Assembly: GCA_021849295.1 (NCBI GenBank)
Contig: JAJZTA010000002.1
Location: forward strand, 51,989 to 115,988
Direction of reading: 5' to 3'
From: Pseudomonadota bacterium
GTDB taxonomy: Bacteria; Pseudomonadota; Alphaproteobacteria; Micavibrionales; UBA2020
Length of the DNA stretch: 64,000 nucleotides
The position numbers and the translations under genes are program-made. How positions within the stretch are numbered: the first letter of the stretch is position 1; each line of letters starts with the position of its first letter. Under the pieces are notes generated by a model. It was not told the origin of the DNA and searched no databases. It saw nothing but the letters and a program-made list of their open reading frames with translations. This document shows, one piece after another, positions 1-64,000 of this stretch.

Positions 1-1238
1 TCGAAGTCGGGCATCGAGACGCGCTCGGGGTTGAGCATGCGCTCGAACAAAAGGTTCATCTCGATCGGGTCAAGGTCGGTGATGCGGAGCGCCCACGACG
101 CGACCGACGCCGCGCCCGAGCCGCGCCCCGGCCCGACGGGAATGTCATGGTCTTTCGACCACTGGATGAAGTCCGAGCAGATCAGGAAGTATCCGCCGAA
201 GCCCATCTTGTTGACGATGCCGAGCTCGAACTCCAGACGCTCGTGGTATTTTTTCCGCGTTTCGGCCTTTTTCTTCTCGTCCCAGTCGGGCTTGAAAACG
301 TAATTCTCGAGCCGCCAGTCGAGGCCCTTGCGCGCGCGGTCGGTGACCTCTTCTTCCTCGCTCTTGCCGTTGCCCGCGTCGAAGCGCGGCAGCAGCGGCT
401 TGATCTGCTCCAGCAAAAAGCCGCAGCGCTCGGCGATGACGACGGTGTTTTCGATCGCCTCCGGCAGGTCCTTGAACAGCTCCGCCATCTGCTCCGCGGA
501 CTTGAAATAATGCTCGGGCGTCACGCGGCGGCGCGCCATGTCCTGCACGAAAGCGCCCTCGGCGATGCAGAGAAACGCGTCGTGCGCCTCGTACATGCCG
601 GGATCGGGGAAGAAGCAGTCGTTGGTCGCGACGATGGGAATGTCGTGCTTGTAGGCGAGATCGAGCAGGCCGTCCTCGATCGCCACTTCCTCGGCGACGC
701 CGTGGCGCTGCAGCTCGACGTAGAGCCTGTCGCCGTATACGTCTTTCAGCCACAGCAGCTGCTTTTCCGCGGCCTCGGCCTGATGCGACGCCAGCAGGCG
801 CCCGACGGCGCCCTTCGCGCCGCCGGTCAGGCAGATCAGGCCTTTCGACCATGTCTTGAGATCGTCCCACGCGACGGCGGGCTTGTCGGCGTGCTCCAGC
901 GGCGTGAGATAGCCCTTGCTCGAAAGACGGATAAGGTTTTTGTAGCCCTCTTGCGTCTGCGCGAGCAGGACGATCTGGTCGGGGGTTTCGGTTTTTTTGC
1001 TGCGCTCGCCGACTTGCTCGGGCTTTTCGACCCAGAGCTGGCAGCCGATGATCGGCTGGATGCCCTCTTTCGCGGCGGTGACGGAAAATTGCAGCGCGCC
1101 GAACAGATTGCCTGTGTCCGTCACAGCGACAGCGGGCATCTCCAGCTTTTTGCACAATTCGACGAGCTTTTTGATCTTGATCGCGCCTTCGGCGAGAGAA
1201 TAGGCGGAATGCACGCGGAGATGAACGAACTCCGCCAT
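1..1238 (-). CDS. dnaE: DNA polymerase III alpha subunit, N-terminal part (gene runs off window start)
   Basis: Absent from the ORF track because it is open at the window edge. My translation of the minus strand from ATG 1238..1236 gives [51 protein letters not shown]...[45 protein letters not shown], i.e. a PHP domain plus the start of the polymerase core. It starts 2 nt after the lolD stop. The + strand ORF 147..1259 is its antisense shadow. Confidence 0.9.
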
Positions 1239-1239
1239 G

Positions 1240-1908
1240 TCAGACGGTCCCGTCTTTGAGCCGCAACACCCTATCCATGCGCGCGGCGAGGTCTTCGTTA
1301 TGCGTCACCACCAGTGCGCCGATTTTGAGACTGCGGATCGTCTGCACCAGAACCTGAAACACGTCTTCCGCCGTCTGCGGGTCGAGATTGCCCGTCGGCT
1401 CGTCCGCCAATAACAATGCAGGCCGATTGACGAGCGCGCGGGCGATGGCGACGCGCTGCTGCTCGCCGCCGGACATCTGCGAGGGGTAATGCTCGGCGCG
1501 GGCGGCAAGGCCGACGCTCTCGAGCAATTTTGAGGCGCGGTGCTGCGCCTCTTTTTTGTTCACATTGGCGATATATTGCGGCAGCAGCAGGTTTTCGAGC
1601 GCGGTGAAGTCCGGCAGCAGGTGATGGGACTGGTAGACGAAGCCGATTTGCGTGCGGCGCAAATCGGTGCGCAGCTTGTCCGCGCCGCTGGCGACTTTTT
1701 TGCCGTTGACGAAGATCTCGCCGCTGCTCGGGTTTTCAAGCAGCCCCGCGATTTGCAGCAGCGTCGTCTTGCCGCAGCCGCTGGGGCCGAGCAGCGCGAC
1801 GATCTCGCCGCGGCTGATAGACAAATTCACGCCGCGCAGGACTTCCAGCGTTTGCCCGCCCTGCTTGAAACTTCTACGGATATCCTTTAATCGCAAAACC
1901 TCACTCAC
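1240..1908 (-). CDS. lolD: Lipoprotein-releasing system ATP-binding protein LolD (ABC ATPase)
   Basis: Walker [15 protein letters not shown] signature [15 protein letters not shown], Walker [13 protein letters not shown]. Overlaps the upstream FtsX-type permease gene. Confidence 0.85.
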
Positions 1909-3163
1909 GGCGCAGCGCCTCCACCGGATCGAGCCGTGCCGCGCGCCACGCGGGATAGATCGTCGCGAGGAACGACAGCGCCAGCGACAGCAGGATGATC
2001 AGCGCCGTCTGGTGCGGGTTCATCTTCGCGGGCAGCTTGGTGAGATAATAGATCTCGGCGTTGAAGAGGTTGCGGTGCAAAAGCCCCTGCAGCCACTCGC
2101 GGATCTGCTCGATATGGTGGCAGAAGACCACGCCGATCAGCGCGCCCGCCGCCGTGCCGCCGATGCCGATGGCCGAGCCGGTGTATAGGAAGATGCGGAT
2201 GATCTGCCCGCGCGTCGCGCCCATGGTGCGCAAAATCGCGATATCCGCGCCCTTGTCCTTCACCAGCATGATGAGGCTGGAGATGATGTTGAAGGCGGCG
2301 ACGATGATGATCAGCGTCAGGATCAAAAACATCACGTTGCTCTCGACCTGCAGGGCGTTGTAGAAGCCCGCGTTGTTGTCGCGCCAGTCGGCGACGTCGT
2401 AATCGGCGGAGAGCGTGTTGCGGATGGCGTTTTCCGTCTGGTCGAAATGCGCGGGATCGGGCGTCATGATCTCGATGGCGCTGACCGCATGCCCCAAGCC
2501 GAGGAAGCTCTGCGCCGCTTTCAGCGGCATGAAGACGAAGCTGCTGTTGTATTCGTACATGCCGACGTCGAACACCGAGCCGACGATGAAGGACTGCGCG
2601 CGCGGAATGGTGCCGAACGGCGTCGCCTTGCCCTTGGGCGCGATCAGCACCAGCTTGTCGCCGATGTCGATGTGAAAGCGTTCGGCGAGGTCCTTGCCGA
2701 TCGCCACCTCGTCCCCGCCGAAGCCGCGCCCCGAGAAACCGGCGATCGCCGGCATCTTGCGCAGGATGGAGGTGGAGAGAATGGGCTTTTTGAAGAAATC
2801 CTCGGGCGTGATGCCGCGGATGACCGCGCCGCCCGCGATGCCGTTCGCCGTCAAAAGCGCCTGCCCCTCGATGGAGGGCGTCGCGCTCGTCACGCCGGGG
2901 ATTTTTTTGATTTGTTCGATGATCGGCTCGTAAGGATAGAACGGGCCGACGCGCGAATAGACGTTGATATGCCCGTTGAGGCCGAGGATCCGCCCGACCA
3001 GCTCGACGCGGAACCCGTTCATCACCGCCATGACGATGATCAGCGTCGCGACGCCCAATAATATCCCCAGGAAAGAAAAGCCGGCGATGACGGAGATAAA
3101 CCCCTCGCGCCGCTTGGAGCGCAAGTACCGCCCCGCCACCATTCCTTCAAAGGCGAATGACAT
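1901..3163 (-). CDS. lolC: Lipoprotein-releasing system permease (LolC/E family, FtsX-like)
   Basis: 420 aa. N-terminal TM, large periplasmic loop and C-terminal FtsX-type TM bundle (ILRTMGATRGQIIRIF...). Sits immediately upstream of lolD. Confidence 0.8.
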   Translation of the reverse strand: MSFAFEGMVAGRYLRSKRREGFISVIAGFSFLGILLGVATLIIVMAVMNGFRVELVGRILGLNGHINVYSRVGPFYPYEPIIEQIKKIPGVTSATPSIEGQALLTANGIAGGAVIRGITPEDFFKKPILSTSILRKMPAIAGFSGRGFGGDEVAIGKDLAERFHIDIGDKLVLIAPKGKATPFGTIPRAQSFIVGSVFDVGMYEYNSSFVFMPLKAAQSFLGLGHAVSAIEIMTPDPAHFDQTENAIRNTLSADYDVADWRDNNAGFYNALQVESNVMFLILTLIIIVAAFNIISSLIMLVKDKGADIAILRTMGATRGQIIRIFLYTGSAIGIGGTAAGALIGVVFCHHIEQIREWLQGLLHRNLFNAEIYYLTKLPAKMNPHQTALIILLSLALSFLATIYPAWRAARLDPVEALRRE

Positions 3164-3166
3164 GCT

Positions 3167-4639
3167 TTAATACGCCTTCGCCACGATGACCTTTTGCCCC
3201 TCATCATCGAACGGCAGGCAACGCGGCGTGACGGAGAAGTCTTTCTTGATGGCTTCGAATTCTTCGGAATCCTGTATCAGCTTGTAGTCGATGCGCACGC
3301 CGCCGATTTTTTCTCCGGCGAAGAAATCGCGCATCTCTTTCAGGCTCGCGACGTCGGTGACCATGGCCTTCATCTTCTCCCGCGCGCGGTCCAGCATGTC
3401 TTTTTGCATTTGGTCGAGAACGCCGCCGATGGAGGACAAAAATTCCCCGACCGTCGCCGTCTTTTTGCCGTCCTTGCCGAGGTCGCGGCGCGTGAAGGTG
3501 AGTTTTCCTTCGGCGATTTCGCGCGCGCCGACTTCGACCCGCACCGGAACGCCCTTTTTGATCGCCGTCCACATTTTGTCGGACGAGCGGGCTTCGGTCT
3601 TGTCGGTGCGCGCCGTCACGCCCTTGGCCGCCAGCTGCTTTTGCAGCTCGTCGCAGAAGGCGAGAATTTTATCCGTGTCGGCGTCGTCGCGGACGATGGG
3701 CAGAATGGCGACCTGATGGGGCGCGAGCTTCGGCGGCATCACCATGCCGTCGTCGTCCGCGTGCACCATGATCAGCGCGCCGACCGTGCGCGAGGACAAG
3801 CCCCACGAGGTCGTCCACGCGTGCTTCAAGGTGCCGTCGCGGTCAAGGAACTTGATGTCGGCGGAATTGGAGAAGGTCTGGCCGAGGTTGTGCGAGGTGC
3901 AGCCCTGCAGCGCCTTGCCGTCCTGCATGAAGGCCTCGATGGTGTAGGTCTCGATCGCGCCGGGAAAGCGCTCGTCCGGCGTCTTCGCGCCGATATAGCC
4001 CGGCACGGCCATGTAATCCTCGTAAAATTCGCGGTAGACGTCGATCATGCGCCGCGCGTCGGCCTCGGCCTGATCGTGGGTTTCGAAAACATTGTGCCCT
4101 TCCTGCCACAGGAACTCCGACGTGCGCAGAAAGATGCGCGGGCGCATTTCCCAGCGCATGACGTTCGCCCACTGGTTGATCTTCAGCGGCAGGTCGCGGT
4201 AGGACTGCACCCAGCGCGAATAGACGTCGCCGATGATGGTCTCGGAGGTCGGACGGATGATCATCGGCTCGGTCAGCTCGCCCGCGGGCACGAGGTCGCC
4301 CGCGTCGTTGGCTTCGAGCCGGTGGTGGGTGACTACGGCGCATTCCTTGGCGAAGCCGTCGATGTGCTTGGCTTCCTTGGCGATGAAGCTCAGGGGAATC
4401 AGCAGCGGGAAGTAGGCGTTGTCCACCCCTTCGGCCTTGATCATGGCGTCGAGGTGCTTCTGGATGTTTTCCCACACCGCGTAGCCGTAGGGGCGGATGA
4501 CCATGCAGCCGCGTACGGGGGCGTTTTCCGCCATCTCCGCCGCCTTGATGACGTTCTGGTACCACTCGGGGAAATTCTCCTCGCGCGTCGGGGTGATGGC
4601 CGTACGGGGGGCTTTGTTGCTTTTGGCTGCTTCTGTCAT
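3167..4639 (-). CDS. proS: Prolyl-tRNA synthetase, archaeal/eukaryote-like architecture
   Basis: 490 aa class II aaRS. N-terminus TPTREENFPEWYQNVIKAAEMAENAPVRGCMVIRPYGYAVWE, no INS editing insertion, C-terminal extra domain ending in Tyr (..VIVAKAY). Confidence 0.9.
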   Translation of the reverse strand: MTEAAKSNKAPRTAITPTREENFPEWYQNVIKAAEMAENAPVRGCMVIRPYGYAVWENIQKHLDAMIKAEGVDNAYFPLLIPLSFIAKEAKHIDGFAKECAVVTHHRLEANDAGDLVPAGELTEPMIIRPTSETIIGDVYSRWVQSYRDLPLKINQWANVMRWEMRPRIFLRTSEFLWQEGHNVFETHDQAEADARRMIDVYREFYEDYMAVPGYIGAKTPDERFPGAIETYTIEAFMQDGKALQGCTSHNLGQTFSNSADIKFLDRDGTLKHAWTTSWGLSSRTVGALIMVHADDDGMVMPPKLAPHQVAILPIVRDDADTDKILAFCDELQKQLAAKGVTARTDKTEARSSDKMWTAIKKGVPVRVEVGAREIAEGKLTFTRRDLGKDGKKTATVGEFLSSIGGVLDQMQKDMLDRAREKMKAMVTDVASLKEMRDFFAGEKIGGVRIDYKLIQDSEEFEAIKKDFSVTPRCLPFDDEGQKVIVAKAY

Positions 4640-4718
4640 AATACCGGACCTTTTTGATGTGGCTCCAGCTTACAGACGGGGCGGATTCCGGTCAATGGAA
4701 TTGCGGGTTGTAAAGCCT

Positions 4719-5180
4719 CTATTTCTTGGGCTTTTTGGCCTTCTTTTCGGGCTTTGCGGGGGTTTTTACGCCGCAATAGGCCTCGAGCTGGGCAACGGCC
4801 TCGCCGGACATGTCCTGCCCGTTCCAGGTGGCGGTGCCGTCCTTGTAGATGGTCACCTGCCCGACCGGTATCAGGCCCTGCGTGCCGGGCGGCACCGTGA
4901 GGCCGAGGTAGTTCGCCGCCTCGACGTTGAGGGTAAAACTGTAGCTGTCCGGCAGGGTGACAGGCGACGGGGCGATGTCCGCCGGAACGACGGGATTGCC
5001 GTCCGCATCCACCCCCGCCTGATAATCCACCCCCGGCGGCGTGTGGTAGGCGACGATGTTCTGGCAGTCCTGCTGGGTGATGCCGAGGTCGCTGGCATCC
5101 TGCGCGAAGGCGGCGGCGGGCTGCGCGAAAACCAGAACGGAAAGGATGAACAGAATCTTCTTCCCAAAAATATTTTTCAT
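4719..5180 (-). CDS. Secreted hypothetical protein with Lys-rich C-terminal tail
   Basis: Signal peptide MKNIFGKKILFILSVLVFAQPAAAFAQD. Non-shadow amino-acid composition. Start overlaps the upstream gene stop by 4 nt. Confidence 0.6.
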   Translation of the reverse strand: MKNIFGKKILFILSVLVFAQPAAAFAQDASDLGITQQDCQNIVAYHTPPGVDYQAGVDADGNPVVPADIAPSPVTLPDSYSFTLNVEAANYLGLTVPPGTQGLIPVGQVTIYKDGTATWNGQDMSGEAVAQLEAYCGVKTPAKPEKKAKKPKK

Positions 5181-5425
5181 TGTGCAAACATCTCATGCCA
5201 ATTGACGATTTTGAGATCGGTGACGATCACGATAATCGCCATGATAACGCCGGAAAAGAGCGTATTCCAGAGAATTTTTTTCTTGAGATTGGCCTTGGCG
5301 GGCGCGCCGGCGGCGTAGCCCTTGCACTCTTCCCCGTGCCGCTCCACGCCGATGGGCAGGATCATGAAAAAGGTCAGCCACCACAGCGGCAGCCAGATGA
5401 AAAAAATCGTCGAAGCTTTCATCAT
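5177..5425 (-). CDS. Small membrane protein, DUF1467-like
   Basis: 82 aa with two hydrophobic helices (IFFIWLPLWWLTFFMILPIGV, LFSGVIMAIIVIVTDL) and a central GAPAKANLKKK segment. From memory this matches the alphaproteobacterial DUF1467 pattern. Confidence 0.55.
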   Translation of the reverse strand: MMKASTIFFIWLPLWWLTFFMILPIGVERHGEECKGYAAGAPAKANLKKKILWNTLFSGVIMAIIVIVTDLKIVNWHEMFAQ

Positions 5426-5426
5426 G

Positions 5427-7121
5427 TCAGATCCTCACCAGATGCACGCGGGTCTGCGGCTTGCGGTCGAACCGCGCGTTGAAAAACCGCCGCGCCGTGA
5501 CGCGCACCATCTCGGAGAGCGCGTCGTCGTCCGCGCGTAGCTCCTTGGGCGCGTTTTCCACCGCCTTTTTGATCTCCTTGACCGCGTCGGCGATATATTG
5601 CGCGTCGAGCTCGCTGTTTTCGTCGAGCAGGCCGAGCGCCGTCACTTTGGGCGGCGCGGCGAGTTTGCCGTGGGCGTCGATGACCACCGTCACGACGGCG
5701 CTGCCGTTGAACATCATGCGCTTGCGCACCAATATGGCCTCGTGATCGACGGCGACGACGCGCCCGCCCTCGACGGCGAGGATGCCGGCCTGCACCTCGC
5801 CCACGTAGGAGGCGATGCCCTCGCTGGCGATTTCCAGCACCTGCCCGTTGGCGGGCATGATGGTCTGCAAGTCATATCCCAGATTGGCGCCCGCTTCCCG
5901 CGCCAGCGCGGCGTGTTTTTCAAGCTGCATCCGCTCGCCGTGGACGGGAATGGCGATCTTCGGCTTCGTCCAGGCGTAAAGCTGTTTCAGCTCCTCGCGG
6001 TAGGGGTGGCCGGAAACGTGGATAGGCGCCTCGCGGTCGGTGATGACGTTGATGCCCGCGCCGTAAAAGCGGTTTTTGATCCGGTCGATGGCGCGCTGGT
6101 TGCCGGGAATGGCGCGGGAGGAAAAGATGATCACGTCGTCGGCGCGCAGGCGCACGCGCGGATGGTCTTCCGCCGCGATCTTCGCCAGCGCCGCGCGCGG
6201 CTCGCCCTGCGAGCCGGTGCAAATATAGACGATTTTTCCGGCGTCGAGCATGTTCGCCTCGTCTTCCTCGATGAAGGGGCGCGTGTCCTTGAGGTAGCCG
6301 CTCTGCCGCGCCACCTCGTCGATCTTCCACAATGACCTGCCGACGAGGCAGACTTTCCGTCCGTTGGCCTTGGCGGCGGCGTCGATGCTGGAGAGGCGTG
6401 CGACGTTGGTGGCGAAGCAGGTGATGGCGATTTTGTCTTTGAACTCGCCGAAAAGGTCGGCGAGGTTTTTCTGCACGGCGCGCTCCGAGCCGGAATGGCC
6501 CGGCACCATGGCGTTGGTGCTGTCGCCGACGAGCGCCAGAACGCCCGTTTCACCCAGCGTTTTCAGGGCTTTTTCGTCCGTCACCCCGCCCTCGACGGGA
6601 TCGGGGTCGAGCTTCCAGTCGCCGGTGTGCAAAATCGTGCCGACGCGCTTGACGCTGATCGCCAGCGCGTTGGCCTCGGGGATCGAGTGCGCCATCGGGA
6701 TGTATTCGATATGGAACGGCCCGAAGTCCAGCTTGCCCTGCGGCGGCACTTCGTGGATGCGCGCCTCCGGCCCCCAGGTCGCGTCGTCGATCGCCTTGCG
6801 GATGCGCCCCGCGGTGAACTTCGTCGCGTAAAGCGGTTTGCGCAAGCGCGGCCAGAGATGGGGGATCGCGCCGATATGGTCCTCGTGCCCGTGCGTCAAA
6901 ACGATGGCGAGCAGGTCGTCGCCCAGCTCCGCGGCGAAGGTCGGGTCGGGCAGCAGCACGTCCACGCCCGGCATCGTGTCGTCGGCGAAGCCCATGCCGC
7001 AATCGACCATGATCCACTGGCCGTTATAGCCGTAGAGCGTCATGTTGGCGCCGAAAAACCCGCAGCCGCCGAGCGGCACCATATAAATGGAATCTTCTTT
7101 CATGTCGAACGGCAGGGACAT
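5427..7121 (-). CDS. rnj: Ribonuclease J (metallo-beta-lactamase / beta-CASP family)
   Basis: 564 aa. MBL motif LTHGHEDHIGAIP, beta-CASP region, HVSGHPYREELKQL. ATGA overlap with the birA stop. Confidence 0.85.
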   Translation of the reverse strand: MSLPFDMKEDSIYMVPLGGCGFFGANMTLYGYNGQWIMVDCGMGFADDTMPGVDVLLPDPTFAAELGDDLLAIVLTHGHEDHIGAIPHLWPRLRKPLYATKFTAGRIRKAIDDATWGPEARIHEVPPQGKLDFGPFHIEYIPMAHSIPEANALAISVKRVGTILHTGDWKLDPDPVEGGVTDEKALKTLGETGVLALVGDSTNAMVPGHSGSERAVQKNLADLFGEFKDKIAITCFATNVARLSSIDAAAKANGRKVCLVGRSLWKIDEVARQSGYLKDTRPFIEEDEANMLDAGKIVYICTGSQGEPRAALAKIAAEDHPRVRLRADDVIIFSSRAIPGNQRAIDRIKNRFYGAGINVITDREAPIHVSGHPYREELKQLYAWTKPKIAIPVHGERMQLEKHAALAREAGANLGYDLQTIMPANGQVLEIASEGIASYVGEVQAGILAVEGGRVVAVDHEAILVRKRMMFNGSAVVTVVIDAHGKLAAPPKVTALGLLDENSELDAQYIADAVKEIKKAVENAPKELRADDDALSEMVRVTARRFFNARFDRKPQTRVHLVRI

Positions 7122-7861
7122 CAGGCGAACACCTCGCCGGTGTTGACGACGTGGCGTTTGCCCGCGTCATCGGTCAAAATCAGCGCGCCGGTGGAATCGA
7201 GGTCTTCGAACACGCCGGTCAGCGTTTCTTTGGGCAGGCGCGCGGAGATGGTTTCGCCCAGCTTGTAGGCGCGCGCCAGCCACGCGGCGCGGACGGCGGC
7301 AAAGCCGTCTTTTTCCCACGCCGCGGCGAGCTTCATGATCTCCGCCGCCAGCCGCTCCAGCACATGGCCCGCATCGGCGTCCGCGACGCCCGCATCGGCC
7401 AGCGAGGTCGCGTTTTCCGGCGCGCTTTTGACGTTCACGCCGATGCCGACGACCGCCCACGGCACCTGCAGCGCGCCCTGACTTTCGGTCTCGACCAGAA
7501 TGCCCGCGGCCTTTTTGCCGTCGATGAAAAGGTCGTTCGGCCATTTGAGACGGATGTCGCGTTCCTGAGAAACAAGCCCAGCCAGCGCGTTCGCCAGCGC
7601 CACGCCCGCCAGCAGCGACAATTGCCCCACCTGCGCCGCGTTCACCTTCGGGCGCAGGATGACGGTCATGAAAAGATTGCCCTCTTGCGAAACCCAGCTG
7701 TTGCCCTGCCGGCCGCGCCCCGCCGTCTGCTCGTGCGCCCAGACGACGACGCCCGCGGGATAGCCGTTGCGCGCCAGTCCGCGCGCATGGTCGTTGGTGC
7801 TGCCGGTCGTCTGCAATTCGACGAGACTGAGCGGCGGCGCCAGCTGCGGTTTGTACGGCAT
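7121..7861 (-). CDS. birA: Biotin--[acetyl-CoA-carboxylase] ligase
   Basis: 246 aa. QTAGRGRQGNSW biotin-protein ligase motif. No N-terminal HTH domain. Directly downstream of nuoN. Confidence 0.8.
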   Translation of the reverse strand: MPYKPQLAPPLSLVELQTTGSTNDHARGLARNGYPAGVVVWAHEQTAGRGRQGNSWVSQEGNLFMTVILRPKVNAAQVGQLSLLAGVALANALAGLVSQERDIRLKWPNDLFIDGKKAAGILVETESQGALQVPWAVVGIGVNVKSAPENATSLADAGVADADAGHVLERLAAEIMKLAAAWEKDGFAAVRAAWLARAYKLGETISARLPKETLTGVFEDLDSTGALILTDDAGKRHVVNTGEVFA

Positions 7862-9306
7862 TACTGGAGCAGCGACTGCGCCGCGGCGTGGGCGCTCTCC
7901 AGCACCGGCGCGGGCACGACGATAAAGAGCATCACGGCAACGGTCGCGGCGGCGAGAACGAAGTTCAGCCCGTTATCCTGCGCCGCGTCGATGCCCGCCG
8001 CTTTCGGCTCCTCGAAATACATCACCTTGATGATGCGGATGTAATAATAGGCCGCGACCACCGATGTCAGCACGCCGATCACCGCCAGCGTGTAAAGCCC
8101 CGCCGCCACCGCCGCCTGAAAGACGAACAGCTTCCCGAAGAAGCCCGCCATCGGCGGAATGCCCGCCATAGAGAACATCAGCACCGCCATGCAGAAGGCC
8201 AGCGGCGGCTGGCTTTTGCCGAGGCCGGAGAGATCGGCGATTTCCTCGACCATCTTGCCGTCCTTCTTCATCATCAGCACGACGCAGAAGGTGCCGGCGC
8301 TCATCACGGCGTAGATCGTCATGTAAATAATCACCGCCTGCACGCCCGCGACGCTCGCCGCCGCGAGGCCGACCAGCGCGTAGCCCATGTGGCCGATGGA
8401 GCTGTAGGCCAGCAGGCGCTTGATGTTTTTTTGCGCGACCGCCGCGACGCCGCCGAGCAGCATCGAGGCGATGGAAATGACCACGATCACCTGCTGCCAC
8501 TGCTGCGTCATGTCCCAGAACGGGCCTTCCAGCAAGCGGGTGAGCAGCGCGATGGCCGCCACCTTGGGCGCGATGGCGAAGAAGGCCGTGACGGGCGTCG
8601 GCGCGCCCTCGTAGACGTCCGGCGCCCACATGTGGAACGGCACGGCGGAAATCTTGAACGCCAGCGCGGCCAGCACCAGCACCATGCCCGTCACCATGCC
8701 CGGCATGGATGCGGCGTGGCCCTGCAGGAGGGCCGCGATCTGCGGGAAGTCGACCGAACCGGTGTAGCCGTAGAGCAGCGACGCGCCGTAGAGGAACAGG
8801 CCGGAGGAAAGCGCGCCCAGCACGAAATATTTCAGGCCCGCCTCGGTCGAGCGCACGGAGTCGCGCCGGATCGCCGCCAGCACGTAGAGCGGCAGGCTCT
8901 GCAGCTCGAGGCCCATGTAAAGCGTGATCAGGCTGTCGGCCGAGATCATCAGCATCATGCCGAGCGTCGCGAAGAGGATGAGGACGGGATATTCGATGCG
9001 CGCGGCGTTCTCGCGCTCGAGATATTTCGTCGCCATGACCAAAGACACGGCGGAGCCCGTCACGGCGACGAGCTTCATGTAAATCGAGAACTTGTCGGAG
9101 ATGAACATGCCGCCGAACGCGCTGCCGGAGTGGCTGAGCGCGACCAGCACGCCGACGAAGGCGAGAATGGCCACCGCCAGACGCGACACCAGCCTGTAGT
9201 TTTCCTTTTTCGCGGAAACTGCCATCAGCAGCAGGAGCAGCGACAGGACCGCCAGCCTTGTTTCCGGCATTGCGACGATCAGGTCTTGGGGGTTAAAAGC
9301 GGTCAT
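7861..9306 (-). CDS. nuoN: NADH-quinone oxidoreductase subunit N
   Basis: 481-aa polytopic antiporter-like subunit. Last gene of the nuo operon. Confidence 0.9.
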   Translation of the reverse strand: MTAFNPQDLIVAMPETRLAVLSLLLLLMAVSAKKENYRLVSRLAVAILAFVGVLVALSHSGSAFGGMFISDKFSIYMKLVAVTGSAVSLVMATKYLERENAARIEYPVLILFATLGMMLMISADSLITLYMGLELQSLPLYVLAAIRRDSVRSTEAGLKYFVLGALSSGLFLYGASLLYGYTGSVDFPQIAALLQGHAASMPGMVTGMVLVLAALAFKISAVPFHMWAPDVYEGAPTPVTAFFAIAPKVAAIALLTRLLEGPFWDMTQQWQQVIVVISIASMLLGGVAAVAQKNIKRLLAYSSIGHMGYALVGLAAASVAGVQAVIIYMTIYAVMSAGTFCVVLMMKKDGKMVEEIADLSGLGKSQPPLAFCMAVLMFSMAGIPPMAGFFGKLFVFQAAVAAGLYTLAVIGVLTSVVAAYYYIRIIKVMYFEEPKAAGIDAAQDNGLNFVLAAATVAVMLFIVVPAPVLESAHAAAQSLLQ

Positions 9307-9309
9307 GGT

Positions 9310-10839
9310 CTAGTGTACCTCCGGTGCGGCGACGCCCTTGGGCGCGTGCGGAACGATATGGTTGGCGCTGTCGTAGCGCGTGATGACTTTTTCGATCGCC
9401 GGCGCCATCGGGGCGGTGAAGCTGGAAGGATAAATGCCCATCCAGAACACCAGCACCACCAGCGGGGCGAAGACGGCGATCTCGCGGGCGCTGACATCCG
9501 TCATCTTCCTGACGTCGTCGTGGACGATCTCGCCGAAGACCACCCGCTTGTAAAGATAAAGCATGTAGGCCGCGCCGAGCACCACGCCCGTCGCCGCGAG
9601 GAAGGTGGTGAGCGTGCTCACCTTGAACGTGCCGACCAGCACGAGGAACTCGCCGACGAAGCCCGACGTCGCGGGCAGGCCGACCGAGGCCAGCATGAAG
9701 ATCATGAAAATCGCCGCATAGACCGGCATGTTGTTGACGAGGCCGCCGTAGCGCGCGATCTCCCGCGTATGCAGGCGGTCGTAGACCACGCCGACGCAAA
9801 GGAACAGCGCGGCCGAGACGATCCCGTGCGAGAGCATGACGAACATCGCCCCCTGCACCGCCTGCGTCGTCATGGCGAAAATGCCGATGGTGACGAAGCC
9901 CATGTGGGCGATGGAGGAATAGGCGATCAGCTTTTTCATGTCCTCCTGCACCAAGGCCACCAGCGAGGTGTAGATGACGGCGATGACGCTAAGGCCGAAG
10001 ATCAGCGGCATGAAATAGTGCGACGCTTCCGGCAAGATAGGCAGAGAAAGCCGCAAGAAACCGTAGCCGCCCATTTTCAGCAGGACGCCGGCCAGAATGA
10101 CCGAGCCCGCCGTCGGCGCCTCGACGTGCGCGTCCGGCAACCAGGTGTGCACCGGCCACATCGGCACCTTGACGGCGAAGGAGGCCAGAAACGCGAGGAA
10201 CAGCCATTTTTGCATGCCGGACGGAATGGAGGACGCCATCAGCGTCGGGATGTCGGTCGTGCCCGTCTGGTGGTAAATGGCCAGAATGGCGATCAGCAGC
10301 AGCACCGAGCCGAGCAGCGTGTAGAGGAAGAACTTGAACGCGGCATAGACGCGGTTCTTGCCGCCCCACACGCCGATGATGCAGTACATCGGGATCAGCA
10401 CCGCCTCGAAGAACACGTAGAACAGCACCAGATCGAGCGCCGCGAACATGCCGAGCATCGTGGTTTCGAGCAGCATGAAGGCCATCATGTATTCGCGCAC
10501 GCGCGACTGGATGGACTTCCAGCTCGCCAGCACGCAGATCGGCGTCAGCAGGGTCGAGAGCAGGATGAAGAAGACGGAAATGCCGTCCACGCCCATTTTG
10601 TAATGGATATCGAAGCCCGTCAGCCAGCGGTATTTCTCGACGAACTGGAAGCCCGCCGCATGCGGATCGAAGCCCGCGTACATGAAGATGGAAACGCCGA
10701 ACGTCACCAGCGAGGTCAGCAGCGCGATGATGCGCGCGTTGCCCGCGACCGATTTCTCGTCGCCGCGCAGGCAGAAGATCAGCAGCGCGCCGAGCAGCGG
10801 CAGAAAGGTCATGAGCGAGAGAATGGGAAAAGTGATCAT
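9310..10839 (-). CDS. nuoM: NADH-quinone oxidoreductase subunit M
   Basis: 509-aa antiporter-like subunit (WLPDAHVEAPTAGSVILAGVLLKMGGYG). Confidence 0.9.
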   Translation of the reverse strand: MITFPILSLMTFLPLLGALLIFCLRGDEKSVAGNARIIALLTSLVTFGVSIFMYAGFDPHAAGFQFVEKYRWLTGFDIHYKMGVDGISVFFILLSTLLTPICVLASWKSIQSRVREYMMAFMLLETTMLGMFAALDLVLFYVFFEAVLIPMYCIIGVWGGKNRVYAAFKFFLYTLLGSVLLLIAILAIYHQTGTTDIPTLMASSIPSGMQKWLFLAFLASFAVKVPMWPVHTWLPDAHVEAPTAGSVILAGVLLKMGGYGFLRLSLPILPEASHYFMPLIFGLSVIAVIYTSLVALVQEDMKKLIAYSSIAHMGFVTIGIFAMTTQAVQGAMFVMLSHGIVSAALFLCVGVVYDRLHTREIARYGGLVNNMPVYAAIFMIFMLASVGLPATSGFVGEFLVLVGTFKVSTLTTFLAATGVVLGAAYMLYLYKRVVFGEIVHDDVRKMTDVSAREIAVFAPLVVLVFWMGIYPSSFTAPMAPAIEKVITRYDSANHIVPHAPKGVAAPEVH

Positions 10840-10851
10840 GGTTCCTGACCT

Positions 10852-12789
10852 CTAGTTTTGCACGCAGAAAATGTAAGCGGTGATGAAGGCCACCACGCCC
10901 GCCAGCATGGCGAAGGCGTAATGGTAGATGTAGCCCGTCTCGATCTTGCTGGCCTTGCGCGCGCCGCCGGCGACCGCCTTGGCGACGCCGTCCGGCCCGA
11001 GTCCGTCGATGATCTTGCCGTCCCCGGTCTTCCACAGCGCCCTGCCGATGATGAAGGCGGGCACGACGCCGAGCGCGTGATAGATCTCGTCGAAATACCA
11101 TTTATTGAACAACAGGCTGTGCAGGGGCTTGAAGGCTTTGGCGATCTTCGCTGGCAGCTTCGTCGCCTTCATGTAGAGCCAGAAGGCCACCAGAATGCCG
11201 ATGACGCCGACTGCAACGGGCGCATGCGCGGCCCAGGCGGGGATATTTTCCGCCATGGCAACCGTGTGGTCGCCCTTAAGGACGAAGAGGCTTTTTCCCC
11301 AGAAGGCCTGGCGCGCATCGCCGACGAAAAACCTGTGGAACGCCCAGCCTCCGAACATCGCCCCAGCGCCAAGCACGTAGAGCGGCACCAGCATCACCGG
11401 CGGAGATTCATGCACGTGATCCATGGTATGCTTGTCGGCGCGCGGCTTGCCGTGAAAGGTCATGAAGATCATCCGCCACGAATAGAACGCCGTCATGAAA
11501 GCCGCGGCGACGCCGAGCCAATAAGCGAAACGCGCGGCATCGCCGACTTTTGCGAAATCCGCCTCGAGGATCAGATCCTTGGAATAATAACCCGCGAACA
11601 GCGGTATCCCCGCCAGCGCCAGGCTGCCGATCCACATCAGCACGTAGGTCTGCGGGATTTTCTTGTAAAGCCCGCCCATCTTGCGCATGTCCTGCTCGCC
11701 GCCCATGGCATGGATGACGGAGCCGGAGCCGAGGAACAGCAGCGCCTTGAAAAACGCGTGGGTGAAGAGGTGGAAAATCGCTGCGCTGTAGGCCGAAACG
11801 CCGAGGGCGAAGAACATGTAGCCGAGCTGGCTCATGGTGGAATAGGCGATCACGCGCTTGATGTCGAACTGGGTGATGGCGATGGTCGCGGCGACGAAGG
11901 CGGTGAGGCCGCCCATCACGGTGATGAACATGCGCACCTGCACGGCGTATTCGTATACCGGCGACATGCGCGCCACCATGAAGACGCCCGCCGTCACCAT
12001 CGTCGCCGCGTGGATGAGCGCGGAGACCGGCGTCGGGCCCTCCATCGCGTCCGGCAGCCAGGTGTGCAGGCCGAGCTGCGCCGATTTGCCCATCGCGCCG
12101 ACGAACAACAGGGCACAGATGAGGTTGAGCGCGCCGTAACCGTGGCCGAGGAACATGATCGTCGCGTCCTTCATCTCCGCCGCGTGGGCGAAGATATAGT
12201 CGAAATTGAGCGACTTGAAGAGGAAGAACGTCGCCATCAGCCCGAGCGCGAGCCCGAAGTCGCCGATGCGGTTCATGACGAAGGCCTTGATCGCGGCGTT
12301 GTTGGCGCTCTCCTTCCCGTTCCAGAAGCCGATCAGCAGGTAGGACATCAGCCCCACCCCTTCCCAGCCGAAGAACAGCTGCACCAGGTTGTCCGCCGTC
12401 ACCAGCATCAGCATGGCGAAGGTGAACAGGCTCAAATAGGCGGTGAAACGCGCCCGCGCCTTGTCGTGCGCCATGTAGCCGATGGAATAAAAATGCACGC
12501 AGCAGGAGACGACCGTCACCACCGTCACCATCACCGTGGCCAGCTGGTCGAAGCGCAGGGCCCAATCGACCTTCAACGCGCCGGAGGAAATCCACGTGAG
12601 CAGCGTTGCCGTGTGCGGATGGTGCAAAAAGAGCACGTCGCGGAACAGGGCGACGGCGCATCCCGCCGAAACCAGCATCAGCGTGCAGGTGGCGAAGTTC
12701 GCGCCCTTGTCGCCGATCTTTTTGCCGAACAGTCCGGCGATGGCGGCGCCGAGAAGCGGGGCGAATACGGCTACGGTTTCGAGTTGCAT
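10852..12789 (-). CDS. nuoL: NADH-quinone oxidoreductase subunit L
   Basis: 645 aa (WLPDAMEGPTPVSALIHAATMVTAGVF), with the long C-terminal lateral-helix region. Confidence 0.9.
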   Translation of the reverse strand: MQLETVAVFAPLLGAAIAGLFGKKIGDKGANFATCTLMLVSAGCAVALFRDVLFLHHPHTATLLTWISSGALKVDWALRFDQLATVMVTVVTVVSCCVHFYSIGYMAHDKARARFTAYLSLFTFAMLMLVTADNLVQLFFGWEGVGLMSYLLIGFWNGKESANNAAIKAFVMNRIGDFGLALGLMATFFLFKSLNFDYIFAHAAEMKDATIMFLGHGYGALNLICALLFVGAMGKSAQLGLHTWLPDAMEGPTPVSALIHAATMVTAGVFMVARMSPVYEYAVQVRMFITVMGGLTAFVAATIAITQFDIKRVIAYSTMSQLGYMFFALGVSAYSAAIFHLFTHAFFKALLFLGSGSVIHAMGGEQDMRKMGGLYKKIPQTYVLMWIGSLALAGIPLFAGYYSKDLILEADFAKVGDAARFAYWLGVAAAFMTAFYSWRMIFMTFHGKPRADKHTMDHVHESPPVMLVPLYVLGAGAMFGGWAFHRFFVGDARQAFWGKSLFVLKGDHTVAMAENIPAWAAHAPVAVGVIGILVAFWLYMKATKLPAKIAKAFKPLHSLLFNKWYFDEIYHALGVVPAFIIGRALWKTGDGKIIDGLGPDGVAKAVAGGARKASKIETGYIYHYAFAMLAGVVAFITAYIFCVQN

Positions 12790-12793
12790 GGTT

Positions 12794-13111
12794 TTATCCC
12801 TTCAGCGTGCTGATGTCTTCGACCGCGATGCTGTCCTTGTTGCGGAAGAAGCAGACCAGAATGGCAAGCCCGATCGCCGCCTCCGCCGCCGCGACCGTCA
12901 GGATAAACATCGCGAACACCTGCCCCGTCAGATCGTGCAGAAACGAGGAGAAAGTCACGAAGTTGATCTGCACCGCGAGCAGCATCAGCTCGATGGACAT
13001 CAAAATGATAATCACGTTGCGGCGGTTCAAAAAGATGCCGAACACGCCGAGCGTGAACAAAATCGCCGACAGAAAGAGGAAATGGCTTATCCCGATATGC
13101 ATGAGTGTCAT
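12794..13111 (-). CDS. nuoK: NADH-quinone oxidoreductase subunit K
   Basis: 105 aa, 3 TM helices ([10 protein letters not shown]). 4-nt overlap with nuoJ. Confidence 0.9.
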
Positions 13112-13719
13112 AATTCAACTCCCGCGCCGCTGGCGACCTTGACGACCTTGATGACATTCTTCGGATTGCGCGCCACCTGGTCGGACACGTTCTGGCGGCG
13201 CACGTCGCCGCGGCTGCGCAGGGTCAGCGTGATCGCGCCGACCATGGCGACCAGCAGGATCAGCCCCGCCGTCTCGAAGGGGAAAAGATATTGCGTATAG
13301 AGGATCTGCCCCAGCGCGTGGGTGTTGGTGACGCCGTGGGGCGTCGGCGAGCGGGCGCTGTTATCGACGAACATCGAGGGCGTCCAGTCCATATACATCC
13401 ACATCAGCTCCGCCAGCAGCGCCAGCCCGACGAAGGCGCCGACCGGCAGATGCTTCAGCATCCCCTTGCGCAGGGCGGCGAAGTTGATGTCGAGCATCAT
13501 GACGACGAAGAGGAACAGCACGGCGACCGCGCCGACGTAGACGATCACCAGCGTCATGCCGATGAACTCCGCCCCCAGCATCACGAACAGCGACGCGGCG
13601 TTGAAAAAGGCCAGAATGAGGAACAGCACCGCATGCACGGGGTTGCGCGCCGTAATCACCATCAGCGCGCTCAAAATCAGCACGGCGGCGAAGATATAAA
13701 AGAAAATGGCTTCGATCAT
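13108..13719 (-). CDS. nuoJ: NADH-quinone oxidoreductase subunit J
   Basis: 203-aa membrane subunit, correct operon position. Confidence 0.88.
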
Positions 13720-13731
13720 GGGTTCCGGTTC

Positions 13732-14217
13732 CTATCTGTACTTCTTGTCCGCTTCGAGCGTGGCGGCGATTTGCGCTTCCCAGCGGTCGCCGTTGGCCAG
13801 CAGGCGTTCCTTGTCGTAGAGCAGTTCCTCGTGCGTCTCGGTGGCGTATTCGAAGTTCGGCCCCTCGACGATCGCGTCCACGGGGCAGGCTTCCTGACAC
13901 AGGCCGCAATAGATGCATTTGGTCATGTCGATGTCGTAGCGCGTGGTGCGGCGGCTGCCGTCCTCGCGCGGTTCGGCCTCGATAGTGATGGCCTGCGCGG
14001 GGCAGATCGCCTCGCAAAGCTTGCAGGCGATGCAGCGCTCCTCCCCGTTCGCATAGCGGCGCAAGGCGTGCTCGCCGCGGAAGCGCGGGCTGATCGGCCC
14101 CTTCTCGAACGGATAGTTGATCGTCACGGACTTTTTGAACATGTAGCTGAATGTCAGCGCGAAGCCCTTGATCAGCTCGATGAGGAAGAAACTGCGGACT
14201 GTTTTTGTGGCAGACAT
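13732..14217 (-). CDS. nuoI: NADH-quinone oxidoreductase subunit I (2x[4Fe-4S])
   Basis: [12 protein letters not shown] and [12 protein letters not shown] ferredoxin motifs. Confidence 0.92.
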
Positions 14218-14220
14218 ATA

Positions 14221-15282
14221 TTACATCCCCGGTAAAGCGTGATTATAAAGCAAGGTGCCCGCGACGATGACGACCCAGACGAGCGTGAAAGGCAAAAACA
14301 CCTTCCAGCCGAGGCGCATCAGCTGGTCGTAGCGGTAGCGCGGCAGGGTGCCGCGCGCCCAGAGGAAGATGAAGAGGATAAAGCAGACCTTCAGCGTGAA
14401 CCACATCACGCCCGGCACGAACGCCAGCGCATGCAGACCGAACGGCGGCAGCCAGCCGCCGAGGAACAAAATCGTCGCGGTGCCGGAGAGCAAAATCATG
14501 TTGAGATATTCGCCGAGGAAGAACAGCGCGAAGGTCATCGCCGAATATTCGACGTTGTAGCCGCCGACCAGTTCCGACTCGCCCTCGGGCAGGTCGAACG
14601 GCGCGCGGTTGGTCTCCGCCAGCGCGGAAATGACGTAGATCACGAACATCGGGAACAAGAGCACCGACACCCACCACGGACGGTGGACGGTGACGATATC
14701 CGTCATGTTGAGCGAGCCCGTCGCCAGCATCACGGCGACGATGACGAAGCCCATCGAGACTTCATAAGAGATCATCTGCGCGGCGGAGCGCATGCCGCCC
14801 AGAAACGCATAGCGCGAGTTCGACGCCCAGCCCGCGACGATGATGCCGTAAACGCCGAGCGAAGAGATGGCGAAGATATAAAGCATGCCGACGTTGATAT
14901 TGGCGAGCACCAGCCCCTTGCCGACGGGGATCACCGCCCACGCCACCAGACTTAAGGCGAAGGTGATCATCGGTGCAATAATAAAGAGCGTTTTGTCCGC
15001 GCCGGTCGGGATGATGGTTTCCTTGGAAAAGAGCTTGATGCCGTCGGCGAAGGCCTGCAGCAAGCCGTAAGGCCCGACCATCATCGGGCCTTGTCTTAAT
15101 TGGATCGCGCCCAGCACTTTGCGCTCGGCATAAGTCAGATACGCCATGATGACCAGCAGCGGCACGACCAGCGCGAGGATTTTGACGATAATCCACGCCA
15201 CCGGCACGATATAGACCGCGACGAACGGGAATTCCTTCAAAAACGCGGCGACGGCGGGAATGTGCAGGAACCAATCAAGCAT
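14221..15282 (-). CDS. nuoH: NADH-quinone oxidoreductase subunit H
   Basis: 353-aa polytopic protein ([32 protein letters not shown]). Confidence 0.92.
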
Positions 15283-15296
15283 GTGTCAGCCTCCTC

Positions 15297-15354
15297 CGCC
15301 ACGCCGGACTTGTTCCGGCGTCCATATGGATGCCGCAATAAATGCGGCATGGCG
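15297..15354. repeat. 58-nt structured palindromic intergenic element, copy A (nuoG-nuoH spacer)
   Basis: cgccacgccggacttgttccggcgtccatatggatgccgcaataaatgcggcatggcg. Two internal hairpins (gccgga-cttgt-tccggc; gccgca-ataaa-tgcggc) are closed by an outer stem (cgccacgcc / ggcatggcg). It ends right at the nuoH Shine-Dalgarno. Confidence 0.8.
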
Positions 15355-15371
15355 GTTTAATATTTATGCTT

Positions 15372-17408
15372 CTATCCATTTGCCACCGCCTTCTCGTCAT
15401 CGGCCGGTTTCGCGTTCAAAAACGCCTCCGTGCAGGCCTGCATGGTCTTGGAGGCGCGGGAGATCGGGTCGGTCATGTAGAAGTTTGCGACCGTCGTGCC
15501 GAACGGCTTGGCATCGCACTTGCCCGCCTTGCCGAACGCCGACCATTTGACGGGCTGGATTTCGTCCACTTTGGCGAAGGCGGCGTTTTCTTCAGCCAGA
15601 CGCGCGCGCACCTGCGGCAGCGTGGCGTAAGGCAGCTTATGTCCCAGCGCGACGGCGAGATTGACAATGATCTGCCAGTCCTCGCGCGCCTCGCCCGGCG
15701 GGAAGACCGCCTGCAGGCCGTTTTGCACGCGGCCTTCGGTGTTGACGTAGGTCGCGCTCTTTTCGGTATAGGCCGCGCCCGGCAAAATCACGTCCGCGCG
15801 CGCGGCAACCTTTTCACCATGATGTCCCTGATAAACGACGAAGCAGTCGGGCTTGATGTTCTCGACCGGCATTTCGTCCGCGCCGAGCAGATAGAGCGCG
15901 TCCACTTTCTGCCACGACGCCTCGTCGCCCTCGACGAAGCCGAGCATCAGCGCGCCGACGCGCGACGCCTGCGTGTGCAGCATGTTGTAGCCGTTCCAGC
16001 CGTCGCGCGCCATGTTGAACTTTTCGGCGACCTTGCGGGCGAGCGCGGTGATGGCATAGCCGTCGGGGCGGCGCAGCGCGCCCGCGCCGAGAATGATCAT
16101 CGGGTTTTTGGCCTTGGCGAGCACGTCGGCGAAATCGCCCTTGCCCTCGCTCAGCTCCGCCAGCGTATCCGGCCCCGCGCCGAGGTATTTATAGGGATAG
16201 TTGAGGTCGATCTTTTGCCCGATCACGCCGACCTTGATATGTTTCGCCAGCCACGTCTTGCGGATGCGGGCGTTGACCAGCGCGGCCTCGGTGCGCGGGT
16301 TGGTGCCGACCAGCAAAATGGCGTCCGCGCGCTCGATGCCGGCGATGGTGGTGTTGAAAAGATAGCCCGCCGGATGCTTGACGTCGATCTGCGCCATGTC
16401 CTGACGGCACTCGAGGTTGGTCGCGCCCAGTTCCTTCATCAGGTCTTTCAGCGCGATAATGGACTCGCAATCGGCGAGATCGCCGACGATGGCGCCGAAG
16501 GTGCGCTTTTTCGCTTCTGCGGCGATGGCGCCGAACGCCTCTTCCCACGAGGCGGGCTGAAGCTTGCCATTCTTGCGCACGTAGCATTTGTCGAGGCGGT
16601 TGTTCTTGAGACCGTCGACGGCAAAACGCGTCTTGTCCGAGATCCACTCCTCGTTCACGTCTTCATGCAAACGCGGCAGGATGCGCATGACCTCGCCGCC
16701 GCGCGCGTCGATGCGGATGTTGGAGCCAACGGCGTCGAGAACGTCAATGCCCGGGGTCTTGCGCAGCTCCCACGGGCGCGCGGCGAAAGCGTAAGGCTTG
16801 CTCGTCAGCGCGCCGACGGGGCAGACGTCGATGAGGTTGCCGGACAGCTCCGACGTCACCATCTGCTCGACGTAGGTGCCGATTTCGAGATGCTCGCCGC
16901 GGTTCAGCACGCCGAGTTCGCTCACCCCCGCGATTTCCTCGCCGAAGCGCACGCAGCGCGTGCACTGGATGCAGCGCGTCATGACGGTTTTGACCAGCGG
17001 GCCGAGGTCCTTGTTGGTCACGGCGCGTTTTTCTTCCTCATAGCGCGAGCGGTCGTAACCGTAGGCCACTGCCTGATCCTGCAGGTCGCACTCGCCGCCC
17101 TGATCGCAGATGGGGCAATCCAGCGGGTGGTTGACGAGCAGCATTTCCATCACGTTCTTGCGCGCCTGTTTCGCCTTTTCGGATTGCGTGTAAACCTTCA
17201 TCCCGTCGCCGCAGGGCAACGCGCAAGACGCCATGGGCTTGGGCGACTTTTCCACCTCGACGAGGCACATGCGGCAGTTCGCCGGCACGGAAAGCTTGTC
17301 GTGATAGCAAAAGCGCGGGATCTCGATCCCGACCTGCTCCGCCGCCTGAATGATCGACGTCCCCGGCTCTACGGTGACTTCAATATCGTCTATGGTCAGT
17401 TTAGGCAT
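15372..17408 (-). CDS. nuoG: NADH-quinone oxidoreductase subunit G (75-kDa Fe-S subunit)
   Basis: 678 aa. N-terminal 2Fe-2S/4Fe-4S cysteine clusters (CYHDKLSVPANCRMCLVE, CIQCTRCVRF). Confidence 0.92.
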   Translation of the reverse strand: MPKLTIDDIEVTVEPGTSIIQAAEQVGIEIPRFCYHDKLSVPANCRMCLVEVEKSPKPMASCALPCGDGMKVYTQSEKAKQARKNVMEMLLVNHPLDCPICDQGGECDLQDQAVAYGYDRSRYEEEKRAVTNKDLGPLVKTVMTRCIQCTRCVRFGEEIAGVSELGVLNRGEHLEIGTYVEQMVTSELSGNLIDVCPVGALTSKPYAFAARPWELRKTPGIDVLDAVGSNIRIDARGGEVMRILPRLHEDVNEEWISDKTRFAVDGLKNNRLDKCYVRKNGKLQPASWEEAFGAIAAEAKKRTFGAIVGDLADCESIIALKDLMKELGATNLECRQDMAQIDVKHPAGYLFNTTIAGIERADAILLVGTNPRTEAALVNARIRKTWLAKHIKVGVIGQKIDLNYPYKYLGAGPDTLAELSEGKGDFADVLAKAKNPMIILGAGALRRPDGYAITALARKVAEKFNMARDGWNGYNMLHTQASRVGALMLGFVEGDEASWQKVDALYLLGADEMPVENIKPDCFVVYQGHHGEKVAARADVILPGAAYTEKSATYVNTEGRVQNGLQAVFPPGEAREDWQIIVNLAVALGHKLPYATLPQVRARLAEENAAFAKVDEIQPVKWSAFGKAGKCDAKPFGTTVANFYMTDPISRASKTMQACTEAFLNAKPADDEKAVANG

Positions 17409-17421
17409 CGTGAACGCGCTC

Positions 17422-18705
17422 CTACGCTACCAGCTTGCTGCGGTATTCTTTGATCCGCCGTTCCATTTCGGGGCGGAAGTGGTTGATCAAGCCCTGTATC
17501 GGCCACGCCGAGGCGTCGCCGTGGGCGCAGATGGTGTGACCCTCGATCTCGCGGCCGATGTCGAGCAGCATGTCGATTTCGTCGAGTCGCGCCTCCCCGC
17601 GCACCATGCGCTGCATGATGCGATACATCCAGCCCGTGCCCTCGCGGCATGGCGTGCACTGGCCGCAGCTTTCGTGCCAGTAGAAGCGCGCCAGGCGCGC
17701 GATGGCGTAAACGATGTCGGTCGACTTGTCCATGACGATGATCGCCGCGGTGCCGAGACCGGAGTTCTGCTCGCGCAGGGCGTCGAAATCCATCAGCACC
17801 GTGTCGCAAACGCTTTTCGGCAGCAGACGCGTGGACGAGCCGCCGGGAATGACCGCCAGAAGGTTGTCCCACCCGCCGCGCACGCCGCCGCCGTGTTTTT
17901 CGATGATCTCCTTCAGCGGCACGCTCATCGCCTCCTCGACGTTGCAGGGCGTGTTGACGTGCCCGGAGATGCAGAACAGTTTCGTGCCGCTGTTTTTCTC
18001 GCGCCCGAAGCTCGCGAACCACGACCCGCCGCGCTTGACGATTTCCGGCACGACGGCGATGGTCTCGACGTTGTTGACCGTCGTCGGGCAGGCATAAAGC
18101 CCCGCGCCGGCGGGAAACGGCGGCTTGTTGCGCGGCATGCCCTTTTTGCCTTCAAGGCTGTTCAAGAGGGCTGTTTCCTCGCCGCAAATGTACGCGCCCG
18201 CGCCGCGGTGCACATAGATATCGAAGTCCCAGCCGGAACCGCAGGCGTTTTTGCCGACCAGACCCGCTTCATAGGCCTCGTCGATGGCGGTTTGCAGGGC
18301 TTCCGCCTCGCGCATGAACTCGCCGCGGATATAAATATAGCAGGCGTGCGCGCGCATCGCGTAGCTCGCCAGCAGCGCGCCCTCGATCAGGCGGTGCGGC
18401 TCGTGGCGGATGATGTCGCGGTCCTTGCAGGTGCCGGGCTCGGATTCGTCGGCGTTGATGACGAGGTAGTTGGGGCGGCCGTCCTTGGATTCCTTGGGCA
18501 TGAACGACCATTTCATCCCCGTGGGGAAGCCCGCGCCGCCGCGGCCGCGCAAGCCGGAGTTTTTCACTTCCTCGATGATCCAGTCCTGTCCCTTGGCCAT
18601 GACCTCTTTCGTGCCCGCCCAGACGCCGCGTTCTTTCGCCGCCTTGAGGGTCGGCCAGTCCCAGCCGTAGATGTTGGTGAATATCCTGTCCTTGTCGTCT
18701 AGCAT
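17422..18705 (-). CDS. nuoF: NADH-quinone oxidoreductase subunit F (51-kDa FMN/NADH-binding)
   Basis: [19 protein letters not shown] and [12 protein letters not shown] motifs. Confidence 0.93.
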
Positions 18706-18878
18706 CCCGTTTCTCCGGTCAAAATCTCGCGCACCGACGACGCCCGCTGCAGGCAGGCGTCATGCCCGCAGGTCGCGGACCGCGCAGGCGTCTCCGACGG
18801 CGGCGCGGCCAGTCCCGCGCTTTCGCCGCGCGGGGAAAAGACGCGGGCGCGCCCGCTCATGTTCATGGGTGATTTCAT
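18699..18878 (-). CDS. Possible 59-aa unidentified reading frame bridging nuoE and nuoF
   Basis: [59 protein letters not shown]. Its ATG overlaps the nuoE stop (AAATGAAA) and its stop overlaps the nuoF start (GGATGCTAG). Low-complexity composition, so it could be a chance ORF in GC-rich spacer. Confidence 0.3.
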
Positions 18879-19504
18879 TTCTCGATCCCCGCTTTCCTGG
18901 CCTGCTCTCCAAGCGTGGTCGGCCCCTTGGCGCCCATGGATTTGACGCGGCCGGTCTGCGAGCCGGGCTTGGCCTTGCCCGCCTTGATGTCGTCGAGAAC
19001 CTTGACGACGTTTTCGGGCGTCAGGTCTTCGTAAAAATCGTCGCCGTTGTGCTGGAACACTGGCGCGTTGACGCAAGCGCCGAGGCATTCGACGTCGGAC
19101 AAATGAAACTCGCCGTCCGGCGTGGTTTCGCCGAGATGGATGCCGAGATGCTTTTCGCACGCGCGCACCACCTCGCCCGAGCCCGCCAGCCAGCACGGCG
19201 TGGTGGTGCAGAACTGGATGTGGTGCTTGCCCTTGGGGCTAAGGTTGTACATCGTGTAGAACGTCGCGACTTCGAAGACCTTGACGCGCGGCATGTCGAG
19301 GATGCGCGCGATCTCTTCCATCGCCGCTTCTGGAATCCAGCCGTCGTGCTGCTCCTGCGCGAGGGTCAAAAGCGCCATCACCGCGCTGGCCTGACGGCCC
19401 TTCGGGTATTTGGCGATATGCTTTTCGACCTTGGCCATGTTCTCTTTGGAGAACTTGAAGTCTTTCGGCTGTTCGAAATCGACTTTATGCGACACTGCGG
19501 ACAT
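18875..19504 (-). CDS. nuoE: NADH-quinone oxidoreductase subunit E (24-kDa 2Fe-2S)
   Basis: 209 aa. FCTTTPCWLAGS and CLGACVNAP cysteine motifs. About 40-aa C-terminal extension. Confidence 0.92.
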   Translation of the reverse strand: MSAVSHKVDFEQPKDFKFSKENMAKVEKHIAKYPKGRQASAVMALLTLAQEQHDGWIPEAAMEEIARILDMPRVKVFEVATFYTMYNLSPKGKHHIQFCTTTPCWLAGSGEVVRACEKHLGIHLGETTPDGEFHLSDVECLGACVNAPVFQHNGDDFYEDLTPENVVKVLDDIKAGKAKPGSQTGRVKSMGAKGPTTLGEQARKAGIEK

Positions 19505-19516
19505 TGATCACCTCCC

Positions 19517-19574
19517 CGCCACGCCGCATTTATTGCGGCGTCCATATAGATTCCGGAACAAGTCCGGCATGGCG
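19517..19574. repeat. 58-nt structured palindromic intergenic element, copy B (nuoD-nuoE spacer), inverted relative to copy A
   Basis: cgccacgccgcatttattgcggcgtccatatagattccggaacaagtccggcatggcg. Its reverse complement matches copy A at about 51/58 positions. It ends at the nuoE Shine-Dalgarno. Confidence 0.8.
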
Positions 19575-19590
19575 TCCAATATAGAACTGT

Positions 19591-20778
19591 TCATCGGTCA
19601 ATCTCCCCGAAAACGATATCCAGCGATCCGATGATCGCCACGACGTCGGCCAGCATGTGGCCGCGGCTCATGAAATCCAGCCCCTGCAGGTGCGCGAAGC
19701 CGGGCGCGCGGATGTGGCAGCGGTAGGGCTTGTTGCTGCCGTCCGCCACCAGATAGACGCCGAATTCGCCCTTCGGCGCCTCGACGACGGAATAGGTTTC
19801 GCCCGCGGGCACGTGATAACCCTCGGTATAAAGCTTGAAGTGGTGGATCAGCGCTTCCATCGAGTTTTTCATGTCGGCGCGGCGCGGCGGAGAAATCTTG
19901 TGGTCGTCCGTCAGCACGAGGCCTTCCGGCATTTGCTCGATCGCCTGCTCCATGATGCGGCAGGACTGGCGCATTTCCTCCATCCGCACGAGGTAGCGCG
20001 CGTAGCAGTCGCCGGTTTTGCCCACCGGCACGTCGAAGTCCATCTTGTCATACACGTCGTAGGGCTGCGACTTGCGCAAGTCCCACGCCACGCCGGAAGC
20101 GCGCAGCATCGGGCCGGAGAAGCTCCAATCCAGCGCTTCTTCTTTGGTGACGATGCCGATGTCGACCATGCGCTGCTTGAAGATGCGGTTTTCGGTCAGC
20201 AGGGTCTCGGTGTCGTCGACGAAATGCTTGAAGTTCTCGACGAACTTCGCCATGTCCTCCAGCAAACCGTCCGGCAAGTCCTGATGGACGCCGCCGGGGC
20301 GGAAATAGTTGGCGTGCAGGCGCGCGCCGCAGACGCGCTCGTAAAATTCCATCATCCGCTCGCGCTCTTCGAAACCCCACAGCGCGGGGGTGATGCCGCC
20401 GATGTCGAGCACGCCGGTGGTGATGCTGAGGACGTGGTTCAAGAGACGCCCCAGTTCCGCGAACAGCACGCGGATATATTGCGCGCGGAGCGGCGCTTCG
20501 ATCCTGAGCAGTTTTTCAACCGCCAAGGCGAAAGCATGTTCCTGATTCATCGTGCCGACATAGTCGAGACGGTCGAAATACGGGATGGCCTGCAGGTAGG
20601 TCTTGTTCTCGATCAGCTTTTCGGTGCCGCGGTGCAAAAGGCCGATGTGCGGGTCGGCGCGCTCGATCACCTCGCCGTCCATTTCGAGGATGAGGCGCAG
20701 AACGCCGTGCGCCGCGGGGTGCTGCGGACCGAGGTTGATCGTATAAGTGTTTTTCTTTTCGGGGATGATGTCGGTCAT
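19591..20778 (-). CDS. nuoD: NADH-quinone oxidoreductase subunit D (49-kDa)
   Basis: 395 aa ([26 protein letters not shown]). Separate from nuoC, not fused. Confidence 0.93.
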
Positions 20779-21434
20779 TTCACGCCCACTTTCTGCTTCA
20801 CGGCCTTCTCATCGCCCGGAAGCTGCACGGTCGTCATGCCTTCCCACGGGCTGATGAAGTCGAAATTGCGGTAGTCCTGCGTGAGTTCCACCGGCTCCTG
20901 CACGATGCGCTGCTTTTCCTCGTCGTAACGCAGCTCGACGAAGCCGGTCAGCGGGAAGTCTTTGCGCAACGGATGGCCTTCGAAGCCGTAGTCGGTGAGG
21001 ATGCGGCGCATGTCGGGGTGGCTCTTGAACGGCACGCCGTAAAGGTCCCATATCTCGCGCTCGTACCAGCCCGCGCCGCTGTAAAGATCGGTCACGCTGT
21101 CGACGGTCTGGTCCTCGCCGACCATCACGATCACGCGGACGCGGTGGTTGTGCGTCAGGCTGAGGAGATTGTAAACGACGTCGAAACGCTCCGCGCGGTC
21201 GGGATAGTCAGCGCCGCTGACGTTCATGAGCTGCTGGCAGGCGCATTTCTCGTTCGTCTTTAAAAAATTGATGAGGTCGTGCAGCGTGTCGCGGCGGATG
21301 GTGATGGCGAGCTCGCCCAGCGCGATGTCCTGCTTGATGATGACCTTGCCGTAGACGGAGGCGATATGCTCGGCCAATACGGCGAGTTTGCCCGTCGCCT
21401 TGTTTTCGGCGCTGTTCTCGTTCGCTTCGGTCAT
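20775..21434 (-). CDS. nuoC: NADH-quinone oxidoreductase subunit C (30-kDa)
   Basis: Track ORF 20775..21830 trimmed to the internal ATG at 21434 ([23 protein letters not shown]...). This forms an ATGA overlap with the nuoB stop. The upstream 132 codons are Arg-rich read-through across nuoB. Confidence 0.88.
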
Positions 21435-21955
21435 GTGCGCATCAGCCTTCTCTCGCCGCGCTGGATTTTCTTTTGCAGTTGCAGAATGCCGTAGACCAGC
21501 GCCTCGGCGGTCGGCGGGCAGCCGGGCACATATATGTCGACGGGCACGATGCGGTCGCAGCCGCGCACCACGGAATAGGAATAATGATAATAGCCGCCGC
21601 CGTTGGCGCAGGAGCCCATCGAGATGACCCAGCGCGGCTCGGCCATCTGGTCGTAGACCTTGCGGAGCGCGGGCGCCATCTTGTTGGTCAGCGTGCCGGC
21701 GACGATCATCACGTCCGACTGGCGCGGGCTGGGGCGCGGAATGACGCCGAAGCGGTCGAGATCGTAGCGGCTCATGTAGGCGTGGATCATTTCGACGGCG
21801 CAACAAGCGAGGCCGAAGGTCATCGGCCACATCGAGCCCGCGCGCGCCCAGTTGAACAGGTCGTCGGCCTTGGCGACAAGGAAGCCTTTGTCCTTGATCT
21901 CCTCCGGTGGCGCCTGCACCGTCTTCGGCAATTGCGTGATGTTGTATTTTTCCAT
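21431..21955 (-). CDS. nuoB: NADH-quinone oxidoreductase subunit B (20-kDa, cluster N2)
   Basis: [19 protein letters not shown] and VPGCPPT motifs. Confidence 0.93.
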
Positions 21956-21974
21956 TATTTATTCCCGGTACCTT

Positions 21975-22361
21975 TTATTCCCAGTCCAGCGCGCCTTTGC
22001 GCCATTCATATATAAAGCCGACCGTCAGCACGCCCAGAAACGCCACCATCGACCAGAAGCCGAATACGCCGGTCTTGCCGAGCGAGATCGCCCACGGGAA
22101 CAGGAACGCGATTTCAAGGTCGAAGATGATGAACAGGATGGAGACAAGATAAAACCGCACGTCGAACTTCGCGCGCGCGTCGCCGAACGGTGGGAAGCCG
22201 CATTCGTAGGCGGAGTCTTTTTCGCCGTAGGGTTTTTGTTTCGAGACGAGCCATGAGGCCGCCACCATGAAGATCGCCAGACCAACGGCGATGCCGAGGA
22301 AAACGACGATCGGAAAATATTGCGCCAAAAGTTGTGTGGCCATAGGGATAAAGCCTTTCAC
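21975..22361 (-). CDS. nuoA: NADH-quinone oxidoreductase subunit A
   Basis: 3-TM protein ([16 protein letters not shown]). The track start at 22361 is GTG; an alternative ATG lies at 22343 (MATQLL...). Confidence 0.9.
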
Positions 22362-22492
22362 GGGGAAGGACGGAATCGTGACGATCAGGAATCGTTAGGA
22401 AACAATATTGCCGATTTAAAGGCCTACGTCAAATAGCTTTATGTTTGAAATGTATAGACTTTTTGAGTCCAGAATGAGAACCGGATCAATAA

Positions 22493-22569
22493 TGGCGCGA
22501 GTGAAGGGACTTGAACCCTCGGCCTCCTGCGTGACAGGCAGGCGCTCTAACCAGCTGAGCTACACCCGC
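22493..22569 (-). tRNA. tRNA-Asp (anticodon GTC)
   Basis: Reverse complement GCGGGTGTAGCTCAGCTGGTTAGAGCGCCTGCCTGTCACGCAGGAGGCCGAGGGTTCAAGTCCCTTCACTCGCGCCA. Cloverleaf checked by hand, anticodon loop CTGTCAC, CCA encoded. Confidence 0.92.
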
Positions 22570-22716
22570 TAATCATTATTGCGGCTCTTGTTATGACGAA
22601 ATTTTATCATTCCGTCAATCGGTAAATGAGAACTTGTCAAAAATTCCAGAATACGGAATTTCTCCCGTGAAATTATATACTTGTCCAATATTCGCTCTTC
22701 TGGCATCGTCAAAGGC

Positions 22717-23091
22717 ATGAAGAAGACGACAATTGGGGCCATATCCGTTATTTCCTGTTTCGCCGCGCTGGCCGGCCTTTCCGCCTGCGCGCCGCAGACC
22801 ATGCAGAAAACACAGGATTTCTTTAACAATATCCCTATTTTCAGTGATCTGCGCGGCTATGTACCCAAATATACGCCGCCTCCCGCGCCCGCTCCCGCGC
22901 CCGCTCCGGCGCCTGTGGCAGCGCCCGCGCCTGCTGCTGCGCCTGCTCCGGCGCCAATTCCTCTTGCGCCGCCCAAAGCCGCGAAAAAGGCCGACAAGAA
23001 CGACGGCATGATTATTCCGGACATCCGTCCCCTGCCGCCGGCGCGCAAGCTGCCGAAGCATGTGCATGAAGACCTGCTGGACGGTTCGTAA
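22717..23091 (+). CDS. Putative lipoprotein with Pro/Ala-rich low-complexity core
   Basis: MKKTTIGAISVISCFAALAGLSAC has a lipobox-like LSAC. Followed by PPPAPAPAPAPAPVAAPAPAAAPAPAPIPLAPP. The track ORF starts at TTG 22681; I prefer ATG 22717. Confidence 0.6.
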   Translation: MKKTTIGAISVISCFAALAGLSACAPQTMQKTQDFFNNIPIFSDLRGYVPKYTPPPAPAPAPAPAPVAAPAPAAAPAPAPIPLAPPKAAKKADKNDGMIIPDIRPLPPARKLPKHVHEDLLDGS

Positions 23092-23253
23092 TTTATTTTC
23101 ATAACCTATAAACGCGATATTTGCAGCCTTCGGCAATAACCCGCTACGCAATCAGCCTTTTTTTTACTTTTTTTAGATAGTCTGCTGGTAAGGCTCCCTG
23201 TTTTCAGGCAGAGGGCCGCCGCGTCACAACAAGGGAACGCCGCTTCTAAAGAC

Positions 23254-24645
23254 ATGACTCCGTCCATCAAAGCACTCAACTTCTACCGCAACATCAAGGG
23301 CCGCTGGGCGCTGATGCTGTTTTTCTTCAAGTGGGACGCCGACTACCGCAAGGACCTGCTGACCACGATACTGACCTTCGTCGTGCTCATCTACGAGGTC
23401 GTCTCGTGGATGACGATCGCCGACATCATCGCCGCGATGGTCGACGCGGGCATCATCTACATCCAGCTCGGCGGCGACATGACCGTCATCCCCTCGGACT
23501 ACCGCCCTTCGCATGGCGGCGTGCCCTATACGACCGCGCTCAGCCACCACATCGCCTTTCACGAGCTGAGCGTCCCGATGGCCGAGGTGCTGCCCGCGCC
23601 GGTGGAGGACGAACTGGGCTTTTGCAATCCGGTCAACGCGATCAAGACCTGCAAGGAGAGCCCGCTGGTCAGCGACCGCGTCGACGACGCGCTGATGCTG
23701 CGCGAGAAAATGCCGTGGCGCGAGGACAACACGCCGATCAACTTCATCTTCTCGCGGCACCAATTGAGGTATATCGCCATCCGCGTGCTGAACAGGCTGC
23801 AGCACACCACCAACGGCAAGCTGCTGGCCTTTCAGGACATGGCGGACGCGATCGCCGATCCGGAGCGCACCGTCACCCTGCGCAAGGCCTATTATTACGA
23901 CGGGCTGATGACGGTGGAGGCCTTCCGCAGCCGCATCTTCCGCGGCAACCTGCAGCATGAGACGGAGGTCTTCACCGACCTCACCAGCTATTTTCCGGTG
24001 AACCGGGAGATGAAGGACGACGAGAGCTTTTTGCGCTTCCGCCCCGACATGCTGAAGCGCGCCTCGCTGCACATCGGCATCACCAGCCTCCTGCTGACCG
24101 AGAACAACCGCGTCGCCCTGCTCTATCAGGGCTCGACCAAGGCCGTGGGCGCGCACGAGGTCTGCCTCGGCGGCTCGGGCTCGCTCGAATACGCCGACAT
24201 CAAGCGCGCCGGCAACCCCGCCGATTTCCGCGAGCTGGCGGCCTGGGCCATGGCGCGCGAGGTCTGCGAGGAGACCGGCATGATGGAATCGATCGACGAG
24301 GCCTATGCCAACACCATCGTCACGGGCTTCTTCCGCTGGATCGACCGCTGCGGCCTGCCGGAGTTCGTCGGCCTGACGCGCGCCGGCACCGTGCCCTACG
24401 CGCAGGACCGCGCCATCGACGGCGACGAGGTCATCCACTTCGAGGAAGTGCCGATCAACGTCGACGGGCCGGAGGACTTCCCCGCCGTGATGGACTATAT
24501 CCGCACCAACGGCATCTGCGTCTCACTCTCCTCGCTCATGGCGCTGCACCGGATGACGGTGATCGCCGGCTACGGCGCGAAAGACGCCACCGACGAACAG
24601 AAGCAGATCTACCAGCGCGTCTCGAGCTTCATCAAGGGGCGCTAG
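23254..24645 (+). CDS. Hypothetical membrane-anchored protein with divergent Nudix-box C-terminal domain (paralog 1)
   Basis: 463 aa. Hydrophobic aa ~35-72. Conserved unassigned middle region. C-terminal HIGITSLLLTENNRVALLYQGS..CLGGSGSLE-[22 aa]-REVCEETGM (REUxEExGU half of the Nudix box at nt 24256..24282). Confidence 0.75.
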   Translation: MTPSIKALNFYRNIKGRWALMLFFFKWDADYRKDLLTTILTFVVLIYEVVSWMTIADIIAAMVDAGIIYIQLGGDMTVIPSDYRPSHGGVPYTTALSHHIAFHELSVPMAEVLPAPVEDELGFCNPVNAIKTCKESPLVSDRVDDALMLREKMPWREDNTPINFIFSRHQLRYIAIRVLNRLQHTTNGKLLAFQDMADAIADPERTVTLRKAYYYDGLMTVEAFRSRIFRGNLQHETEVFTDLTSYFPVNREMKDDESFLRFRPDMLKRASLHIGITSLLLTENNRVALLYQGSTKAVGAHEVCLGGSGSLEYADIKRAGNPADFRELAAWAMAREVCEETGMMESIDEAYANTIVTGFFRWIDRCGLPEFVGLTRAGTVPYAQDRAIDGDEVIHFEEVPINVDGPEDFPAVMDYIRTNGICVSLSSLMALHRMTVIAGYGAKDATDEQKQIYQRVSSFIKGR

Positions 24646-24648
24646 CCC

Positions 24649-26040
24649 ATGTCCCCGCTCGTCAAACTCCTCAACATCTACCGCAATCTCAAAGGCCGCT
24701 GGGAGCTGCTGGTGTTTTTCTTCAAATGGGACTCCGACTACCGCAAGGACCTCAACACCACCATCCTCACCTTCGGCGTGCTGTTTTACGAGATCTGGGC
24801 CTGGACCACGATCTACGACATCATCGCCGCCATCGTGGACGCGGGCATCATCGCCATCCAGCTCGGCGGCGACCTGACCGTCATTCCGTCCGACTACCGC
24901 CCGTCGCACCGCGGCATCCCCTATACGACGACCGTCAGCACGCACGTCTCGCACGACGAGCTGAGCATCCCGATGGCCGAAATCCTGCCCACGCCGGCGG
25001 AGGACGCGCTGGGCTTTTGCAATCCGGTCAATGCGGTCAAGACCTGCAACGACAGCCCGCTCTCCAGCGACCGCGTCGACGACGCGCTGATGCTGCGCGA
25101 AAAAATGCCGTGGCGCGAGAACGCGGAGCCGATGAGCTTCATCTATTCGCGGCACCAATTGAGGTATATCGCCATCCGCGTCCTCAACAAGCGCCAGCAC
25201 ACGACCAACGGCACGCTGCTGGCCTTTCAGGGCAGCGCCGCCGCGCTGGTGGACGAAACGCAGCCGCTCGCCGTGCGCAAGGCGCGCTATTTCGACAGCC
25301 TGCTGACGATGGAAGCCTTCCGCAGCCGCATCTTCCGCGGCAACCTGCAGCATGAAACCGAAGTCTACACCGACCTCACCACCTATTTTCCCGTGCACAG
25401 GGAGAGAACCGACGGCAGGCACTTCCTGCGCTTCCGGCCGGACTTCGCGACGCGCACCTCGCAGCATATCGGCATCACCAGCCTCCTGCTGACCGAGAAC
25501 AACCGCGTCGCGCTACTCTATCAGGGCTCGACCAACGCCATCGGCGCGAACATGGTCTGCCTCGGCGGCTCGGGCTCGATGTCCTACGCCGACATGGCGC
25601 GCGCGGGATCCCCGGAGGATTTCCGCGACCTGCTCGCCTACAGCATGGCGCGCGAGGTCTGCGAGGAGACCGGCATGAAGAAATGGTTCGACGAGATCCG
25701 CGCCAACACCATCGTCACCGGCTTCTTCCGCTGGATCGACCGCAGCGGCAAGCCGGAATTCATCGGCCTGACGCGCGCGGGCAAAGTGCCCTTCTCGAAA
25801 CAACGCTCCATCGACGGCGACGAGACCGTCCGCTTCGAGGAAGTGCCCGTGCCGGTGAACAGGCCCGAGGACTTCAAGGACGTGCTCGCCTACCTACTCG
25901 AGAACCACATCCACACCGCGCTCTCCTCGCTCATGGCGCTCTACCGGATGACGGTGATCGCGGACTACGGCGCGGAGAGCGCTACGGCGGAACAGAAAAA
26001 AATCTACCGGCGCGTCGCGGATTTTCTCGCCGGTAAATAG
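24649..26040 (+). CDS. Hypothetical membrane-anchored protein with divergent Nudix-box C-terminal domain (paralog 2)
   Basis: 463 aa. About 70% identical to paralog 1 by eye with no indels. Starts 3 nt after the paralog 1 stop. REVCEETGM at nt 25651..25677. Confidence 0.75.
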   Translation: MSPLVKLLNIYRNLKGRWELLVFFFKWDSDYRKDLNTTILTFGVLFYEIWAWTTIYDIIAAIVDAGIIAIQLGGDLTVIPSDYRPSHRGIPYTTTVSTHVSHDELSIPMAEILPTPAEDALGFCNPVNAVKTCNDSPLSSDRVDDALMLREKMPWRENAEPMSFIYSRHQLRYIAIRVLNKRQHTTNGTLLAFQGSAAALVDETQPLAVRKARYFDSLLTMEAFRSRIFRGNLQHETEVYTDLTTYFPVHRERTDGRHFLRFRPDFATRTSQHIGITSLLLTENNRVALLYQGSTNAIGANMVCLGGSGSMSYADMARAGSPEDFRDLLAYSMAREVCEETGMKKWFDEIRANTIVTGFFRWIDRSGKPEFIGLTRAGKVPFSKQRSIDGDETVRFEEVPVPVNRPEDFKDVLAYLLENHIHTALSSLMALYRMTVIADYGAESATAEQKKIYRRVADFLAGK

Positions 26041-26159
26041 CTTATATACCGGACATATTCGTTTCCATATCGCATTTACAAAAACATTGCGCCGCGCGGC
26101 TGATTTTGCTAATTTCCCTATTCATTCAAAATAAAGCCGCACACCAAGAAGGACACCTC

Positions 26160-26954
26160 ATGGGCATTTTCAAAGATTACTTCAAGATCGGCAAGACGGC
26201 GCCGCCGGAGGAATTCCTCAAGACCTACAAAAGCAAGGCGAAGAATACCGATTACAACAACAACGCCAGCGACATGATCGCCGGCGCGCTGAAAGCCTTC
26301 GGCGAAGGCCAGCCCACCAACGTGCAGGCCATCCTCTCCCATGTGCAGGAGCTGGAAAGCTACAACTACAGCAACATGGCCACGCGCGTCCTCAGCCAGC
26401 TGCCCGAAAAATTCGGCGGCAAGGACAAGGACCTCGAAATGGCGCTCGCCGAACTGCCGGAGAAGGACAGAAAGGATTTCCTCAGCAAGGCGCTCTATAC
26501 CGCCGTCAACTACCGCATCGGCGACGACAAGTTCTGCGAGCTGCTGCTGAAGGCGGGCGCGGACGCCAACTACGCCGTCGGCGGACACGCGGGCATCATG
26601 CTCGTGGTCGCCACCTGCAACCAGCAATCCATGAACGTGATCAAGCTGCTGCACGAACACGGCGCGAGCTTCGACGACGCGCTGATGACCATGCACTGCC
26701 AGAACAGAAGGAACGACGACATCGAACGCCTGAAGTTCTTCCAGCAAAAGCTGACCGGCGCCGCGGAGCAAAAGCCCGCCGGGCTGGCCTCGCCCGACCT
26801 GCAGTCGGACGACGTGCGCGTGCTGCTGGCGGAAATCCTCGAGCAGATGAAAGAAATCACCAAACGCCTGCCGCCCCTGCCGGAAGACCAACAGGACGCC
26901 GCGCAGCCGAAGATCAAAAAGCCGGATGTGGGCAAGGGGTATCCGAAGCTGTAA
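26160..26954 (+). CDS. Ankyrin-repeat-containing protein
   Basis: 264 aa from ATG 26160. LYTAVNYRIGDDKFCELLLKAGADANYAVGGHAGIMLVVATCNQQSMNVIKLLHEHGASFDDAL reads as two ANK repeats. No signal peptide. Confidence 0.6.
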   Translation: MGIFKDYFKIGKTAPPEEFLKTYKSKAKNTDYNNNASDMIAGALKAFGEGQPTNVQAILSHVQELESYNYSNMATRVLSQLPEKFGGKDKDLEMALAELPEKDRKDFLSKALYTAVNYRIGDDKFCELLLKAGADANYAVGGHAGIMLVVATCNQQSMNVIKLLHEHGASFDDALMTMHCQNRRNDDIERLKFFQQKLTGAAEQKPAGLASPDLQSDDVRVLLAEILEQMKEITKRLPPLPEDQQDAAQPKIKKPDVGKGYPKL

Positions 26955-26977
26955 ATTCGCAAAGCCTGCGCAGATCA

Positions 26978-27002
26978 AAGCCCGCGCAAACGCGCGGCTT
27001 TC
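26978..27002. terminator. Weak bidirectional hairpin between convergent genes
   Basis: aaagcccgcg-caaa-cgcgcggcttt, about 9 bp with one bulge. Lies between the stops at 26954 (+) and 27006 (-). Poor U-tract. Confidence 0.35.
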
Positions 27003-27005
27003 GTT

Positions 27006-27281
27006 CTATGCCTCAGGTTCGGGTATTTTAGCGAAGGCGCCCTGCCACACCTGAAACATGAGGCTGAAAGCCTTCTGCACCTTGCTCTGGAGTTCCTTGT
27101 CCGCATAGAGCGGCTGATCCAAAAGATGCTCGTCGATCATCTGCAGAATGATATAGGCCGTATGCCCCATCTCGTGATAGAGATCATCCGTCATCGGGGC
27201 TGCTTTTTTCGCCGTTTGTTTTTTGACTGCTTTCTTTTTTGTCGCTGTCTTTTTCGCCGTGCGCGGTTTTGCTTTTGCCAT
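27006..27281 (-). CDS. Small hypothetical protein: Lys/Ala-rich N-terminal tail plus HExxH-containing helical C-terminus
   Basis: MAKAKPRTAKKTATKKKAVKKQTAKKAAPMTDDLYHEMGHTAYIILQMIDEH... HEMGH is a literal HExxH motif. ATG start with a weak RBS. Confidence 0.5.
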   Translation of the reverse strand: MAKAKPRTAKKTATKKKAVKKQTAKKAAPMTDDLYHEMGHTAYIILQMIDEHLLDQPLYADKELQSKVQKAFSLMFQVWQGAFAKIPEPEA

Positions 27282-27333
27282 GGTAGTTTTTGCCCTTTTA
27301 CAAAGCTGATAACGAATATTTAAAAGAAAAAAC

Positions 27334-27409
27334 TGGTGGGCGCTGAGAGACTCGAACTCCCGACATTCTCGGTGTAAACGAGACGCTCTACCAACTGAGC
27401 TAAGCGCCC
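27334..27409 (-). tRNA. tRNA-Val (anticodon TAC)
   Basis: Reverse complement GGGCGCTTAGCTCAGTTGGTAGAGCGTCTCGTTTACACCGAGAATGTCGGGAGTTCGAGTCTCTCAGCGCCCACCA. Anticodon loop TTTACAC. Confidence 0.92.
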
Positions 27410-27440
27410 TTGTCCGTGTGTCAATCTACGCGGAAAAGGA

Positions 27441-27515
27441 TGGTGGGCGGTATAGGAATCGAACCTACGGCCCCACCCGTGTGAAGGGTATGCTCTACCG
27501 CTGAGCTAACCGCCC
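27441..27515 (-). tRNA. tRNA-Val (anticodon CAC)
   Basis: Reverse complement GGGCGGTTAGCTCAGCGGTAGAGCATACCCTTCACACGGGTGGGGCCGTAGGTTCGATTCCTATACCGCCCACCA. Anticodon loop TTCACAC. Confidence 0.92.
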
Positions 27516-27564
27516 GTTAAAACGAAACCCAAGGTATTCAATCCGCCGCTTTCTGTCAAGCCGC

Positions 27565-27602
27565 AAAAAAAAGGCCAACCCCTTGAAGGGCTGGCCTTTT
27601 TT
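27565..27602 (-). terminator. Rho-independent terminator downstream of hup
   Basis: aaaaaaaaggccaacccc-ttga-aggggctggcctttttt. GC-rich stem flanked by A8/T6 runs. Begins 21 nt past the hup stop. Confidence 0.8.
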
Positions 27603-27622
27603 GAAACAGGGAAAAGCTGAGG

Positions 27623-27904
27623 TCAGCTGTTCACAGCTTCCTTCAGCTCTTTGCCGGGCGTGAACTTCACGCGGTTGGCGGCGGCGATCTTGATGGTTTC
27701 GCCGGTGCGCGGATTGCGGCCGGTGCTGGCGGCGCGGCGCGCGGTCTTGAACGTGCCGAAACCGACGAAGCGGGCTTCGCCGCCGTTCTTCAGTTCAGCG
27801 CCGATGCCTTCGAACGCGAGATCGACGATCTCGGTGATCTGCGTCTTGGAAATGTCGCTCTGGGCTTTGCTCGCAATGAAGTCGACGAGTTCGTTCTTGT
27901 TCAT
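27623..27904 (-). CDS. hupB: DNA-binding protein HU
   Basis: MNKNELVDFIASKAQ...FGTFKTARRAASTGRNPRTGETIKIAAANRVKFTPGKELKEAVN, the HU/IHF fold signature. Confidence 0.92.
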   Translation of the reverse strand: MNKNELVDFIASKAQSDISKTQITEIVDLAFEGIGAELKNGGEARFVGFGTFKTARRAASTGRNPRTGETIKIAAANRVKFTPGKELKEAVNS

Positions 27905-27966
27905 GGGGGAATCTCCTCCTCAGTAAGGGTTGCTATACCGATATAATGCGCCTTATGAGCGAATTC

Positions 27967-30387
<2,421 letters not shown>

Positions 30388-30538
30388 GTGCTTCCTTTTC
30401 TGGTTATCTTTGTATTATACCACGCAATTATGCGCCCTGATTTCTTTAAAATTAGACAACGCTAATTTACGAAATAATATCAATTCTACCCGCGTAAGAC
30501 GGACACGATATTTGCATTTTTTCTAAAATTGTAAAGCC

Positions 30539-31174
30539 TTATGCGGCTTTCTTATCATTATTGTCGAAGGGCTGACGCTCGACGATTTGGTCGATCAGGC
30601 CGAAGGCCTTGGCGTCTTCCGCCGACATAAAGTTATCCCGTTCAAGGGCATCTTCGATGGCCTTGATCTTCTGGCCGGTGTGCTTGACATAGATGCCGTT
30701 CAAGCGGCGGCGCAGGCTCAGAATTTCCTTGGCCTGAATTTCGATATCGGTCGCCTGACCTTGCGCGCCGCCCGAGGGCTGGTGCACCATAATACGCGAA
30801 TTGGGCAGGCTGTAGCGCTTACCGGGGGCGCCCGCCGCCAGCAGCAGCGAACCCATCGAGCAGGCCTGCCCGATGCAGACCGTGGCGACGTCCGGCTTGA
30901 CATATTGCATGGTGTCGTACATGGCGAGGCCCGAGGTCACCACGCCGCCCGGAGAGTTGATATAAAGGTAAATGTCGCGCTTCGGGTTTTCAGATTCCAG
31001 AAACAGCAGCTGGGCGCAAATCAGCGCCGACATATGGTCTTCCACCTGCCCCGAGAGGAAGATGATCCGCTCCTTCAGCAGGCGCGAATAGATATCGTAG
31101 GAGCGCTCGCCGCGCGCCGTCTGTTCGATAACCATCGGTATCAGCAGGCTTGCCTGTTCTGGAATATGCGTCAT
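30539..31174 (-). CDS. clpP: ATP-dependent Clp protease proteolytic subunit
   Basis: Canonical ClpP ([50 protein letters not shown]). ATG at 31174 preferred over the upstream start at 31213. Confidence 0.93.
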
Positions 31175-31270
31175 AAGTCCCCCTGGGTCTAAAACTATAA
31201 AGTGACCGATCATCTCTGACCGGCCACTTTATATTAGCAAGCTTGAAAGGGTAGTTTAAAGGACTTTTTT

Positions 31271-32242
31271 TTACTGCCCGAAACGGCGCTGGGCAGGCTT
31301 GGTATCGTCGTTGGAAGCCTTGCTTGCCTTGGCTTCGGCAGCCTTGACAGCTTTCAGCTCTTCCGTCCAGAACTCGGGGCGCTGGGACAGTTCGACGATG
31401 GCTTCCGCGCGGCGGCGTTCGCCGATGCCGTCCTGGTCAGCCGTGCCGAGGAACATTTCTTTCAGTTCCGCCGTCGGCTTGCCGACAACGTCTGCGTCTC
31501 TCTTGTCCTGAGCGGCTTTGAGGAACGCATCCGCCGAAGCCTCGAACGGAGCTTTTTTGCCGCCATTCGCGCCTTCGTAGATTTTTTCGATGAAGCCCAT
31601 TTTCTTGGCTTGATCGGCCGTCAGCCAGGTGTCCTTGGCGCAGATCAGGTCCCAGAACTTTTCGTTCAGGCCGATGTGACGGATGTAAACAGCCTTCATG
31701 TCTTCGAACAGACGGCGTGTCACTTCGAGGCTGATTTCCTGTTCGGAAAGCTTGCCTTGCGTGCCGCTGGCGATCGAGTGGATCATGAGCTTCGCGTTTT
31801 TGGACATCATGCGCTTGTCGCCGCCGGCCATCAGGATCGAACCCATGGAGGCTTGCAGGCCAAGACCAACCGTCGTGATCGGTGCGCTGATCGAGCGCAT
31901 CACGTCATAGATCGCGGTGCCGTCGATGACGGAGCCGCCGGGGGAGTTGATCAGCATGTCGATGTTCTTGTCTTTGTCGTCGAACGCGAGGAAGCGCAGC
32001 TGGGCCATGACGACCGCGGCCATCGCCGGTTCAACCTGACCGTTCACCATCACGATGCGCTCTTTCAAAAGCAGCGAGAAGATATCGTAACCGGTGCCGT
32101 CTTTACCGCGCACGGAAGGAACCATGACGCCGGCAGCTTCCGCGGCCTTCGTTGCTTCGTCAATCATCTCGGGGGTGTAGACCGCCTTCATTTGGCGGAC
32201 CAGATCGGCGCGTTCTTGCTCTCTTGTAAAATCTTGTTTCAT
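31271..32242 (-). CDS. Atypical ClpP-family (S14) paralog with N- and C-terminal extensions
   Basis: 323 aa. ClpP core YDIFSLLLKERIVMVNGQV, GLQASMGSILMAGG (Ser kept), LMIHSIASG (His kept). Also a ~38-aa N-terminal and ~100-aa Ala/Glu/Lys-rich C-terminal extension. Confidence 0.75.
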   Translation of the reverse strand: MKQDFTREQERADLVRQMKAVYTPEMIDEATKAAEAAGVMVPSVRGKDGTGYDIFSLLLKERIVMVNGQVEPAMAAVVMAQLRFLAFDDKDKNIDMLINSPGGSVIDGTAIYDVMRSISAPITTVGLGLQASMGSILMAGGDKRMMSKNAKLMIHSIASGTQGKLSEQEISLEVTRRLFEDMKAVYIRHIGLNEKFWDLICAKDTWLTADQAKKMGFIEKIYEGANGGKKAPFEASADAFLKAAQDKRDADVVGKPTAELKEMFLGTADQDGIGERRRAEAIVELSQRPEFWTEELKAVKAAEAKASKASNDDTKPAQRRFGQ

Positions 32243-32333
32243 CTCGTAGGGCCTTTCTTGCTCGTGTTGTTCTTAGTAGTTTCTCGCTCGTTCAGTCATA
32301 ATTGAAGTATTTTTGTAGTCTTTTTTTTAGTTC

Positions 32334-33719
32334 TTACTTTTCGTCATGACTTTTTGAAGCTTTTTTACTCGGCTTTTTTGCAGCATCCGCTTTCTTCGGC
32401 GACTCCTGCTCGGCAGCCTTCGTTAATTGCTCAATATCGACTTGACGTATTTCTATATTACAACTTTCCAGAACGAAGTCAACCACTTTGTCTTCGTAAA
32501 GTGGCGCCCGCAGCCCCTCGAGGGCTTGCTGATTTTGTTGATAGAATTCAAATACTTGGCGTTCCTTTCCAGGGTAGCGGCGGGCTTCGTTAATCACCGC
32601 CTGCTGCATTTCTTCGTTGGTGACTTCTATTTTATTGATTCGGCCGATTTCGGCGAGAACCAACCCCAGCTTGACGCGGCGGCCGGCGATATCGCGGTAT
32701 TCGGCTTTTTCCTCTTCGGAGCCGTGCTGGTGGTCGTGGCTGTGGTGGTGCTCGTGATCGTGCATCAGCTGGTTCCAGATGCCTTCGAATTCGGCTTCGA
32801 CCATGCCCGCGGGCACGGCGAAATCATGCGCTTCGTCGAGCGCGTCGAGCAGGCCGCGCTTCACGTTGACGCGCGCGATCTGGTCGTATTCGCTCTGCAT
32901 TTGCTTCTCGATGACTTCTTCCAGCTTGGAGAGGTCTTCGAAGCCCATGCTCTTGGCGAATTCGTCGTCGACCTTCGCTTCGGTGGGAGCGCGCAGTTCC
33001 TTCACGTCCACTTCAAACACCGCCGCAACGCCGCGCAGTTTTTCCTCGCCGTAATTTTCAGGGAAGGTCACCTTCACCGTTTTGTGGTCGCCGACCTTGG
33101 CGCCGACGAGCTGGTCTTCGAACGTGTCGATGAAGCTCTTGGAGCCGAGCTCGAGCGGGAAGCCCTCGCCCTTCATGCCGGGGAACGGTTTGCCGTCGAC
33201 CGTGCCGTCGAAGTCGATGACGAGGATGTCGCCGGTCTTCGCCGCGCGGTTTTCTTCAACCTTTTCGGAGCCTTTGTTGCCGGAGGCGATGCGCTTCAGC
33301 GTTTCCTTGACCGCCTTCGCGTCGGGCTTGGCGGTCAGCTTTTCCAGCTTGATGGACTTGAGGTCGGCCAGCTTGATTTCCGGCAGCAGCTCGACGGCCA
33401 TCGTGTATTCGAGGCCGTCTTTTTCGTCGAAGGTCTTCACTTCGATTTTCGGGCGCATGGCGGGGCGCAGTTCATTTTCGTTGATCGCCTTGATCGAGCT
33501 GTCGCTGACGGCGACTTCGAGCACCTCGCCCATCACGGCCTTGCCGTATTTCGATTTCAGCAGCGCGAGCGGCGCCTTGCCGGGGCGGAAGCCCGGAAGA
33601 TTGGCGGTCTTGCCGATTTCCTTCAGACGCTCGTTGATCTTCTCGTCGATCTCGGCGCCCGTCATCTTGACGGTGTATTCGTGCTTGAGGTCTTCTTTTT
33701 TTGTCTGTGTGATCTGCAT
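32334..33719 (-). CDS. tig: Trigger factor
   Basis: MQITQTKKEDLKHEYTVKM..., GFRPGKAP ribosome-binding motif, FKBP-type PPIase middle domain. Track ORF trimmed to ATG 33719. Confidence 0.92.
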   Translation of the reverse strand: MQITQTKKEDLKHEYTVKMTGAEIDEKINERLKEIGKTANLPGFRPGKAPLALLKSKYGKAVMGEVLEVAVSDSSIKAINENELRPAMRPKIEVKTFDEKDGLEYTMAVELLPEIKLADLKSIKLEKLTAKPDAKAVKETLKRIASGNKGSEKVEENRAAKTGDILVIDFDGTVDGKPFPGMKGEGFPLELGSKSFIDTFEDQLVGAKVGDHKTVKVTFPENYGEEKLRGVAAVFEVDVKELRAPTEAKVDDEFAKSMGFEDLSKLEEVIEKQMQSEYDQIARVNVKRGLLDALDEAHDFAVPAGMVEAEFEGIWNQLMHDHEHHHSHDHQHGSEEEKAEYRDIAGRRVKLGLVLAEIGRINKIEVTNEEMQQAVINEARRYPGKERQVFEFYQQNQQALEGLRAPLYEDKVVDFVLESCNIEIRQVDIEQLTKAAEQESPKKADAAKKPSKKASKSHDEK

Positions 33720-33794
33720 CGGAGTAGCCTTCTTCTCGGTTATATATAATGTCACTTCGCCTGCGGACTCGCGTCCGCATCCGGTGGGCATCTA

Positions 33795-33879
<85 letters not shown>

Positions 33880-34025
33880 CAAGCTAGAAGCCGTACTTAT
33901 AGAAAAAATGCCTTTTTAGCGCAATATGTTTGTTTGCTGTATTTTATATATTACGTAAATCAATGCGCGGCAGGCGCGCGTCGGAACGCTTCCGGCGTCT
34001 GCCGGCGCGGCGAACACGCAGGGCG

Positions 34026-34280
34026 TCACGGCGCCTCGCCGACCGCCTTCTCCTGCCTGGCAAGTACTGAAAGCATCCTGGTCTTGTCGTTCGACGACAG
34101 GTTCGGGTCGTTCTTGATGGTGTTGGCCATTTGCCTGAACTTGTCGGCTGTCGACAGGCCGGCGTTGCTCAGGATGCCTGACAGTGCGCTCTGCAGTTGC
34201 GGCGATGCCGTGGTCACGCCCGTCGTCAGGTTTGCGGAGATGTTCTTCACCTGCCGGGGGTTGAGGGGTGGAAGGCGCAA
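34026..34280 (-). CDS. Possible small Ser/Asn/Thr-rich hypothetical protein
   Basis: 84-aa ORF with a TTG start. The composition (..NISANLTTGVTTASPQLQSALSGILSNAGLSTADKFRQMANTIKNDPNLSSNDK..) is unlike the Arg-rich shadow ORFs. No recognisable family. Confidence 0.3.
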   Translation of the reverse strand: MRLPPLNPRQVKNISANLTTGVTTASPQLQSALSGILSNAGLSTADKFRQMANTIKNDPNLSSNDKTRMLSVLARQEKAVGEAP

Positions 34281-34786
34281 CGCAAGCCGCAGATCACCGA
34301 CCGCTGCAGATACTCCTGATCGAGGACAGCGACACGGACGCCCATCTCGTCGAGCTGGCCGTGCGCAAACACATGCAGGGCGCGCAGCTTTCGCGCGTCT
34401 CCACGCTGGCGGAAGGCAAAAGCGTTCTGGAGGAGCAGGACGTGGACGCCCTGCTGCTGGATCTCAACCTGCCGGACAGCGCGGGGCCGGAAGACACCTA
34501 CGCGCAATTCAGGGAATGGATGAACGGGCGGCCCGTCATCATCATGACCGGCCTGCAGGACCGCCGTCTGGCGCGGCGCATGGTGTGTGAGGGCGCGGCG
34601 GACTTCCTCAACAAGGACATCATCTTCGCCAATCCGAAAATCATTCACAACGCCATCGATTTCTCGATCGAAAGGCACGCCGCCACCCGCAAACTCGCCG
34701 CCGAAAAGGAGCAGGCGCAGAAGGACTCGAAAGAAAAAGACAACCTGCTTAGCTGCTTTATGGGCGGCTATTCGGTCAACAGGTAA
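34268..34786 (+). CDS. Single-domain response regulator (CheY-like REC)
   Basis: ILLIEDSDTDAHL...DALLLDLNLPDSAG...PVIIMTGL...GAADFLNKD. GTG start at 34268. About 45-aa non-DNA-binding tail. Confidence 0.8.
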   Translation: MEGATQAADHRPLQILLIEDSDTDAHLVELAVRKHMQGAQLSRVSTLAEGKSVLEEQDVDALLLDLNLPDSAGPEDTYAQFREWMNGRPVIIMTGLQDRRLARRMVCEGAADFLNKDIIFANPKIIHNAIDFSIERHAATRKLAAEKEQAQKDSKEKDNLLSCFMGGYSVNR

Positions 34787-34793
34787 GACGGTC

Positions 34794-35945
34794 ATGTTGC
34801 CACCGCAGCTCCCGCGCTTTGAAAATATCATTTCGCCGCCGCCGCCCGACGGCGCGGCGCCGCTCAAGGACTACCTGAAATTCATTCTGGAGGCCATCGC
34901 CGACCCCGTGATCGTGGTCGACGAACACAGGCGGGTCCGTCTGGCAAATGCCGCGGCCGAAAATATGCTGGGCTATAGAGAGGAAGATCTGGCTGGACAG
35001 GGCGTCCACGTTCTGCTGCCGGAATCGACCTTTATCAGCAATCTGGAAGACTGCAGCACGCCGATCAAGACGCAGGCGCGGCACAAAAACGGCAATGTCA
35101 TTCCGGTCGAGCTCTCCCGCACGAAAATGAAAAATGACGGCACCCACTCCTGCATCTGCGTCATCCGCGACATAACGGCGCGCGAAAAAGCGGAAAAGCA
35201 GAAGCAGCTGCTGCTGCAGGAACTGGAGGTCAGCAACCGCAACCTTGACGACTTCGCCCATCTCGTCTCCCACGACCTGCGCGAACCCCTGCGCGGGCTG
35301 CAAAGCTTCGCCCGCCTGCTGATGGAAGACAAGGACCACCCGCTTCACGGCGAGCATCGGGAGAAGCTGCAGACCATTCTCCACACGGCCCAAAGGATGG
35401 GCGAGCTGCTCGACGCGCTGCTGTATTATTCCCGTCTGGAAAAGACGGGACTCTCCATCGGCAAGACGGACATCAACAGGGTCGTGAAAGCCGTTCTCGA
35501 TATTTGCGCCATCAAGATACGCGAGGCCGAGGCGGTCGTCGATATTCCGCATCCGCTACCCGTCATCGTCTGCGACCGCATCAGGATCACGGAAGTTTTC
35601 TACAACCTGATCGGCAACGCCCTCAAATACTGCCAAAGCAAGGGCAACAGGATCGAGATCGGCGTGAGGCACGGCCATCACCGCGCGGGCGGAGAGCCGG
35701 CCTTTTACGTCAGGGACCACGGCATCGGCATTCCCGAGAAGCAGCTGGAGACCATATTCAAGATTTTCAAGCGCCTGCATCCGCGCGACGCCTACGGCGG
35801 CGGCACCGGCTCGGGGCTGGCCATCGTCCAGAAAATCATCCACCAGCACGACGGACGGATATGGGCGGAATCGGAGGGCGAAGGCAAAGGCACGACGTTT
35901 TATTTCACGATTCCCCAGAAAAACGGAAATCCCGCCGCGTTTTGA
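34794..35945 (+). CDS. Cytoplasmic PAS-domain sensor histidine kinase
   Basis: Track ORF trimmed to ATG 34794, 8 nt after the response regulator stop. PAS (IADPVIVVDEHRRVRLANAAAENMLGY), HisKA H-box FAHLVSHDLREPLRGL, HATPase N/G boxes (NALKY, DHGIGI, GSGLGLAIV-like GTGSGLAIV). No TM segment. Confidence 0.85.
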   Translation: MLPPQLPRFENIISPPPPDGAAPLKDYLKFILEAIADPVIVVDEHRRVRLANAAAENMLGYREEDLAGQGVHVLLPESTFISNLEDCSTPIKTQARHKNGNVIPVELSRTKMKNDGTHSCICVIRDITAREKAEKQKQLLLQELEVSNRNLDDFAHLVSHDLREPLRGLQSFARLLMEDKDHPLHGEHREKLQTILHTAQRMGELLDALLYYSRLEKTGLSIGKTDINRVVKAVLDICAIKIREAEAVVDIPHPLPVIVCDRIRITEVFYNLIGNALKYCQSKGNRIEIGVRHGHHRAGGEPAFYVRDHGIGIPEKQLETIFKIFKRLHPRDAYGGGTGSGLAIVQKIIHQHDGRIWAESEGEGKGTTFYFTIPQKNGNPAAF

Positions 35946-35980
35946 CGGATGAGCGCAACAACAAAAGCCGGAGCAGGACA

Positions 35981-37021
35981 ATGATGACGGAAACCGTTTT
36001 TTTCGAAATGCAGCCCCAGGAATCGGAGATTCTGCTCGGCCTTTACGGCGACGTGGACTACGACACGGTCAGGGAAACGCTCAACGCCGACAACGTCGGG
36101 CTTTACGGCAACGCGAAGATCGTCTCCACTTTCATTTATTCCGATCTCGGCGCGGACGTGCTCGCGCAAATGCCGCAGCTCGGGCTGATCGCCACGCGCT
36201 CGCGGACGTTCGACCACATAGATCTCGACTACTGCCGCGCGCATATGATCGCCGTCATGAACGTGCCCGCCTACGGGGAGAACACGGTGGCGGAGCACGT
36301 TTTCGCGCTGCTGCTGTCGCTGACGCGCCACATGCCGCAGGCGATCCGCCAGACGAAGGAAGGCGAGTTCTCCCTGCAAGGTCTGCGCGGCGACGACCTG
36401 CGCGGCAAGACCATGGGCGTCATCGGCACCGGCGCGATCGGTCTCCACACCGCCGCCATCGCCAAAGGCTTCGGCATGACAGTCCTCGCCAACGACCTGC
36501 AGCCGAAAATGGACATGGGCGTCAAACTGGGATTTTCCTACACGGGGCTGGACGACCTTTTGAAAAAATCCGACGTCATATCCCTGCATGTCGCGGACAC
36601 GCCCGCCGCGGAAAGGCTCCTCGCCGAGCGGGAATTTTCGCTGATGAAAGACGGCGTCATCGTCATCAACACGGCCTGCAGCCGCGCGATCGACGGCAAG
36701 GCCCTGCTGCAGGCGCTTGCGACGGGCAAGGTCGGCGCGGCGGGGCTCGACGTCCTGCCCGACGAGCCGACGATCCGCGAAGAGGCCATTCTGCTGCACG
36801 AATCGTCCCTGCGCCACCATGACCCCGAAACCATGCTGGCCGCCCACGCGCTTCTGCGGCACAAGAACGTCATCGTCACGCCGCACTGCGCCTTTTACAC
36901 CAAAGGAACCGTCACCGACATTTTGCGCAAGACGGGCGAGAACATACAATCCTATCTTGAAAGCCATCCCTCCGCGGCGACCTTCGGCGGGCAGCCGGCG
37001 CCTTTGAGCGCGGTCAAATAA
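35981..37021 (+). CDS. D-isomer-specific 2-hydroxyacid dehydrogenase (D-lactate dehydrogenase-like)
   Basis: Starts MMTETVFFEM. NAD-binding GVIGTGAIGLHTA. Catalytic His context VIVTPHCAFYT. Confidence 0.8.
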   Translation: MMTETVFFEMQPQESEILLGLYGDVDYDTVRETLNADNVGLYGNAKIVSTFIYSDLGADVLAQMPQLGLIATRSRTFDHIDLDYCRAHMIAVMNVPAYGENTVAEHVFALLLSLTRHMPQAIRQTKEGEFSLQGLRGDDLRGKTMGVIGTGAIGLHTAAIAKGFGMTVLANDLQPKMDMGVKLGFSYTGLDDLLKKSDVISLHVADTPAAERLLAEREFSLMKDGVIVINTACSRAIDGKALLQALATGKVGAAGLDVLPDEPTIREEAILLHESSLRHHDPETMLAAHALLRHKNVIVTPHCAFYTKGTVTDILRKTGENIQSYLESHPSAATFGGQPAPLSAVK

Positions 37022-37135
37022 CAAACCGGACGAATCCGTTATATTGCCCGTCACGCAAACAAAAAAGAAGACCACCGCATGCCCGCTCGTCTGCAACAGG
37101 CCGCTTTAGCGGCAGAAAACCCCGTTCCGGCTTAT

Positions 37136-37879
37136 ATGGCGTCCAAACGACGCGTCGTGCTTGTAACCGGCGGCACGGGCGGCATCGGCTCCGCCATCTG
37201 CAGAAAAATGGCCGACGCGGGCCACACCGTCGCGGCGACCTACCGCAACGCGGAAAAGGCGCGCCGCTGGGAAAAGGAAATGGAGGACGAGGGCTACCTC
37301 TTCTGCCTTTACAAATGCGACGTTTCGGATTTCACCCAGTGCCTTGCGACGGCGGAGGAAATCGCCAGCGATCTCGGCCCCGTGCAGGTTCTGGTCAACA
37401 ACGCGGGCATCACGCGGGACTCCTCCCTGCGCAAGATGACGCGGCAGCAGTGGCGCGAGGTCATCTCGACAGACCTCGACAGCGTCTTCAACATGACGCG
37501 CGCCGTCATCAACGACATGGTGGAGAACAAGTTCGGCCGCATCATCAACATTTCCTCCATCAATGGCCAGAAGGGCCAGTTCGGCCAGACCAACTATTCC
37601 GCCGCCAAGGCCGGCATGCACGGCTTCACCAAGGCGCTGGCGCAGGAAGTGGCGCCGAAGGGCGTCACCGTCAACACCGTTTCGCCAGGCTATGTCGCGA
37701 CGGAGATGATCATGTCCGTGGCGGAGGATATCCGCAACAGGATCAAATGCCAGATTCCCGTCGGCCGCTTCGGCACCCCGGAGGACGTCGCGCATGTGGT
37801 CTCCTTTCTGGCGGAGAACAACTCGGCGTTCATTACCGGCGCCAACATCGCCGTCAACGGCGGGCATTATATGGATTGA
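37136..37879 (+). CDS. phaB: Acetoacetyl-CoA reductase (SDR family)
   Basis: MASKRRVVLVTGGTGGIGSAIC, NNAGITRD, YSAAKAG catalytic motif. Next to phaC. Alternative upstream ATG at 37079. Confidence 0.8.
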   Translation: MASKRRVVLVTGGTGGIGSAICRKMADAGHTVAATYRNAEKARRWEKEMEDEGYLFCLYKCDVSDFTQCLATAEEIASDLGPVQVLVNNAGITRDSSLRKMTRQQWREVISTDLDSVFNMTRAVINDMVENKFGRIINISSINGQKGQFGQTNYSAAKAGMHGFTKALAQEVAPKGVTVNTVSPGYVATEMIMSVAEDIRNRIKCQIPVGRFGTPEDVAHVVSFLAENNSAFITGANIAVNGGHYMD

Positions 37880-37881
37880 AC

Positions 37882-38079
37882 ATGCCTTATCAGGACAACA
37901 GCGGCCTTCCCGCAAGCGTGAAAAACCATTTGCCCCTGCACGCGCAGGACATTTACCGTCAGGCCTTCAACAGCGCATGGGAAAAATACGCCCGCGAGGA
38001 CACGGCGCACCGCGTCGCCTGGGCGGCCGTCAAACTGAAGTACAGAAAAGACTCTCCTCTATGGGTTGAAAAGGAATAG
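37882..38079 (+). CDS. chaB: ChaB-family small protein
   Basis: MPYQDNSGLPASVKNHLPLHAQDIYRQAFNSAWEKYAREDTAHRVAWAAVKLKYRK, the ChaB signature. ATG lies 3 nt after the phaB stop. Hidden inside the out-of-frame track ORF 37315..38079. Confidence 0.7.
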   Translation: MPYQDNSGLPASVKNHLPLHAQDIYRQAFNSAWEKYAREDTAHRVAWAAVKLKYRKDSPLWVEKE

Positions 38080-38084
38080 CGGCG

Positions 38085-39782
38085 TCACTTCTGCAGGACA
38101 TAAGTCCCCGGCGCGGCGCCGAAGCTGCCGTGGAAAGGCGGCGGCGCGATTTTGTCCTTCGCGGAATGGCGGCGCAGCCAGTCGTGCCATGCCGTCCACC
38201 ACGAGCCCTGTTCCTGCCGCGCCACGCCGCGCCACGCGTCAGGGTCGATGTAGCGGTCGCCGTGCTTTCTTTCATGCATATGATAGAAGCGGCCCTCGTG
38301 GCCCGGCTCGCTGACGATGCCCGCGTTATGGCCGCCGGAGGTCAGGACGAAGGTAACGTCGCCGTCGGTCATCATCTGCACTTTATAGACCGAGCGCCAC
38401 GGCGCGATGTGGTCTCTCTCCGTGCCGACGGCGAAAACGGGGACGCGAATGTCCTCCGCGGCGATCGACCGCCCTTCGACCTTGAAGCGGCCCTCGGCAA
38501 AGTCGTTGTGCAGGAAGAGCTTATCGAGATATTCGCCGTGCATCCTCGCGGGCATGCGCGTGGCATCGGCGTTCCAGGCCGTGAGGTCGAAGGCGTCGCG
38601 GCGCAGGCCTTTCAGGTAGTCGTTGACGGCTTTCGACCAGATGAGGTCGTAGGAACGCAGCATCTGGAAAGCGCCCGCCATGTGCCGCGTGTCGAGATAG
38701 CCCTGCACGTGCATCAGGTTTTTCAGGAAATCCACCTCGCTGTGGGTAACGAAAAGCTCCAGCTCTCCGGCCTCGGTGAAATCCCCCTGCGCGGCGAACA
38801 GCGACAGGCTGCGGAGACGGTTGTCGCCCCTTTGCGCCATCGCCGCGGCGGTGATCAGCGCCAGCGTGCCGCCGAGGCAATAGCCCGTCAGGTGGATTTT
38901 GGCATTCGGGCATTCCGCCGCAACCGCGTCCATCGCCGCCATGGCGCCGAGGCGGTAATAATCGTCCATGCCGAGACTGCGGTCTTCCGCGGAGGGGTTC
39001 TTCCACGACACCATGTAGACGGTATGCCCCTTTTCGACCAGCCATTTGACGAGAGAGTTGTGCGGCGACAAGTCGAGAATGTAATACTTCATGATCCACG
39101 CGGGCAGGATCAGGACAGGCTCCTTGTAGACGCTTTTCGTCTGGGGCGCGTAGCGGATCAGCTCGATCAGGCCGTTGCGCAAGACCACTTCGCCCGGCGT
39201 GACGGCCAGATTGACGCCGACGCTGAATTTTTCGTCCTCTGCGTCCGGCGTGCCGCCGATCATGTGGCGGAAATCGTGCCAGGCGTTTTGCGTGCCGCGC
39301 AAAAGGTTGATGCCGCCGCTGTTCAGGGTCACCGCCGCCAGTTCCGGATTGGTGGCGGGGAAGTTGGCGGGGCACAGCGCGTCCATGACCTGCCGCGCCG
39401 CGAAGGACACGAAGCGCTCCTCGTGGTCCTCGAGGCCGGAGACGCCGGTGGTCGCCTGCCGCCACCATTCCTCGACATAAAGAAAGCTTTCGGCGTAAAA
39501 CCGCCACGGCCAGCGGTCCCATTTTTCGGACTTGAAGCGCGGGTCCACCGCGCAGGTCTCTCCGCGCACGCAGGTCATGCGGTGGATGAAGCCCGGCGTG
39601 TGCAACAGGGGATAGATCGCCAGATCCAGCATCTTGCCCGGCGATTGCGCGAGATGGCTGGCCCAGGCGAAATACGACGACGCGACCCCCGCCGGGCTCA
39701 TGCCCAGCGTGAGCGGCGCCAGTGCGGCCTGCCAGCAGGTATCCATTTCCCTCAGGTAAGGGCTGATGACTTTGTTGTCCAT
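38085..39782 (-). CDS. phaC: Class I poly(3-hydroxyalkanoate) synthase
   Basis: Lipase-box GYCLGGTLA with catalytic Cys, alpha/beta-hydrolase core. ATG 39782 with a GGGAGG RBS is preferred over TTG 39839. Confidence 0.88.
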   Translation of the reverse strand: MDNKVISPYLREMDTCWQAALAPLTLGMSPAGVASSYFAWASHLAQSPGKMLDLAIYPLLHTPGFIHRMTCVRGETCAVDPRFKSEKWDRWPWRFYAESFLYVEEWWRQATTGVSGLEDHEERFVSFAARQVMDALCPANFPATNPELAAVTLNSGGINLLRGTQNAWHDFRHMIGGTPDAEDEKFSVGVNLAVTPGEVVLRNGLIELIRYAPQTKSVYKEPVLILPAWIMKYYILDLSPHNSLVKWLVEKGHTVYMVSWKNPSAEDRSLGMDDYYRLGAMAAMDAVAAECPNAKIHLTGYCLGGTLALITAAAMAQRGDNRLRSLSLFAAQGDFTEAGELELFVTHSEVDFLKNLMHVQGYLDTRHMAGAFQMLRSYDLIWSKAVNDYLKGLRRDAFDLTAWNADATRMPARMHGEYLDKLFLHNDFAEGRFKVEGRSIAAEDIRVPVFAVGTERDHIAPWRSVYKVQMMTDGDVTFVLTSGGHNAGIVSEPGHEGRFYHMHERKHGDRYIDPDAWRGVARQEQGSWWTAWHDWLRRHSAKDKIAPPPFHGSFGAAPGTYVLQK

Positions 39783-39927
39783 TTTCGCCTCCCGCGCAGG
39801 AAACCATATTCCGCGGCGCGGCGCATTGACGTCCGTCAAAAAAAATATTTTTCTCTCCTCTGATAAAAGTCAATTTATTCCGCCTCCGTCTGCCGCATGC
39901 TGGCACAAACCATGCGAAGGATGAGTC

Positions 39928-41268
39928 ATGAAGCCTTTGAATCCGGATCACCCGATCGTCGCCGCCGTTGGCAGGGAAGCCTTTCCTTTCGCCACGGATC
40001 TCGACTTCGACCCTCTTGTCGCGGCCGCCGCGGACAAGGAGATCGTGATGATCGGCGAGTCGACGCACGGCACCAAGGAATTCTACCGCCTGCGCGCGCA
40101 GATCACGCAGCGGCTGATCGTCGAGCACGGCTTCGACACCGTGGCCGTGGAGGCCGACTGGCCGGACGCCTACACCATCCACCGCTACGTCTGCGGCCAG
40201 TCCGAAGACGTGAGCGCCGACGAGGCGCTGAACGATTTCGAAAGGTTCCCCACATGGATGTGGCGCAACCGCGAGGTCCAGCATTTCGTGGAATGGCTGC
40301 GCGCCCACAACATCGACCGCCCGCAGCCGGTCGGCTTCTACGGGCTCGACCTTTACAGCATGAACACCTCGATGCACGCCGTCGTCGCCTACCTCAACAG
40401 GGTCGACCCCTTGAGCGCGCACCGCGCGCGGCAGCGCTACGCCTGCCTTGACCATTTCATGGACCATCCGCAGTCCTACGGCTACGCCACGGAAATGGGC
40501 ATGATCGAATCCTGCGAAAAGCAGATCGTGGAGCAGATCGAGGAGCTGCACCGCAAATCCTGGGCCTATCTGCAGCACAACGGCGGAGCGGTCGAGGAAG
40601 AATATTTCTCCGCAAAACAGAACGCGCAGCTGGTGCACGCGGCCGAACAATACTACCGCGCCCTTTTCCGCGGCCGGCCGGACTCGTGGAACCTGCGCGA
40701 CAAGCACATGTTTTCGACGCTCGGACAGCTGATGGAACACCGCAGCAAGCGGCTCAAACGCAAGTCGAAAACGGTCGTCTGGGCGCACAACTCGCACGTC
40801 GGCAACGCCTCCGCGACCGAGATGGCCTTGCGTGGCGAATACAATATCGGGCAGCTGGTGCGCGCCAGCCACGACGCAGGCGCCCTGCTGGTCGGGTTCT
40901 CGACCTGCCGCGGCACGGTCAGGGCATCCTCCGACTGGGACGCGCCCGACGAGGTGAAAAACATCGTGGAGCCGCTCGCCGGCAGCTACGAGCAGATTTT
41001 CAACCATGTGGGCGGAGGAAAATTCTTTCTCGATTTGCGCGCGGACAACACGGCCACCGACATGCTGCAGGAACACCGCCTGCTGCGCGCCATCGGCGTC
41101 GTCTACAAGCCGGAGACGGAAAGATACAGCCATTACGTCTATTCCTGCCTGCCCAAGCAGTTCGACTTCATCATCCATCTCAACCACACCACGGCCGTGG
41201 AGCCGATCGAAACCATTCCCCACATCCACCACGGCGAGATGGACGAAACCTATCCCAGCGGCATGTAA
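39928..41268 (+). CDS. Erythromycin-esterase-family protein (Ere/ChaN-like)
   Basis: 446 aa. IVMIGESTHGTKEFYRLRAQITQRLIVEHGFDTVAVEADWPDAY and WAHNSHVG motifs typical of PF05139. Confidence 0.75.
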   Translation: MKPLNPDHPIVAAVGREAFPFATDLDFDPLVAAAADKEIVMIGESTHGTKEFYRLRAQITQRLIVEHGFDTVAVEADWPDAYTIHRYVCGQSEDVSADEALNDFERFPTWMWRNREVQHFVEWLRAHNIDRPQPVGFYGLDLYSMNTSMHAVVAYLNRVDPLSAHRARQRYACLDHFMDHPQSYGYATEMGMIESCEKQIVEQIEELHRKSWAYLQHNGGAVEEEYFSAKQNAQLVHAAEQYYRALFRGRPDSWNLRDKHMFSTLGQLMEHRSKRLKRKSKTVVWAHNSHVGNASATEMALRGEYNIGQLVRASHDAGALLVGFSTCRGTVRASSDWDAPDEVKNIVEPLAGSYEQIFNHVGGGKFFLDLRADNTATDMLQEHRLLRAIGVVYKPETERYSHYVYSCLPKQFDFIIHLNHTTAVEPIETIPHIHHGEMDETYPSGM

Positions 41269-41287
41269 AAAAACGAAAGGAGCTCCC

Positions 41288-41764
41288 ATGACCATTTCAT
41301 TCTCAGTTTCACGCGTTAAAGATGTTATGACGCCCGACCCCGTGCTGGTCAAACCCGACGCGACCTTGCAGGAGGCCGCGAAAAAAATGGCGTCTATCGA
41401 CTGCGGCGTTTTGCCCGTCGGCACCAAGGACGACATTCAGGGGATCATCACCGACCGCGACATCGTGATCCGCGCCATCGCCCACGGCAAAAATCCGGCT
41501 CACGAGAAGGTCGCGAAATACGTCACGAAGCAGACCTACGACTGCCACGAGGACGACAAGATCGAGGAGGCCACCAGAATCATGCACGAGCGCAAGGTCG
41601 GCCGCCTGCTCGTCCGCGACAAGCAGGGGCACATTTCCGGCATTCTCTCCTTCGGCTGCATCCTGCGCAACGACGCCAGCCCGCAGGAAGTCGCCGACCT
41701 CATCCGCCACTCCGCGGGGCCGGTGTCGGTTCATAAAAAAGTGAAAAGGAATGCAACGGCTTGA
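41288..41764 (+). CDS. CBS-pair-only protein
   Basis: 158 aa. VKDVMTPDPVLVKPDATLQEAAKKMASIDCGVLPV.. and ..IMHERKVGRLLVRDKQGHISGILS form two CBS motifs, with no other domain. Confidence 0.8.
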   Translation: MTISFSVSRVKDVMTPDPVLVKPDATLQEAAKKMASIDCGVLPVGTKDDIQGIITDRDIVIRAIAHGKNPAHEKVAKYVTKQTYDCHEDDKIEEATRIMHERKVGRLLVRDKQGHISGILSFGCILRNDASPQEVADLIRHSAGPVSVHKKVKRNATA

Positions 41765-42383
41765 AAACCGGTCGCAGGCCGGAAAAATTCTGGCGGAGGC
41801 ACTAGGGCGCTACAAAGGCAGCCCCGACGCGCTGGTGTTCGCCCTGCCGCGCGGCGGCGTTCCCGTGGCGCACGAGGTGGCGCAGGCGCTTTCTCTGCCG
41901 CTCGACGTCTGCCTCGTGCGCAAGATCGGCATGCCGGGCTACGAGGAGTTCGCCATCGGCGCCGTCGCCGCGGGCGGCATCCGCCACATCAATCCCGACT
42001 ACGAAGACCTCATGCCGAAAGAGGAAACGAAGCAGGTCCTGCAAAAGGAAGAGGCGGAACTGCAGCGGCGCAACGCCCTCTACCGCCAGAACCGCCCTTT
42101 TCCGGACGTGAAGGGGAAAACCGTCATCGTCATCGACGACGGGCTGGCGACGGGCGCCTCCATGCGCGCCGCCGTGGAGTTCATGCGCCGCCAGGGCGCG
42201 GGACGAATCGTCGCCGCCGTTCCGGTCGGCTCGCGGGAGGCCTGCAACGCGCTGGCCTCCGTCGCCGACGAAGTCGTCTGCCCCTTCATTCCGGATCCGT
42301 TTTGGGGCGTGGGGCAATGGTATGAGGATTTTACGCAGACCGGCGACCGCGAGGTGCGCGAAATTCTCGCGCGTTACAGATAG
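41751..42383 (+). CDS. Putative phosphoribosyltransferase (type I PRTase fold)
   Basis: ALPRGGVPVAHEVAQAL and PRPP loop VIVIDDGLATGASM. 14-nt overlap with the CBS gene. Confidence 0.75.
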   Translation: MQRLENRSQAGKILAEALGRYKGSPDALVFALPRGGVPVAHEVAQALSLPLDVCLVRKIGMPGYEEFAIGAVAAGGIRHINPDYEDLMPKEETKQVLQKEEAELQRRNALYRQNRPFPDVKGKTVIVIDDGLATGASMRAAVEFMRRQGAGRIVAAVPVGSREACNALASVADEVVCPFIPDPFWGVGQWYEDFTQTGDREVREILARYR

Positions 42384-42475
42384 TTTTTATTTTCTTGACG
42401 TCCATCAGATCAAAGACGGGCGATTTGTGCTCTGCTGTTTCCGATCATCAACAACCCAACCTCAAGGAGAACATC

Positions 42476-42979
42476 ATGACAATACGCAGTCTGATAAACT
42501 GGGACCGCCCTTTCGGCGTTCCCGTCCGCCGCAGCGGAGACTTCTTTCCGTCCTTTTCGGCGCTGCAGGAGGACATGAACAACCTGCTGGAAAGATTTTA
42601 CAAAGGCTCGGACGTGTACCTGACCAACTGGGACAATGTCACGGCCTCTCCGGCGGTGAACATCGCCGAGAACGATAAATCCTTCCGCATCGAAGCCGAA
42701 CTGCCGGGCATGCCGCCGGAAGCGGTCGACGTTTCCGTCACCGACGGCTATCTGACCATCAAGGGCGAGCGCAAGGAGGAAAATGAGGAGAAAGACGTCG
42801 ACTACATCCGCCGCGAATACTCCGCCTCCACCTTCTACCGGCAAATTCCCCTGCCCGATGCGGCCAACGCCGACAAGGCCGAGGCCTCTTTCAAAAACGG
42901 CATCCTGACGGTCACGTTCCCGAAGAAAGCCGAAGCCGTGCAGCACGCGCGGAAATTGCAAATCAAAAAAGCCGCCTGA
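42476..42979 (+). CDS. Small heat-shock protein (Hsp20/alpha-crystallin)
   Basis: AVNIAENDKSFRIEAELPGMPPEAVDVSVTDGYLTIKGER...ASFKNGILTVTFPK. AAGGAGA RBS 6 nt upstream of ATG 42476. Confidence 0.9.
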   Translation: MTIRSLINWDRPFGVPVRRSGDFFPSFSALQEDMNNLLERFYKGSDVYLTNWDNVTASPAVNIAENDKSFRIEAELPGMPPEAVDVSVTDGYLTIKGERKEENEEKDVDYIRREYSASTFYRQIPLPDAANADKAEASFKNGILTVTFPKKAEAVQHARKLQIKKAA

Positions 42980-42992
42980 TTTGTAAACCTGC

Positions 42993-43029
42993 GGCCGGAG
43001 CGGTCCCCCACGCCGCTCCGGCCTTTTTT
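42993..43029 (+). terminator. Rho-independent terminator after hsp20
   Basis: ggccggagcgg-tcccccac-gccgctccggcc followed by tttttt. Confidence 0.85.
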
Positions 43030-43046
43030 CCTTTCGGAGAAGTTTC

Positions 43047-43553
43047 ATGCAGATAACGGGAAGACTGGCAGAGGAAACCCCGCAAAACATAGACCGGCCG
43101 CGCCTGTCGGCCCGCCATCATAAAATCGTCCGCGTCTGGATCGTCGTGGCCGACGACCATGTGGCCAAGGTCTTCAGAAAAAACGGCAAGCGGCTCGAAT
43201 GTCTCGGGCTGGCCATGCCCGAGAAAACCGCGCCGCCGACCAACAAATCCGTCGGCCGCGTTTTCAGCTCCTTTCAAGGCACAATCCATCACAAATACGA
43301 GCCGCACGTCACCAGACGGCACCGGCAGAACATCTCCTTCACGCGCGAGCTGGCGCAGTGGCTGGAAAAGACCTTCGACGACGGCGCCTTCGACAAGCTC
43401 ATCATCGCCGCAGCGCCGCGCACGCTCGGCAACCTGCGCAAGGCCTCCGGCAAAAGCCTGCAAGCCGCCATCATCTCCGAAATCAACAAGGACCTGACCG
43501 GACACCCCGAGGACTCCTTGCGCAAGGAGCTGTTAAAAACGGCCGCACGCTAG
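43047..43553 (+). CDS. Host-attachment-family protein (PF10116-like)
   Basis: VWIVVADDHVAKVFRKNG...LIIAAAPRTLGNLRKA...EINKDLTGHPEDSLRKEL resembles the family pattern. Assigned from memory only. Confidence 0.45.
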   Translation: MQITGRLAEETPQNIDRPRLSARHHKIVRVWIVVADDHVAKVFRKNGKRLECLGLAMPEKTAPPTNKSVGRVFSSFQGTIHHKYEPHVTRRHRQNISFTRELAQWLEKTFDDGAFDKLIIAAAPRTLGNLRKASGKSLQAAIISEINKDLTGHPEDSLRKELLKTAAR

Positions 43554-43654
43554 CCCTCCCAATCATCGGCAAAATCACATCCGCGCACGCCGCGGAGAAA
43601 CCTATGGCCTGCGTTGAAAAATCACCCCAGGATCTCTTGTGTCAGTATAAGAAA

Positions 43655-43683
43655 TATTGTTAAAAGTCAATTATTTAACAATA
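43655..43683. promoter_or_regulatory. Perfect 10-bp inverted repeat (candidate operator) in the AT-rich region upstream of the XRE gene
   Basis: TATTGTTAAA-agtcaatta-TTTAACAATA. Ends 45 bp upstream of ATG 43729. Confidence 0.45.
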
Positions 43684-43728
43684 AAAAATCTATATAAATA
43701 CAATTTTATTTTTGAAATCCTGCTCGGT

Positions 43729-44103
43729 ATGAAAACACTGTCTCAAAGAGCGTATGAGCGTCGCAAGGCACTGGGGCTTTCACAAGAAGCCGTCGGCAAA
43801 GCCTGCGGCGTATCGCAAGAAGCGATCAGGCAGATGGAAAGCGGTAACCTGCGAAAGCCCCCTCACTATCTGGACGAGCTTGCGCAGGTACTTCAAACAA
43901 CGCGCGAGTGGCTGAAAAGCGGCATCGGGCCAAAAGAGGATATTATGAAGATGGACAATCCGGCACTGGGAGAAACGGGCTACAAGGGAAAGAGAGCAAA
44001 ATTGTCGGAACTGCTGGCACTCTGGGATTCCGCTACAGATGAGGAACGCGTGCAATTTCTGGCCATTGCGCTTATAGAGTATGAGAAAGAGCACGAGCAA
44101 TAG
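43729..44103 (+). CDS. XRE-family HTH transcriptional regulator
   Basis: MKTLSQRAYERRKALGLSQEAVGKACGVSQEAIRQMESGN, a Cro/C1-type HTH. 124 aa. Confidence 0.8.
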   Translation: MKTLSQRAYERRKALGLSQEAVGKACGVSQEAIRQMESGNLRKPPHYLDELAQVLQTTREWLKSGIGPKEDIMKMDNPALGETGYKGKRAKLSELLALWDSATDEERVQFLAIALIEYEKEHEQ

Positions 44104-44146
44104 CCGGCGCCTCCTGCCGAAACCAATTCATATATAATACAGCGCG

Positions 44147-45505
44147 CTACCTTTCCCGCAGCGCCGTCTCCGAAGCGTTGATGAAGGGCTTGAGCAGATA
44201 TTGCATGACCGTCCTTTTGCCGGTCACGACATCGACCGTCGCCTGCATGCCGGGAATGATGGGATAGCTCCTGCCGTTCTTCTTTAAGCTGGATTCATCG
44301 GTGCGGACCTTGACGTGGTAGAAGCTCTCGCCCTTTTCGTTCGTCGTGCTGTCGGGGCTGATTTCCACGACGCGGCCCTTGAGCGCGCCGTAAACCGAGA
44401 AATCATAGGCCGACAGGCGCACGATGGCCTTCTGCTCCGGATGGATGAAGGCGATGTCGGAGGGCTTGATGAGGGTCTCGACGATCAACTGCCCCTCGCG
44501 CGGCACGATCTCCATGATCGGCTCGCCCGGCTTGATCACGCCGCCGACCGTCCTGATCCTGATGTTCATGACGGTGCCGTAGACGGGCGAGCGGATTTCG
44601 GTGCGGCGGCTCTTGTCCCTCAGCGCCGCCAGCGTCGCCTTCAGCGCGTTGAGATCGACCATCATCCTGGACAGATGCCGCTGCGCGTCGGCCTTGAACG
44701 TGCTTTCCTGTTCGGCGATGCGCCCCTCGGCCTCCTTCACTTCCGCCGCGGCCAGCGGCAGGGACTGCTCCAGCGCATCGAGATCTGCGCGCTTCTGGGC
44801 GATGTCGCTTTCGATCTGCAGCAGCTCCTCTCTCGAGGCCGACCCGCGTTTGACCATCGGCGCGACCATTTTTTTCCGCGCCTCGGACAGGTTGAGGACA
44901 CTGGCGACGTCGGCGATTTTCTTTTTCAGCCCGACGAGCTTCTGCTTTCTCTGCTCCAGTTGCTGTTGCAGCACGTCGAGCTGGCTTTGCAGCTGTTTTT
45001 CGCTTTGGGCGTAAGCGGCTGTTTCGGCGGTGACGGACCCGGGCGCGCCTTTCATAACGTCCGCAGGGAAGGTGAGCGGTGTCCCCGCCGCCTCCGCCTG
45101 CAAACGGGTGACCGTCGCCAGCATGCCGTAATATTTCCGGCTGTTGGCCTCGAGGTCGGATTTCGCCTGAATGTCGTTGAGACGCAGCAAAGGCTGTGCG
45201 GGCTCCACAGTGTCGCCCTCCTTCACCAGCATCTTCTCGACGATCCCGCCTTCGAGACTCTGGATCACCTGCACGTTGCCCGAGGGGATGACCTCGCCGC
45301 GCCCGCGCACGACTTCGTTAAGCGAAGAAAAGGCCGACCAGACGATGAACGAAAAAATGAACAGCGCCATCGCGTAAAGCAGCATATGGTCGCGCCACGG
45401 AATGCCGTCGGCGGCGGAAAAGTCGTCGTCGTATTTGCGCGTCAGGTCGAACTTGCGCAGATCGAATTCGCTGAAATCCAGTTTCTTTTTGATTTTTTTC
45501 AACAT
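44147..45505 (-). CDS. Type I secretion membrane-fusion protein (HlyD family)
   Basis: Start MLKKIKKKLDF. N-terminal TM, long coiled-coil and barrel-sandwich regions (GGIVEKMLVKEGDTV, RSPVYGTVMNIRIRTVGGVIKPGEPIMEIVP). Confidence 0.88.
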   Translation of the reverse strand: MLKKIKKKLDFSEFDLRKFDLTRKYDDDFSAADGIPWRDHMLLYAMALFIFSFIVWSAFSSLNEVVRGRGEVIPSGNVQVIQSLEGGIVEKMLVKEGDTVEPAQPLLRLNDIQAKSDLEANSRKYYGMLATVTRLQAEAAGTPLTFPADVMKGAPGSVTAETAAYAQSEKQLQSQLDVLQQQLEQRKQKLVGLKKKIADVASVLNLSEARKKMVAPMVKRGSASREELLQIESDIAQKRADLDALEQSLPLAAAEVKEAEGRIAEQESTFKADAQRHLSRMMVDLNALKATLAALRDKSRRTEIRSPVYGTVMNIRIRTVGGVIKPGEPIMEIVPREGQLIVETLIKPSDIAFIHPEQKAIVRLSAYDFSVYGALKGRVVEISPDSTTNEKGESFYHVKVRTDESSLKKNGRSYPIIPGMQATVDVVTGKRTVMQYLLKPFINASETALRER

Positions 45506-45509
45506 GCCT

Positions 45510-47684
45510 CTAAGCTCCCGCGCCCGCGCTGCGGTAAACGCCGGCCTGCAGATTTTTGATGACCGCGTCGCGCGGCCCCGCCGCGACAAGCCGGCCCCTG
45601 TCCATCAGGACGAGCTTGTCCGTCAGCTCGAGCGTTTCGCCCTTGTGCGTGACCAGCAGCACCGTCTTGCCCTTGACGACCTCTTTCAGGTAGGTCAGCA
45701 GCCGCCGCTCGGAGCCCGGATCGATCGAGGCCGTCGGCTCGTCGAGCAGCAGGATCGGCGGATTGTAAAGCAGCGCCCGCGCGATGGCGATCGCCTGCCG
45801 CTGGCCGCCGGACAGGCTTTCGCCGCGCTCGCCCACCTGCGTATCGAGACCGGCCTCGGACTCGCGCAGAAAGTTCATGACTCCCGCCATTTCCGCCGCA
45901 TGCAAAACAATGCTGTCCGGCACGGCTTCGTGGCCAAGCGTGATGTTCTCGCGCACCGAGCCGAAAAACAGATAAGGCGTCTGCTGCACGATGCCGATGT
46001 TGCGGCGCAAATCCGCGGGATCGATCTGGCGCACGTCGACGCCGTCGATCTGCACCGAGCCGCTCTCCGGCTGGTAGAGATTGAGGATCAAACGCTCGAT
46101 CGTCGTCTTGCCCGAGCCGACGGCGCCGATGATGCCCACATGGTCGCCGGGCGCGATCGTCATGCTGATCCCGTTGATGGCGGGCGTCTTCTGCTGCGGA
46201 TAGCGGAACACGACGTCGCGGAAGGCGATGCCGCCCTTCACCACCGGCATGCTGATGAAGGTCTGCCCCTGCGGCCTTTCGATCGGCTCGGCCATCAGCT
46301 TGTTGAGGCGCTCCAGCGATTCCCGCGACTGGCTGTATTTGGTCAGCAGCCCCGCGATCGATGCCAGCGGCGCCAGCGCGCGCCCCGAAAGCGTGGTCGA
46401 AGCGATCAGCGCGCCCATGCTAAGATGGCCCGCGACGATCATGTAGACGCCGTAGACGATCATCCCCACGTATGAAAAGCTGGCGCACGACGCGGCGAAG
46501 TTGACCCCGAAGGTCGAAATCGCGCGCGCCTTTATGTTCGTCAGCGAGGCCTTTTCCGTCAGTTCCTCCCACTTGCGCTGCATATGCCCTTCCGCCGCCT
46601 GCGCCTTGATGGTTTCAAGGCCGCTCAGGGTCTCGAAAACAAGCCCGCTTTTGAAGGCGTTTTCGCGGATCGATTCCCTGACGACCCTATCGAGCGGCTT
46701 TTGCAGCACATAGCCGACGGCGATGACGACCGGCACCAGCGCCGCCGGTATCGCCGCCACGGAGCCCGCGATCATCCAGATGATGAAGATGAACAATATA
46801 ATGAACGGAAAATCGATCACCGCCACGATCGTCGCCGAGGTGAAGAAATCGCGCAGGCTCTCGAATTCCCGCAAGTTGGCGGCATGCACGCCGACGCTGG
46901 GCGGGCGGGCCGCCATTTTCATGCCGAGCATCCGCTCGAAAATCCGCGCCGAGATCACATTGTCCGCCTTGCGCCCCGCCGTATCGACGAAATGGGCGCG
47001 CAAATTCCTCAGGATAAAGTCGAACAAAAAGACGATGCTGATGCCGATCGCCAGCACCCACAGCGAGGAAAAGGCGGCGTTGGGCAAAACGCGGTCATAG
47101 ATGTTCATCGCGAACAGGGGTGTCGACAGGGCGAGCAGATTGATCAGCAGCGCCGCCAGCGCGACTTCCCTGTAAACGCCTTTGTAGCGCCACAGCGCGC
47201 TCCAGAACCAGTCGCGCCCCTCTTCCGCCCGCTGCGGGCCCGCGCGGCTGTCGAGAAGCGCGCGCGGCCGCACGAAAAAGGCGTAGCCGCGGTATCTTTC
47301 GCGCAGCTCGTTCAACCCGACCTTCACCGCGGCGTCGGGCGTTTCGGGGAACAGAACCTCCGCGCCGTCTTCCGATTTGCCTTTCAGGATGCAGGCGTGG
47401 TTGCTGTTGAGAATCAGGATGCAGGGCAGGTTGACGCTGCCGATCAGGTCTTCCAGCGGACGCCGCACCATGCGCGCCGTCAGATTGATGCGGTCGGCCG
47501 CCCGCACGAAGGCCGAGGGCGCGGCCATTTGCGCGCCGTGCACCGGCAGCCCCGCCGACAGGGCGACCGCCGTCGTCCGCCGCCCGTACGACGCCGCCAC
47601 GATCGCCAGGCATTCCATCAGCGGATCGTCGAGAGAGATCATTTCCGCTTCGAGCGGCCAGCCGGTATGTTCCGTCTTTTCCAT
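45510..47684 (-). CDS. Type I secretion ABC transporter ATPase/permease with N-terminal C39-like domain (LssB-type)
   Basis: Track ORF trimmed to ATG 47684, which forms an ATGA overlap with the tolC-like stop. N-terminus DDPLMECLAIVAASYGRRTT, six-TM domain, Walker A GAVGSGKTT, LSGGQRQAIAIARAL. Confidence 0.88.
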   Translation of the reverse strand: MEKTEHTGWPLEAEMISLDDPLMECLAIVAASYGRRTTAVALSAGLPVHGAQMAAPSAFVRAADRINLTARMVRRPLEDLIGSVNLPCILILNSNHACILKGKSEDGAEVLFPETPDAAVKVGLNELRERYRGYAFFVRPRALLDSRAGPQRAEEGRDWFWSALWRYKGVYREVALAALLINLLALSTPLFAMNIYDRVLPNAAFSSLWVLAIGISIVFLFDFILRNLRAHFVDTAGRKADNVISARIFERMLGMKMAARPPSVGVHAANLREFESLRDFFTSATIVAVIDFPFIILFIFIIWMIAGSVAAIPAALVPVVIAVGYVLQKPLDRVVRESIRENAFKSGLVFETLSGLETIKAQAAEGHMQRKWEELTEKASLTNIKARAISTFGVNFAASCASFSYVGMIVYGVYMIVAGHLSMGALIASTTLSGRALAPLASIAGLLTKYSQSRESLERLNKLMAEPIERPQGQTFISMPVVKGGIAFRDVVFRYPQQKTPAINGISMTIAPGDHVGIIGAVGSGKTTIERLILNLYQPESGSVQIDGVDVRQIDPADLRRNIGIVQQTPYLFFGSVRENITLGHEAVPDSIVLHAAEMAGVMNFLRESEAGLDTQVGERGESLSGGQRQAIAIARALLYNPPILLLDEPTASIDPGSERRLLTYLKEVVKGKTVLLVTHKGETLELTDKLVLMDRGRLVAAGPRDAVIKNLQAGVYRSAGAGA

Positions 47685-49009
47685 CACTTCTCCATCCGTG
47701 CCGCGCGCGGCGGCGCGATGCCCAGAGCGCCCAGCATCTTTCCCTCGAGCGCCAGCAGGCGGTAAACCGCGAAAGCGGCGGCATAGGCTTCGTTCATATG
47801 ATTGCTGCGCGCGGCGATCAGCTCGTTTTGCGCGTCCAGCACGTCGAGCAGGGTGCGGCGGTTCATCTTGAACTGGTCGAGATAGACGATCACCACCTTC
47901 CTGTCGGCTTTCGACTGGTCCGAAAAATCCCTGGCGCGGATGCGGGCGGCATCCAGCGCCGCCTCCGTGTCGCGGAAGTCCTTTTCCACCTGCCGCGCCG
48001 CCTGCGCGGCGCGGGCCGTCGCCTCCAGATAGCGCTGCATGTATTCGCGCCGCCGGTCCTCGTCGCCGCCGCCGTGATAGAGGTTCCACGTCATCACGAC
48101 CAGCGCGGAAACGTTACGCTGGCTGCCTCTTATGCCGGATTCATTAAATCCGTCGGAGCCGTTCACCTCGAAATCCAGCTTGGGATACAGGGCCGCGCCC
48201 GTTTCCTTGTAGCCTTCGAGCGCGGATCTGGCCTTGGCGCGACTGATGGCCAGCGTCGGGTTGTTCAGCAAAGCTTCCTGCACGCCCATGTCTACGGTTT
48301 TGGGCAGGCGGTTGTCGGGCACGGCGGGCGGAAGAAGCGTTCCCGGCATTTCCCCCGTTTTCTGGAGAAAAAGGTCCTCGGCGGTGACCAGATCGCGCTG
48401 CACCGCCGCCACGGCGGCGCGGGCGTTGCCGAGGCGCGCCTCCACCTGCGCCACGTCCCCCGCCGTGCCGGTGCCGCCCTTGAAGCCCGCTTTTACGTTG
48501 TCCAGAATGACCAGATGGTCGTCGACGTTGACGCGGGCGATCTGCAGCAAGGCGCGCTGGCGCAGAACGTCCAGATAGGCCTGCACGATGTCGAGCCCGA
48601 GAAACTCGCTCACCTCGCGCACATGCTCGTCCGCGGACTCGAGCCCGTAAGCCTGCGACCTGATCAGGTGCGTCGTGCCGAAGCCGTCGAAAAGAAGCTG
48701 AGTCAGCGTCAGGGAACCCTGCCGCTCCCACAGGTTCTGCCGGTTGGGCAGAAGGATAGGCGAGACTGTCTGCTGCCGCCCGCCCTGCGCCTGAAGGTCC
48801 ACCGCCGGAAAGTAGCCGGATCCGGCCTGCAACAGTAATTGCCGCGCTTCATTCTTCTGGCGGGCGGCGACGCCGTATTCGGGGCTGGTGTCGATCCCGC
48901 GGCGCACCGCCTCCGCCAGCGTCAACGGCGCAGGCGGTAGCGCGGCATAAGCGGCCGCCGGCAGCAGCATGCCCAGAACAAGACACAGTTCCGCCAGTTT
49001 ACCCTTCAT
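47684..49009 (-). CDS. TolC-family outer-membrane efflux protein
   Basis: Signal peptide MKGKLAELCLVLGMLLPAAAYAA. Duplicated OEP repeats (LTLAEAVRRGIDTSPEY...). Confidence 0.85.
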   Translation of the reverse strand: MKGKLAELCLVLGMLLPAAAYAALPPAPLTLAEAVRRGIDTSPEYGVAARQKNEARQLLLQAGSGYFPAVDLQAQGGRQQTVSPILLPNRQNLWERQGSLTLTQLLFDGFGTTHLIRSQAYGLESADEHVREVSEFLGLDIVQAYLDVLRQRALLQIARVNVDDHLVILDNVKAGFKGGTGTAGDVAQVEARLGNARAAVAAVQRDLVTAEDLFLQKTGEMPGTLLPPAVPDNRLPKTVDMGVQEALLNNPTLAISRAKARSALEGYKETGAALYPKLDFEVNGSDGFNESGIRGSQRNVSALVVMTWNLYHGGGDEDRRREYMQRYLEATARAAQAARQVEKDFRDTEAALDAARIRARDFSDQSKADRKVVIVYLDQFKMNRRTLLDVLDAQNELIAARSNHMNEAYAAAFAVYRLLALEGKMLGALGIAPPRAARMEK

Positions 49010-49073
49010 AAAGCTGCTCTTTGAAAAAGAGCGTGGCGGAAGCCTGTATTTGTTGTAGAGCATGGCTGTTACA

Positions 49074-49634
49074 TCATATGCGCGCCGCGGAAAGGGTCTG
49101 TCCGGCATTGGTCGCGGCGCAGGAAGGAGCCGGCAACAGAAACGAAGCGCTTTTTTGCGGCGTGTCCAACATCTCCTGCAACTGCCCGCGCGCGCGGGAA
49201 AGACGCGAGCGCACGGTGCCGACGGGGATCTTCAGCCTCTGGGCGACCTCCTCGTAGCGCAGGCCCTGAATGCAGACGAGCACCAGAATATTGTGATGTT
49301 CCGGCCGCAAGCGCTTCATCGTCGACATGATCGTCGACAGATCCACCCTGTTTTCCTGACAGGAGTCCTCCGCGATCCGGTTGAGATAGAAATCGGGATC
49401 GTGCTGGAATTCGAACTTTTTCTCGTGACGGTATTGCGAGATGAAGATATTGAACATGATCGTCGACAGCCAGCTGAAAAGATTGGTCCCCTCCTCGAAA
49501 TAGTCCTTCTTCTCCAGCGCCCGCAGGATGGTCGACTGCGACAAATCCTGCGCGTCGGAAGCGTTTCTCGTCAGGCGCAGCGCGAATTTGCGCAGGTTGA
49601 CTTCTTCGCGGACAAGCTCTTCCTGATATGACAT
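49074..49634 (-). CDS. ECF-type sigma-70 family factor
   Basis: Start MSYQEELVREE. Region 2 DAQDLSQSTILRAL..FSWLSTIMFNIFISQYR. Region 4 YEEVAQRLKIPVGTVRSRLSRARGQL. Ends 64 nt upstream of the tolC-like gene. Confidence 0.8.
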   Translation of the reverse strand: MSYQEELVREEVNLRKFALRLTRNASDAQDLSQSTILRALEKKDYFEEGTNLFSWLSTIMFNIFISQYRHEKKFEFQHDPDFYLNRIAEDSCQENRVDLSTIMSTMKRLRPEHHNILVLVCIQGLRYEEVAQRLKIPVGTVRSRLSRARGQLQEMLDTPQKSASFLLPAPSCAATNAGQTLSAARI

Positions 49635-49766
49635 GGTTTCTCCTTGCGCTGCCTTGGGAGCCGGATGCAACGACTAAACCTTCGGGCGCGAAAAGTATTT
49701 GACGCCCGTCAGAAATGAGCCGATTGACGATTTTTCGCCGATACCGCTCTTTGGAAGAGTACGCCT

Positions 49767-50207
49767 TCAGGCTATGGCGGAAAAAGAGATGTTTACAAGC
49801 GCATGATTGTCCTCGATCCATTCCGCCATCGCCCGCTCCTGCTCCAGAATTTCCCTGCACGCCTGCAGCACATCGGACGTATGCCCTTTGCGCGCGATAA
49901 AGATGATCTTTTCGTACAAATCGACCTCGGCGCACTTGATCGTAAACAGGTTCTCCCGCGAAATTTTCGGCACCAGCCGCGCGACGCCCCTCTTGAAGCG
50001 GGATTTGTCGACGCCGTTGATGTCGAGACACGCGTCGAGCAGCTTCATCTGCCAGCGCGTTTCCGAAAGATGCTCGTGCAATCGCTCCCGCGCCGCGGGA
50101 TGGACGACGGCATTCAGGCACTTGCGCAAGGCGCTCAAGGATTCCTTCTCGACCTCGCAGGCCGTGCATAAAAGCGTCCAAAGATGTTCCGACATCGCTT
50201 TGTCCAT
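49767..50207 (-). CDS. Ferritin-like four-helix protein, DUF892 (YciE/YciF)-like
   Basis: HLSETRWQMKLLDACL and ILEQERAMAEWIEDN resemble DUF892 motifs. Assignment from memory. Confidence 0.45.
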   Translation of the reverse strand: MDKAMSEHLWTLLCTACEVEKESLSALRKCLNAVVHPAARERLHEHLSETRWQMKLLDACLDINGVDKSRFKRGVARLVPKISRENLFTIKCAEVDLYEKIIFIARKGHTSDVLQACREILEQERAMAEWIEDNHALVNISFSAIA

Positions 50208-50214
50208 TTCCGCT

Positions 50215-50997
50215 TTAAATTTCCAACGCCGCAATCAGTCTTTTTTGCAGAACCGGAGGCACATCCAGACATAAAATATCCATGACCTTGCGGGCGTCGA
50301 CGCCGTGCGTCTTCACGATATGGCCGAGCTCTCCCGCAAAACCCGCTTTTGACGCATGCCACGCGCTCTCCGCATATTGAACGACTTCGGCAATCCTGAT
50401 TTGCGTGACAAACGCGGGCGCGTCTATGCCCTTGTAGAGGGCGGACACGGCACGCGCGGTTTTTTCGTCCAGCGCGCCGATGACGATTTTTGGCGGGTGG
50501 AAAAAATCGCGGACCGCCGCGCCCGCGCGCAGAAACGCGGGGTTGTTGCCGAATCCGAAGTCGGGCCCCGCGGTCATTTTGGAGCAGTCCTCCAGCGTCG
50601 GGATGGCGACGCTGTGCGCCGTGCCCGGCGCGCCCGTACTGCGTAAAACGACGCTGTGATAGGATTCTTTCTTGCCGATGGCGACGCCGATGCGGCTGCA
50701 AACGGCGCGGATGCCGTCTTGCAGCGGCGCGCCGTCTTCCGGCTCGGCGCAGATCAGGGAAAGATCGCTCTCCATGACGGCCTCTGCGCAGTCCGCCGTC
50801 GCCTTGAGCGCGCCTTTCGCAACGGCGCGGGAAACGATCTCCTCCAGCTCCGTCTCCGCGACGGGCGCGTGTCCGCCACGGATGCGTTTCACTTTGGAAA
50901 GGTCGGGATCGGCGATGATGACGTCATGCCCCAGATCCGCCAGACAGGCGCCGGTAACTGCGCCGACATACCCCGCTCCGAAAATACTGACCCGCAT
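50215..50997 (-). pseudogene. Truncated GDP-mannose/UDP-glucose 6-dehydrogenase (AlgD-like), lacking catalytic Cys and C-terminal domain
   Basis: MRVSIFGAGYVGAVTGACLADLGHDV...VVLRSTGAPGT..IPTLEDCSKMTAGPDFGFGNNPAFLRAGAAV...AEVVQYAESAWHASKAGFAGELGHIVKTHGVDARKVMDILCLD then a stop at 260 aa. Full-length family members are ~390-440 aa with GFGGSC..KD after this point. Confidence 0.65.
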
Positions 50998-51017
50998 CTT
51001 GCCTTCTCCCGCCGCTG

Positions 51018-52526
51018 TTATGCCGCTTTCAGTTTCTGGTCGTAGCTGCCAATCTCGGGAAAGCCGGAGAGAACGGCGTCTATCTCCGCGAACATGCCGT
51101 GCATATTCGCTTTCGACGCCGGGCTTTCGACGACGACGACGAGCCCCGGCTTGTTCGAGGACGCGCGCACCAGCCCCCATGTGCCGTCCTCCAGTGTGAT
51201 CCGCACACCGTTGACGGTATTGAGGCTGGCGATTTTGCGGCCCATCACCGTGCCGCCCTTCTTTATCTTCGCCAGATAGTGCTGCGTAATCGCATCCACC
51301 ACGGCGTATTTTTTATCGTCGTCGCACACCGGCGACATGGTGGGCGAGCTCCACGTCAGCGGCAGTTCCCCGCGCAGCTGCGCCAGCGTTTTGTCGGCGT
51401 GGCGGTCCATCATGCGGCACACCATGACGGCGGAGAGAATGCCGTCGTCATAGCCGCGCCCGACCGGCGTGTTGAAGAAGAAATGCCCGCTCTTTTCAAA
51501 GCCCGCGAGCGCGCCGAGGGCGTGCACGCGGCGCTTGATGTAGGAATGCCCCGTCTTCCAGTAGTCCGTCGTGGCATTGCGCGCCTTCAGGACGGGGTCC
51601 GTGCCGTAAAGCCCCGTCGATTTGACGTCGACGACGAAAACCGGATTCTTGCGCGTCGCCGCCAGATCGCGCGCCAGCATCACGCCGACCTTGTCGGCGA
51701 AGATTTCCATGCCGGTATTGTCGACCACGCCGCAGCGGTCGCCGTCGCCGTCGAAAGCGAAGCCGATGTCCGCGCCCGTCTCCCTCACCCTTTTGCTTAA
51801 GGCGTGGAGCATCTCCAGATCCTCGGGATTGGGATTGTAATGCGGAAAGGTATAGTCCAGCGTGCAATCCATCGCGATGACCTCGCAGCCGATCGCCTCC
51901 AGCGCCTGCGGCGCGTAGACGCCCGCCGTGCCGTTGCCGCAGGCGGCGACCACTTTCAGCCTGCGCTTCAGCTTGCCGCCCTTGGCGAGATCGGCGATGT
52001 AGCTGCCTTTCAAATCGTCTATATATATGTATGACCCGCCGGCGCGCTTCCTGACATGTCCGTTCAGGATCATCTTTTTGAGCCGCGTCATCAGCTCCGG
52101 CCCGAAAGTCAACGGGCGGGCGGCGCCCATTTTGACGCCCGTCCAGCCGTTTTCGTTATGACTGGCCGTCACCATCGCCACCGCCGGACAATCGAGCGCG
52201 AATTGCGCATAATAGGCGACAGGCGAAAGGGCGAGGCCGATATCCCTGACCTGACAGCCCGCGGAGATCAGCCCGATCGTCAGCGCATGCTTGATGGCGG
52301 CGCTGTAGGCGCGGTAGTCGTGCCCGACGACGATCGCGGGGGGAACGGATCTGGAAAGATCGTGCAGCAGCGTGCCGAGCCCCTCGCCCAGACGCTGCGC
52401 GCCGCGCAGGTTAAGCTGCTCCGGATAAAGCCAGCGCGCGTCATATTCGCGAAAGCCGCTTTCCGCAATCAGGGGTTCGCGTTCGAATGCTTCGGTGTTC
52501 GGGCGCATCGCCGTCTGCTCTGCCAT
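51018..52526 (-). CDS. Phosphomannomutase/phosphoglucomutase
   Basis: Start MAEQTAMRPN. Active-site TASHNENGWTGVK, metal loop FDGDGDRCG. Confidence 0.88.
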   Translation of the reverse strand: MAEQTAMRPNTEAFEREPLIAESGFREYDARWLYPEQLNLRGAQRLGEGLGTLLHDLSRSVPPAIVVGHDYRAYSAAIKHALTIGLISAGCQVRDIGLALSPVAYYAQFALDCPAVAMVTASHNENGWTGVKMGAARPLTFGPELMTRLKKMILNGHVRKRAGGSYIYIDDLKGSYIADLAKGGKLKRRLKVVAACGNGTAGVYAPQALEAIGCEVIAMDCTLDYTFPHYNPNPEDLEMLHALSKRVRETGADIGFAFDGDGDRCGVVDNTGMEIFADKVGVMLARDLAATRKNPVFVVDVKSTGLYGTDPVLKARNATTDYWKTGHSYIKRRVHALGALAGFEKSGHFFFNTPVGRGYDDGILSAVMVCRMMDRHADKTLAQLRGELPLTWSSPTMSPVCDDDKKYAVVDAITQHYLAKIKKGGTVMGRKIASLNTVNGVRITLEDGTWGLVRASSNKPGLVVVVESPASKANMHGMFAEIDAVLSGFPEIGSYDQKLKAA

Positions 52527-52985
52527 GTTTTTTTTCCTTGTTTTTCTTTTGAGCAAAAACCGCGGCCATGAAATCGCAGCTTGTGCACGAACAACGCACG
52601 CAGGCGAATAAAGTTCCGCGCGCGGCCGCGCTCCGAAAAAAACAACGCATCGCAATAATCATAAATTTTTCGCAAATATAAAGAAAATTATCGATTGCGA
52701 TTTTTTCCGCCAGAAGAAAAAAAGTTCTACCCCGAATTATCATTTAGTAGTAGCCTATTGGAATGGGAAGCTTGGCTGAAAAAAGTTCCCGCGTTTAGGC
52801 ACTATTAAGGATTAGAGTGTAACTTTAATCTTGTACGCGCAAAAAAGCGCTCCGGGCACGAAATGAGTAACTAAAACTCTTCCTGCCTTTTTTTTGGAAA
52901 AATCTTTGGAGAAACAACCAGCGATTCAAACGCAAGCATGCGCGGTGCATGGCTGCGTCAGATCGCAAGGCCTATGGGGGAATGA
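52527..52985. promoter_or_regulatory. 459-bp AT-rich divergent intergenic control region
   Basis: Markedly lower GC than its flanks (long A/T runs, e.g. 52650-52920). Lies between the divergent PMM/PGM gene and the giant T1SS-substrate gene. GGGGGA RBS before ATG 52986. Confidence 0.45.
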
Positions 52986-55900
52986 ATGCCAAGCAGCACT
53001 TTCAACTCGGATAACTTTAACCTGACAGACTGGGACCTGACACTGCCCGTGGACAGCACAGGCGGCACGACCGGCACGGCGAACACCGTCTATTCTCTGG
53101 TCGACTACACATCCCCCTATTTCTACAGCAACGCGGACGGCTCGATGACGTTCTCCGCACCGGTCGCCGGCGCGACGGCGGGCGCCAGCACGTTCGGCGC
53201 GGGCGCGGGCCTCAACGAACAGGGTACCGCGGGCTGGACGCTCGCCACCGGCGGCGGCACGATGTCGGCGACGCTCGCGGTCAACAGCGTTCCCACCCTG
53301 ACGGGCGGCGCGGAAGGCAGCGTCATCATCGGACAGGCGATGGTCGAGAACTCGAACGAGGCGCTGATCCAGATTTACTACGACGCCGGAAACATTTACT
53401 TCAGAAACACCCTTTACAACGGGCGTCAGGACACATACCAGTTCCACGACGCGGCGGGAAACACGCCCTCCATCGGGCTCGACCAGAAATTCTCCTATTC
53501 GATCGACGCGCACGGCAGCACGCTGACGGCGAAAATCTACATCGGCGGAGATGTCTACACGTCGACGACGCCGATCGATTCGAGCTGGAGCGCGCTGCCG
53601 CTCTACTTCAAGGCGGGCGCCTTTGACGGAGACGCGAGCGTGTCCGGCGGCAACCTGCCGCAGGCGACGGGCACGGGACAGGCGACGTTCTACGGCCTCG
53701 ACATGAGCCATATCGCGGGCAGCGGCCTCGGCGGCATTCAGGCGCCGGTCGCGGCGCCGGACAGCTTCACCGGCACGGCGGACCACGTCATCACCGGCAA
53801 CGTGCTGGCGAACGACACCGGCCCCGCAGGATTGACTTTAAGCGTCGCGCCGGAAACGCAGACGACCGCGCACGGCTCCGTCACGGTCAACGCCGACGGC
53901 ACCTTCGCTTACACGCCCACGACGGGCTACAACGGCGCGGACAGCTTCGCCTACACGCTGAAAGACGGCTCCGGCCTCACGGCGGCCGGCGACGTGCACC
54001 TCACCGTCGGCACGCCCACCGGCCTGCCGCCCGTCGCCAATCCCGACAGCTTCACCGGTACGGAAAACCAGCCCATCACCGGCAACGTGCTGACGAACGA
54101 TACGGATCCAGCCGGCCTCGCTTTAAGCGTCGCGCCTGCCACGCTGACGACGGCGCACGGCTCGGTGGTCGAGAACGCCAACGGCACCTTCACCTACACG
54201 CCGGCAACGGGGTATGTAGGGACGGATTCTTTTAATTACACGCTGCATGACAGCGCGGGACTCACGGCGACCGGCACGGTCAATGTGTCCATGACGCCGG
54301 CCACGACATCGACGGCGCCATCGGGATATTCGCTGGTGTTCGCGCCGAGCTTTGACACGCTCAGTCTCGAATCCTCCACAAACAAAGGCGGCACCTGGGA
54401 CACGACCTTCCCCTATTCGACGCCGGGATCGGCCAGCTTCAGCGGCCGCACCCTTTCCTCCAACCACGAGGCGGAGTTTTATTCCGACCCGACCGTCGGC
54501 GTCAATCCGTTCTCGGTCAGCAACGGCGTGCTGACGATCACGGCGGCCAAGGCCACCTCGCAGATGCTGCAGACGGAAGCCGCGGCGAACGGCGGCGCGA
54601 CGCTGCCCTACACGTCAGGCCTGCTCACCACCTACACGAGCTTCGCGCAGACTTACGGCCTCTATGAAATCACCGCGAAGATGCCCGCGGGGCAAGGCCT
54701 GTGGCCCGCGCTATGGATGCTGCCGGCCAGCCAGGCCTGGCCGCCGGAGATCGACCTGCTCGAGGAGATCGGCAATCTGCCGACCACCGATTACATGACG
54801 CTCCACTCCAAAACCAACGGCACCACCGGAATCACCAGTCAGGTCGACATGACGACGGGGTTCCACACCTATTCCGTCGACTGGGAGCCGAAGACCATGA
54901 CGTTCTACATCGACGGAAAGCAGGTCGGCCAGATGGCCACGCCTGCCGACATGAACCAGCCGATGTATCTGCTGATGAACCTCGCGGTCGGCGGCACGGG
55001 CAGCTGGCCGGGCGCGCCGAACAGTTCGACCGTGTTCCCCGCCCAGATGCAGGTCAGCTCGGTGCAGGTCTATGCCTCGCCGAACACCATCGCGGATTAT
55101 AACCACGTCGGCGTGCAGACAACCACTGCGCCGACCCCGACGCCGACGCCGACGCCAACTCCGACGCCGACACCAACTCCGACGCCGACACCAACTCCGA
55201 CTCCGGCGCCGACAACCTCAAACCTGCCGCCCGTCGCCAATCCGGACAGTTTCTCCGGCACGGAAAACCACCCCATCACAGGCAACGTGATGGCCAATGA
55301 CACCGATCCAAACGGCCTGACTTTAAGCGTCGATCCCGGCACGTTCGCCACCACGAAGGGCGGCGTTCTGCAGATAGCCTCCGACGGCAGCTTCACCTAC
55401 ACGCCGGCGACGGGATTTACGGGGACGGACAAGGTTTACTATACGCTGGCCGACAGCGCTGGCCTGAAATCAAGCGGTCTGGTGACGCTGAACGTCGGAA
55501 CATCGCAAAACCCGCCCGTGGCAAACCCCGACAGCTTCACCGGCACGGAAAATCACGTCGTCACCGGCAACGTGATGGCGAACGACACCGACCCGAACGG
55601 CCTTGCTTTAAGCGTCACCGCAGGCACCTTTGCCACCGCGCACGGCGGCAGCGTTGTCCTGAACGCCGACGGCACGTTCACCTATACACCCGCGGCAAAC
55701 TATTCCGGCACCGACAGCTTTACCTATACGCTGAACGACACCGCGGGGCTCACGGCGGCAGGAACGGCGACGATCGCCATCACCGCGCCGCTCAGCCCGC
55801 CCGTCGCCAATCCGGACAGCTTCACCGGCACGGAAAATCACGTCGTCACCGGCAACGTGATGGCCAACGACACCGATCCGAACGGCCTGGCTTTAAGCGT

Positions 55901-57311
55901 CACCGCCGCCACTTTGACGACGGCGCACGGCGGCACGGTCGTAACAAACGCCGACGGCACGTTTACCTACACGCCCGCGGCAAACTACGCCGGTCCCGAC
56001 AGCTTTACCTATACGCTGAACGACACCGCGGGGCTCACCGCCACCGGCACGGCGACCCTCGCCATCGAAGCGCCGCCCGTGGCCGCGCCGGACAATTTCA
56101 CCGGCACGGAAAACCACGTCGTCACCGGCAACGTGATGACCAACGACACCGACCCGAACGGCCTTGCCTTGAGCGTCACCGCCGCCACTTTGACGACGGC
56201 GCACGGCGGCACGGTCGTGACGAACGCCGACGGCACCTTCACCTATACGCCGGCGGCGAACTTCATTGGCACGGACAGCTTCAACTATACGCTGAACGAC
56301 ACCGCGGGGCTCACGTCCACCGGCACGGCGACGCTGGTCATCGACGGGCCGCCCGTGGCCGCGCCGGACAGCTTCACCGGCACGGAGAACCACGTCGTCA
56401 CCGGCAACGTGATGGCCAACGACACCGATCCGAACGGCCTCGCCTTAAGCGTCACCGCCGCCACTTTGACGACGGCGCACGGCGGCACGGTCGTAACGAA
56501 CGCCGACGGCACCTTCGCCTATACGCCCGCGGCAAACTTCACCGGCACGGACAGCTTCAACTATACGCTGCACGACACCGCCGGGCTCTCGGCCACCGGA
56601 ACGGCGACGCTTACCATAGACGCGCCGCCCCCCGCGCTCCCGCCCGCCGATCCGGTCGCGCACACCGACCTCTGGACGGGCATGGAAAACCTGCCGATGT
56701 TCGGCAACGTACTGACCAATAACGGCCTCGGCGCAGATACGGACCCGAACGGCCTTGCCTTGAGCCTCACGCCAGCCACCCTGACGACGGCGCACGGCGC
56801 AGCCGTCACGGAGGCCAGCGACGGCACCTTCACCTACATACCGAAGACAGGCTTCATCGGCACCGACAGCTTCAACTATACGCTGAACGACAGCGCGGGG
56901 CATACGGCGACCGGCACGGTGGACGTCACCATAGGGCCTTCTCCCACGCAGGGAGAAACCATCACCTTCGGGTATGGCAGCAGCATGCTCTTCGGCGCTT
57001 CGGGCGGACACGATACGTTCGTCTTCAACGCCGCCAACCTCGGCACCGGTACCGACACCATCAGGGGCTTCTCCACGACGAACGGCGATGTCATCAACAT
57101 TTCCAATGTCCTCGCCGGACATTACAACCCCGCGGCGAGCGCGGCGGTGTCGAACTTCGTCAACGTCGTGACCAGCGGCCACAACAGCGTCGTGGAGGTC
57201 GACCTCTCGGGACATGCGGGCGCTTCCGGCTGGGCGCAGGTGGCCACGATCTTCAGCGAGCCGAATCTCGACGCGCAAACGCTCATCAATCACGGCAATC
57301 TGGTTGTGTAA
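52986..57311 (+). CDS. 1441-aa secreted multidomain glycanase/adhesin: PL7-like domain, 2 repeats, GH16 domain, PT linker, 6 repeats, type I secretion C-terminal target domain
   Basis: No signal peptide. N-terminus NLTDWDLTLPVD...IIGQAMVEN...LYFKAGAFDGD (alginate-lyase-2/PL7 pattern). GH16 catalytic EIDLLE at nt 54747..54764. Eight PVANPDSFTGTENHVVTGNVMANDTDPNGLALSV..DGTFTYTP..DSFTYTL units. C-terminus GGHDTFVF..GTDTIRGFSTTNGDVINISNVL, resembling the VCA0849-type T1SS signal. Confidence 0.9.
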   Translation: MPSSTFNSDNFNLTDWDLTLPVDSTGGTTGTANTVYSLVDYTSPYFYSNADGSMTFSAPVAGATAGASTFGAGAGLNEQGTAGWTLATGGGTMSATLAVNSVPTLTGGAEGSVIIGQAMVENSNEALIQIYYDAGNIYFRNTLYNGRQDTYQFHDAAGNTPSIGLDQKFSYSIDAHGSTLTAKIYIGGDVYTSTTPIDSSWSALPLYFKAGAFDGDASVSGGNLPQATGTGQATFYGLDMSHIAGSGLGGIQAPVAAPDSFTGTADHVITGNVLANDTGPAGLTLSVAPETQTTAHGSVTVNADGTFAYTPTTGYNGADSFAYTLKDGSGLTAAGDVHLTVGTPTGLPPVANPDSFTGTENQPITGNVLTNDTDPAGLALSVAPATLTTAHGSVVENANGTFTYTPATGYVGTDSFNYTLHDSAGLTATGTVNVSMTPATTSTAPSGYSLVFAPSFDTLSLESSTNKGGTWDTTFPYSTPGSASFSGRTLSSNHEAEFYSDPTVGVNPFSVSNGVLTITAAKATSQMLQTEAAANGGATLPYTSGLLTTYTSFAQTYGLYEITAKMPAGQGLWPALWMLPASQAWPPEIDLLEEIGNLPTTDYMTLHSKTNGTTGITSQVDMTTGFHTYSVDWEPKTMTFYIDGKQVGQMATPADMNQPMYLLMNLAVGGTGSWPGAPNSSTVFPAQMQVSSVQVYASPNTIADYNHVGVQTTTAPTPTPTPTPTPTPTPTPTPTPTPTPAPTTSNLPPVANPDSFSGTENHPITGNVMANDTDPNGLTLSVDPGTFATTKGGVLQIASDGSFTYTPATGFTGTDKVYYTLADSAGLKSSGLVTLNVGTSQNPPVANPDSFTGTENHVVTGNVMANDTDPNGLALSVTAGTFATAHGGSVVLNADGTFTYTPAANYSGTDSFTYTLNDTAGLTAAGTATIAITAPLSPPVANPDSFTGTENHVVTGNVMANDTDPNGLALSVTAATLTTAHGGTVVTNADGTFTYTPAANYAGPDSFTYTLNDTAGLTATGTATLAIEAPPVAAPDNFTGTENHVVTGNVMTNDTDPNGLALSVTAATLTTAHGGTVVTNADGTFTYTPAANFIGTDSFNYTLNDTAGLTSTGTATLVIDGPPVAAPDSFTGTENHVVTGNVMANDTDPNGLALSVTAATLTTAHGGTVVTNADGTFAYTPAANFTGTDSFNYTLHDTAGLSATGTATLTIDAPPPALPPADPVAHTDLWTGMENLPMFGNVLTNNGLGADTDPNGLALSLTPATLTTAHGAAVTEASDGTFTYIPKTGFIGTDSFNYTLNDSAGHTATGTVDVTIGPSPTQGETITFGYGSSMLFGASGGHDTFVFNAANLGTGTDTIRGFSTTNGDVINISNVLAGHYNPAASAAVSNFVNVVTSGHNSVVEVDLSGHAGASGWAQVATIFSEPNLDAQTLINHGNLVV
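53745..54296 (+). repeat. Two coding tandem ~95-aa cadherin/Ig-like repeats (copies 1-2)
   Basis: Units start at nt 53745 and 54030. Confidence 0.85.
55128..55214 (+). repeat. Coding (Thr-Pro)12 linker microsatellite-like repeat
   Basis: gcg ccg (acN ccN)x12 gcg ccg encodes AP(TP)12AP. Confidence 0.95.
55230..56939 (+). repeat. Six coding tandem ~92-100-aa repeats (copies 3-8); copies 4-7 are near-identical at DNA level
   Basis: Unit starts at nt 55230, 55515, 55800, 56076, 56352 and 56652, giving periods of 285, 285, 276, 276 and 300 bp. Confidence 0.9.
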
Positions 57312-57313
57312 GC

Positions 57314-58231
57314 TTATAGCGCGCCGCTGTAATGACGGCCTGCCGCGCTGGAATTGAGCGCGTCCTGCAGGAATTCCGCGATCGGGCCGACCGCCGCGTT
57401 GTCGTTCATGGCATAGGCGACATTGGCCTTGAGCAAGCCCATGCTGTTGCCGCAGTCGTAGCGCTTGCCTTCGAAGCGGAACCCGTGGAAAGGCTGCGCG
57501 CCTATCAGCTGCGCGAGTGAATCCGTGAGCTGGATCTCCCCGCCGGCGCCTTTGCCGGCGTTGGTGAGATGGCCGAAAATTTCCGGCTGCAAAATATAGC
57601 GGCCGATGATGGTGAGCGTCGAGGGCGCGGCGGCGGGCTCCGGCTTTTCCACCAGCCCCTTGACCGACACAAGCCGTCCGCCGTCGTGGGCAATGTCGAG
57701 CACTCCGTATTTGCAGGTTTCCGCGCGCGGCACGTTTTCGACGGCGACCAGATTTCCGCCCACCTCTTCATAAGCCCGGATCATTTGCGCGAGGCAGGGC
57801 TCGCCGATCACGACGTCGTCCGGCAAAATGACGGCGAAAGGCTCGTCGCCGATCGCTTCCCTCGCGCACCACACAGCGTGCCCGAGGCCGAGCGGCTCGT
57901 CCTGATAGACGACGGATATCCTGCCCTCGTCCGCGGTGCTGTCCTGCAGGCTCGCCAGTTCGGCGGTTTTGTGGCGCGCGGTCAGCGTCTGATAGAGGGC
58001 GCTGTGCGGCCGGAAGTGGCTTTCGATCAGCGATTTGTCCCTGCTGCTGACGAACACGAATTCCTCGATGCCCGCGGCGCGCGCCTCTTCGTAGGCGTGC
58101 TGGATGAGCGGCTTGCTGCCCAGTATCAGCATTTCCTTGGGCAACACCTTGGTCGCCGGCAGAAAACGCGTTCCCAATCCGGCGACCGGAAAGACGGCCT
58201 TTTTCACTTTCAACGGAACATGATAACCCAT
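57314..58231 (-). CDS. galU: UTP--glucose-1-phosphate uridylyltransferase
   Basis: KAVFPVAGLGTRFLPATKVLPKEMLIL, VEKP motif. ATG 58231 with a GGAGGG RBS is preferred over GTG 58258. Confidence 0.9.
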   Translation of the reverse strand: MGYHVPLKVKKAVFPVAGLGTRFLPATKVLPKEMLILGSKPLIQHAYEEARAAGIEEFVFVSSRDKSLIESHFRPHSALYQTLTARHKTAELASLQDSTADEGRISVVYQDEPLGLGHAVWCAREAIGDEPFAVILPDDVVIGEPCLAQMIRAYEEVGGNLVAVENVPRAETCKYGVLDIAHDGGRLVSVKGLVEKPEPAAAPSTLTIIGRYILQPEIFGHLTNAGKGAGGEIQLTDSLAQLIGAQPFHGFRFEGKRYDCGNSMGLLKANVAYAMNDNAAVGPIAEFLQDALNSSAAGRHYSGAL

Positions 58232-58363
58232 AGCGCCCTCCATCGGCTTGTCCTGCACACAAACGCTTGCAGAAAAGGAACGTTCCTTGCGCGGCAGCGT
58301 TTAGAAAGATGGACGCTCAGCCGTTCGGATGAGCGGCGCACCCCCGAAAGGAGACGCAAAAGG

Positions 58364-59230
58364 ATGAAAATCACCTACTTTAAAGGAAAAGAGCCGAACT
58401 TCGGCGACGAACTCAACCCGTGGCTCTGGCCGCGGCTCATCCCGAATTTCTTCAATGACGATGAAAAGACCGTCTTTATCGGCATCGGCTCCATCCTCGG
58501 GCAGAGGACTTTTCGGGATGACGTCAAAAAAGTCGTCTTCGGCGCCGGATTCGTGCCGGAATACCACCAAAGGCCGCGCGTCACGGGGCCAGACTGGGAC
58601 GTCTATTTCGTGCGCGGCCCGCGCACGGCGAAAATGCTCGACATCTCCAACGATCTGGGGCTGGGGGATCCGGCCATTCTCCTGCGCACGCTCGAAAAGC
58701 CGCAGCCGCGTGCCGCAGCCGATACCGTCTCTTTCATGCCGCACTGGGAAAGCATGCACCGCGGCAACTGGACGGAGGCCTGCCGGCTGGCGAACATCCG
58801 CCTCATCGACCCGCGCAACCCCGTGGAAAAGGTTTTGCGGGAACTGCGCAGCTCGAAAATGCTCATCGCCGAAGCCATGCACGGCGCCATCACCGCCGAC
58901 GCGCTGCGCGTTCCCTGGGTGCCGCTGCTGCCGCTCAACTGCGTGCACCGCGGCAAATGGCTGGACTGGGCCGACTCGCTGAAGATAACGCTGCGCTGGC
59001 GCCGTCTCTGGCCTTCCAGTCTTGCCGAAGCGCGGCTCTCCGTCCTGCGCAAGCCCATCACCGCATCGCCCTTCGCCGGCGCGCTGCAAAAAGGCCTGAC
59101 CTACGCCGCCGCGCAGAGGCTGTCGCGCCTTGCAAGCGCCTCGCCGCAGCTCAGCGCCGACCGCGAGATAAACCGCGTGACCGACGCCATGCTGGGCAAA
59201 GTCGCCTTATTGCAAAGAAATTTCCGCTAA
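58364..59230 (+). CDS. Polysaccharide pyruvyl transferase (ExoV-like)
   Basis: MKITYFKGKEPNFGDELNPWLWPRLIP... matches the N-terminal pattern of ExoV-type ketal-pyruvate transferases (from memory). Hidden in track ORF 57569..59230. Confidence 0.6.
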   Translation: MKITYFKGKEPNFGDELNPWLWPRLIPNFFNDDEKTVFIGIGSILGQRTFRDDVKKVVFGAGFVPEYHQRPRVTGPDWDVYFVRGPRTAKMLDISNDLGLGDPAILLRTLEKPQPRAAADTVSFMPHWESMHRGNWTEACRLANIRLIDPRNPVEKVLRELRSSKMLIAEAMHGAITADALRVPWVPLLPLNCVHRGKWLDWADSLKITLRWRRLWPSSLAEARLSVLRKPITASPFAGALQKGLTYAAAQRLSRLASASPQLSADREINRVTDAMLGKVALLQRNFR

Positions 59231-59242
59231 AACCTTAGCGCT

Positions 59243-60001
59243 TCAAAAGCTGAAAAGCGCCTTGTAGAGCGCGGGCGGAATGTGGGAACGGCATTTGTTC
59301 ATCACCACGCCGGCAACGCGGCCGCCGTGCATGTCGATCAGGCGCCGCAAATCCCTGATGACGGGGATTCTGGTGCGCCCCTCCTCGACGACGAGAACGC
59401 TCGCGTCCGCCAGACCGCTGAGGATCGTGGCGAGCGGGTTCGACAGGCCGGACTCCGAATAGACGACGATCAGATCAAAGACCGGCCGCAATTCGTCGAT
59501 GATTTTTATATGCGCGCGCCTGTCGGGGAAGAAGCTGTGACGCTCCTTGTATTCGTCGAAGGTCGCGAAGAACAGCGACGTTCCCTGCACGTTCACGAAC
59601 GGCGCGATGCTTTCAACCTCGTCTCCAGACTGGCTGTTGAGCGGCATAGGCACCTTGCCCCTGAGCTGCCTTATCACGCCGGAGGTGCTACCGTTTGTAT
59701 CGATGAACAGCACGCGCTTGCCCGTCCTTGCGCCCGCATAGGCCGTCTCGAAGGCGACCATGTCGGCGCCGGCGCCTTTGTGCGTACCCATAAAAAGCAC
59801 CGTGGGCGCGTCCGCCGTCTTCATGTTTTTCTCCACGGCATGAAGGAGGGAGACAAGTTTTGCCGGCGAAAGCGCATGGCTTATCGTTGCGGAGACGACC
59901 TGCCCCGGATGGGTTTCCGGCATCCTGAGCACGGGCGGTTCCTCCGCGCGCGGCGTTTCATAGACCTTTTCAGGTGATGTCATAGTTGCTACATTTTTCA
60001 T
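59243..60001 (-). CDS. ExoP C-terminal-like P-loop (BY-kinase-like) protein with degenerate Walker A
   Basis: VLFMGTHKGAGADMVAFETAYAGARTGKRVLFIDTNG has the MinD/BY-kinase fold pattern but no GK[ST]. Immediately downstream of the Wzz-like gene. Confidence 0.55.
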   Translation of the reverse strand: MKNVATMTSPEKVYETPRAEEPPVLRMPETHPGQVVSATISHALSPAKLVSLLHAVEKNMKTADAPTVLFMGTHKGAGADMVAFETAYAGARTGKRVLFIDTNGSTSGVIRQLRGKVPMPLNSQSGDEVESIAPFVNVQGTSLFFATFDEYKERHSFFPDRRAHIKIIDELRPVFDLIVVYSESGLSNPLATILSGLADASVLVVEEGRTRIPVIRDLRRLIDMHGGRVAGVVMNKCRSHIPPALYKALFSF

Positions 60002-60007
60002 GTGTTT

Positions 60008-61258
60008 TTACCTTCCAAAGCTTGCGAGGACCGGCAACCCCGTTGCCGCGAAGACCTGCTCGTTAAAAACGACCGTATCGTCCATAAGTTCCAAAAACAG
60101 CACGGTTCCGAGTCCGAGCAACGACGCCGTCATCAAAATCGCGAGCAGCAACAGCTTTTTGTGCCCGTTCACCGGCTTTAAAGGAACCACCGGCCTGTCG
60201 ATCACGGAGATGCGCGTGATGTTCTCCTGATTCAGGCGCTCGTTGACGCGCGCCTCGTCGTTGTGCAGCTGGTAGAACTTATAGTTCGCCGTGTCCAGGG
60301 CGACGCGCTGCTCCAGATCGTGATAGCGCTTGCGGTTCGCCTCGAGCAAGGCCAGCCGCTTGTTCACATTCGCGATCCGCGTGGCAAAGGCGCCGTCGCC
60401 GGCATTCTGCCCCTGCGCCTCGGCGCGCGCGGCGGCGAGGCTCTCGTCTATGCGCTGTATGACGGGGCTGTCGTCGCGATAGGTCGCTTCCATCGTAGCC
60501 CTGTCCTTTAAAAGCTTGGCAATCTCGGCCTGCGAATCGCCCATGTCCTGAAACGCGCGCACCGACAGATCCTTCTTCTCGGCCAAAAGCTGCGTCACTT
60601 CCTCATCAAGCAGCGTGATGCCTTTTTTCTGCTTGAAATCCCGCAAGGCCTGTTCGGACTGCTCCATTTTCTGGCGCATGACGTCGGCCTGCTGCTGCAG
60701 GAATGCCGTGTGCGGCGTGCCGAAGATGACGGACTGGCGCGCCGTGAAGATCTTCATGATGCGCGCCGCGACTTCTTGCGCGGTGACCGGATCGCGGTTG
60801 AAGACGCTGACACTGATGACGTCGCTGCGCGGATCGCTCACGACCTTGAGGCCGCTCGCGCGCAGCCGTGCGACCGCGGCGAGATCGGCCATTTGCGGTC
60901 CCTTCGTTCCCGCGCCGATGCCGGGATATATTTTTTCCGCACCCAGCGAGCGGACCACGGCCTTCAGCAAGCCGTCGCTCTCGAGCAGCGCGACGTTCGA
61001 CTGGAGCATCGCCTCGCGTCCGTCGCTGGAGAATGACATCGCCTGTCCGCTATCCGCGCTGCCGGTGGTCGGCAACGCGCCCTGGTCGAACCTGATGAGA
61101 AAAGTGCCTTTCGATTCGTACATCGCAGGCCTGTGCAGCAGATAAACGCCGCCGAAGAGAAACGCAAAGGAAAAGATCAGGAGAAAGATTTTCTTCTTCC
61201 TGAAGAACGCCGTTAGCAGTCCGCGTAAACCAAATTCAAAATACATTCGGTGCCTCAC
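60008..61258 (-). CDS. Polysaccharide chain-length determinant (Wzz/GumC/ExoP N-terminal-like)
   Basis: N-terminal TM (IFLLIFSFAFLFGGVYLL), long periplasmic coiled-coil, C-terminal TM (LLLLAILMTASLLGLGTVLFL). GTG at 61258 or ATG at 61246. Confidence 0.75.
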   Translation of the reverse strand: MRHRMYFEFGLRGLLTAFFRKKKIFLLIFSFAFLFGGVYLLHRPAMYESKGTFLIRFDQGALPTTGSADSGQAMSFSSDGREAMLQSNVALLESDGLLKAVVRSLGAEKIYPGIGAGTKGPQMADLAAVARLRASGLKVVSDPRSDVISVSVFNRDPVTAQEVAARIMKIFTARQSVIFGTPHTAFLQQQADVMRQKMEQSEQALRDFKQKKGITLLDEEVTQLLAEKKDLSVRAFQDMGDSQAEIAKLLKDRATMEATYRDDSPVIQRIDESLAAARAEAQGQNAGDGAFATRIANVNKRLALLEANRKRYHDLEQRVALDTANYKFYQLHNDEARVNERLNQENITRISVIDRPVVPLKPVNGHKKLLLLAILMTASLLGLGTVLFLELMDDTVVFNEQVFAATGLPVLASFGR

Positions 61259-61410
61259 TGTTTTGATGATTGAGCGATGGAAACGCTACAAACTTATCAA
61301 CGCATTATCAAATGAAATATTTTTTTATCTGCATGGAACCGCGCGGCGCGCACAGCGTTATATCCAGTCGAATACCCCGAAAAAATCATGCGAGAAGCGG
61401 CAGGCATTTC

Positions 61411-62157
61411 ATGAAAACCTTCATCTTTTATCTCGGCATCGCCTTGCTCTTTATATTCGTGGCGGCGGAGAGGAATGCGCCGCAGGCGCAACAACTGCCT
61501 TTTTTCTCGCCCTATCCGCATCTTGACCGCACGCGCTGGCATCCGTCCAGCGGCTGGGCCAACGGCGACTGGCAGTCCTGCGAATGGCGCGCGGACGATC
61601 TTTCGGGCGTGGACGGAAATTTGCAATTACGCCTTTCGGACAAGGGCGGGAAATTGCGGCGCTACGACTGCGCAGAAATCCACAGCGCCGCCCGCATGAA
61701 GTACGGACGCTACGCGGCCCGCCTGCGCGCGGCCGCCGGCAGCGGCCTGAACACCGCCTTCTTCACTTACATCGGCCCGCCCGTAGGCGTCCCGTCGCAC
61801 GAGGAGATCGATTTCGAATTCCTCGGCAAGAACACGCATGCCGTCGAGATCACCTATTGGAAGTACGGAAAGAAATACGACCACGTCGTCATTCCGCTCA
61901 AGTACGACGCTTCCGCCGCATTCCACAATTACGCCTTCGAATGGACGCCGACCGCCATCCGCTGGTACGTCGACGGCCGTCAGGTGCATGAAACGCCCGC
62001 CAAAGCTCCCATACCCGAAAAGGCCGCGCGCATTTATCTGAGCCTGTGGTCCGGCTCGGCCGTCGAGAATTCATGGATGGGTCCATTCGTCTATCAAAAG
62101 CCCGTGACGGCGGAAGTCGCATGGGTGAAGTACACGCCCCTCAAGGTGAAGCCATGA
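61411..62157 (+). CDS. Secreted GH16 endo-beta-glycanase (ExoK-like)
   Basis: Signal peptide MKTFIFYLGIALLFIFVAA. GH16 catalytic EIDFEF. FHNYAFEWTPTAIRWYVDG. Confidence 0.8.
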   Translation: MKTFIFYLGIALLFIFVAAERNAPQAQQLPFFSPYPHLDRTRWHPSSGWANGDWQSCEWRADDLSGVDGNLQLRLSDKGGKLRRYDCAEIHSAARMKYGRYAARLRAAAGSGLNTAFFTYIGPPVGVPSHEEIDFEFLGKNTHAVEITYWKYGKKYDHVVIPLKYDASAAFHNYAFEWTPTAIRWYVDGRQVHETPAKAPIPEKAARIYLSLWSGSAVENSWMGPFVYQKPVTAEVAWVKYTPLKVKP

Positions 62158-63308
62158 CAGGACGGAAAATCATTTATCTCGCGCACGATCTGGCCGATGC
62201 GGCCGTCCACAAGCGCGTCGCGATGCTGCGCGACGGCGGCGCCGACCTTGCCGTGGCGGGCTTTCGCCGCACGCCCGGGCCGGTGCGCGACGTCGCAGGA
62301 CTGGCGCCGGTCGATTTCGGCAGGACCTACGACGGCAGGTTCGCGCAGAGGATCATGGCGGTCCTGCGCCATATATTGCTTCCGCTCCACAATGCCGCGC
62401 TCGCGCAGGCGGACGTGATCATCGCCCGCAATCTTGAAATGCTGGCGATCGGCGCGCGCTATGCCGCCGCGCGGCCGCATCCGGTTCTCGTCTATGAAAG
62501 CCTCGACATTCACCGCCTGCTTCTAGGCAAATGCGTGGCGGGACGCCTGCTCAGGCGCATCGAAGCCTGGCTGACGACGAAGGCCGCTGCGCTTATCACC
62601 AGCTCCCCCGGTTTCATAGAGGCGTATTTCTCCCGCTACGCCACGCCGGTGCGGCTGCTTGAAAACAAGGTTTACGACCCGCAGGGAAAAATCGCTGCGA
62701 AAAAAGCATGGCCGCCCAGACCGGCGGGGCCGCCGTGGAAGATCGGCTGGTCCGGCGTCATCCGCTGCCGCAAAAGCCTGATGATCCTCGCCGATCTCGC
62801 CCGCCGCAGCAACGGCCGGATAGAGGTCGTGATCCGCGGGAAGCCCGCGCTGGATCAAATTCCGGATTTCCACGATGTCGTTTCACGCACGCCCGGCATG
62901 TCTTTTGGCGGTGCGTACAAATCACCGGACGACCTGCCCGCGATCTACCGCGACGTTCATTTTGTCTGGGCGGTGGATTTTTACGAGGAAGGCGGTAATT
63001 CGGCCTTGCTGCTGCCCAATCGGCTTTATGAAGGCGGGCTGTTCGACGCCGTGCCGATCGCCTTGAAAACCGTGTTCACCGGGCGTTTTCTCGAGCGGCT
63101 TCAAGTCGGCGTGACGCTGGCGGAGCCTTTGCGCGAATCTCTGCCGCGCTTTTTCGACACGCTCACGGCAGACGGCTATCGCGTGCTCGAAAAACGCGCC
63201 GCGCAAACGCCGCGCGCGCAGTGGCGGCATGACAAGCGGGATTGTCTCTCTCTTGTCGATTATCTGGCCTCCCTGCCGCGTCCGGTGAAGGAGCTTGCCT
63301 ATGCGTGA
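62154..63308 (+). CDS. Glycosyltransferase (ExoL-like position)
   Basis: ATGA overlap with the exoK-like stop. 384 aa starting MTGRKIIYLAHDLADAAVHKRV. GT-B-like two-lobe length. Family inferred mainly from the exoK-exoL-exoA gene order. Confidence 0.55.
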   Translation: MTGRKIIYLAHDLADAAVHKRVAMLRDGGADLAVAGFRRTPGPVRDVAGLAPVDFGRTYDGRFAQRIMAVLRHILLPLHNAALAQADVIIARNLEMLAIGARYAAARPHPVLVYESLDIHRLLLGKCVAGRLLRRIEAWLTTKAAALITSSPGFIEAYFSRYATPVRLLENKVYDPQGKIAAKKAWPPRPAGPPWKIGWSGVIRCRKSLMILADLARRSNGRIEVVIRGKPALDQIPDFHDVVSRTPGMSFGGAYKSPDDLPAIYRDVHFVWAVDFYEEGGNSALLLPNRLYEGGLFDAVPIALKTVFTGRFLERLQVGVTLAEPLRESLPRFFDTLTADGYRVLEKRAAQTPRAQWRHDKRDCLSLVDYLASLPRPVKELAYA

Positions 63309-64000
63309 ACCCGAACTCCTTGCCGTCATCCCCTGCCTGAACGAAGAGTGCCATCTCGAGCGCATCGTGCGCAACATCATCGGCAATGTTTCACTGCCGC
63401 CCTTTCTGCTGGTAATCGCCGACGGCGGCAGCTCCGACCAAACACCGCTTATCGCGCGAAAACTTGCGGCGGAGTTTCCCAACGTGCGCTACCTGCACAA
63501 TCCCAAGCGCCTGCAAAGCGCCGCCGTCAATCTGGCCGCAGCGACCTACGGTGGAAAGGCCCGCTGGATTCTGCGGCTGGACGCGCACGCGGATTATCCC
63601 GATGATTACGGCCGCACGCTGGTCAACGAGCAGAAATCCACCGGCGCGGCCGCCGTGGTCGTCGCGATGAACACCGTCGGGGAAACGGGCTTCCAGCGCG
63701 CCGCCGCCGCCGCGCAAAACTCCCTGCTCGGCAACGGCGGCGCCGCGCACCGGCGCGTGACGGGCGCGGGAAAATGGGTCGATCACGGGCATCACGCGCT
63801 CATCTGCCTCGACGCCTTCCGCGCCGTCGGCGGCTATGACGAAAATTTCTCCCACAACGAGGACGCGGAACTGGACATCCGTCTGCAACGCGCGGGATAT
63901 AAAATATGGCTGACCGGAAAAACCGCGCTCACCTATTATCCGCGCGCCAAACCGCACCTTCTCTTCCGCCAGTACTTTAACTTCGGGCAAGGGCGCGCGC
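63301..64000 (+). CDS. Family-2 glycosyltransferase (ExoA-like), 5' part (runs off window end)
   Basis: Not in the ORF track because it is open-ended. My translation gives MREPELLAVIPCLNEECHLERIV..VIADGGSSDQT..RLDAHADYP..NEDAELDIRLQRAGYKIW. Overlaps the previous stop by 8 nt. Confidence 0.8.
   Translation, partial: MREPELLAVIPCLNEECHLERIVRNIIGNVSLPPFLLVIADGGSSDQTPLIARKLAAEFPNVRYLHNPKRLQSAAVNLAAATYGGKARWILRLDAHADYPDDYGRTLVNEQKSTGAAAVVVAMNTVGETGFQRAAAAAQNSLLGNGGAAHRRVTGAGKWVDHGHHALICLDAFRAVGGYDENFSHNEDAELDIRLQRAGYKIWLTGKTALTYYPRAKPHLLFRQYFNFGQGRA

Follow-up and report, generated by a model that had tools for sequence, protein, structure and literature searches.

Regarding palindromic repeats within bacterial operons, the enterobacterial REPs located between hisJ and hisQ and between malE and malF protect the upstream mRNA from 3' exonucleases. 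REPINs, which consist of two inverted REPs, have been described as replicating entities that are mobilised by RAYT transposases (Bertels and Rainey, 2011; PMC3116915). The RAYT gene, which encodes a Y1 HUH transposase, generally has REPs of its own type on either side. The REPs of the CGTC superfamily, for which the account of Di Nocera, De Gregorio and Rocco (2013; PMC3733652) is followed here, have alphaproteobacteria as their main hosts, and their units are made up of a 4-nt tag, a stem of 8-9 bp starting with A-T/T-A, a loop of 4-5 nt and, in all families, a 3-bp CCA tail, with TGTC and CCTC as variants of the tag. According to the same account, these units mostly form head-to-head dimers with the tags outside, heterodimers being common, and they usually lie between co-directional genes near the upstream stop codon, with tens to thousands of dispersed copies of a family per host genome. 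Some copies are intragenic and in frame, RPE-4 and RPE-6 are members of the superfamily, and these repeats are described as having no associated transposase (PMC3733652).

Analysis of the nuo operon in the window (the whole 64-kb stretch of DNA that was analysed) identified two copies of a 58-nt palindrome, each of which is very probably, judging from comparison of the sequences, a compact head-to-head heterodimer (tags outside) of two 29-nt REP units of the CGTC superfamily that landed at a formerly overlapping nuo junction and was tolerated there. Copy A, on the minus strand, was placed exactly at 15297-15354 by a pattern search of the window, in agreement with the earlier note, with 0 matches expected in 100 shuffles and no chance occurrence of the 58-mer expected with up to 3 mismatches; its mRNA strand reads CGCCAUGCCGCAUUUAUUGCGGCAUCCAU followed by AUGGACGCCGGAACAAGUCCGGCGUGGCG. 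Copy B, a mosaic isomer on the minus strand at 19517-19574 that was characterised by its sequence, the inverted repeat and a comparison of markers, is indeed an inverted match of copy A, with 52/58 identical positions where about 51/58 had been counted before, compared with 48/58 in direct alignment. Together, the two copies form the longest and best inverted repeat of the 64-kb window (59 nt, 90% complementarity; the runner-up has 72%), and a third copy, whole or degenerate, was not detected in the window by pattern, inverted-repeat or nhmmer unit-profile searches. Carrying lon, hupB and phaC along with polysaccharide genes and a type I secretion set, the window is ordinary core chromosome, and the closest homologues carry the name Alphaproteobacteria bacterium.

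Copy A is located in the 89-nt nuoG/nuoH spacer (15283-15371, minus strand), which consists of a 17-nt A+T-rich leader, the dimer and a 14-nt trailer with a Shine-Dalgarno sequence, and copy B in the 86-nt nuoD/nuoE spacer (19505-19590, minus strand), made up of a 16-nt leader, the dimer and a 12-nt trailer, again with a Shine-Dalgarno sequence. The new nuoH Shine-Dalgarno, GAGGAGG (15290-15296, minus strand), directly adjoins the dimer on its 3' side, 7 nt from the AUG at 15280-15282, and the new nuoE Shine-Dalgarno, GGGAGG (19511-19516, minus strand; GGGGAGG when the last REP base is counted), lies 6 nt from the AUG at 19502-19504. Both copies thus end at a Shine-Dalgarno sequence, as had been recognised previously (..GGCGUGGCG-GAGGAGGCUGACAC-AUG and ..GGCGUGGCG-GGGAGGUGAUCA-AUG). 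On the upstream side, nuoD has kept its UGA stop codon and the UAG of nuoG is supplied two codons into the insert.

All of the nuo genes concerned are on the minus strand. The gene nuoH (14221-15282, 353 aa) has PF00146 homologues, and its product is 100% identical to P0251; nuoG (15372-17408, 678 aa) was assigned by synteny and junction alignment with contigs L001, L002 and L005 (NuoG Pfam families), nuoE (18875-19504, 209 aa) by synteny with L001 (PF01257) and junction alignment, and nuoD (19591-20778, 395 aa) by synteny with L001 (PF00346), its 3' end being identical over ~60 nt. The gene nuoF occupies 17422-18705. The other nuo junctions lack the element, as had been reported, but they are not all tight, since the nuoE/nuoF spacer (18706-18874) measures 169 nt and is likewise without the element.

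Homologues of NuoH with 94%, 92% and 86% identity were traced to contigs L002, L001 and L005, respectively, in all three of which there is no nuoG/nuoH spacer and the two genes share 8 nt (ATGCTTGA); nuoD and nuoE overlap by 4 nt (ATGA) in L001, also without a spacer. In junction alignments, the window differs from these relatives by clean insertions directly 3' of the ancestral ATG, the distance from ancestral to present start being 97 nt at nuoG/nuoH and 90 nt at nuoD/nuoE, and neither the 58-mer nor a degenerate copy of it was detected with the nhmmer unit profile in the close-relative loci L001-L007 (~50 kb). Because the junctions of the relatives overlap and lack the element, both copies are recent insertions and not conserved regulators. 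A single lineage is much more likely to have gained the inserts than three relatives are to have lost them precisely, each time restoring the overlapping start and stop.

Regarding the class of the element, the half-units follow the formula CGCC-A(T/C)GCCG(C/G)A-5 nt-T(G/C)CGGC(A/G)T-CCA, with the tags at both outer ends and the two units directly abutting (CCA-TA-TGG). In copy A, unit a (15326-15354, minus strand) has the tag CGCC, the stem AUGCCGCA/UGCGGCAU, the loop UUUAU and the tail CCA, and unit b (15297-15325, plus strand) has the tag CGCC, the stem ACGCCGGA/TCCGGCGT, the loop CTTGT and the tail CCA. The unit a stem (ATGCCGCA/TGCGGCAT) has 8 bp with AT first, as in the superfamily, and the unit b stem also has 8 bp, with A-T as its first pair and C-G instead of T-A as its second (AC/GT vs AT/AT). 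All loops are of 5 nt (TTTAT, CTTGT, CTGGT, ACAAG, ATGAA, ATGAG and ATAAA), within the 4-5 nt of the superfamily, and the tail CCA follows 3' of the stem in both units of every copy, with the exception of CTA in one unit of copy B. The dimers are heterodimers, the partners differing at the fifth stem pair (C-G vs G-C) and in their loops in 6/6 copies.

The tag is CGCC at 9/12 unit ends, including those of the window copies and of the copies at two metagenome loci, L015 and L048, and it is TGTC and CGTC (the canonical form) at L009 and CGCC and CACC at L020. Several points count against this reading: the CGCC tag replaces CGTC and pairs here with the tag of the partner unit, the stem of unit b begins with AC/GT and not AT/AT, the window holds just two copies in 64 kb, both in one operon, with none in ~50 kb of close relatives, and the compact dimer had no match among 185,579 species-representative genomes. 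Relatives of the single unit are found with the canonical tag. A unit on a plasmid of Rhizobium sp. ACO-34A, CGTC-ATGCCGGA-CTTGT-TCCGGCAT-CCA, is identical at 25/29 positions to window-type units of either kind; in Agrobacterium pusense, the Rhizobium-type unit forms a head-to-head dimer with a structured spacer, the Agrobacterium unit being identical at 23/29 positions; and a Terrarubrum plasmid carries the unit CGTC-ATGGCCGGA-CTTGT-TCCGGCCAT-CCA, with a 9-bp stem and the same CTTGT loop as in the window. The earlier description of the 58-mer as a REP/MITE-like element is borne out, as the architecture of the units and these CGTC-tagged relatives name the class.

The 58-mer is known at six loci in all, including copies A and B. 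A metagenome scan gave 14 matches, among which only L009, L015 and L020 are true relatives, and the copy at L048, 57/58 identical to copy A, was found by a search with REP-encoded peptides; L048 and the relative with the 94% identical NuoH come from one common ENA study. The metagenome loci have a G+C content of 54-59%, compared with 61% in the window. The L009 copy lies between rarA (mgsA) and crcB, and the L020 copy between leuC and leuD, directly 5' of the leuD Shine-Dalgarno. The L048 copy is located just past an ATG that overlaps the pfkB stop codon, and it shares its reading frame with the signal peptide of a solute-binding protein. At L015, the copy is in frame inside a gene for an HI0933-like flavoprotein of 407 aa, compared with 393 aa in the closest homologues, which lack the element (net +14 residues); at the DNA level, ~16 nt of the empty-site homologue are replaced by the 58-mer, in a surface loop. 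An A+T-rich flank and a GAGACAA repeat at L015 were considered as parts of the element and rejected, the flank because it is native coding sequence in the empty-site homologue. The copies at L048, L015, L009 and L020 have the 58-nt core in common and not the flanks, which makes the 58-nt core the conserved unit.

Among 185,579 species-representative genomes, the two-hairpin pattern had 0 matches and the centre CGGCRTCCATATGGAYGCCG had 22, all of them chance terminators or coding sequence, and a viral scan gave 2 matches, both by chance. The nhmmer unit profile detected no extra or degenerate copies in the window and the fetched loci. A word-indexed protein search with the concatenated REP-encoded peptides returned only P0241 and the L015 protein, and an exhaustive HMMER search with the peptide of the reading frame that spans copy A returned three unrelated repeat translations and one translation of a REP cluster, P0254, which, by back-translation only, suggests that CGCC-tagged units may lie beside CGTC-1-like units elsewhere.

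Regarding secondary structure, the minimum-free-energy fold of either strand is a single long hairpin with imperfect pairing, at -26 to -39 kcal/mol and with z-scores between -2.9 and -5.8, to which RNAalifold on six copies converges as well. The three- or four-way 'cloverleaf' put forward in the earlier note costs 3-10 kcal/mol more for the copies of the transcribed strand and for those metagenome copies that have the 58-nt core, and was rejected on energy as the preferred fold; it stands as a possible alternative, and pair counts across the copies favour the two sub-hairpins. In the long hairpin, positions 11/48, 19/40 and 24/35 are unpaired in every copy, whereas the four-way fold is 99% paired and has three compensatory pairs, a number matched by just 3/500 shuffles in this small sample of copies. 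Two of the 3 compensatory pairs stem from one rearranged copy, and the structural covariation that is present is equally expected of a palindrome at the DNA level. Either fold is to be expected when two hairpin units are joined as a dimer, and the 9-bp 'outer stem' of the earlier note is formed by the two tags and stem bases of the inverted partners, mutually paired.

The hairpins are followed by GAGGAGG and GGGAGG, a U-tract is absent at both sites and a terminator scan calls neither of them; a sigma-70 promoter was not detected at either site. At the gathering threshold, Rfam families matched only tRNAs in the window, and in a permissive search the best local match reached 21 bits against a threshold of 70. 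In context, the mean unpaired probability is 0.45 for the nuoH Shine-Dalgarno and 0.21 for the nuoE Shine-Dalgarno, a partial predicted accessibility.

Six arm asymmetries were used to define the orientation of copy B with respect to copy A. Relative to the mRNA, two of them, the outer-stem marker 6/53 (U.G) and the centre marker 24/35 (A x C), read alike in A and B, and the four sub-hairpin markers 11/48, 13/46, 16/43 and 19/40 are inverted in B; in other words, the two sub-hairpins are swapped and inverted in B, and the outer stem, centre and flanks are direct. Copy B has two private substitutions, at positions 23 and 27. Because copy B is a mosaic, the view that the two copies lie in opposite orientations is only partly true, holding for the sub-hairpins and failing for the outer stem, the centre and the flanks. 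Nested inversions between short inverted repeats at the bases of the hairpins are a plausible route to the mosaic, and another plausible one is that two nearly palindromic copies paired in antiparallel fashion and were then repaired in patches. The right flanks of the inserts resemble the native sequence just before the old start (CGGGGAGATTGACCGATG vs CGGGGAGGTGATCAATG) and may be diverged duplicates of the old Shine-Dalgarno region, a likeness seen by eye and too short for statistics.

The partly direct orientation of copy B bears on how the second copy arose. It is possible, if on balance unlikely, that the two sites do not go back to two independent insertions of the 58-mer and that a cassette of leader, dimer and Shine-Dalgarno trailer was copied locally from one nuo junction to the other, or reached both of them from elsewhere (a third locus), through recombination guided by microhomology at the ATG, followed by an internal flip in one copy. 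Over their full length, the spacers match at 65/89 positions in direct and at 61/92 in inverted orientation, a slight advantage for the former, with ATATT common to the two leaders and GGAGG-TGA-CA to the two trailers; because the flanks are alike in direct orientation, copying of the whole cassette fits better than transposition of the bare 58-mer, against which the flank likeness counts. The direct outer-stem and centre markers, the occurrence of both copies within 4.2 kb and of none elsewhere in the 64 kb, and the presence of ATG on both sides of each insert point the same way. However, the likeness of the flanks covers only a few bases and is in part dictated by function (Shine-Dalgarno, ATG), the native sequence upstream of the old start is, by eye, similar to the right flanks as well, and the copies at L048, L015, L009 and L020 have no more than the 58-nt core in common.

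A second alternative, that the palindrome is a selected RNA element serving as a segmental stabiliser of the nuo mRNA, an RNase processing site or a translational-coupling insulator, is distinctly improbable. The structure is very stable, and both sites share the same order of stop codon, 16-17 nt, palindrome, Shine-Dalgarno, 6-7 nt and AUG; the outer-stem U.G lies on the mRNA strand in A and B despite the flipped sub-hairpins of B, whose private C-to-U change retains that U.G pair on the mRNA strand; and the four-way fold is 99% paired, with 3 compensatory pairs. In addition, classical REPs first came to notice as regulatory elements between cistrons (titles cited in PMC3184786). On the other hand, the element is missing at both junctions in relatives with 86-94% identical NuoH, the 58-mer also occurs at unrelated loci and within coding sequence, and no Rfam family matches it. 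The centre A x C mismatch is on the mRNA strand in both copies, and the strand asymmetry is therefore not consistently RNA-favouring; the compensatory changes, 2/3 of them from one rearranged copy, are predicted by DNA palindromes too. The suggestion that the element was co-opted as a stabiliser, processing site or insulator thus finds no support in conservation, the sites being empty in relatives and the 58-mer being present in unrelated contexts.

The last reading, that the palindromes arose locally by chance or through faulty assembly and belong to no family, could appeal to the lack of matches in the 185,579 representative genomes and to the two copies being the only ones in the window, but its probability is practically nil, as 0 matches are expected in shuffles, clear unit-level relatives occur in cultured Hyphomicrobiales, and it is refuted by the four near-identical copies that come, independently, from other samples and assemblies. 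Positional conservation, which together with further copies had been named as what would speak against a chance local duplication, is absent, and the family is present elsewhere.

The insertions are judged to be tolerated selfish DNA whose harm has been neutralised and not a selected regulator, given that close relatives have empty sites and that the 58-mer occurs in unrelated places. After the lineage had split from relatives with 92-94% identical NuoH, the REP dimer would have landed at each of the formerly overlapping nuo junctions, presumably moving as a non-autonomous, REPIN-like palindromic repeat, and each insert is made up of the dimer, preceded by a leader rich in A+T and followed by a trailer that carries a strong Shine-Dalgarno. 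The dimers are probably co-transcribed in the nuo mRNA, where they would fold into a stable hairpin or a cruciform-like structure (-30 to -39 kcal/mol). Transcription would continue past them because there is no U-tract, and terminating ribosomes would be unobstructed because the dimers begin 16-17 nt past the upstream stop codon. The new Shine-Dalgarno directly 3' of the structure would secure downstream translation, possibly helped by a REP-spanning mini-ORF, and it is plausible, by analogy with classical intercistronic REPs, that the structure acts as a barrier to 3' exonucleases as a side effect.

Mini-ORFs of this kind cross both dimers. The nuoG/nuoH mini-ORF (15275-15379, minus strand; 34 codons plus stop), a reading frame that is putatively translated, starts at the ancestral nuoH AUG that overlaps the nuoG stop (AUGGAUAG), crosses dimer A and ends at a UGA that overlaps the present nuoH start (AUGCUUGA), in the geometry of the ancestral nuoG/nuoH overlap. 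The nuoD/nuoE mini-ORF (19508-19594, minus strand; 28 codons plus stop), likewise a reading frame of presumed translation, starts at the ancestral nuoE AUG (AUGA with the nuoD stop), with the old Shine-Dalgarno GGGGAG still upstream, crosses dimer B in the nuoE frame and terminates at a UGA located 3 nt upstream of the present AUG (UGAUCAAUG). Spanning frames are also present at L020 (UUGGCUGA ... AUGAAUAA) and at L009 (UGAUG ... UAA, ending 16 nt before the downstream start). All four intercistronic copies (4/4) therefore have an ORF that runs from a start overlapping the upstream stop across the palindrome and ends at the downstream start or at most 16 nt before it, and the remaining two copies, at L015 and L048, are in frame inside genes. 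With shuffled flanks and frame as the null, such spanning ORFs have frequencies of 0.26, 0.22, 0.52 and 0.17 at the four intercistronic copies, with a product of ~0.005 in what is a post hoc test; the palindrome is stop-free in most frames.

A more speculative proposal, which these reading frames suggest and which is on the whole doubtful, is that REP dimers of this family persist within operons only as translated 'relay' mini-cistrons, in which ribosomes would melt the hairpin and hand on translational coupling by termination-reinitiation. If this were true, the splitting of overlapping essential genes by an insertion would be almost neutral, a simple rule would follow for the places at which polycistronic mRNAs tolerate REP-type repeats, and it would be explained why REP repeats are often stop-free and lie in frame within genes. 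If not, the main outcome is the addition of a compact CGCC-tagged variant from uncultured alphaproteobacteria to a known REP superfamily for which no transposase is known. It appears that a selfish palindromic repeat can enter the overlapping start/stop junctions of an essential complex I operon without breaking its function, each nuo insert bringing a nearby stop codon, a strong new ribosome-binding site and an open frame over the palindrome. The event is largely an ordinary one for selfish DNA, and the preserved translation around the inserts is a modest curiosity.

Regarding known systems, the window units are closest to the CGTC-2/CGTC-3 formats of the CGTC superfamily (PMC3733652). They share with CGTC REPs the 29-nt unit, the G+C-rich 8-bp stem and the CTTGT loop, as in the Rhizobium and Terrarubrum units, and also the location between co-directional genes less than 20 nt from the upstream stop, the alphaproteobacterial host, the head-to-head heterodimers, the in-frame copies and the lack of a linked transposase. 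They differ from them in the tag, which is mostly CGCC and not CGTC, TGTC or CCTC, in the stem base of the partner unit (AC/GT and not AT/AT), and in that the units abut, with TA between the tails, to form a 58-nt nested palindrome.

As in REPINs, two inverted REPs make one hairpin-capable unit with highly similar copies across genomes and loci; however, the REPIN/RAYT system has tags of the GTAG type, in place of the CGCC, CGTC or TGTC of this family, and neither a RAYT nor another transposase was detected among the 30 non-nuo ORFs of the window that were scanned. Compared with MITEs, which have terminal inverted repeats and a target-site duplication of fixed length, the whole element is palindromic and ATG flanks both nuo inserts, and a consistent target-site duplication was not found at L015, where ~16 nt are replaced, or at L048. 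The Rickettsia palindromic elements are similarly tolerated in frame in protein genes, as the 58-mer is in the surface loop at L015 and the N-terminal region at L048, but they differ in sequence, and the present family has free-living or uncultured hosts and intercistronic copies in the window. The enterobacterial REPs of hisJ-hisQ and malE-malF likewise place a stable palindrome between cistrons of one operon; those are of the GTAG type and lie in pre-existing spacers, whereas at nuoG/nuoH and nuoD/nuoE the insert itself made the spacer, splitting genes that had been overlapping and translationally coupled.

Comparison of the nuo operon of the window with those of two relatives, on contigs L001 and L005 (NuoH 92% and 86% identical to that of the window, respectively), revealed differences in the small open reading frames (ORFs) of the intergenic spacers. 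The nuoE/nuoF spacer of the window (18706-18874, minus strand) is 169 nt long and G+C-rich, and possibly contains a small ORF of about 55 codons, the stop codon of which overlaps the start of nuoF (AUGCUAG). In L001 the matching position is occupied by a DUF952 gene, while L005 has no gene at this position and carries additional small ORFs between nuoD and nuoE and between nuoF and nuoG. Because the three loci differ in their spacer ORFs in this way, small variable ORFs seem to have been gained and lost over time in the nuo operon. Regarding NuoH itself, protein P0251, from the cluster of P0002, is 100% identical to NuoH of the window.

Short tandem repeats of 12 and 18 nt (CCCGCGCCCGCT...) are present at 22870-22955, a position upstream of both nuoA and the tRNA (22496-22569), and would give a Pro/Ala-rich sequence if translated. 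Two tandem paralogous genes on the plus strand (23254-24645 and 24649-26040), each encoding a protein of 463 aa, share 80-84% nucleotide identity across 300-nt stretches and are followed by a gene for a 282-aa protein (26106-26954, plus strand); no Pfam match at E<=1e-5 was found for the first paralogue or for the 282-aa protein. The gene at 52986-57311 (plus strand) encodes a 1441-aa protein in which alginate-lyase and GH16 domains occur together with about eight Big_9/cadherin-like repeats, the latter coded by tandem repeats of 276-285 nt (55227-56945), and type I secretion genes (HlyD, ABC transporter and OEP) are located nearby at 44147-49108.

Regarding the REP family, the predicted 254-aa 'protein' P0254, a match of the exhaustive protein search, evidently represents the translation of a REP-unit cluster, containing a mixture of IPAKAGIQ (typical of CGTC-1), GRRVKPGM (CGTC-3-like units) and MDAGSSPAWRR, back-translation of which gives a CGCC-tagged unit resembling those of the window. 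In the metagenome locus L015, the 58-mer (2509-2566) lies in frame within a gene for an HI0933-like flavoprotein. The gene of a homologue of this flavoprotein (P0123), on locus L047, carries in frame a different G+C-rich palindromic repeat (about 2370-2450), which contains ..CCCTCCCTCTCCCGCCCTGCGGGAGAGGGTTGGGGTGAGGG.. and differs from the 58-mer but occupies the same surface loop as the L015 insert. The loop appears to be a hot spot in which inserted repeats are tolerated; in a published list of intragenic REPs, an Opitutus HI0933-family protein also has a REP, at residues 162-168.

Follow-up and report, generated by a model that had tools for sequence, protein, structure and literature searches.

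A second, long ClpP paralog encoded between tig and clpP in uncultured Micavibrio-like alphaproteobacteria

The whole stretch of DNA that was analysed, hereafter the window, is 64 kb long. As the original prediction had proposed, a second ClpP-family gene (long clpP) is placed between tig and the canonical clpP, and lon and hupB follow (Table 1). The order tRNA-Leu, tig, long clpP, clpP, lon, hupB was found in 24 of 24 loci from species-representative genomes, and tig-long clpP-clpP-lon-hupB was also present on metagenome contigs wherever the sequence sufficed. The other neighbours in the window were chromosomal (tRNAs, the nuo operon, PHB synthase and similar genes). Some genomes carried two long paralogs in tandem. 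In one subclade a 202–242-aa ORF was located between clpP and lon; its product was signal-peptide-protein-like and not similar to ClpX.

Table 1. Features of the tig–clpP locus and of the long clpP gene, with positions in the window
Feature	Position	Strand	Basis
tig (trigger factor), immediately upstream of long clpP	32334..33791	(-)	Pfam Trigger_N/FKBP_C/Trigger_C
Long ClpP paralog, 323 aa, complete CDS and stop codon	31271..32242	(-)	ORF; Pfam CLP_protease
N-terminal extension, residues 1-40	32123..32242	(-)	Two predicted helices (AF2)
ClpP (S14) core, residues 41-225, including the VPSV...GYDIFSLLLKERIV axial-loop/helix A region	31568..32122	(-)	Foldseek, PDB alignment
Catalytic Ser132 codon (TCC), in GLQASMGS	31847..31849	(-)	Aligned to E. 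coli S97; codon read directly
Catalytic His155 codon (CAC), in LMIHSIASG	31778..31780	(-)	Aligned to E. coli H122
Catalytic Asp204 codon (GAC), in AKDTWLTADQA	31631..31633	(-)	Aligned to E. coli D171
Family-specific C-terminal helical domain (predicted), residues 226-308	31319..31567	(-)	Structure prediction, profile search
Disordered C-terminal tail (predicted), residues 309-323, and stop codon	31271..31318	(-)	pLDDT 64-72
ASNDD, followed by the basic stretch TKPAQRRFGQ	31304-31318 (ASNDD)	(-)	Tail motif of the window protein
GC-rich hairpin and T-tract, between long clpP stop and canonical clpP start	31196..31233	(-)	Folding
Canonical clpP, 211 aa, from the Met preceded by GGGGGA	30539..31174	(-)	NCBIfam
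lon, directly after clpP	27967..30387	(-)	Pfam domains
hupB, after lon	27623-27904		Pfam domains

In most alphaproteobacteria, clpX occupies the position after clpP. When E. coli ClpX was used as a tblastn query against the 64-kb window and 10 kb around the related loci, only a weak match to the AAA module of Lon was obtained, which bore out the absence of clpX from the window that had been noted earlier. In the cultured Micavibrio aeruginosavorus ARL-13 the locus reads tig-clpP-lon-HU and lacks clpX as well as the long gene; the gene for ClpX lies about 100 genes from it (PMC3189940 supplementary file 4). That the operon has no clpX is a trait of the lineage, and the connection that had been drawn between the long gene and the missing clpX was weakened by this relative, in which the locus is without either and ClpX is found elsewhere. 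Because M. aeruginosavorus does without the long gene, the gene is dispensable in a related organism.

The hairpin between the two clpP genes has a stem of 17 bp, and the 111-nt intergenic region folded with −37 kcal/mol (z = −4.0). It was present in 21 of the 21 loci checked, with stems that differed in sequence yet stayed complementary, and an Rfam search returned no family for it. The element is probably a terminator or attenuator. The 91-nt spacer between tig and long clpP is AT-rich and free of hairpins and of terminator-like sites on the minus strand, so tig and long clpP are probably co-transcribed. Given the conserved hairpin between them, long clpP and the canonical clpP need not be co-expressed.

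The long protein matched Pfam CLP_protease (PF00574) over residues 50–223 with 154.7 bits (E = 3e-45; cutoff 20.2 bits), and its sequence was unchanged on four independent contigs (ENA, NCBI and Logan samples). It fell below all NCBIfam ClpP cutoffs, scoring 160.8 with PRK00277 (cutoff 249) and 139.2 with TIGR00493 (cutoff 308.6), and the neighbouring ClpP was above them with 343.8 and 323 bits, respectively. The two proteins are 36% identical. In most of the top Foldseek matches (E ~1e-20), the core superimposed on canonical ClpP structures with target-normalised TM-scores of 0.92–0.95 and an rmsd of ~1.0–1.7 Å over ~185–195 columns. A sequence search of the PDB aligned residues ~40–227 only; the best 60 matches were named generic ClpP or mitochondrial CLPP, and in none of them did the alignment extend past residue ~227. 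The cellular-type N-terminal region VP.V...YD.(F/Y)S.LLK.RI is retained, with an axial loop that is three residues shorter than in canonical ClpP. The equivalents of R170 and D134, the ring-ring sensor, are conserved, and this would be compatible with a stacked-ring assembly.

An alignment to E. coli ClpP identified an intact catalytic triad. The two strings that the original prediction had assigned to the catalytic Ser and His contain Ser132 and His155, and its candidate Asp is Asp204. Across the family, the Ser and His positions are each invariant (111/111), the Asp position is D in 97 of 111 members, N in seven, E in six and G in one, and the equivalents of the oxyanion-hole residues Gly68 and Met98 are invariant as well.

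Outside the core, the N-terminal extension that had been predicted as ~38 helical residues was found as about 40 residues with two AF2 helices (2–21 and 24–36; pLDDT 68–78). Its length varies from 0 to 137 aa across the family and it had no Pfam match, but Met1 is at least 90% conserved in the family and the dN/dS of the extension is 0.08–0.26, which shows that it is translated. The C-terminal extension comprises ~98–100 residues (A 18%, K 11%, E 10%), in agreement with the length and the Ala/Glu/Lys-rich composition claimed for it at first. The description as a tail did not hold, as residues ~234–309 were confidently predicted to be folded and only the last ~15 residues of the protein to be disordered. 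The predicted domain consists of five helices; its pLDDT exceeded 90 when the full-length protein was modelled (pTM 0.83) and was 85.8 for the domain by itself. It contains the conserved residues R278, L285 and W292 (R-x-E-L-x-x-L-S-Q-x-P-E-F-W-T), and its dN/dS is 0.10–0.13. A profile of the C-terminal region retrieved 26 proteins from 1.84 billion representatives, of which 25 were long ClpPs or fragments of them and one was a marginal, unrelated repeat protein. Searched alone, the extension gave no significant match in Pfam, in PHROG, or with Foldseek in the PDB and BFVD. By these searches, the predicted folded domain is confined to the long-ClpP family. Within the otherwise variable tail region, an [A/S]-N-D-[D/N] motif was present in 95 of 111 members, and a further 10 had NQN/NNN variants of it. 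The Asn of the motif was invariant in an alignment of 45 sequences. The residues that follow the motif (median 17) are A/K/P-rich with a net charge of +1 to +9.

The surface on which canonical ClpP receives the IGF loops of ClpX and ClpA was compared at eight positions (Table 2). The aromatic and hydrophobic set was kept in 20 of 20 partner ClpPs, the canonical proteins encoded beside the long gene, and the hydrophobic apical pocket that is typical of canonical ClpP was not found in the long ClpP. The alignment indicates that the IGF/LGF-loop pocket is lost in the long family, where hydrophobic residues have been exchanged for polar ones. An ATPase partner exists in the lineage, as ClpX is encoded elsewhere in M. 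aeruginosavorus and all 20 canonical ClpPs keep the pocket.

Table 2. Residues at the positions of the ATPase-docking pocket (E. coli numbering)
E. coli ClpP	20 partner ClpPs	Long family	Long-family consensus	Window protein
Y60	Y/F	T/K/Q/D	T	D
Y62	Y	L/Y/H	L	L
F82	Y	S/E/Q	S	S
I90			I	V
M92	I	N/V/Y	N	L
F112	Y/F	K/M/Y	K	M
L114	L	T/A	T	S
L189			I	Y

The long-ClpP family comprises about 111 clusters at 90% identity, is known only from alphaproteobacterial MAGs, and is restricted to a group of uncultured Micavibrio-like alphaproteobacteria. Compared with close orthologues, long clpP had a dN/dS of 0.09–0.19, versus 0.025–0.04 for the canonical clpP, and is thus under purifying selection. The ORF is a genuine gene for a second ClpP protease and is maintained by selection. 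The long ClpPs form a monophyletic family that evolves about six times faster than the partner ClpP, which is 83–97% identical across loci. Its neighbour-joining sister group was a set of 198-aa canonical, tig-linked ClpPs from an unrelated fast-evolving lineage; this placement is probably due to long-branch attraction, and the long family is equally identical (42%) to the 198-aa ClpPs and to the partner ClpPs. None of the characterised ClpP2 clades has the same extensions. Literature searches on Clp proteases in Micavibrio, and on any ClpP that is extended in this way, yielded nothing specific, and PADLOC assigned the long ClpP to no defence-system model.

The explanation that fits these results best is that the long ClpP is a catalytically competent, lineage-specific accessory (ClpP2-like) proteolytic subunit, and we consider the chance that it is right to be about even. 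A ClpP1/ClpP2-type partner had been one of the two readings first offered. It is favoured by the triad, by a canonical clpP that adjoins in all loci and by the loss of a pocket that the neighbour strictly keeps. The canonical ClpP is the likely partner subunit, and pairing of a long-ClpP ring with a canonical ring would be the best reading by gene adjacency and analogy. A heptameric ring made of long subunits would be stacked on one canonical ring, as in P. aeruginosa ClpP1(7)P2(7) and M. tuberculosis ClpP1P2, and ClpX, presumably encoded elsewhere in the genome, would dock on the canonical face only. The C-terminus of ClpP would exit on the apical surface beside the docking pocket and the N-terminal extensions through the axial pore, so that the seven C-terminal domains and the N-terminal extensions would decorate or cap the ATPase-free face. 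This might change gating or product release, or recruit another factor. If the tig and long clpP transcript ends at the hairpin, the stoichiometry of the two subunits could be regulated separately. In a segment-wise analysis of conservation, the handle through which the rings contact each other was no more partner-like in the long family than the rest of the core, so that the sequence gives no sign of co-adaptation with the canonical ClpP. As some genomes have two long paralogs in tandem, the complex may go beyond a simple 7+7 arrangement.

ClpP cores are of interest as drug targets and as models of gated proteolysis, and the known second ClpPs (M. tuberculosis, P. aeruginosa, Chlamydia, Listeria and Streptomyces) differ from the canonical protein mainly by point changes. 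The long family represents a different evolutionary route, in which the docking pocket has been lost, a folded domain gained on what is predicted to be the same face, and a conserved linear motif added in a flexible tail. Compared to canonical bacterial ClpP (MEROPS S14; the E. coli, S. aureus and Francisella structures), it shares the fold, the triad and R170/D134, but it is only 36–44% identical, its pocket is replaced, and it carries a ~40-aa N-terminal extension and a ~100-aa C-terminal one, the latter without a counterpart among solved ClpPs in the Foldseek and PDB sequence searches. A divergent, catalytically equipped second paralog is likewise found in P. aeruginosa (ClpP2; PMC13056064), M. 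tuberculosis (ClpP1P2), Chlamydia (ClpP1/ClpP2; PMC9823225) and Streptomyces (ClpP1P2; bioRxiv 10.1101/2022.05.13.490424) beside a canonical ClpP. ClpX caps only one face of P. aeruginosa ClpP1/ClpP2 (PMC13056064), and the long ClpP is similarly predicted to be non-docking. However, the long family is not orthologous to any of these clades: it is monophyletic by itself, and its best PDB matches are ordinary ClpPs. It also differs in the position of its gene between tig and clpP, in its unique folded C-terminal domain with a motif-bearing tail, and in its N-terminal extension.

In human mitochondrial CLPP, deletion of the C-terminal extension raises the affinity for ClpX. This 28-residue extension (PDB 1TG6) is located near the ATPase-docking surface, as predicted for the long ClpP, and the human core aligned to the long ClpP with E = 7e-31. 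In contrast to the five-helix extension of ~100 aa in the long ClpP, that of the human protein is short with little structure, and the two extensions are not similar in sequence. Should the C-terminal domain cap or gate the free face, or bring in a partner, the long ClpP would be a natural example of asymmetric, appendage-regulated ClpP and would give a starting point for engineering proteases that are capped on one side. Uncultured relatives of the predator Micavibrio form the clade that the family marks, and the remodelling of the protease might relate to lifestyle. If the protein is just one more ClpP2-like subunit, what is gained is a modest improvement of annotation.

The long ClpP could instead form homo-oligomers (heptamers or tetradecamers) and act as a stand-alone, ATPase-independent peptidase, with the N- and C-terminal appendages forming a cap or antechamber that replaces the unfoldase and gates peptides or unfolded proteins. 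The loss of the AAA+ docking pocket would fit such an enzyme, as would the combination of a folded C-terminal domain and an N-terminal extension on the ATPase-binding face, the hairpin that suggests expression apart from clpP, and a rate of evolution decoupled from that of the almost invariant canonical ClpP. However, the strict adjacency to clpP at every locus is explained more simply by a shared complex, and the appendages have no homologues and no sign of an unfolding or substrate-binding activity. M. tuberculosis ClpP1 and ClpP2 are each inactive alone. P. aeruginosa ClpP2 alone forms inactive heptamers, and ClpX can cap ClpP1(7)P2(7) only singly (PMC13056064). The atypical ClpP paralogs that have been studied to date are inactive by themselves. 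For these reasons we regard a stand-alone peptidase as unlikely, if still the strongest competitor of the accessory subunit.

A further proposal, which could coexist with a ClpP2-like subunit, concerns the disordered tail. The [A/S]-N-D-[D/N] motif would imitate the start of proteobacterial ssrA tags, to which SspB binds, and the basic end would be a weak MuA-like ClpX degron, so that the subunit is either tethered to SspB/ClpX, which would offset the lost pocket, or kept at levels set by SspB-dependent ClpXP degradation. SspB serves as the adaptor for the ssrA tag of Caulobacter, AANDNFAEEFAVAA (PMC9393093), and MuA-like degrons consist of positive residues at variable spacing (PMC13056064). 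The prevalence of the motif, its invariant Asn and the A/K/P-rich positive stretch behind it point in this direction. However, the likeness covers four residues and was noticed post hoc, the tails are without LAA-type ends, and the tail of the window protein is short (ASNDDTKPAQRRFGQ). Moreover, ARAGORN detected no tmRNA gene in the window or the loci, and tblastn with E. coli SspB, as with ClpS, found nothing in the window and all loci. An ssrA-like signal is therefore improbable. To our knowledge, no coupling of a peptidase core to a tagging/adaptor system has been described. We hold in similarly low regard a composite of a crown of orphan C-terminal domains on the ATPase-free face and an ssrA-mimicking tail with a basic MuA-like end that either recruits SspB/ClpX by way of this degron mimic rather than the IGF pocket or leads to SspB-dependent self-degradation.

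The other reading offered at first, a prohead protease of the phage ClpP-like type that was domesticated and took its C-terminal helices from a scaffolding domain, is very improbable. Phage head-maturation proteases (NF045542; PHROG 94, 2976 and 1684) share with the long ClpP the S14 core and a helical sequence after the protease domain, and PHROG families of this kind did match, phrog_94 with E = 4e-44 and an alignment to residue 300. The PHROG alignments to residue ~300 were dismissed as an extension of the HMM through helical sequence, since the extension alone matched nothing significant. The NCBIfam model Clp_rel_HeadMat (NF045542) gave 99.9 bits, but its cutoff is 120, cellular ClpP models scored higher (161 bits), and the canonical neighbour behaved similarly on the same phage models (NF045542 88.2 bits; PHROGs). 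In IMG/VR three weak matches were obtained, all at the core end, with 72–82 bits for the long protein and 60–74 for the canonical ClpP, and no relative there carried the C-terminal extension. The cellular N-terminal region (VP.V...YD.FS.LLK.RI) is kept, and the window, as already remarked in the original prediction, is without portal or capsid genes; terminase genes are likewise absent, no other phage genes were found in the window, and the synteny is chromosomal in the 24 loci. Rather than the remnant of a phage, the long ClpP is a variant, as yet uncharacterised, of a well-known proteolytic machine.

Finally, a catalytically dead structural subunit like ClpR, the divergent extra subunit of the core complex in cyanobacteria and plastids, would agree with the fast-evolving core and with the 14 of 111 members that have N, E or G at the catalytic Asp, but it is just as implausible as the phage origin, as the triad is lost in ClpR and kept here: Ser, His and the oxyanion-hole positions are invariant in the family, and the window protein has the full Ser132-His155-Asp204.

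The original prediction placed a second ClpP-family gene between tig and clpP. The ORF was confirmed as encoding a divergent ClpP paralog, here called the long ClpP; contigs of three independent origins carry the identical protein, so the gene is not an assembly artefact. On the minus strand of the window the order was tRNA-Leu, tig, long clpP, canonical clpP, lon, hupB and two tRNA-Val genes. Residues 50-223 of the long ClpP matched the Pfam CLP_protease family (E = 3e-45), and the predicted motif strings were all present, with S132, H155 and D204 aligning with S97, H122 and D171 of E. coli ClpP. Fold, HMM and triad place the long ClpP in the ClpP/S14 family. It is not a housekeeping ClpP equivalog, as judged by both score cutoffs and docking pocket. 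All NCBIfam ClpP models matched it far under their cutoffs (PRK00277, 161 vs 249), and the canonical neighbour, 36% identical over 209 residues, cleared them at 344 bits.

Features of the window, and in the last row of two related loci
Feature	Position	Strand	Description
Co-directional gene run	1240-22361	-	downstream of tRNA-Asp
Distal ORF of the run	1240-1908		ABC-transporter ATPase
463-aa paralog	23254-24645	+	tandem, 70% identical to the next
463-aa paralog	24649-26040	+	
282-aa ORF	26106-26954	+	follows the 463-aa paralogs
Canonical clpP	start 31174	-	211 aa; start as called on public contigs, GGGGGA ribosome-binding site ahead
Hairpin	31196-31233	-	GC-rich, 17-bp stem, then T-tract; between long clpP and canonical clpP
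Long clpP	31271-32242	-	323-aa ORF
tig	32334-33791	-	His-rich insert MHDHEHHHSHDHQHG at residues ~345-362, unusual for Tig
tRNA-Leu	33795-33879	-	
PHB synthase	38085-39839		
Erythromycin-esterase family gene	39928-41268		
HSP20 small heat-shock gene	42395-42979	+	
'Host_attach' / baeRF family 12	43047-43553	+	release-factor-like
1441-aa protein	52986-57311	+	alginate-lyase domain, GH16 domain, eight Big_9/cadherin-like repeats
Polysaccharide-synthesis genes	57569-63308		adjoin the 1441-aa protein gene
Extra clpP-lon ORF (related loci L006/L007)	11894-12622		202-242 aa, in one subclade

A search of 5.8 billion proteins gave ~110 clusters of long ClpPs at 90% identity, 266-433 aa in length. All stem from metagenomes or MAGs, under the labels Alphaproteobacteria, Rhodospirillales, Micavibrio sp. 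or just Proteobacteria. Their public names were generic or 'hypothetical', and no paper describing the long ClpP was found in the literature. Scanning one genome per GTDB species gave 24 long-clpP loci, and the order from tRNA-Leu to hupB was the same in every locus with available sequence, with a clpP-lon gap of 0-1.6 kb across related loci. Identity to the window proteins was 83-97% for canonical ClpP, 73-96% for Lon and 63-93% for Tig, and it fell to 41-46% for the long ClpP across the same genomes. The long family was monophyletic in a core-alignment tree, with a mean tip depth ~6 times that of the canonical partner clade. When orthologues of 95-70% identity were compared, dN/dS was 0.09-0.19 for the whole long gene, 0.10-0.13 for its C-terminal domain and 0.025-0.04 for canonical clpP. 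The long ClpP is under purifying selection despite its fast divergence.

The catalytic Ser and His were found in 111/111 long-family members, and the oxyanion-hole Gly/Met equivalents were invariant; the long ClpP is therefore not ClpR-like. The Asp position was more variable: 97 members kept D, and the others had N (7), E (6) or G (1). A dead ClpR-like subunit was excluded for the window protein, as its triad is present.

The strongest clue to function is the replacement of the ATPase-docking pocket. The residues that we take to line the apical hydrophobic pocket of E. coli ClpP, from its ADEP and ClpX complexes, were strictly conserved in 20/20 distinct partner ClpPs. In the long family the same positions were mostly polar or small (E. 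coli numbering: T/K/Q/D at 60, S/E/Q at 82, N at 92, K at 112 and T/A at 114), and the window protein has D60, L62, S82, L92, M112 and S114. From these residues, docking of the IGF/LGF loops of ClpX and ClpA is predicted to be absent in the long subunit and present in its neighbour.

At the N-terminus the long ClpP kept the cellular-type VP.V...GYD.FS.LLK.RI segment, and the axial loop was shorter by three residues in about half of the family, including the window protein. The N-terminal extension ranged from 0 to 137 aa (median 43); in the window protein it was ~40 aa, with two helices predicted at moderate confidence. Met1 was conserved and the extension evolves like coding sequence; the propeptide of E. 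coli ClpP is removed.

The C-terminal extension was strikingly constant in length, with a median of 107 aa and an interquartile range of 102-111. Residues ~234-309 formed five helices with pLDDT >90 in the full-length model, which had a mean pLDDT of 92 and a pTM of 0.83; the extension modelled alone had a mean pLDDT of 85.8. Conserved residues included R278, L285, W292 and T293, within R-P-E-L-v-x-a-L-S-Q-F-P-E-F-W-T. When a profile of the region was compared with 1.84 billion representative proteins, only 26 matches were found: 25 long ClpPs or their fragments and one marginal, unrelated repeat protein. There was no match in Pfam, and no match in PDB sequence and structure searches reached beyond residue ~227. 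The C-terminal region is an orphan domain. The last ~15 residues were disordered, with the motif [A/S]-N-D-[D/N] in 95/111 members and NQN/NNN in 10 more, followed by a median of 17 A/K/P-rich residues with a net charge of +1 to +9 that ended in [G/A]-P-x(1-4) in 80/111. This ~100-aa conserved domain and motif-bearing tail distinguish the long ClpP from every described ClpP. In its probable mode of working the long ClpP comes closest to the atypical second ClpPs known from P. aeruginosa, M. tuberculosis, Chlamydia or Streptomyces, but it is no orthologue of these.

An accessory ClpP2-like ring is plausible and the most economical model for the long ClpP. A heptamer of the long subunit would stack on a heptamer of canonical ClpP. 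In ClpP structures the C-terminus exits at the apical surface next to the pocket, with the extension of human CLPP as a precedent, and the ATPase-free face would thus bear seven orphan domains plus N-terminal helices emerging from the pore. ClpX would dock on the canonical face only, by analogy with P. aeruginosa ClpP1(7)P2(7), where ClpX binds one face only and ClpP2 on its own forms an inactive heptamer (PMC13056064). We infer the hetero-ring assembly, where the orphan domain sits in the oligomer, and any role in gating or recruitment.

Counting against a hetero-ring, the handle region of the long family showed no co-adaptation signal. The tandem long paralogs found in some genomes, one from each of two main subclades, also cut the other way; they lie upstream of canonical clpP (e.g. 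323 aa + 365 aa), giving three consecutive ClpP-family genes, as on the JGI contig of P0016/P0029 and at loci L020 and L018 of D1_MAG_00043. The same applies to the conserved hairpin and T-tract between long clpP and clpP. The 111-nt intergenic region containing the hairpin had a folding z of -4.0, and the hairpin was present in 21/21 loci examined, with stems that varied by lineage and kept their complementarity; it matched no Rfam family. In the window and the spacers of L004-L031, 2-74 nt separated it from the start of canonical clpP downstream, and a conserved CTTGCTA(A/T)(T/G)AT box lay ahead of it. It probably terminates a transcript of tig and long clpP and overlaps the region of the clpP promoter; the hairpin suggests a single transcription unit for tig and long clpP, with separate control of clpP. 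A stand-alone, self-capped peptidase is possible, with low probability.

A still less probable reading is that the tail is an SspB site with a weak degron, which could link the subunit to SspB/ClpX or leave its level dependent on ClpXP. Proteobacterial ssrA tags begin with A-N-D-N/D, as seen in the tail motif, SspB is the adaptor for the Caulobacter tag, AANDNFAEEFAVAA (PMC9393093), and the basic stretch at the C-terminus is similar to MuA-type ClpX signals (PMC13056064). However, the ssrA likeness covers only four residues and was spotted post hoc, and no tmRNA or sspB of the lineage was found in the window or the related loci. The prediction had also offered descent from a phage prohead protease or scaffold, which is rejected as highly improbable since the C-terminal region matched nothing in PHROG or among viral structures.

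In most alphaproteobacteria clpX occupies the clpP-lon position. Its noted absence held throughout the 64-kb window, and there was no clpX within 10 kb of long clpP in related loci. The perfect pocket conservation in the canonical partners argues that an ATPase with IGF loops would be retained. In the cultured relative M. aeruginosavorus ARL-13, HU (GMV_1380), Lon (GMV_1381), ClpP (GMV_1382, 651 nt) and trigger factor (GMV_1383) are consecutive, and ClpX (GMV_1482) is ~100 genes away (PMC3189940 file 4). ClpX is thus relocated there, not lost, and the clpX-less operon either arose before the long gene or can at any rate occur in its absence. M. aeruginosavorus was not among the genomes returned by the GTDB motif scan for the long ClpP. 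Beside its ClpX, GMV_1483 is a 963-nt 'putative uncharacterized protein' of about long ClpP length (PMC3189940 file 4).

Gaps with an extra clpP-lon ORF also occurred in L012, L015, L022, L024, L026-L028 and L030. The 202-242-aa product has an N-terminal hydrophobic, signal-peptide-like segment, with no Pfam domain and no ClpX similarity. The His-rich insert of Tig might bind metal. The 463-aa paralogs and the 282-aa ORF are an insertion between tRNA-Asp and tRNA-Val; the corresponding interval in related genomes is 1-3.5 kb. Each paralog has a hydrophobic segment at its N-terminus and a REVCEETG motif that resembles a Nudix box; none of the three ORFs matched Pfam, and PADLOC gave nothing for the paralogs and only a weak match for the 282-aa ORF (E = 7e-4). 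The 1441-aa protein is a candidate secreted polysaccharide-degrading adhesin. By synteny only, the section of the long gene run that adjoins tRNA-Asp is a probable nuo (NADH dehydrogenase) operon; related loci had nuoA/nuoB Pfam matches after tRNA-Asp, and the distal ABC-transporter ATPase makes the operon shorter than the whole run.

Follow-up and report, generated by a model that had tools for sequence, protein, structure and literature searches.

In Sinorhizobium meliloti, the GH16 succinoglycan depolymerases ExsH/EglC are secreted by the type I secretion system (T1SS) PrsDE, alongside ExoK, which is secreted via Sec. Low-molecular-weight succinoglycan arises through the joint action of ExoK and ExsH (PMC4916376). 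In Rhizobium leguminosarum, a single T1SS, PrsDE, exports enzymes cleaving exopolysaccharide (EPS) as well as cadherin-like repeat proteins, its substrates including the glycanases PlyA/PlyB and the cadherin-like proteins RL2961 and pRL100309 (PMC2275737). Marine multimodular enzymes of the CBM32-PL7-GH16 (and -PL6) type, whose substrate is the brown-algal cell wall, have also been described, and both alginate lyase and β-glucanase activities were measured (PMC13235733).

Here, we analyzed a window of 64,000 nucleotides from an alphaproteobacterial contig (JAJZTA010000002.1; Micavibrionales), which encodes a modular protein of 1441 aa. We consider it likely that this protein is a T1SS-exported EPS glycanase with a working GH16 head and a second head that is a PL7-fold pseudoenzyme. 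As in the marine enzymes, PL7 and GH16 are united on a single polypeptide, but the PL7 domain appears degenerate when read from its sequence, and tandem-95 repeats and predicted T1SS export are found here, whereas the marine enzymes carry CBM32 modules and are not T1SS cargo. The original prediction was not aware of a described enzyme combining a PL7-like domain, GH16 and this repeat type. PL7 joined to GH16 as such is already known from the marine enzymes; what has no described counterpart is its combination with T1SS export, tandem-95 repeats and loss of PL7 catalysis. In the R. leguminosarum PrsDE substrates, Thr/Pro repeat linkers resembling the (TP)12 linker found here occur (PMC2275737). 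However, their catalytic domains belong to other families and reside on proteins separate from the cadherin-like repeats, whereas both are joined in one protein here, and no pseudo-lyase was reported there.

Domain architecture and putative export

The gene (GC3 0.85) encodes a protein with a pI of ~4.05, which contains neither a Sec signal nor Cys. The following features were assigned:

52986..57311 (+): whole gene, modular exoprotein of 1441 aa; the start MPSST is kept in the orthologues L002 and L001
53016..53711 (+): PL7-fold (Alginate_lyase2) domain, predicted to be catalytically degenerate, aa 11–242 (Pfam, PDB matches, AF2/Foldseek, dN/dS)
53745..54308 (+): tandem-95/Big_9/cadherin-like repeats 1–2, aa 254–441
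54321..55118 (+): GH16 domain of ExsH/EglC type, aa 446–711 (Pfam, NCBIfam, pSymB comparison)
55134..55205 (+): (TP)12 linker, aa 717–740
55230..56948 (+): tandem-95 repeats 3–8, aa 749–1321
56949..57308 (+): C-terminal secretion domain, with TIGR03661 at nt 57054–57248

The reading frame and the domain order proposed originally were confirmed, the domains by Pfam and NCBIfam profile matches, i.e. PL7-like domain, two repeats, GH16, (TP)12, six repeats and T1SS C-terminal domain, including the count of eight Big_9/tandem-95 repeats and the linker. Repeats 4–7 form a four-copy tandem array of 276-nt units (55512–56630), which are mutually 81–90% identical. The eight repeats probably form an extended stalk outside the cell. 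The (TP)12 linker is missing in both orthologues.

A canonical GGxGxD motif is absent from the protein. TIGR03661, the VCA0849-class T1SS target domain, matches aa 1357–1421 with 31.6 bits (cut-off 17.6), as expected from the C-terminal secretion domain that had been proposed. The genes for a T1SS lie nearby:

44147..45589 (-): HlyD-family T1SS periplasmic adaptor (TIGR01843, 404 bits, cut-off 209; Pfam HlyD_3)
45510..48089 (-): LssB-type T1SS ABC permease/ATPase (TIGR03375, 904 bits, cut-off 693)
47684..49108 (-): TolC-like outer-membrane protein of the T1SS (Pfam OEP, 144 bits)

Against TIGR01844, the TolC-like protein scored 215.5 bits, slightly under the cut-off of 225. By comparison with its 725-aa orthologue in L002, the ABC protein probably starts near 47687. 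The TIGR03661 domain is probably recognized by this LssB-type ABC/HlyD/TolC-like system ~4 kb upstream, which agrees with the idea of a chimeric T1SS cargo.

LssB-type ABC transporters and VCA0849-class C-terminal domains represent the class used by surface-retained adhesins. This favors a different reading, in which the N-terminal domain is a structural or retention element and not a glycan-binding module. Emerging last in C-to-N export, the pre-folded β-jelly roll could close off the channel like a cap or plug, thereby tethering the enzyme at the cell surface like LapA/FrhA-type cargo of LssB/LapB-class systems, while the repeats hold GH16 at a fixed distance. A precedent exists in PlyA, a cell-bound T1SS glycanase (PMC2275737). 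However, a scan of ORFs near the T1SS detected neither LapG nor LapD homologues, and inspection by eye revealed neither a recognizable retention module of LapA type nor a cleavage motif for LapG. We consider retention unlikely.

Residue losses and constraint in the PL7-like domain

The original prediction had placed a PL7 domain at aa ~10–245 and suggested that its structure be predicted. Indeed, aa 11–242 match Pfam Alginate_lyase2 (PF08787) with 101 bits, well above the gathering score of 29.7, PL7 entries were matched among PDB sequences, and an AF2 model (pTM 0.79) yielded top Foldseek matches that are all PL7. Catalytic residues were mapped via the wild-type, Y284F and H191N sequences of lyase A1-II':

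53202..53219 (+): GAGLNE, aa 73–78, replacing RSELRE (alignment to 4ozx and 8wok)
53334..53342 (+): Q117-A-M119, replacing QIH (PDB alignments; the A1-II' H191N mutant identifies the His)
53604..53624 (+): Y207-F-K-A-G-A-F213 (2cws wild type compared with 2zab Y284F)

In the first motif, the catalytic Arg is replaced by Gly73, the Glu by Gly75 and the second Arg by Asn77; in the second, Gln117 is retained and the essential His is replaced by Met119. Both changes had been recognized beforehand and were seen in the alignments with PDB sequences and with relatives. In the third motif, Tyr and Lys of YFKAG are retained, and this Tyr had been counted as a kept catalytic residue. However, the A1-II' PDB sequences (wild type YYFKAGNYVQ, Y284F YYFKAGNFVQ) place the catalytic Tyr six residues past the YFKAG Tyr. 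It is the second Tyr of YFKAGxY that is catalytic, and the equivalent of Y284 is Phe213 here. Of the four catalytic residues, Gln117 alone is therefore left: the predicted loss of Arg and His stands, but the tally of two does not, the actual number being three. Frameshifts do not account for the changed motifs.

The absence of Arg, Lys and His from aa 1–139 excludes catalytic Arg or His residues at shifted positions, which had been raised as a possible objection. The N-terminal domain half contains 0–1 Arg plus Lys, whereas 52 relatives have a median of 11 and never fewer than 5, and the cleft-forming half has no basic residues. With Gly, Met and Phe in place of Arg, His and Tyr, the domain, judged from these residues, cannot perform canonical β-elimination, as would befit the inactive domain predicted at the outset. 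Continued lyase activity, or a different enzymatic activity, based on non-canonical residues is very improbable. Gln117, Tyr207, Lys209 and the fold are retained, the domain is under purifying selection (see below), and PL7 also covers non-alginate specificities, e.g. glucuronan lyase (7nde). However, the three replacements are non-ionizable and aa 1–139 offer no alternative basic residue. In PL7 lyases, the conserved Arg is needed and its mutation abolishes activity, while single His-to-Asn or Tyr-to-Phe mutations are reported to inactivate the enzyme (PMC11920209).

The canonical set is also strongly conserved. In a first search, Arg and His were kept in 16/16 relatives, and P0013 alone had Phe at the position of the catalytic Tyr. 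In an exhaustive search, all three motifs were kept in nearly all of the best 150 of 580 relatives, and R-x-E-x-R-E persists in nearly all relatives. The Gly/Met/Phe substitutions are common to only two orthologues, L002 (1413 aa, 88% identity) and L001 (1227 aa, 77% identity). The catalytic loss is thus lineage-specific and near-unique among relatives, all of which derive from uncultured MAGs or metagenomes. Characterized full-length homologues could have contradicted the prediction; the close homologues in these two MAGs are uncharacterized.

Across the three orthologues, the PL7-like domain had a dN/dS of 0.16–0.23, with a bootstrap 95% CI not exceeding 0.35; this value is domain-wide and not specific to cleft residues. 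For GH16 and the C-terminal secretion domain, dN/dS was 0.08–0.19 and 0.04–0.10, respectively. Purifying selection still acts on the PL7-like domain, so it should have a non-catalytic role, most likely glycan or surface targeting or that of a structural N-terminal cap. Repurposing as a carbohydrate-binding module, as suggested originally, is a candidate role, not an established one. Loss of the basic residues, together with the Gly/Ala-rich former RSELRE strand and low AF2 confidence across aa 62–82, speaks against the survival of a cleft that binds uronates; any ligand of the domain is unlikely to be a polyuronate. These features, and the persisting selection, would also fit a retention element. 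Speaking against this, intact relatives bear an apparently active lyase at the same N-terminal position. The closest are P0017, P0018, P0019 and P0021 (metagenomic, uncharacterized), whose PL7 domains, like that of the Rhizobium PL7-RTX protein L008, are 57–59% identical. As in the 1441-aa protein, PL7 is followed by tandem-95 repeats and a Sec signal is absent, and the C-terminal domains of P0017 (52% identical) and P0021 match. In contrast to the 1441-aa protein, they keep RSELRE, QIH and YFKAGxY and lack GH16. P0017 adjoins a pectate-lyase-type protein with the same repeat/RTX scaffold.

The GH16 domain and its EPS locus

The GH16 domain (PF00722 at aa 506–677) is intact, with the catalytic motif E588-I-D-L-L-E593 at nt 54747–54764, in agreement with the earlier assignment. 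EglC is the best NCBIfam match of the protein (aa 446–697, 222 bits; the equivalog cut-off of 700 is not reached), and the domain shares 44% identity across 256 aa with a 465-aa RTX-GH16 ORF of S. meliloti pSymB, which we take to be ExsH. The proposed resemblance to ExsH is thus supported. However, the 1441-aa protein is three times larger, possesses the additional dead PL7 domain, has tandem-95 repeats where ExsH has N-terminal RTX nonapeptides, and is associated with an LssB-type T1SS and a TIGR03661 domain rather than PrsDE.

The gene is located between PGM and GalU in an exo-like cluster, which also comprises pyruvyl transferase, chain-length determinant, glycosyltransferases and a second GH16. 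Two further genes of the locus are relevant:

50215..51000 (-): truncated UDP-glucose dehydrogenase, model positions 1–246 of 413
61411..62157 (+): ExoK-like, lichenase-type GH16 with signal peptide MKTFIFYLGIALLFIFVAA and EIDFEF motif

The ExoK-like product, foreseen in the original prediction, matches the ExoK model with 228 bits (under the cut-off of 350) and has an N-terminal Sec signal. Together with the T1SS nearby, this parallels the S. meliloti system. Window positions 42673–64000 are collinear with L002, where the cluster arrangement shows 84–88% nucleotide identity, and it continues in L001. The window ends within the exo-like cluster. Of the dehydrogenase, only the N domain and the beginning of the central one are present; it stops short of the catalytic-Cys region and is truncated likewise in L002. 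A dN/dS of 0.24 does not clearly mark it as a neutral pseudogene, and the genome may carry an intact copy at another site.

Alternatively, the EPS-locus position could be incidental and the protein could primarily target foreign β-glucans, i.e. plant, fungal or lichen β-1,3- or 1,3-1,4-glucans, for nutrition or colonization, or act as a repeat-rich biofilm adhesin. The nearest solved GH16 structures are laminarinases/β-1,3-glucanases, and many RTX proteins of Alphaproteobacteria that are encoded outside EPS loci, one of them from a lichen MAG, carry homologous GH16 domains. Against the BapA/LapF adhesin model (cut-off 180), the repeat region reaches 175.5 bits, and the Rhizobium cadherin-like T1SS proteins were proposed as adhesins (PMC2275737). 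We nevertheless consider these functions unlikely, given the position between PGM and GalU in a cluster with an ExoK-like GH16 and a T1SS, the conservation of this arrangement in L002 and L001, the succinoglycan-type glycanase EglC as best family match and the similarity to the pSymB ORF.

Proposed function and origin

According to the preferred reading as an EPS glycanase, the LssB-type T1SS would export the protein C-terminus first, and GH16, as an endo-β-glucanase, would cut β-glucosidic bonds, with the polymer produced by the exo-like genes around it as the most likely substrate. The ExsH/EglC-type GH16 and the ExoK-like GH16 would thereby repeat the two-glycanase logic of Sinorhizobium ExoK/ExsH, with the PL7-like head serving a non-catalytic role. 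The ancestor may have been a secreted protein composed of PL7 lyase, repeats and T1SS signal. A GH16 module would then have come to lie between the repeats, with the lyase chemistry given up, possibly coupled with loss of UDP-glucuronate synthesis at the locus.

A PL7-fold domain without three of its catalytic residues

The reading frame 52986-57311 (+) is a genuine gene encoding 1441 aa, with a GC3 of 0.85 as typical of real genes in this window of 61% GC. Profile searches agreed almost residue for residue with the domain order that the original prediction had read from the sequence:

Domain order of the 1441-aa protein
aa 11-242: Alginate_lyase2 / PL7 domain (Pfam PF08787, 101 bits, gathering score 29.7)
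aa 254-441: tandem-95 / Big_9 / cadherin-like repeats 1-2 (Pfam and NCBIfam repeat models)
aa 446-711: GH16 domain (Pfam 506-677; NCBIfam EglC model 446-697; EIDLLE at 588-593)
aa 717-740: (TP)12 linker (direct count)
aa 749-1321: tandem-95 / Big_9 / cadherin-like repeats 3-8 (Pfam and NCBIfam repeat models)
aa 1357-1421: type I secretion (T1SS) C-terminal target domain (TIGR03661, 31.6 bits, cut-off 17.6)

Inspection of the sequence revealed neither an N-terminal hydrophobic signal nor a cysteine, and the pI is ~4. A promoter and terminator scan around the gene detected nothing exceeding shuffle expectation.

Homology of the N-terminal domain to PL7 is reflected by its PF08787 score (101 bits vs 29.7) and by matches to PL7 structures in the PDB down to E 1e-13. 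Structure prediction, which had been suggested as a check, yielded the PL7 beta-jelly roll: the AlphaFold2 model reached a pLDDT of 75 and a pTM of 0.79, with low confidence across aa 62-82, the former RSELRE strand, and the best 37 Foldseek matches in the PDB were all PL7 (TM ~0.7), a glucuronan lyase among them.

Pairwise HMMER alignment with 4ozx, 8wok and other solved PL7 lyases places GAGLNE opposite R-T/S-E-L-R-E and QAM opposite QIH. The catalytic Tyr was assigned by comparing PDB sequences of wild type and mutants of A1-II', a PL7 alginate lyase of Sphingomonas. YYFKAGNYVQ in the wild type (2cws) becomes YYFKAGNFVQ in the Y284F mutant (2zab), and the H191N/Y284F mutant (2zaa) contains AQING. 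Thus, Tyr284 is the second Tyr of YFKAGxY, a position occupied by Phe213 (YFKAGAF) in the protein studied here. The catalytic set R146/Q189/H191/Y284 of A1-II' thereby corresponds to Gly73/Gln117/Met119/Phe213. The original prediction had counted two of four catalytic residues as lost and taken the preserved Tyr of YFKAG as the catalytic one; loss of Arg and His was borne out, but the true catalytic Tyr is gone as well, leaving one residue of four. In PL7 lyases, an Arg conserved throughout the family is reported to be needed for activity, and His-to-Asn and Tyr-to-Phe mutants to be inactive (PMC11920209). Judged from its sequence and by canonical criteria, the N-terminal domain is a PL7-fold homologue and not a functional PL7 lyase. 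Residual non-canonical catalysis is a rival reading, and a very unlikely one: in its favour, Gln117 is retained, as are Tyr207 and Lys209 of YFKAG, but Arg, His and Tyr of the canonical set are all replaced.

Catalytic residues at shifted positions, the possibility that the original prediction had held against itself, are ruled out for Arg and His, since aa 1-139 contain no Arg, Lys or His at all. A frameshift or sequencing artefact was also rejected as an explanation of the missing motifs: neither RSELRE nor QIH has left a remnant in the two alternative frames of 52986-53800, and the same substitutions recur in two independent orthologues from metagenome-assembled genomes (MAGs).

Distribution and origin of the catalytic loss

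A word-indexed search of 5.8 billion proteins returned 16 relatives, all of which possess the Arg and the His; P0013 alone among them carries Phe in place of the catalytic Tyr, and the gene of the nearest match, P0001, is truncated and comes from a contig of 5.8 kb. When 1.84 billion cluster representatives were searched exhaustively with HMMER, 580 relatives emerged, and nearly all of the best 150 retain RSELRE, GQIH and YFKAGxY. Full-length orthologues were found by genome scan in two alphaproteobacterial MAGs, one at locus L002 with 1413 aa and 88% identity, the other at L001 with 1227 aa and 77% identity. The same Gly/Met/Phe states recur in the two, which read FGAGSGLNEQ / GQVM / YFKAGAF in L002 and FGTGSGLNEQ / GQLM / YFKAGVF in L001. 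Moreover, the N-terminal half of the PL7 domain contains 0-1 Arg plus Lys in these three proteins, as compared to a median of 11 and a minimum of 5 in 52 relatives. The dN/dS ratio of the PL7-like domain is 0.16-0.23 with upper bounds of the bootstrap 95% CI of at most 0.35, indicating purifying selection; the ratios are 0.08-0.19 for GH16 and 0.04-0.10 for the C-terminal secretion domain. On this sequence evidence, the PL7-like head is a maintained pseudoenzyme domain rather than a decaying relic, and its catalytic loss is specific to the lineage, yet conserved within it. In two otherwise canonical PL7 relatives, P0013 and P0108, the catalytic Tyr position carries Phe (YFKAGAF / YFKAGVF) while Arg and His are kept, so loss of the Tyr alone arises sporadically elsewhere in the family.

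The nearest relatives with intact catalytic residues (57-59% identical) are P0017 (730 aa), P0018 (544 aa), P0019 (953 aa) and P0021 (859 aa). All four combine PL7 with the same tandem-95 repeats, and P0017 (52% identity) and P0021 also share the C-terminal domain. A GH16 domain was present in none of the 164 relatives retrieved. On the metagenomic contig L080, the P0017 gene adjoins a gene for a 1146-aa protein composed of a pectate-lyase-type beta-helix, Big_9 and RTX (pair at 6210-9650 and 10001-12193); differing polysaccharide-cleaving heads thus appear to sit on one repeat/T1SS scaffold. Rhizobium genomes encode a related type, exemplified by a 587-aa PL7 plus RTX-repeat protein of Rhizobium aethiopicum (L008, 9992-11755) with intact RSELRE / QIH / YFKAGAY; the plasmid matches H26-H29 are of the same type. 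A possible counterpart of the 587-aa protein in R. leguminosarum is RL2412, a 'glycosyl hydrolase' secreted through PrsDE (PMC2275737). As the most economical history we infer that a stalked secreted lyase gained GH16 between repeats 2 and 3, lyase chemistry being lost either after or before this gain.

GH16 domain, secretion and the EPS locus

The GH16 domain scores 84.7 bits with PF00722 (vs 22) and contains the E-x-D-x-x-E motif, its EIDLLE (aa 588-593) aligning with EIDIME of a solved beta-1,3-glucanase. It belongs to a widespread alphaproteobacterial family of GH16 modules, mostly found within RTX-type proteins, and is 44% identical to that of a 465-aa RTX-GH16 ORF on S. meliloti pSymB, which we take to be ExsH from its position and length. 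This identity and an ExoK-like neighbour with a Sec signal sustain the parallel to the rhizobial ExsH/ExoK glycanases drawn originally. However, the parallel does not extend to equivalence: the EglC/ExsH equivalog NF052454 is matched with 221.8 bits (cut-off 700), at model positions 215-457 only, and the N-terminal RTX region of EglC/ExsH is missing. The protein would resemble ExsH/EglC in its working, but differs in N-terminal architecture and T1SS class.

With regard to export, the TIGR03661 domain (aa 1357-1421, 31.6 bits vs 17.6) marks a predicted VCA0849-class substrate. A complete T1SS, an arrangement also present in L002, is encoded on the minus strand ~4 kb upstream of the gene:

Type I secretion genes
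44147-45589 (-): HlyD adaptor (TIGR01843, 404 bits vs 209)
45510 to about 47687 (-): LssB-type ABC transporter (TIGR03375, 904 bits vs 693)
47684-49108 (-): TolC-like outer-membrane protein (215.5 bits vs 225, marginal; Pfam OEP 144 bits)

Directly upstream of this operon, between the TolC-like gene and a DUF892/ugd remnant, lies a gene for an ECF-type sigma factor (49074-49670, -), a possible regulator of the secretion/EPS locus.

The repeats match the tandem-95 model NF012211 in eight stretches with 422 bits (cut-off 90) and Pfam Big_9 with 519 bits. A mainly adhesive role is one rival to an enzymatic one; the BapA/LapF model gives 175.5 bits, below its cut-off of 180, and the protein lacks the make-up of a retained adhesin of the LapA/FrhA type, its N-terminus being the PL7-like domain. 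A further rival regards this domain as a retention plug; no LapG or LapD homologue was detectable in the scanned ORFs around the T1SS. Repeats 4-7 (55512-56630) form a tandem DNA array of four 276-nt copies with 87% matches and 81-90% aa identity. Repeat number is 2+6 in the window protein and L002 and 2+4 in L001, and the (TP)12 linker occurs in the window protein only; accordingly, the stalk changes fast by gain and loss of units.

Genes of exopolysaccharide (EPS) synthesis surround the gene:

EPS locus
51018-52655 (-): PGM, flanking the gene
57314-58258 (-): GalU, flanking the gene
57569-59230 (+): pyruvyl transferase, mechanical ORF, Pfam domain from aa 302
59243-61258 (-): split chain-length determinant and kinase-like pair
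61411-62157: ExoK-like lichenase-type GH16 with Sec signal
flanking gene: GT4 glycosyltransferase

The pyruvyl-transferase ORF shares ~700 nt with GalU on the opposite strand; given the onset of its Pfam domain and a 325-aa homologue in L002, its start is probably near 58250. The stretch 42673-64000 is collinear with L002 throughout (84-88% nucleotide identity), and with L001 from 51309 onward. The UDP-glucose dehydrogenase gene ugd (50215-51180, -; probable start 51000) stops after ~260 aa, before the region of the catalytic Cys, matching model positions 1-246 of 413, and is immediately followed by a DUF892 gene (49767-50234). L002 shows the same truncation (about 6646-7833), and dN/dS of the truncated gene is 0.24 vs 0.08 for PGM and GalU. 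A lyase requires a uronate substrate, so the paired degeneration of ugd and lyase head is suggestive, though no proof, of a linked decay, as the genome may carry a complete ugd copy at another site.

The locus is chromosomal and is itself no obvious mobile island. Genes around it (about 7100-22400 and 27967-33791, both -) are of housekeeping type, comprising Lon, two ClpP paralogues, trigger factor and a nuo-like operon, the latter called from ORF sizes and order only. The adjacent 463-aa pair 23254-24645 (+) and 24649-26040 (+) and the 282-aa ORF 26106-26954 (+), with GC3 of 0.84-0.93, gave no Pfam match at E <= 1e-5.

Proposed function and implications

We propose that the neighbouring LssB-type T1SS would export the protein with its C-terminus leading, and that the repeats probably form an extended stalk. 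The predicted GH16 activity would cut beta-glucosidic bonds in the backbone of the EPS that the cell itself makes, which is probably pyruvylated and glucose-rich; an exogenous beta-glucan is the rival target. The enzyme would work alongside the ExoK-like one, which is periplasmic or Sec-exported, much as succinoglycan is attacked by ExsH and ExoK in parallel (PMC4916376). The dead PL7 head would have a non-catalytic role. That no basic residue is left in aa 1-139 speaks against binding of uronates, and candidate roles are targeting to a neutral glycan or the surface, or a structural/retention cap emerging last in export.

A more far-reaching scenario, which we consider rather unlikely, is that catalysis was handed over from one head to another. 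The ancestor would have been an EPS lyase, secreted through a T1SS, that acted on a glucuronate-containing polymer; loss of UDP-glucuronate synthesis at the locus (the truncated ugd) would have left it useless, and the repeat stalk would have received a GH16 hydrolase module. Selection would have kept the dead PL7 domain for neutral-glycan/surface targeting or T1SS retention, as a new non-catalytic module. If true, this would be a naturally evolved 'pseudo-lyase' accessory module.

The original prediction knew of no enzyme joining a PL7-like domain to GH16, but CBM32-PL7-GH16 enzymes of marine bacteria have been described and assayed (PMC13235733). The Rhizobium T1SS exports glycanases and cadherin-like repeat proteins (PMC2275737), and a literature search on PL7, GH16 and type I secretion found no relevant description. 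What is new is that these elements meet in a single T1SS cargo and that its pseudo-lyase head is conserved: a natural polysaccharide-lyase pseudoenzyme in which three catalytic residues were replaced in one lineage while the domain is still conserved. The head could define a PL7-derived non-catalytic module, and it calls for caution in CAZyme annotation, as profile searches would wrongly label the protein a bifunctional 'alginate lyase / glucanase'. Taken together, alphaproteobacterial T1SS-secreted EPS-modifying enzymes appear to share a scaffold of repeat stalk and C-terminal signal, on which the catalytic head (PL7, pectate-lyase-like or GH16) is apparently exchangeable, and the co-degeneration of ugd and lyase head suggests that EPS chemistry is tied to depolymerase chemistry.
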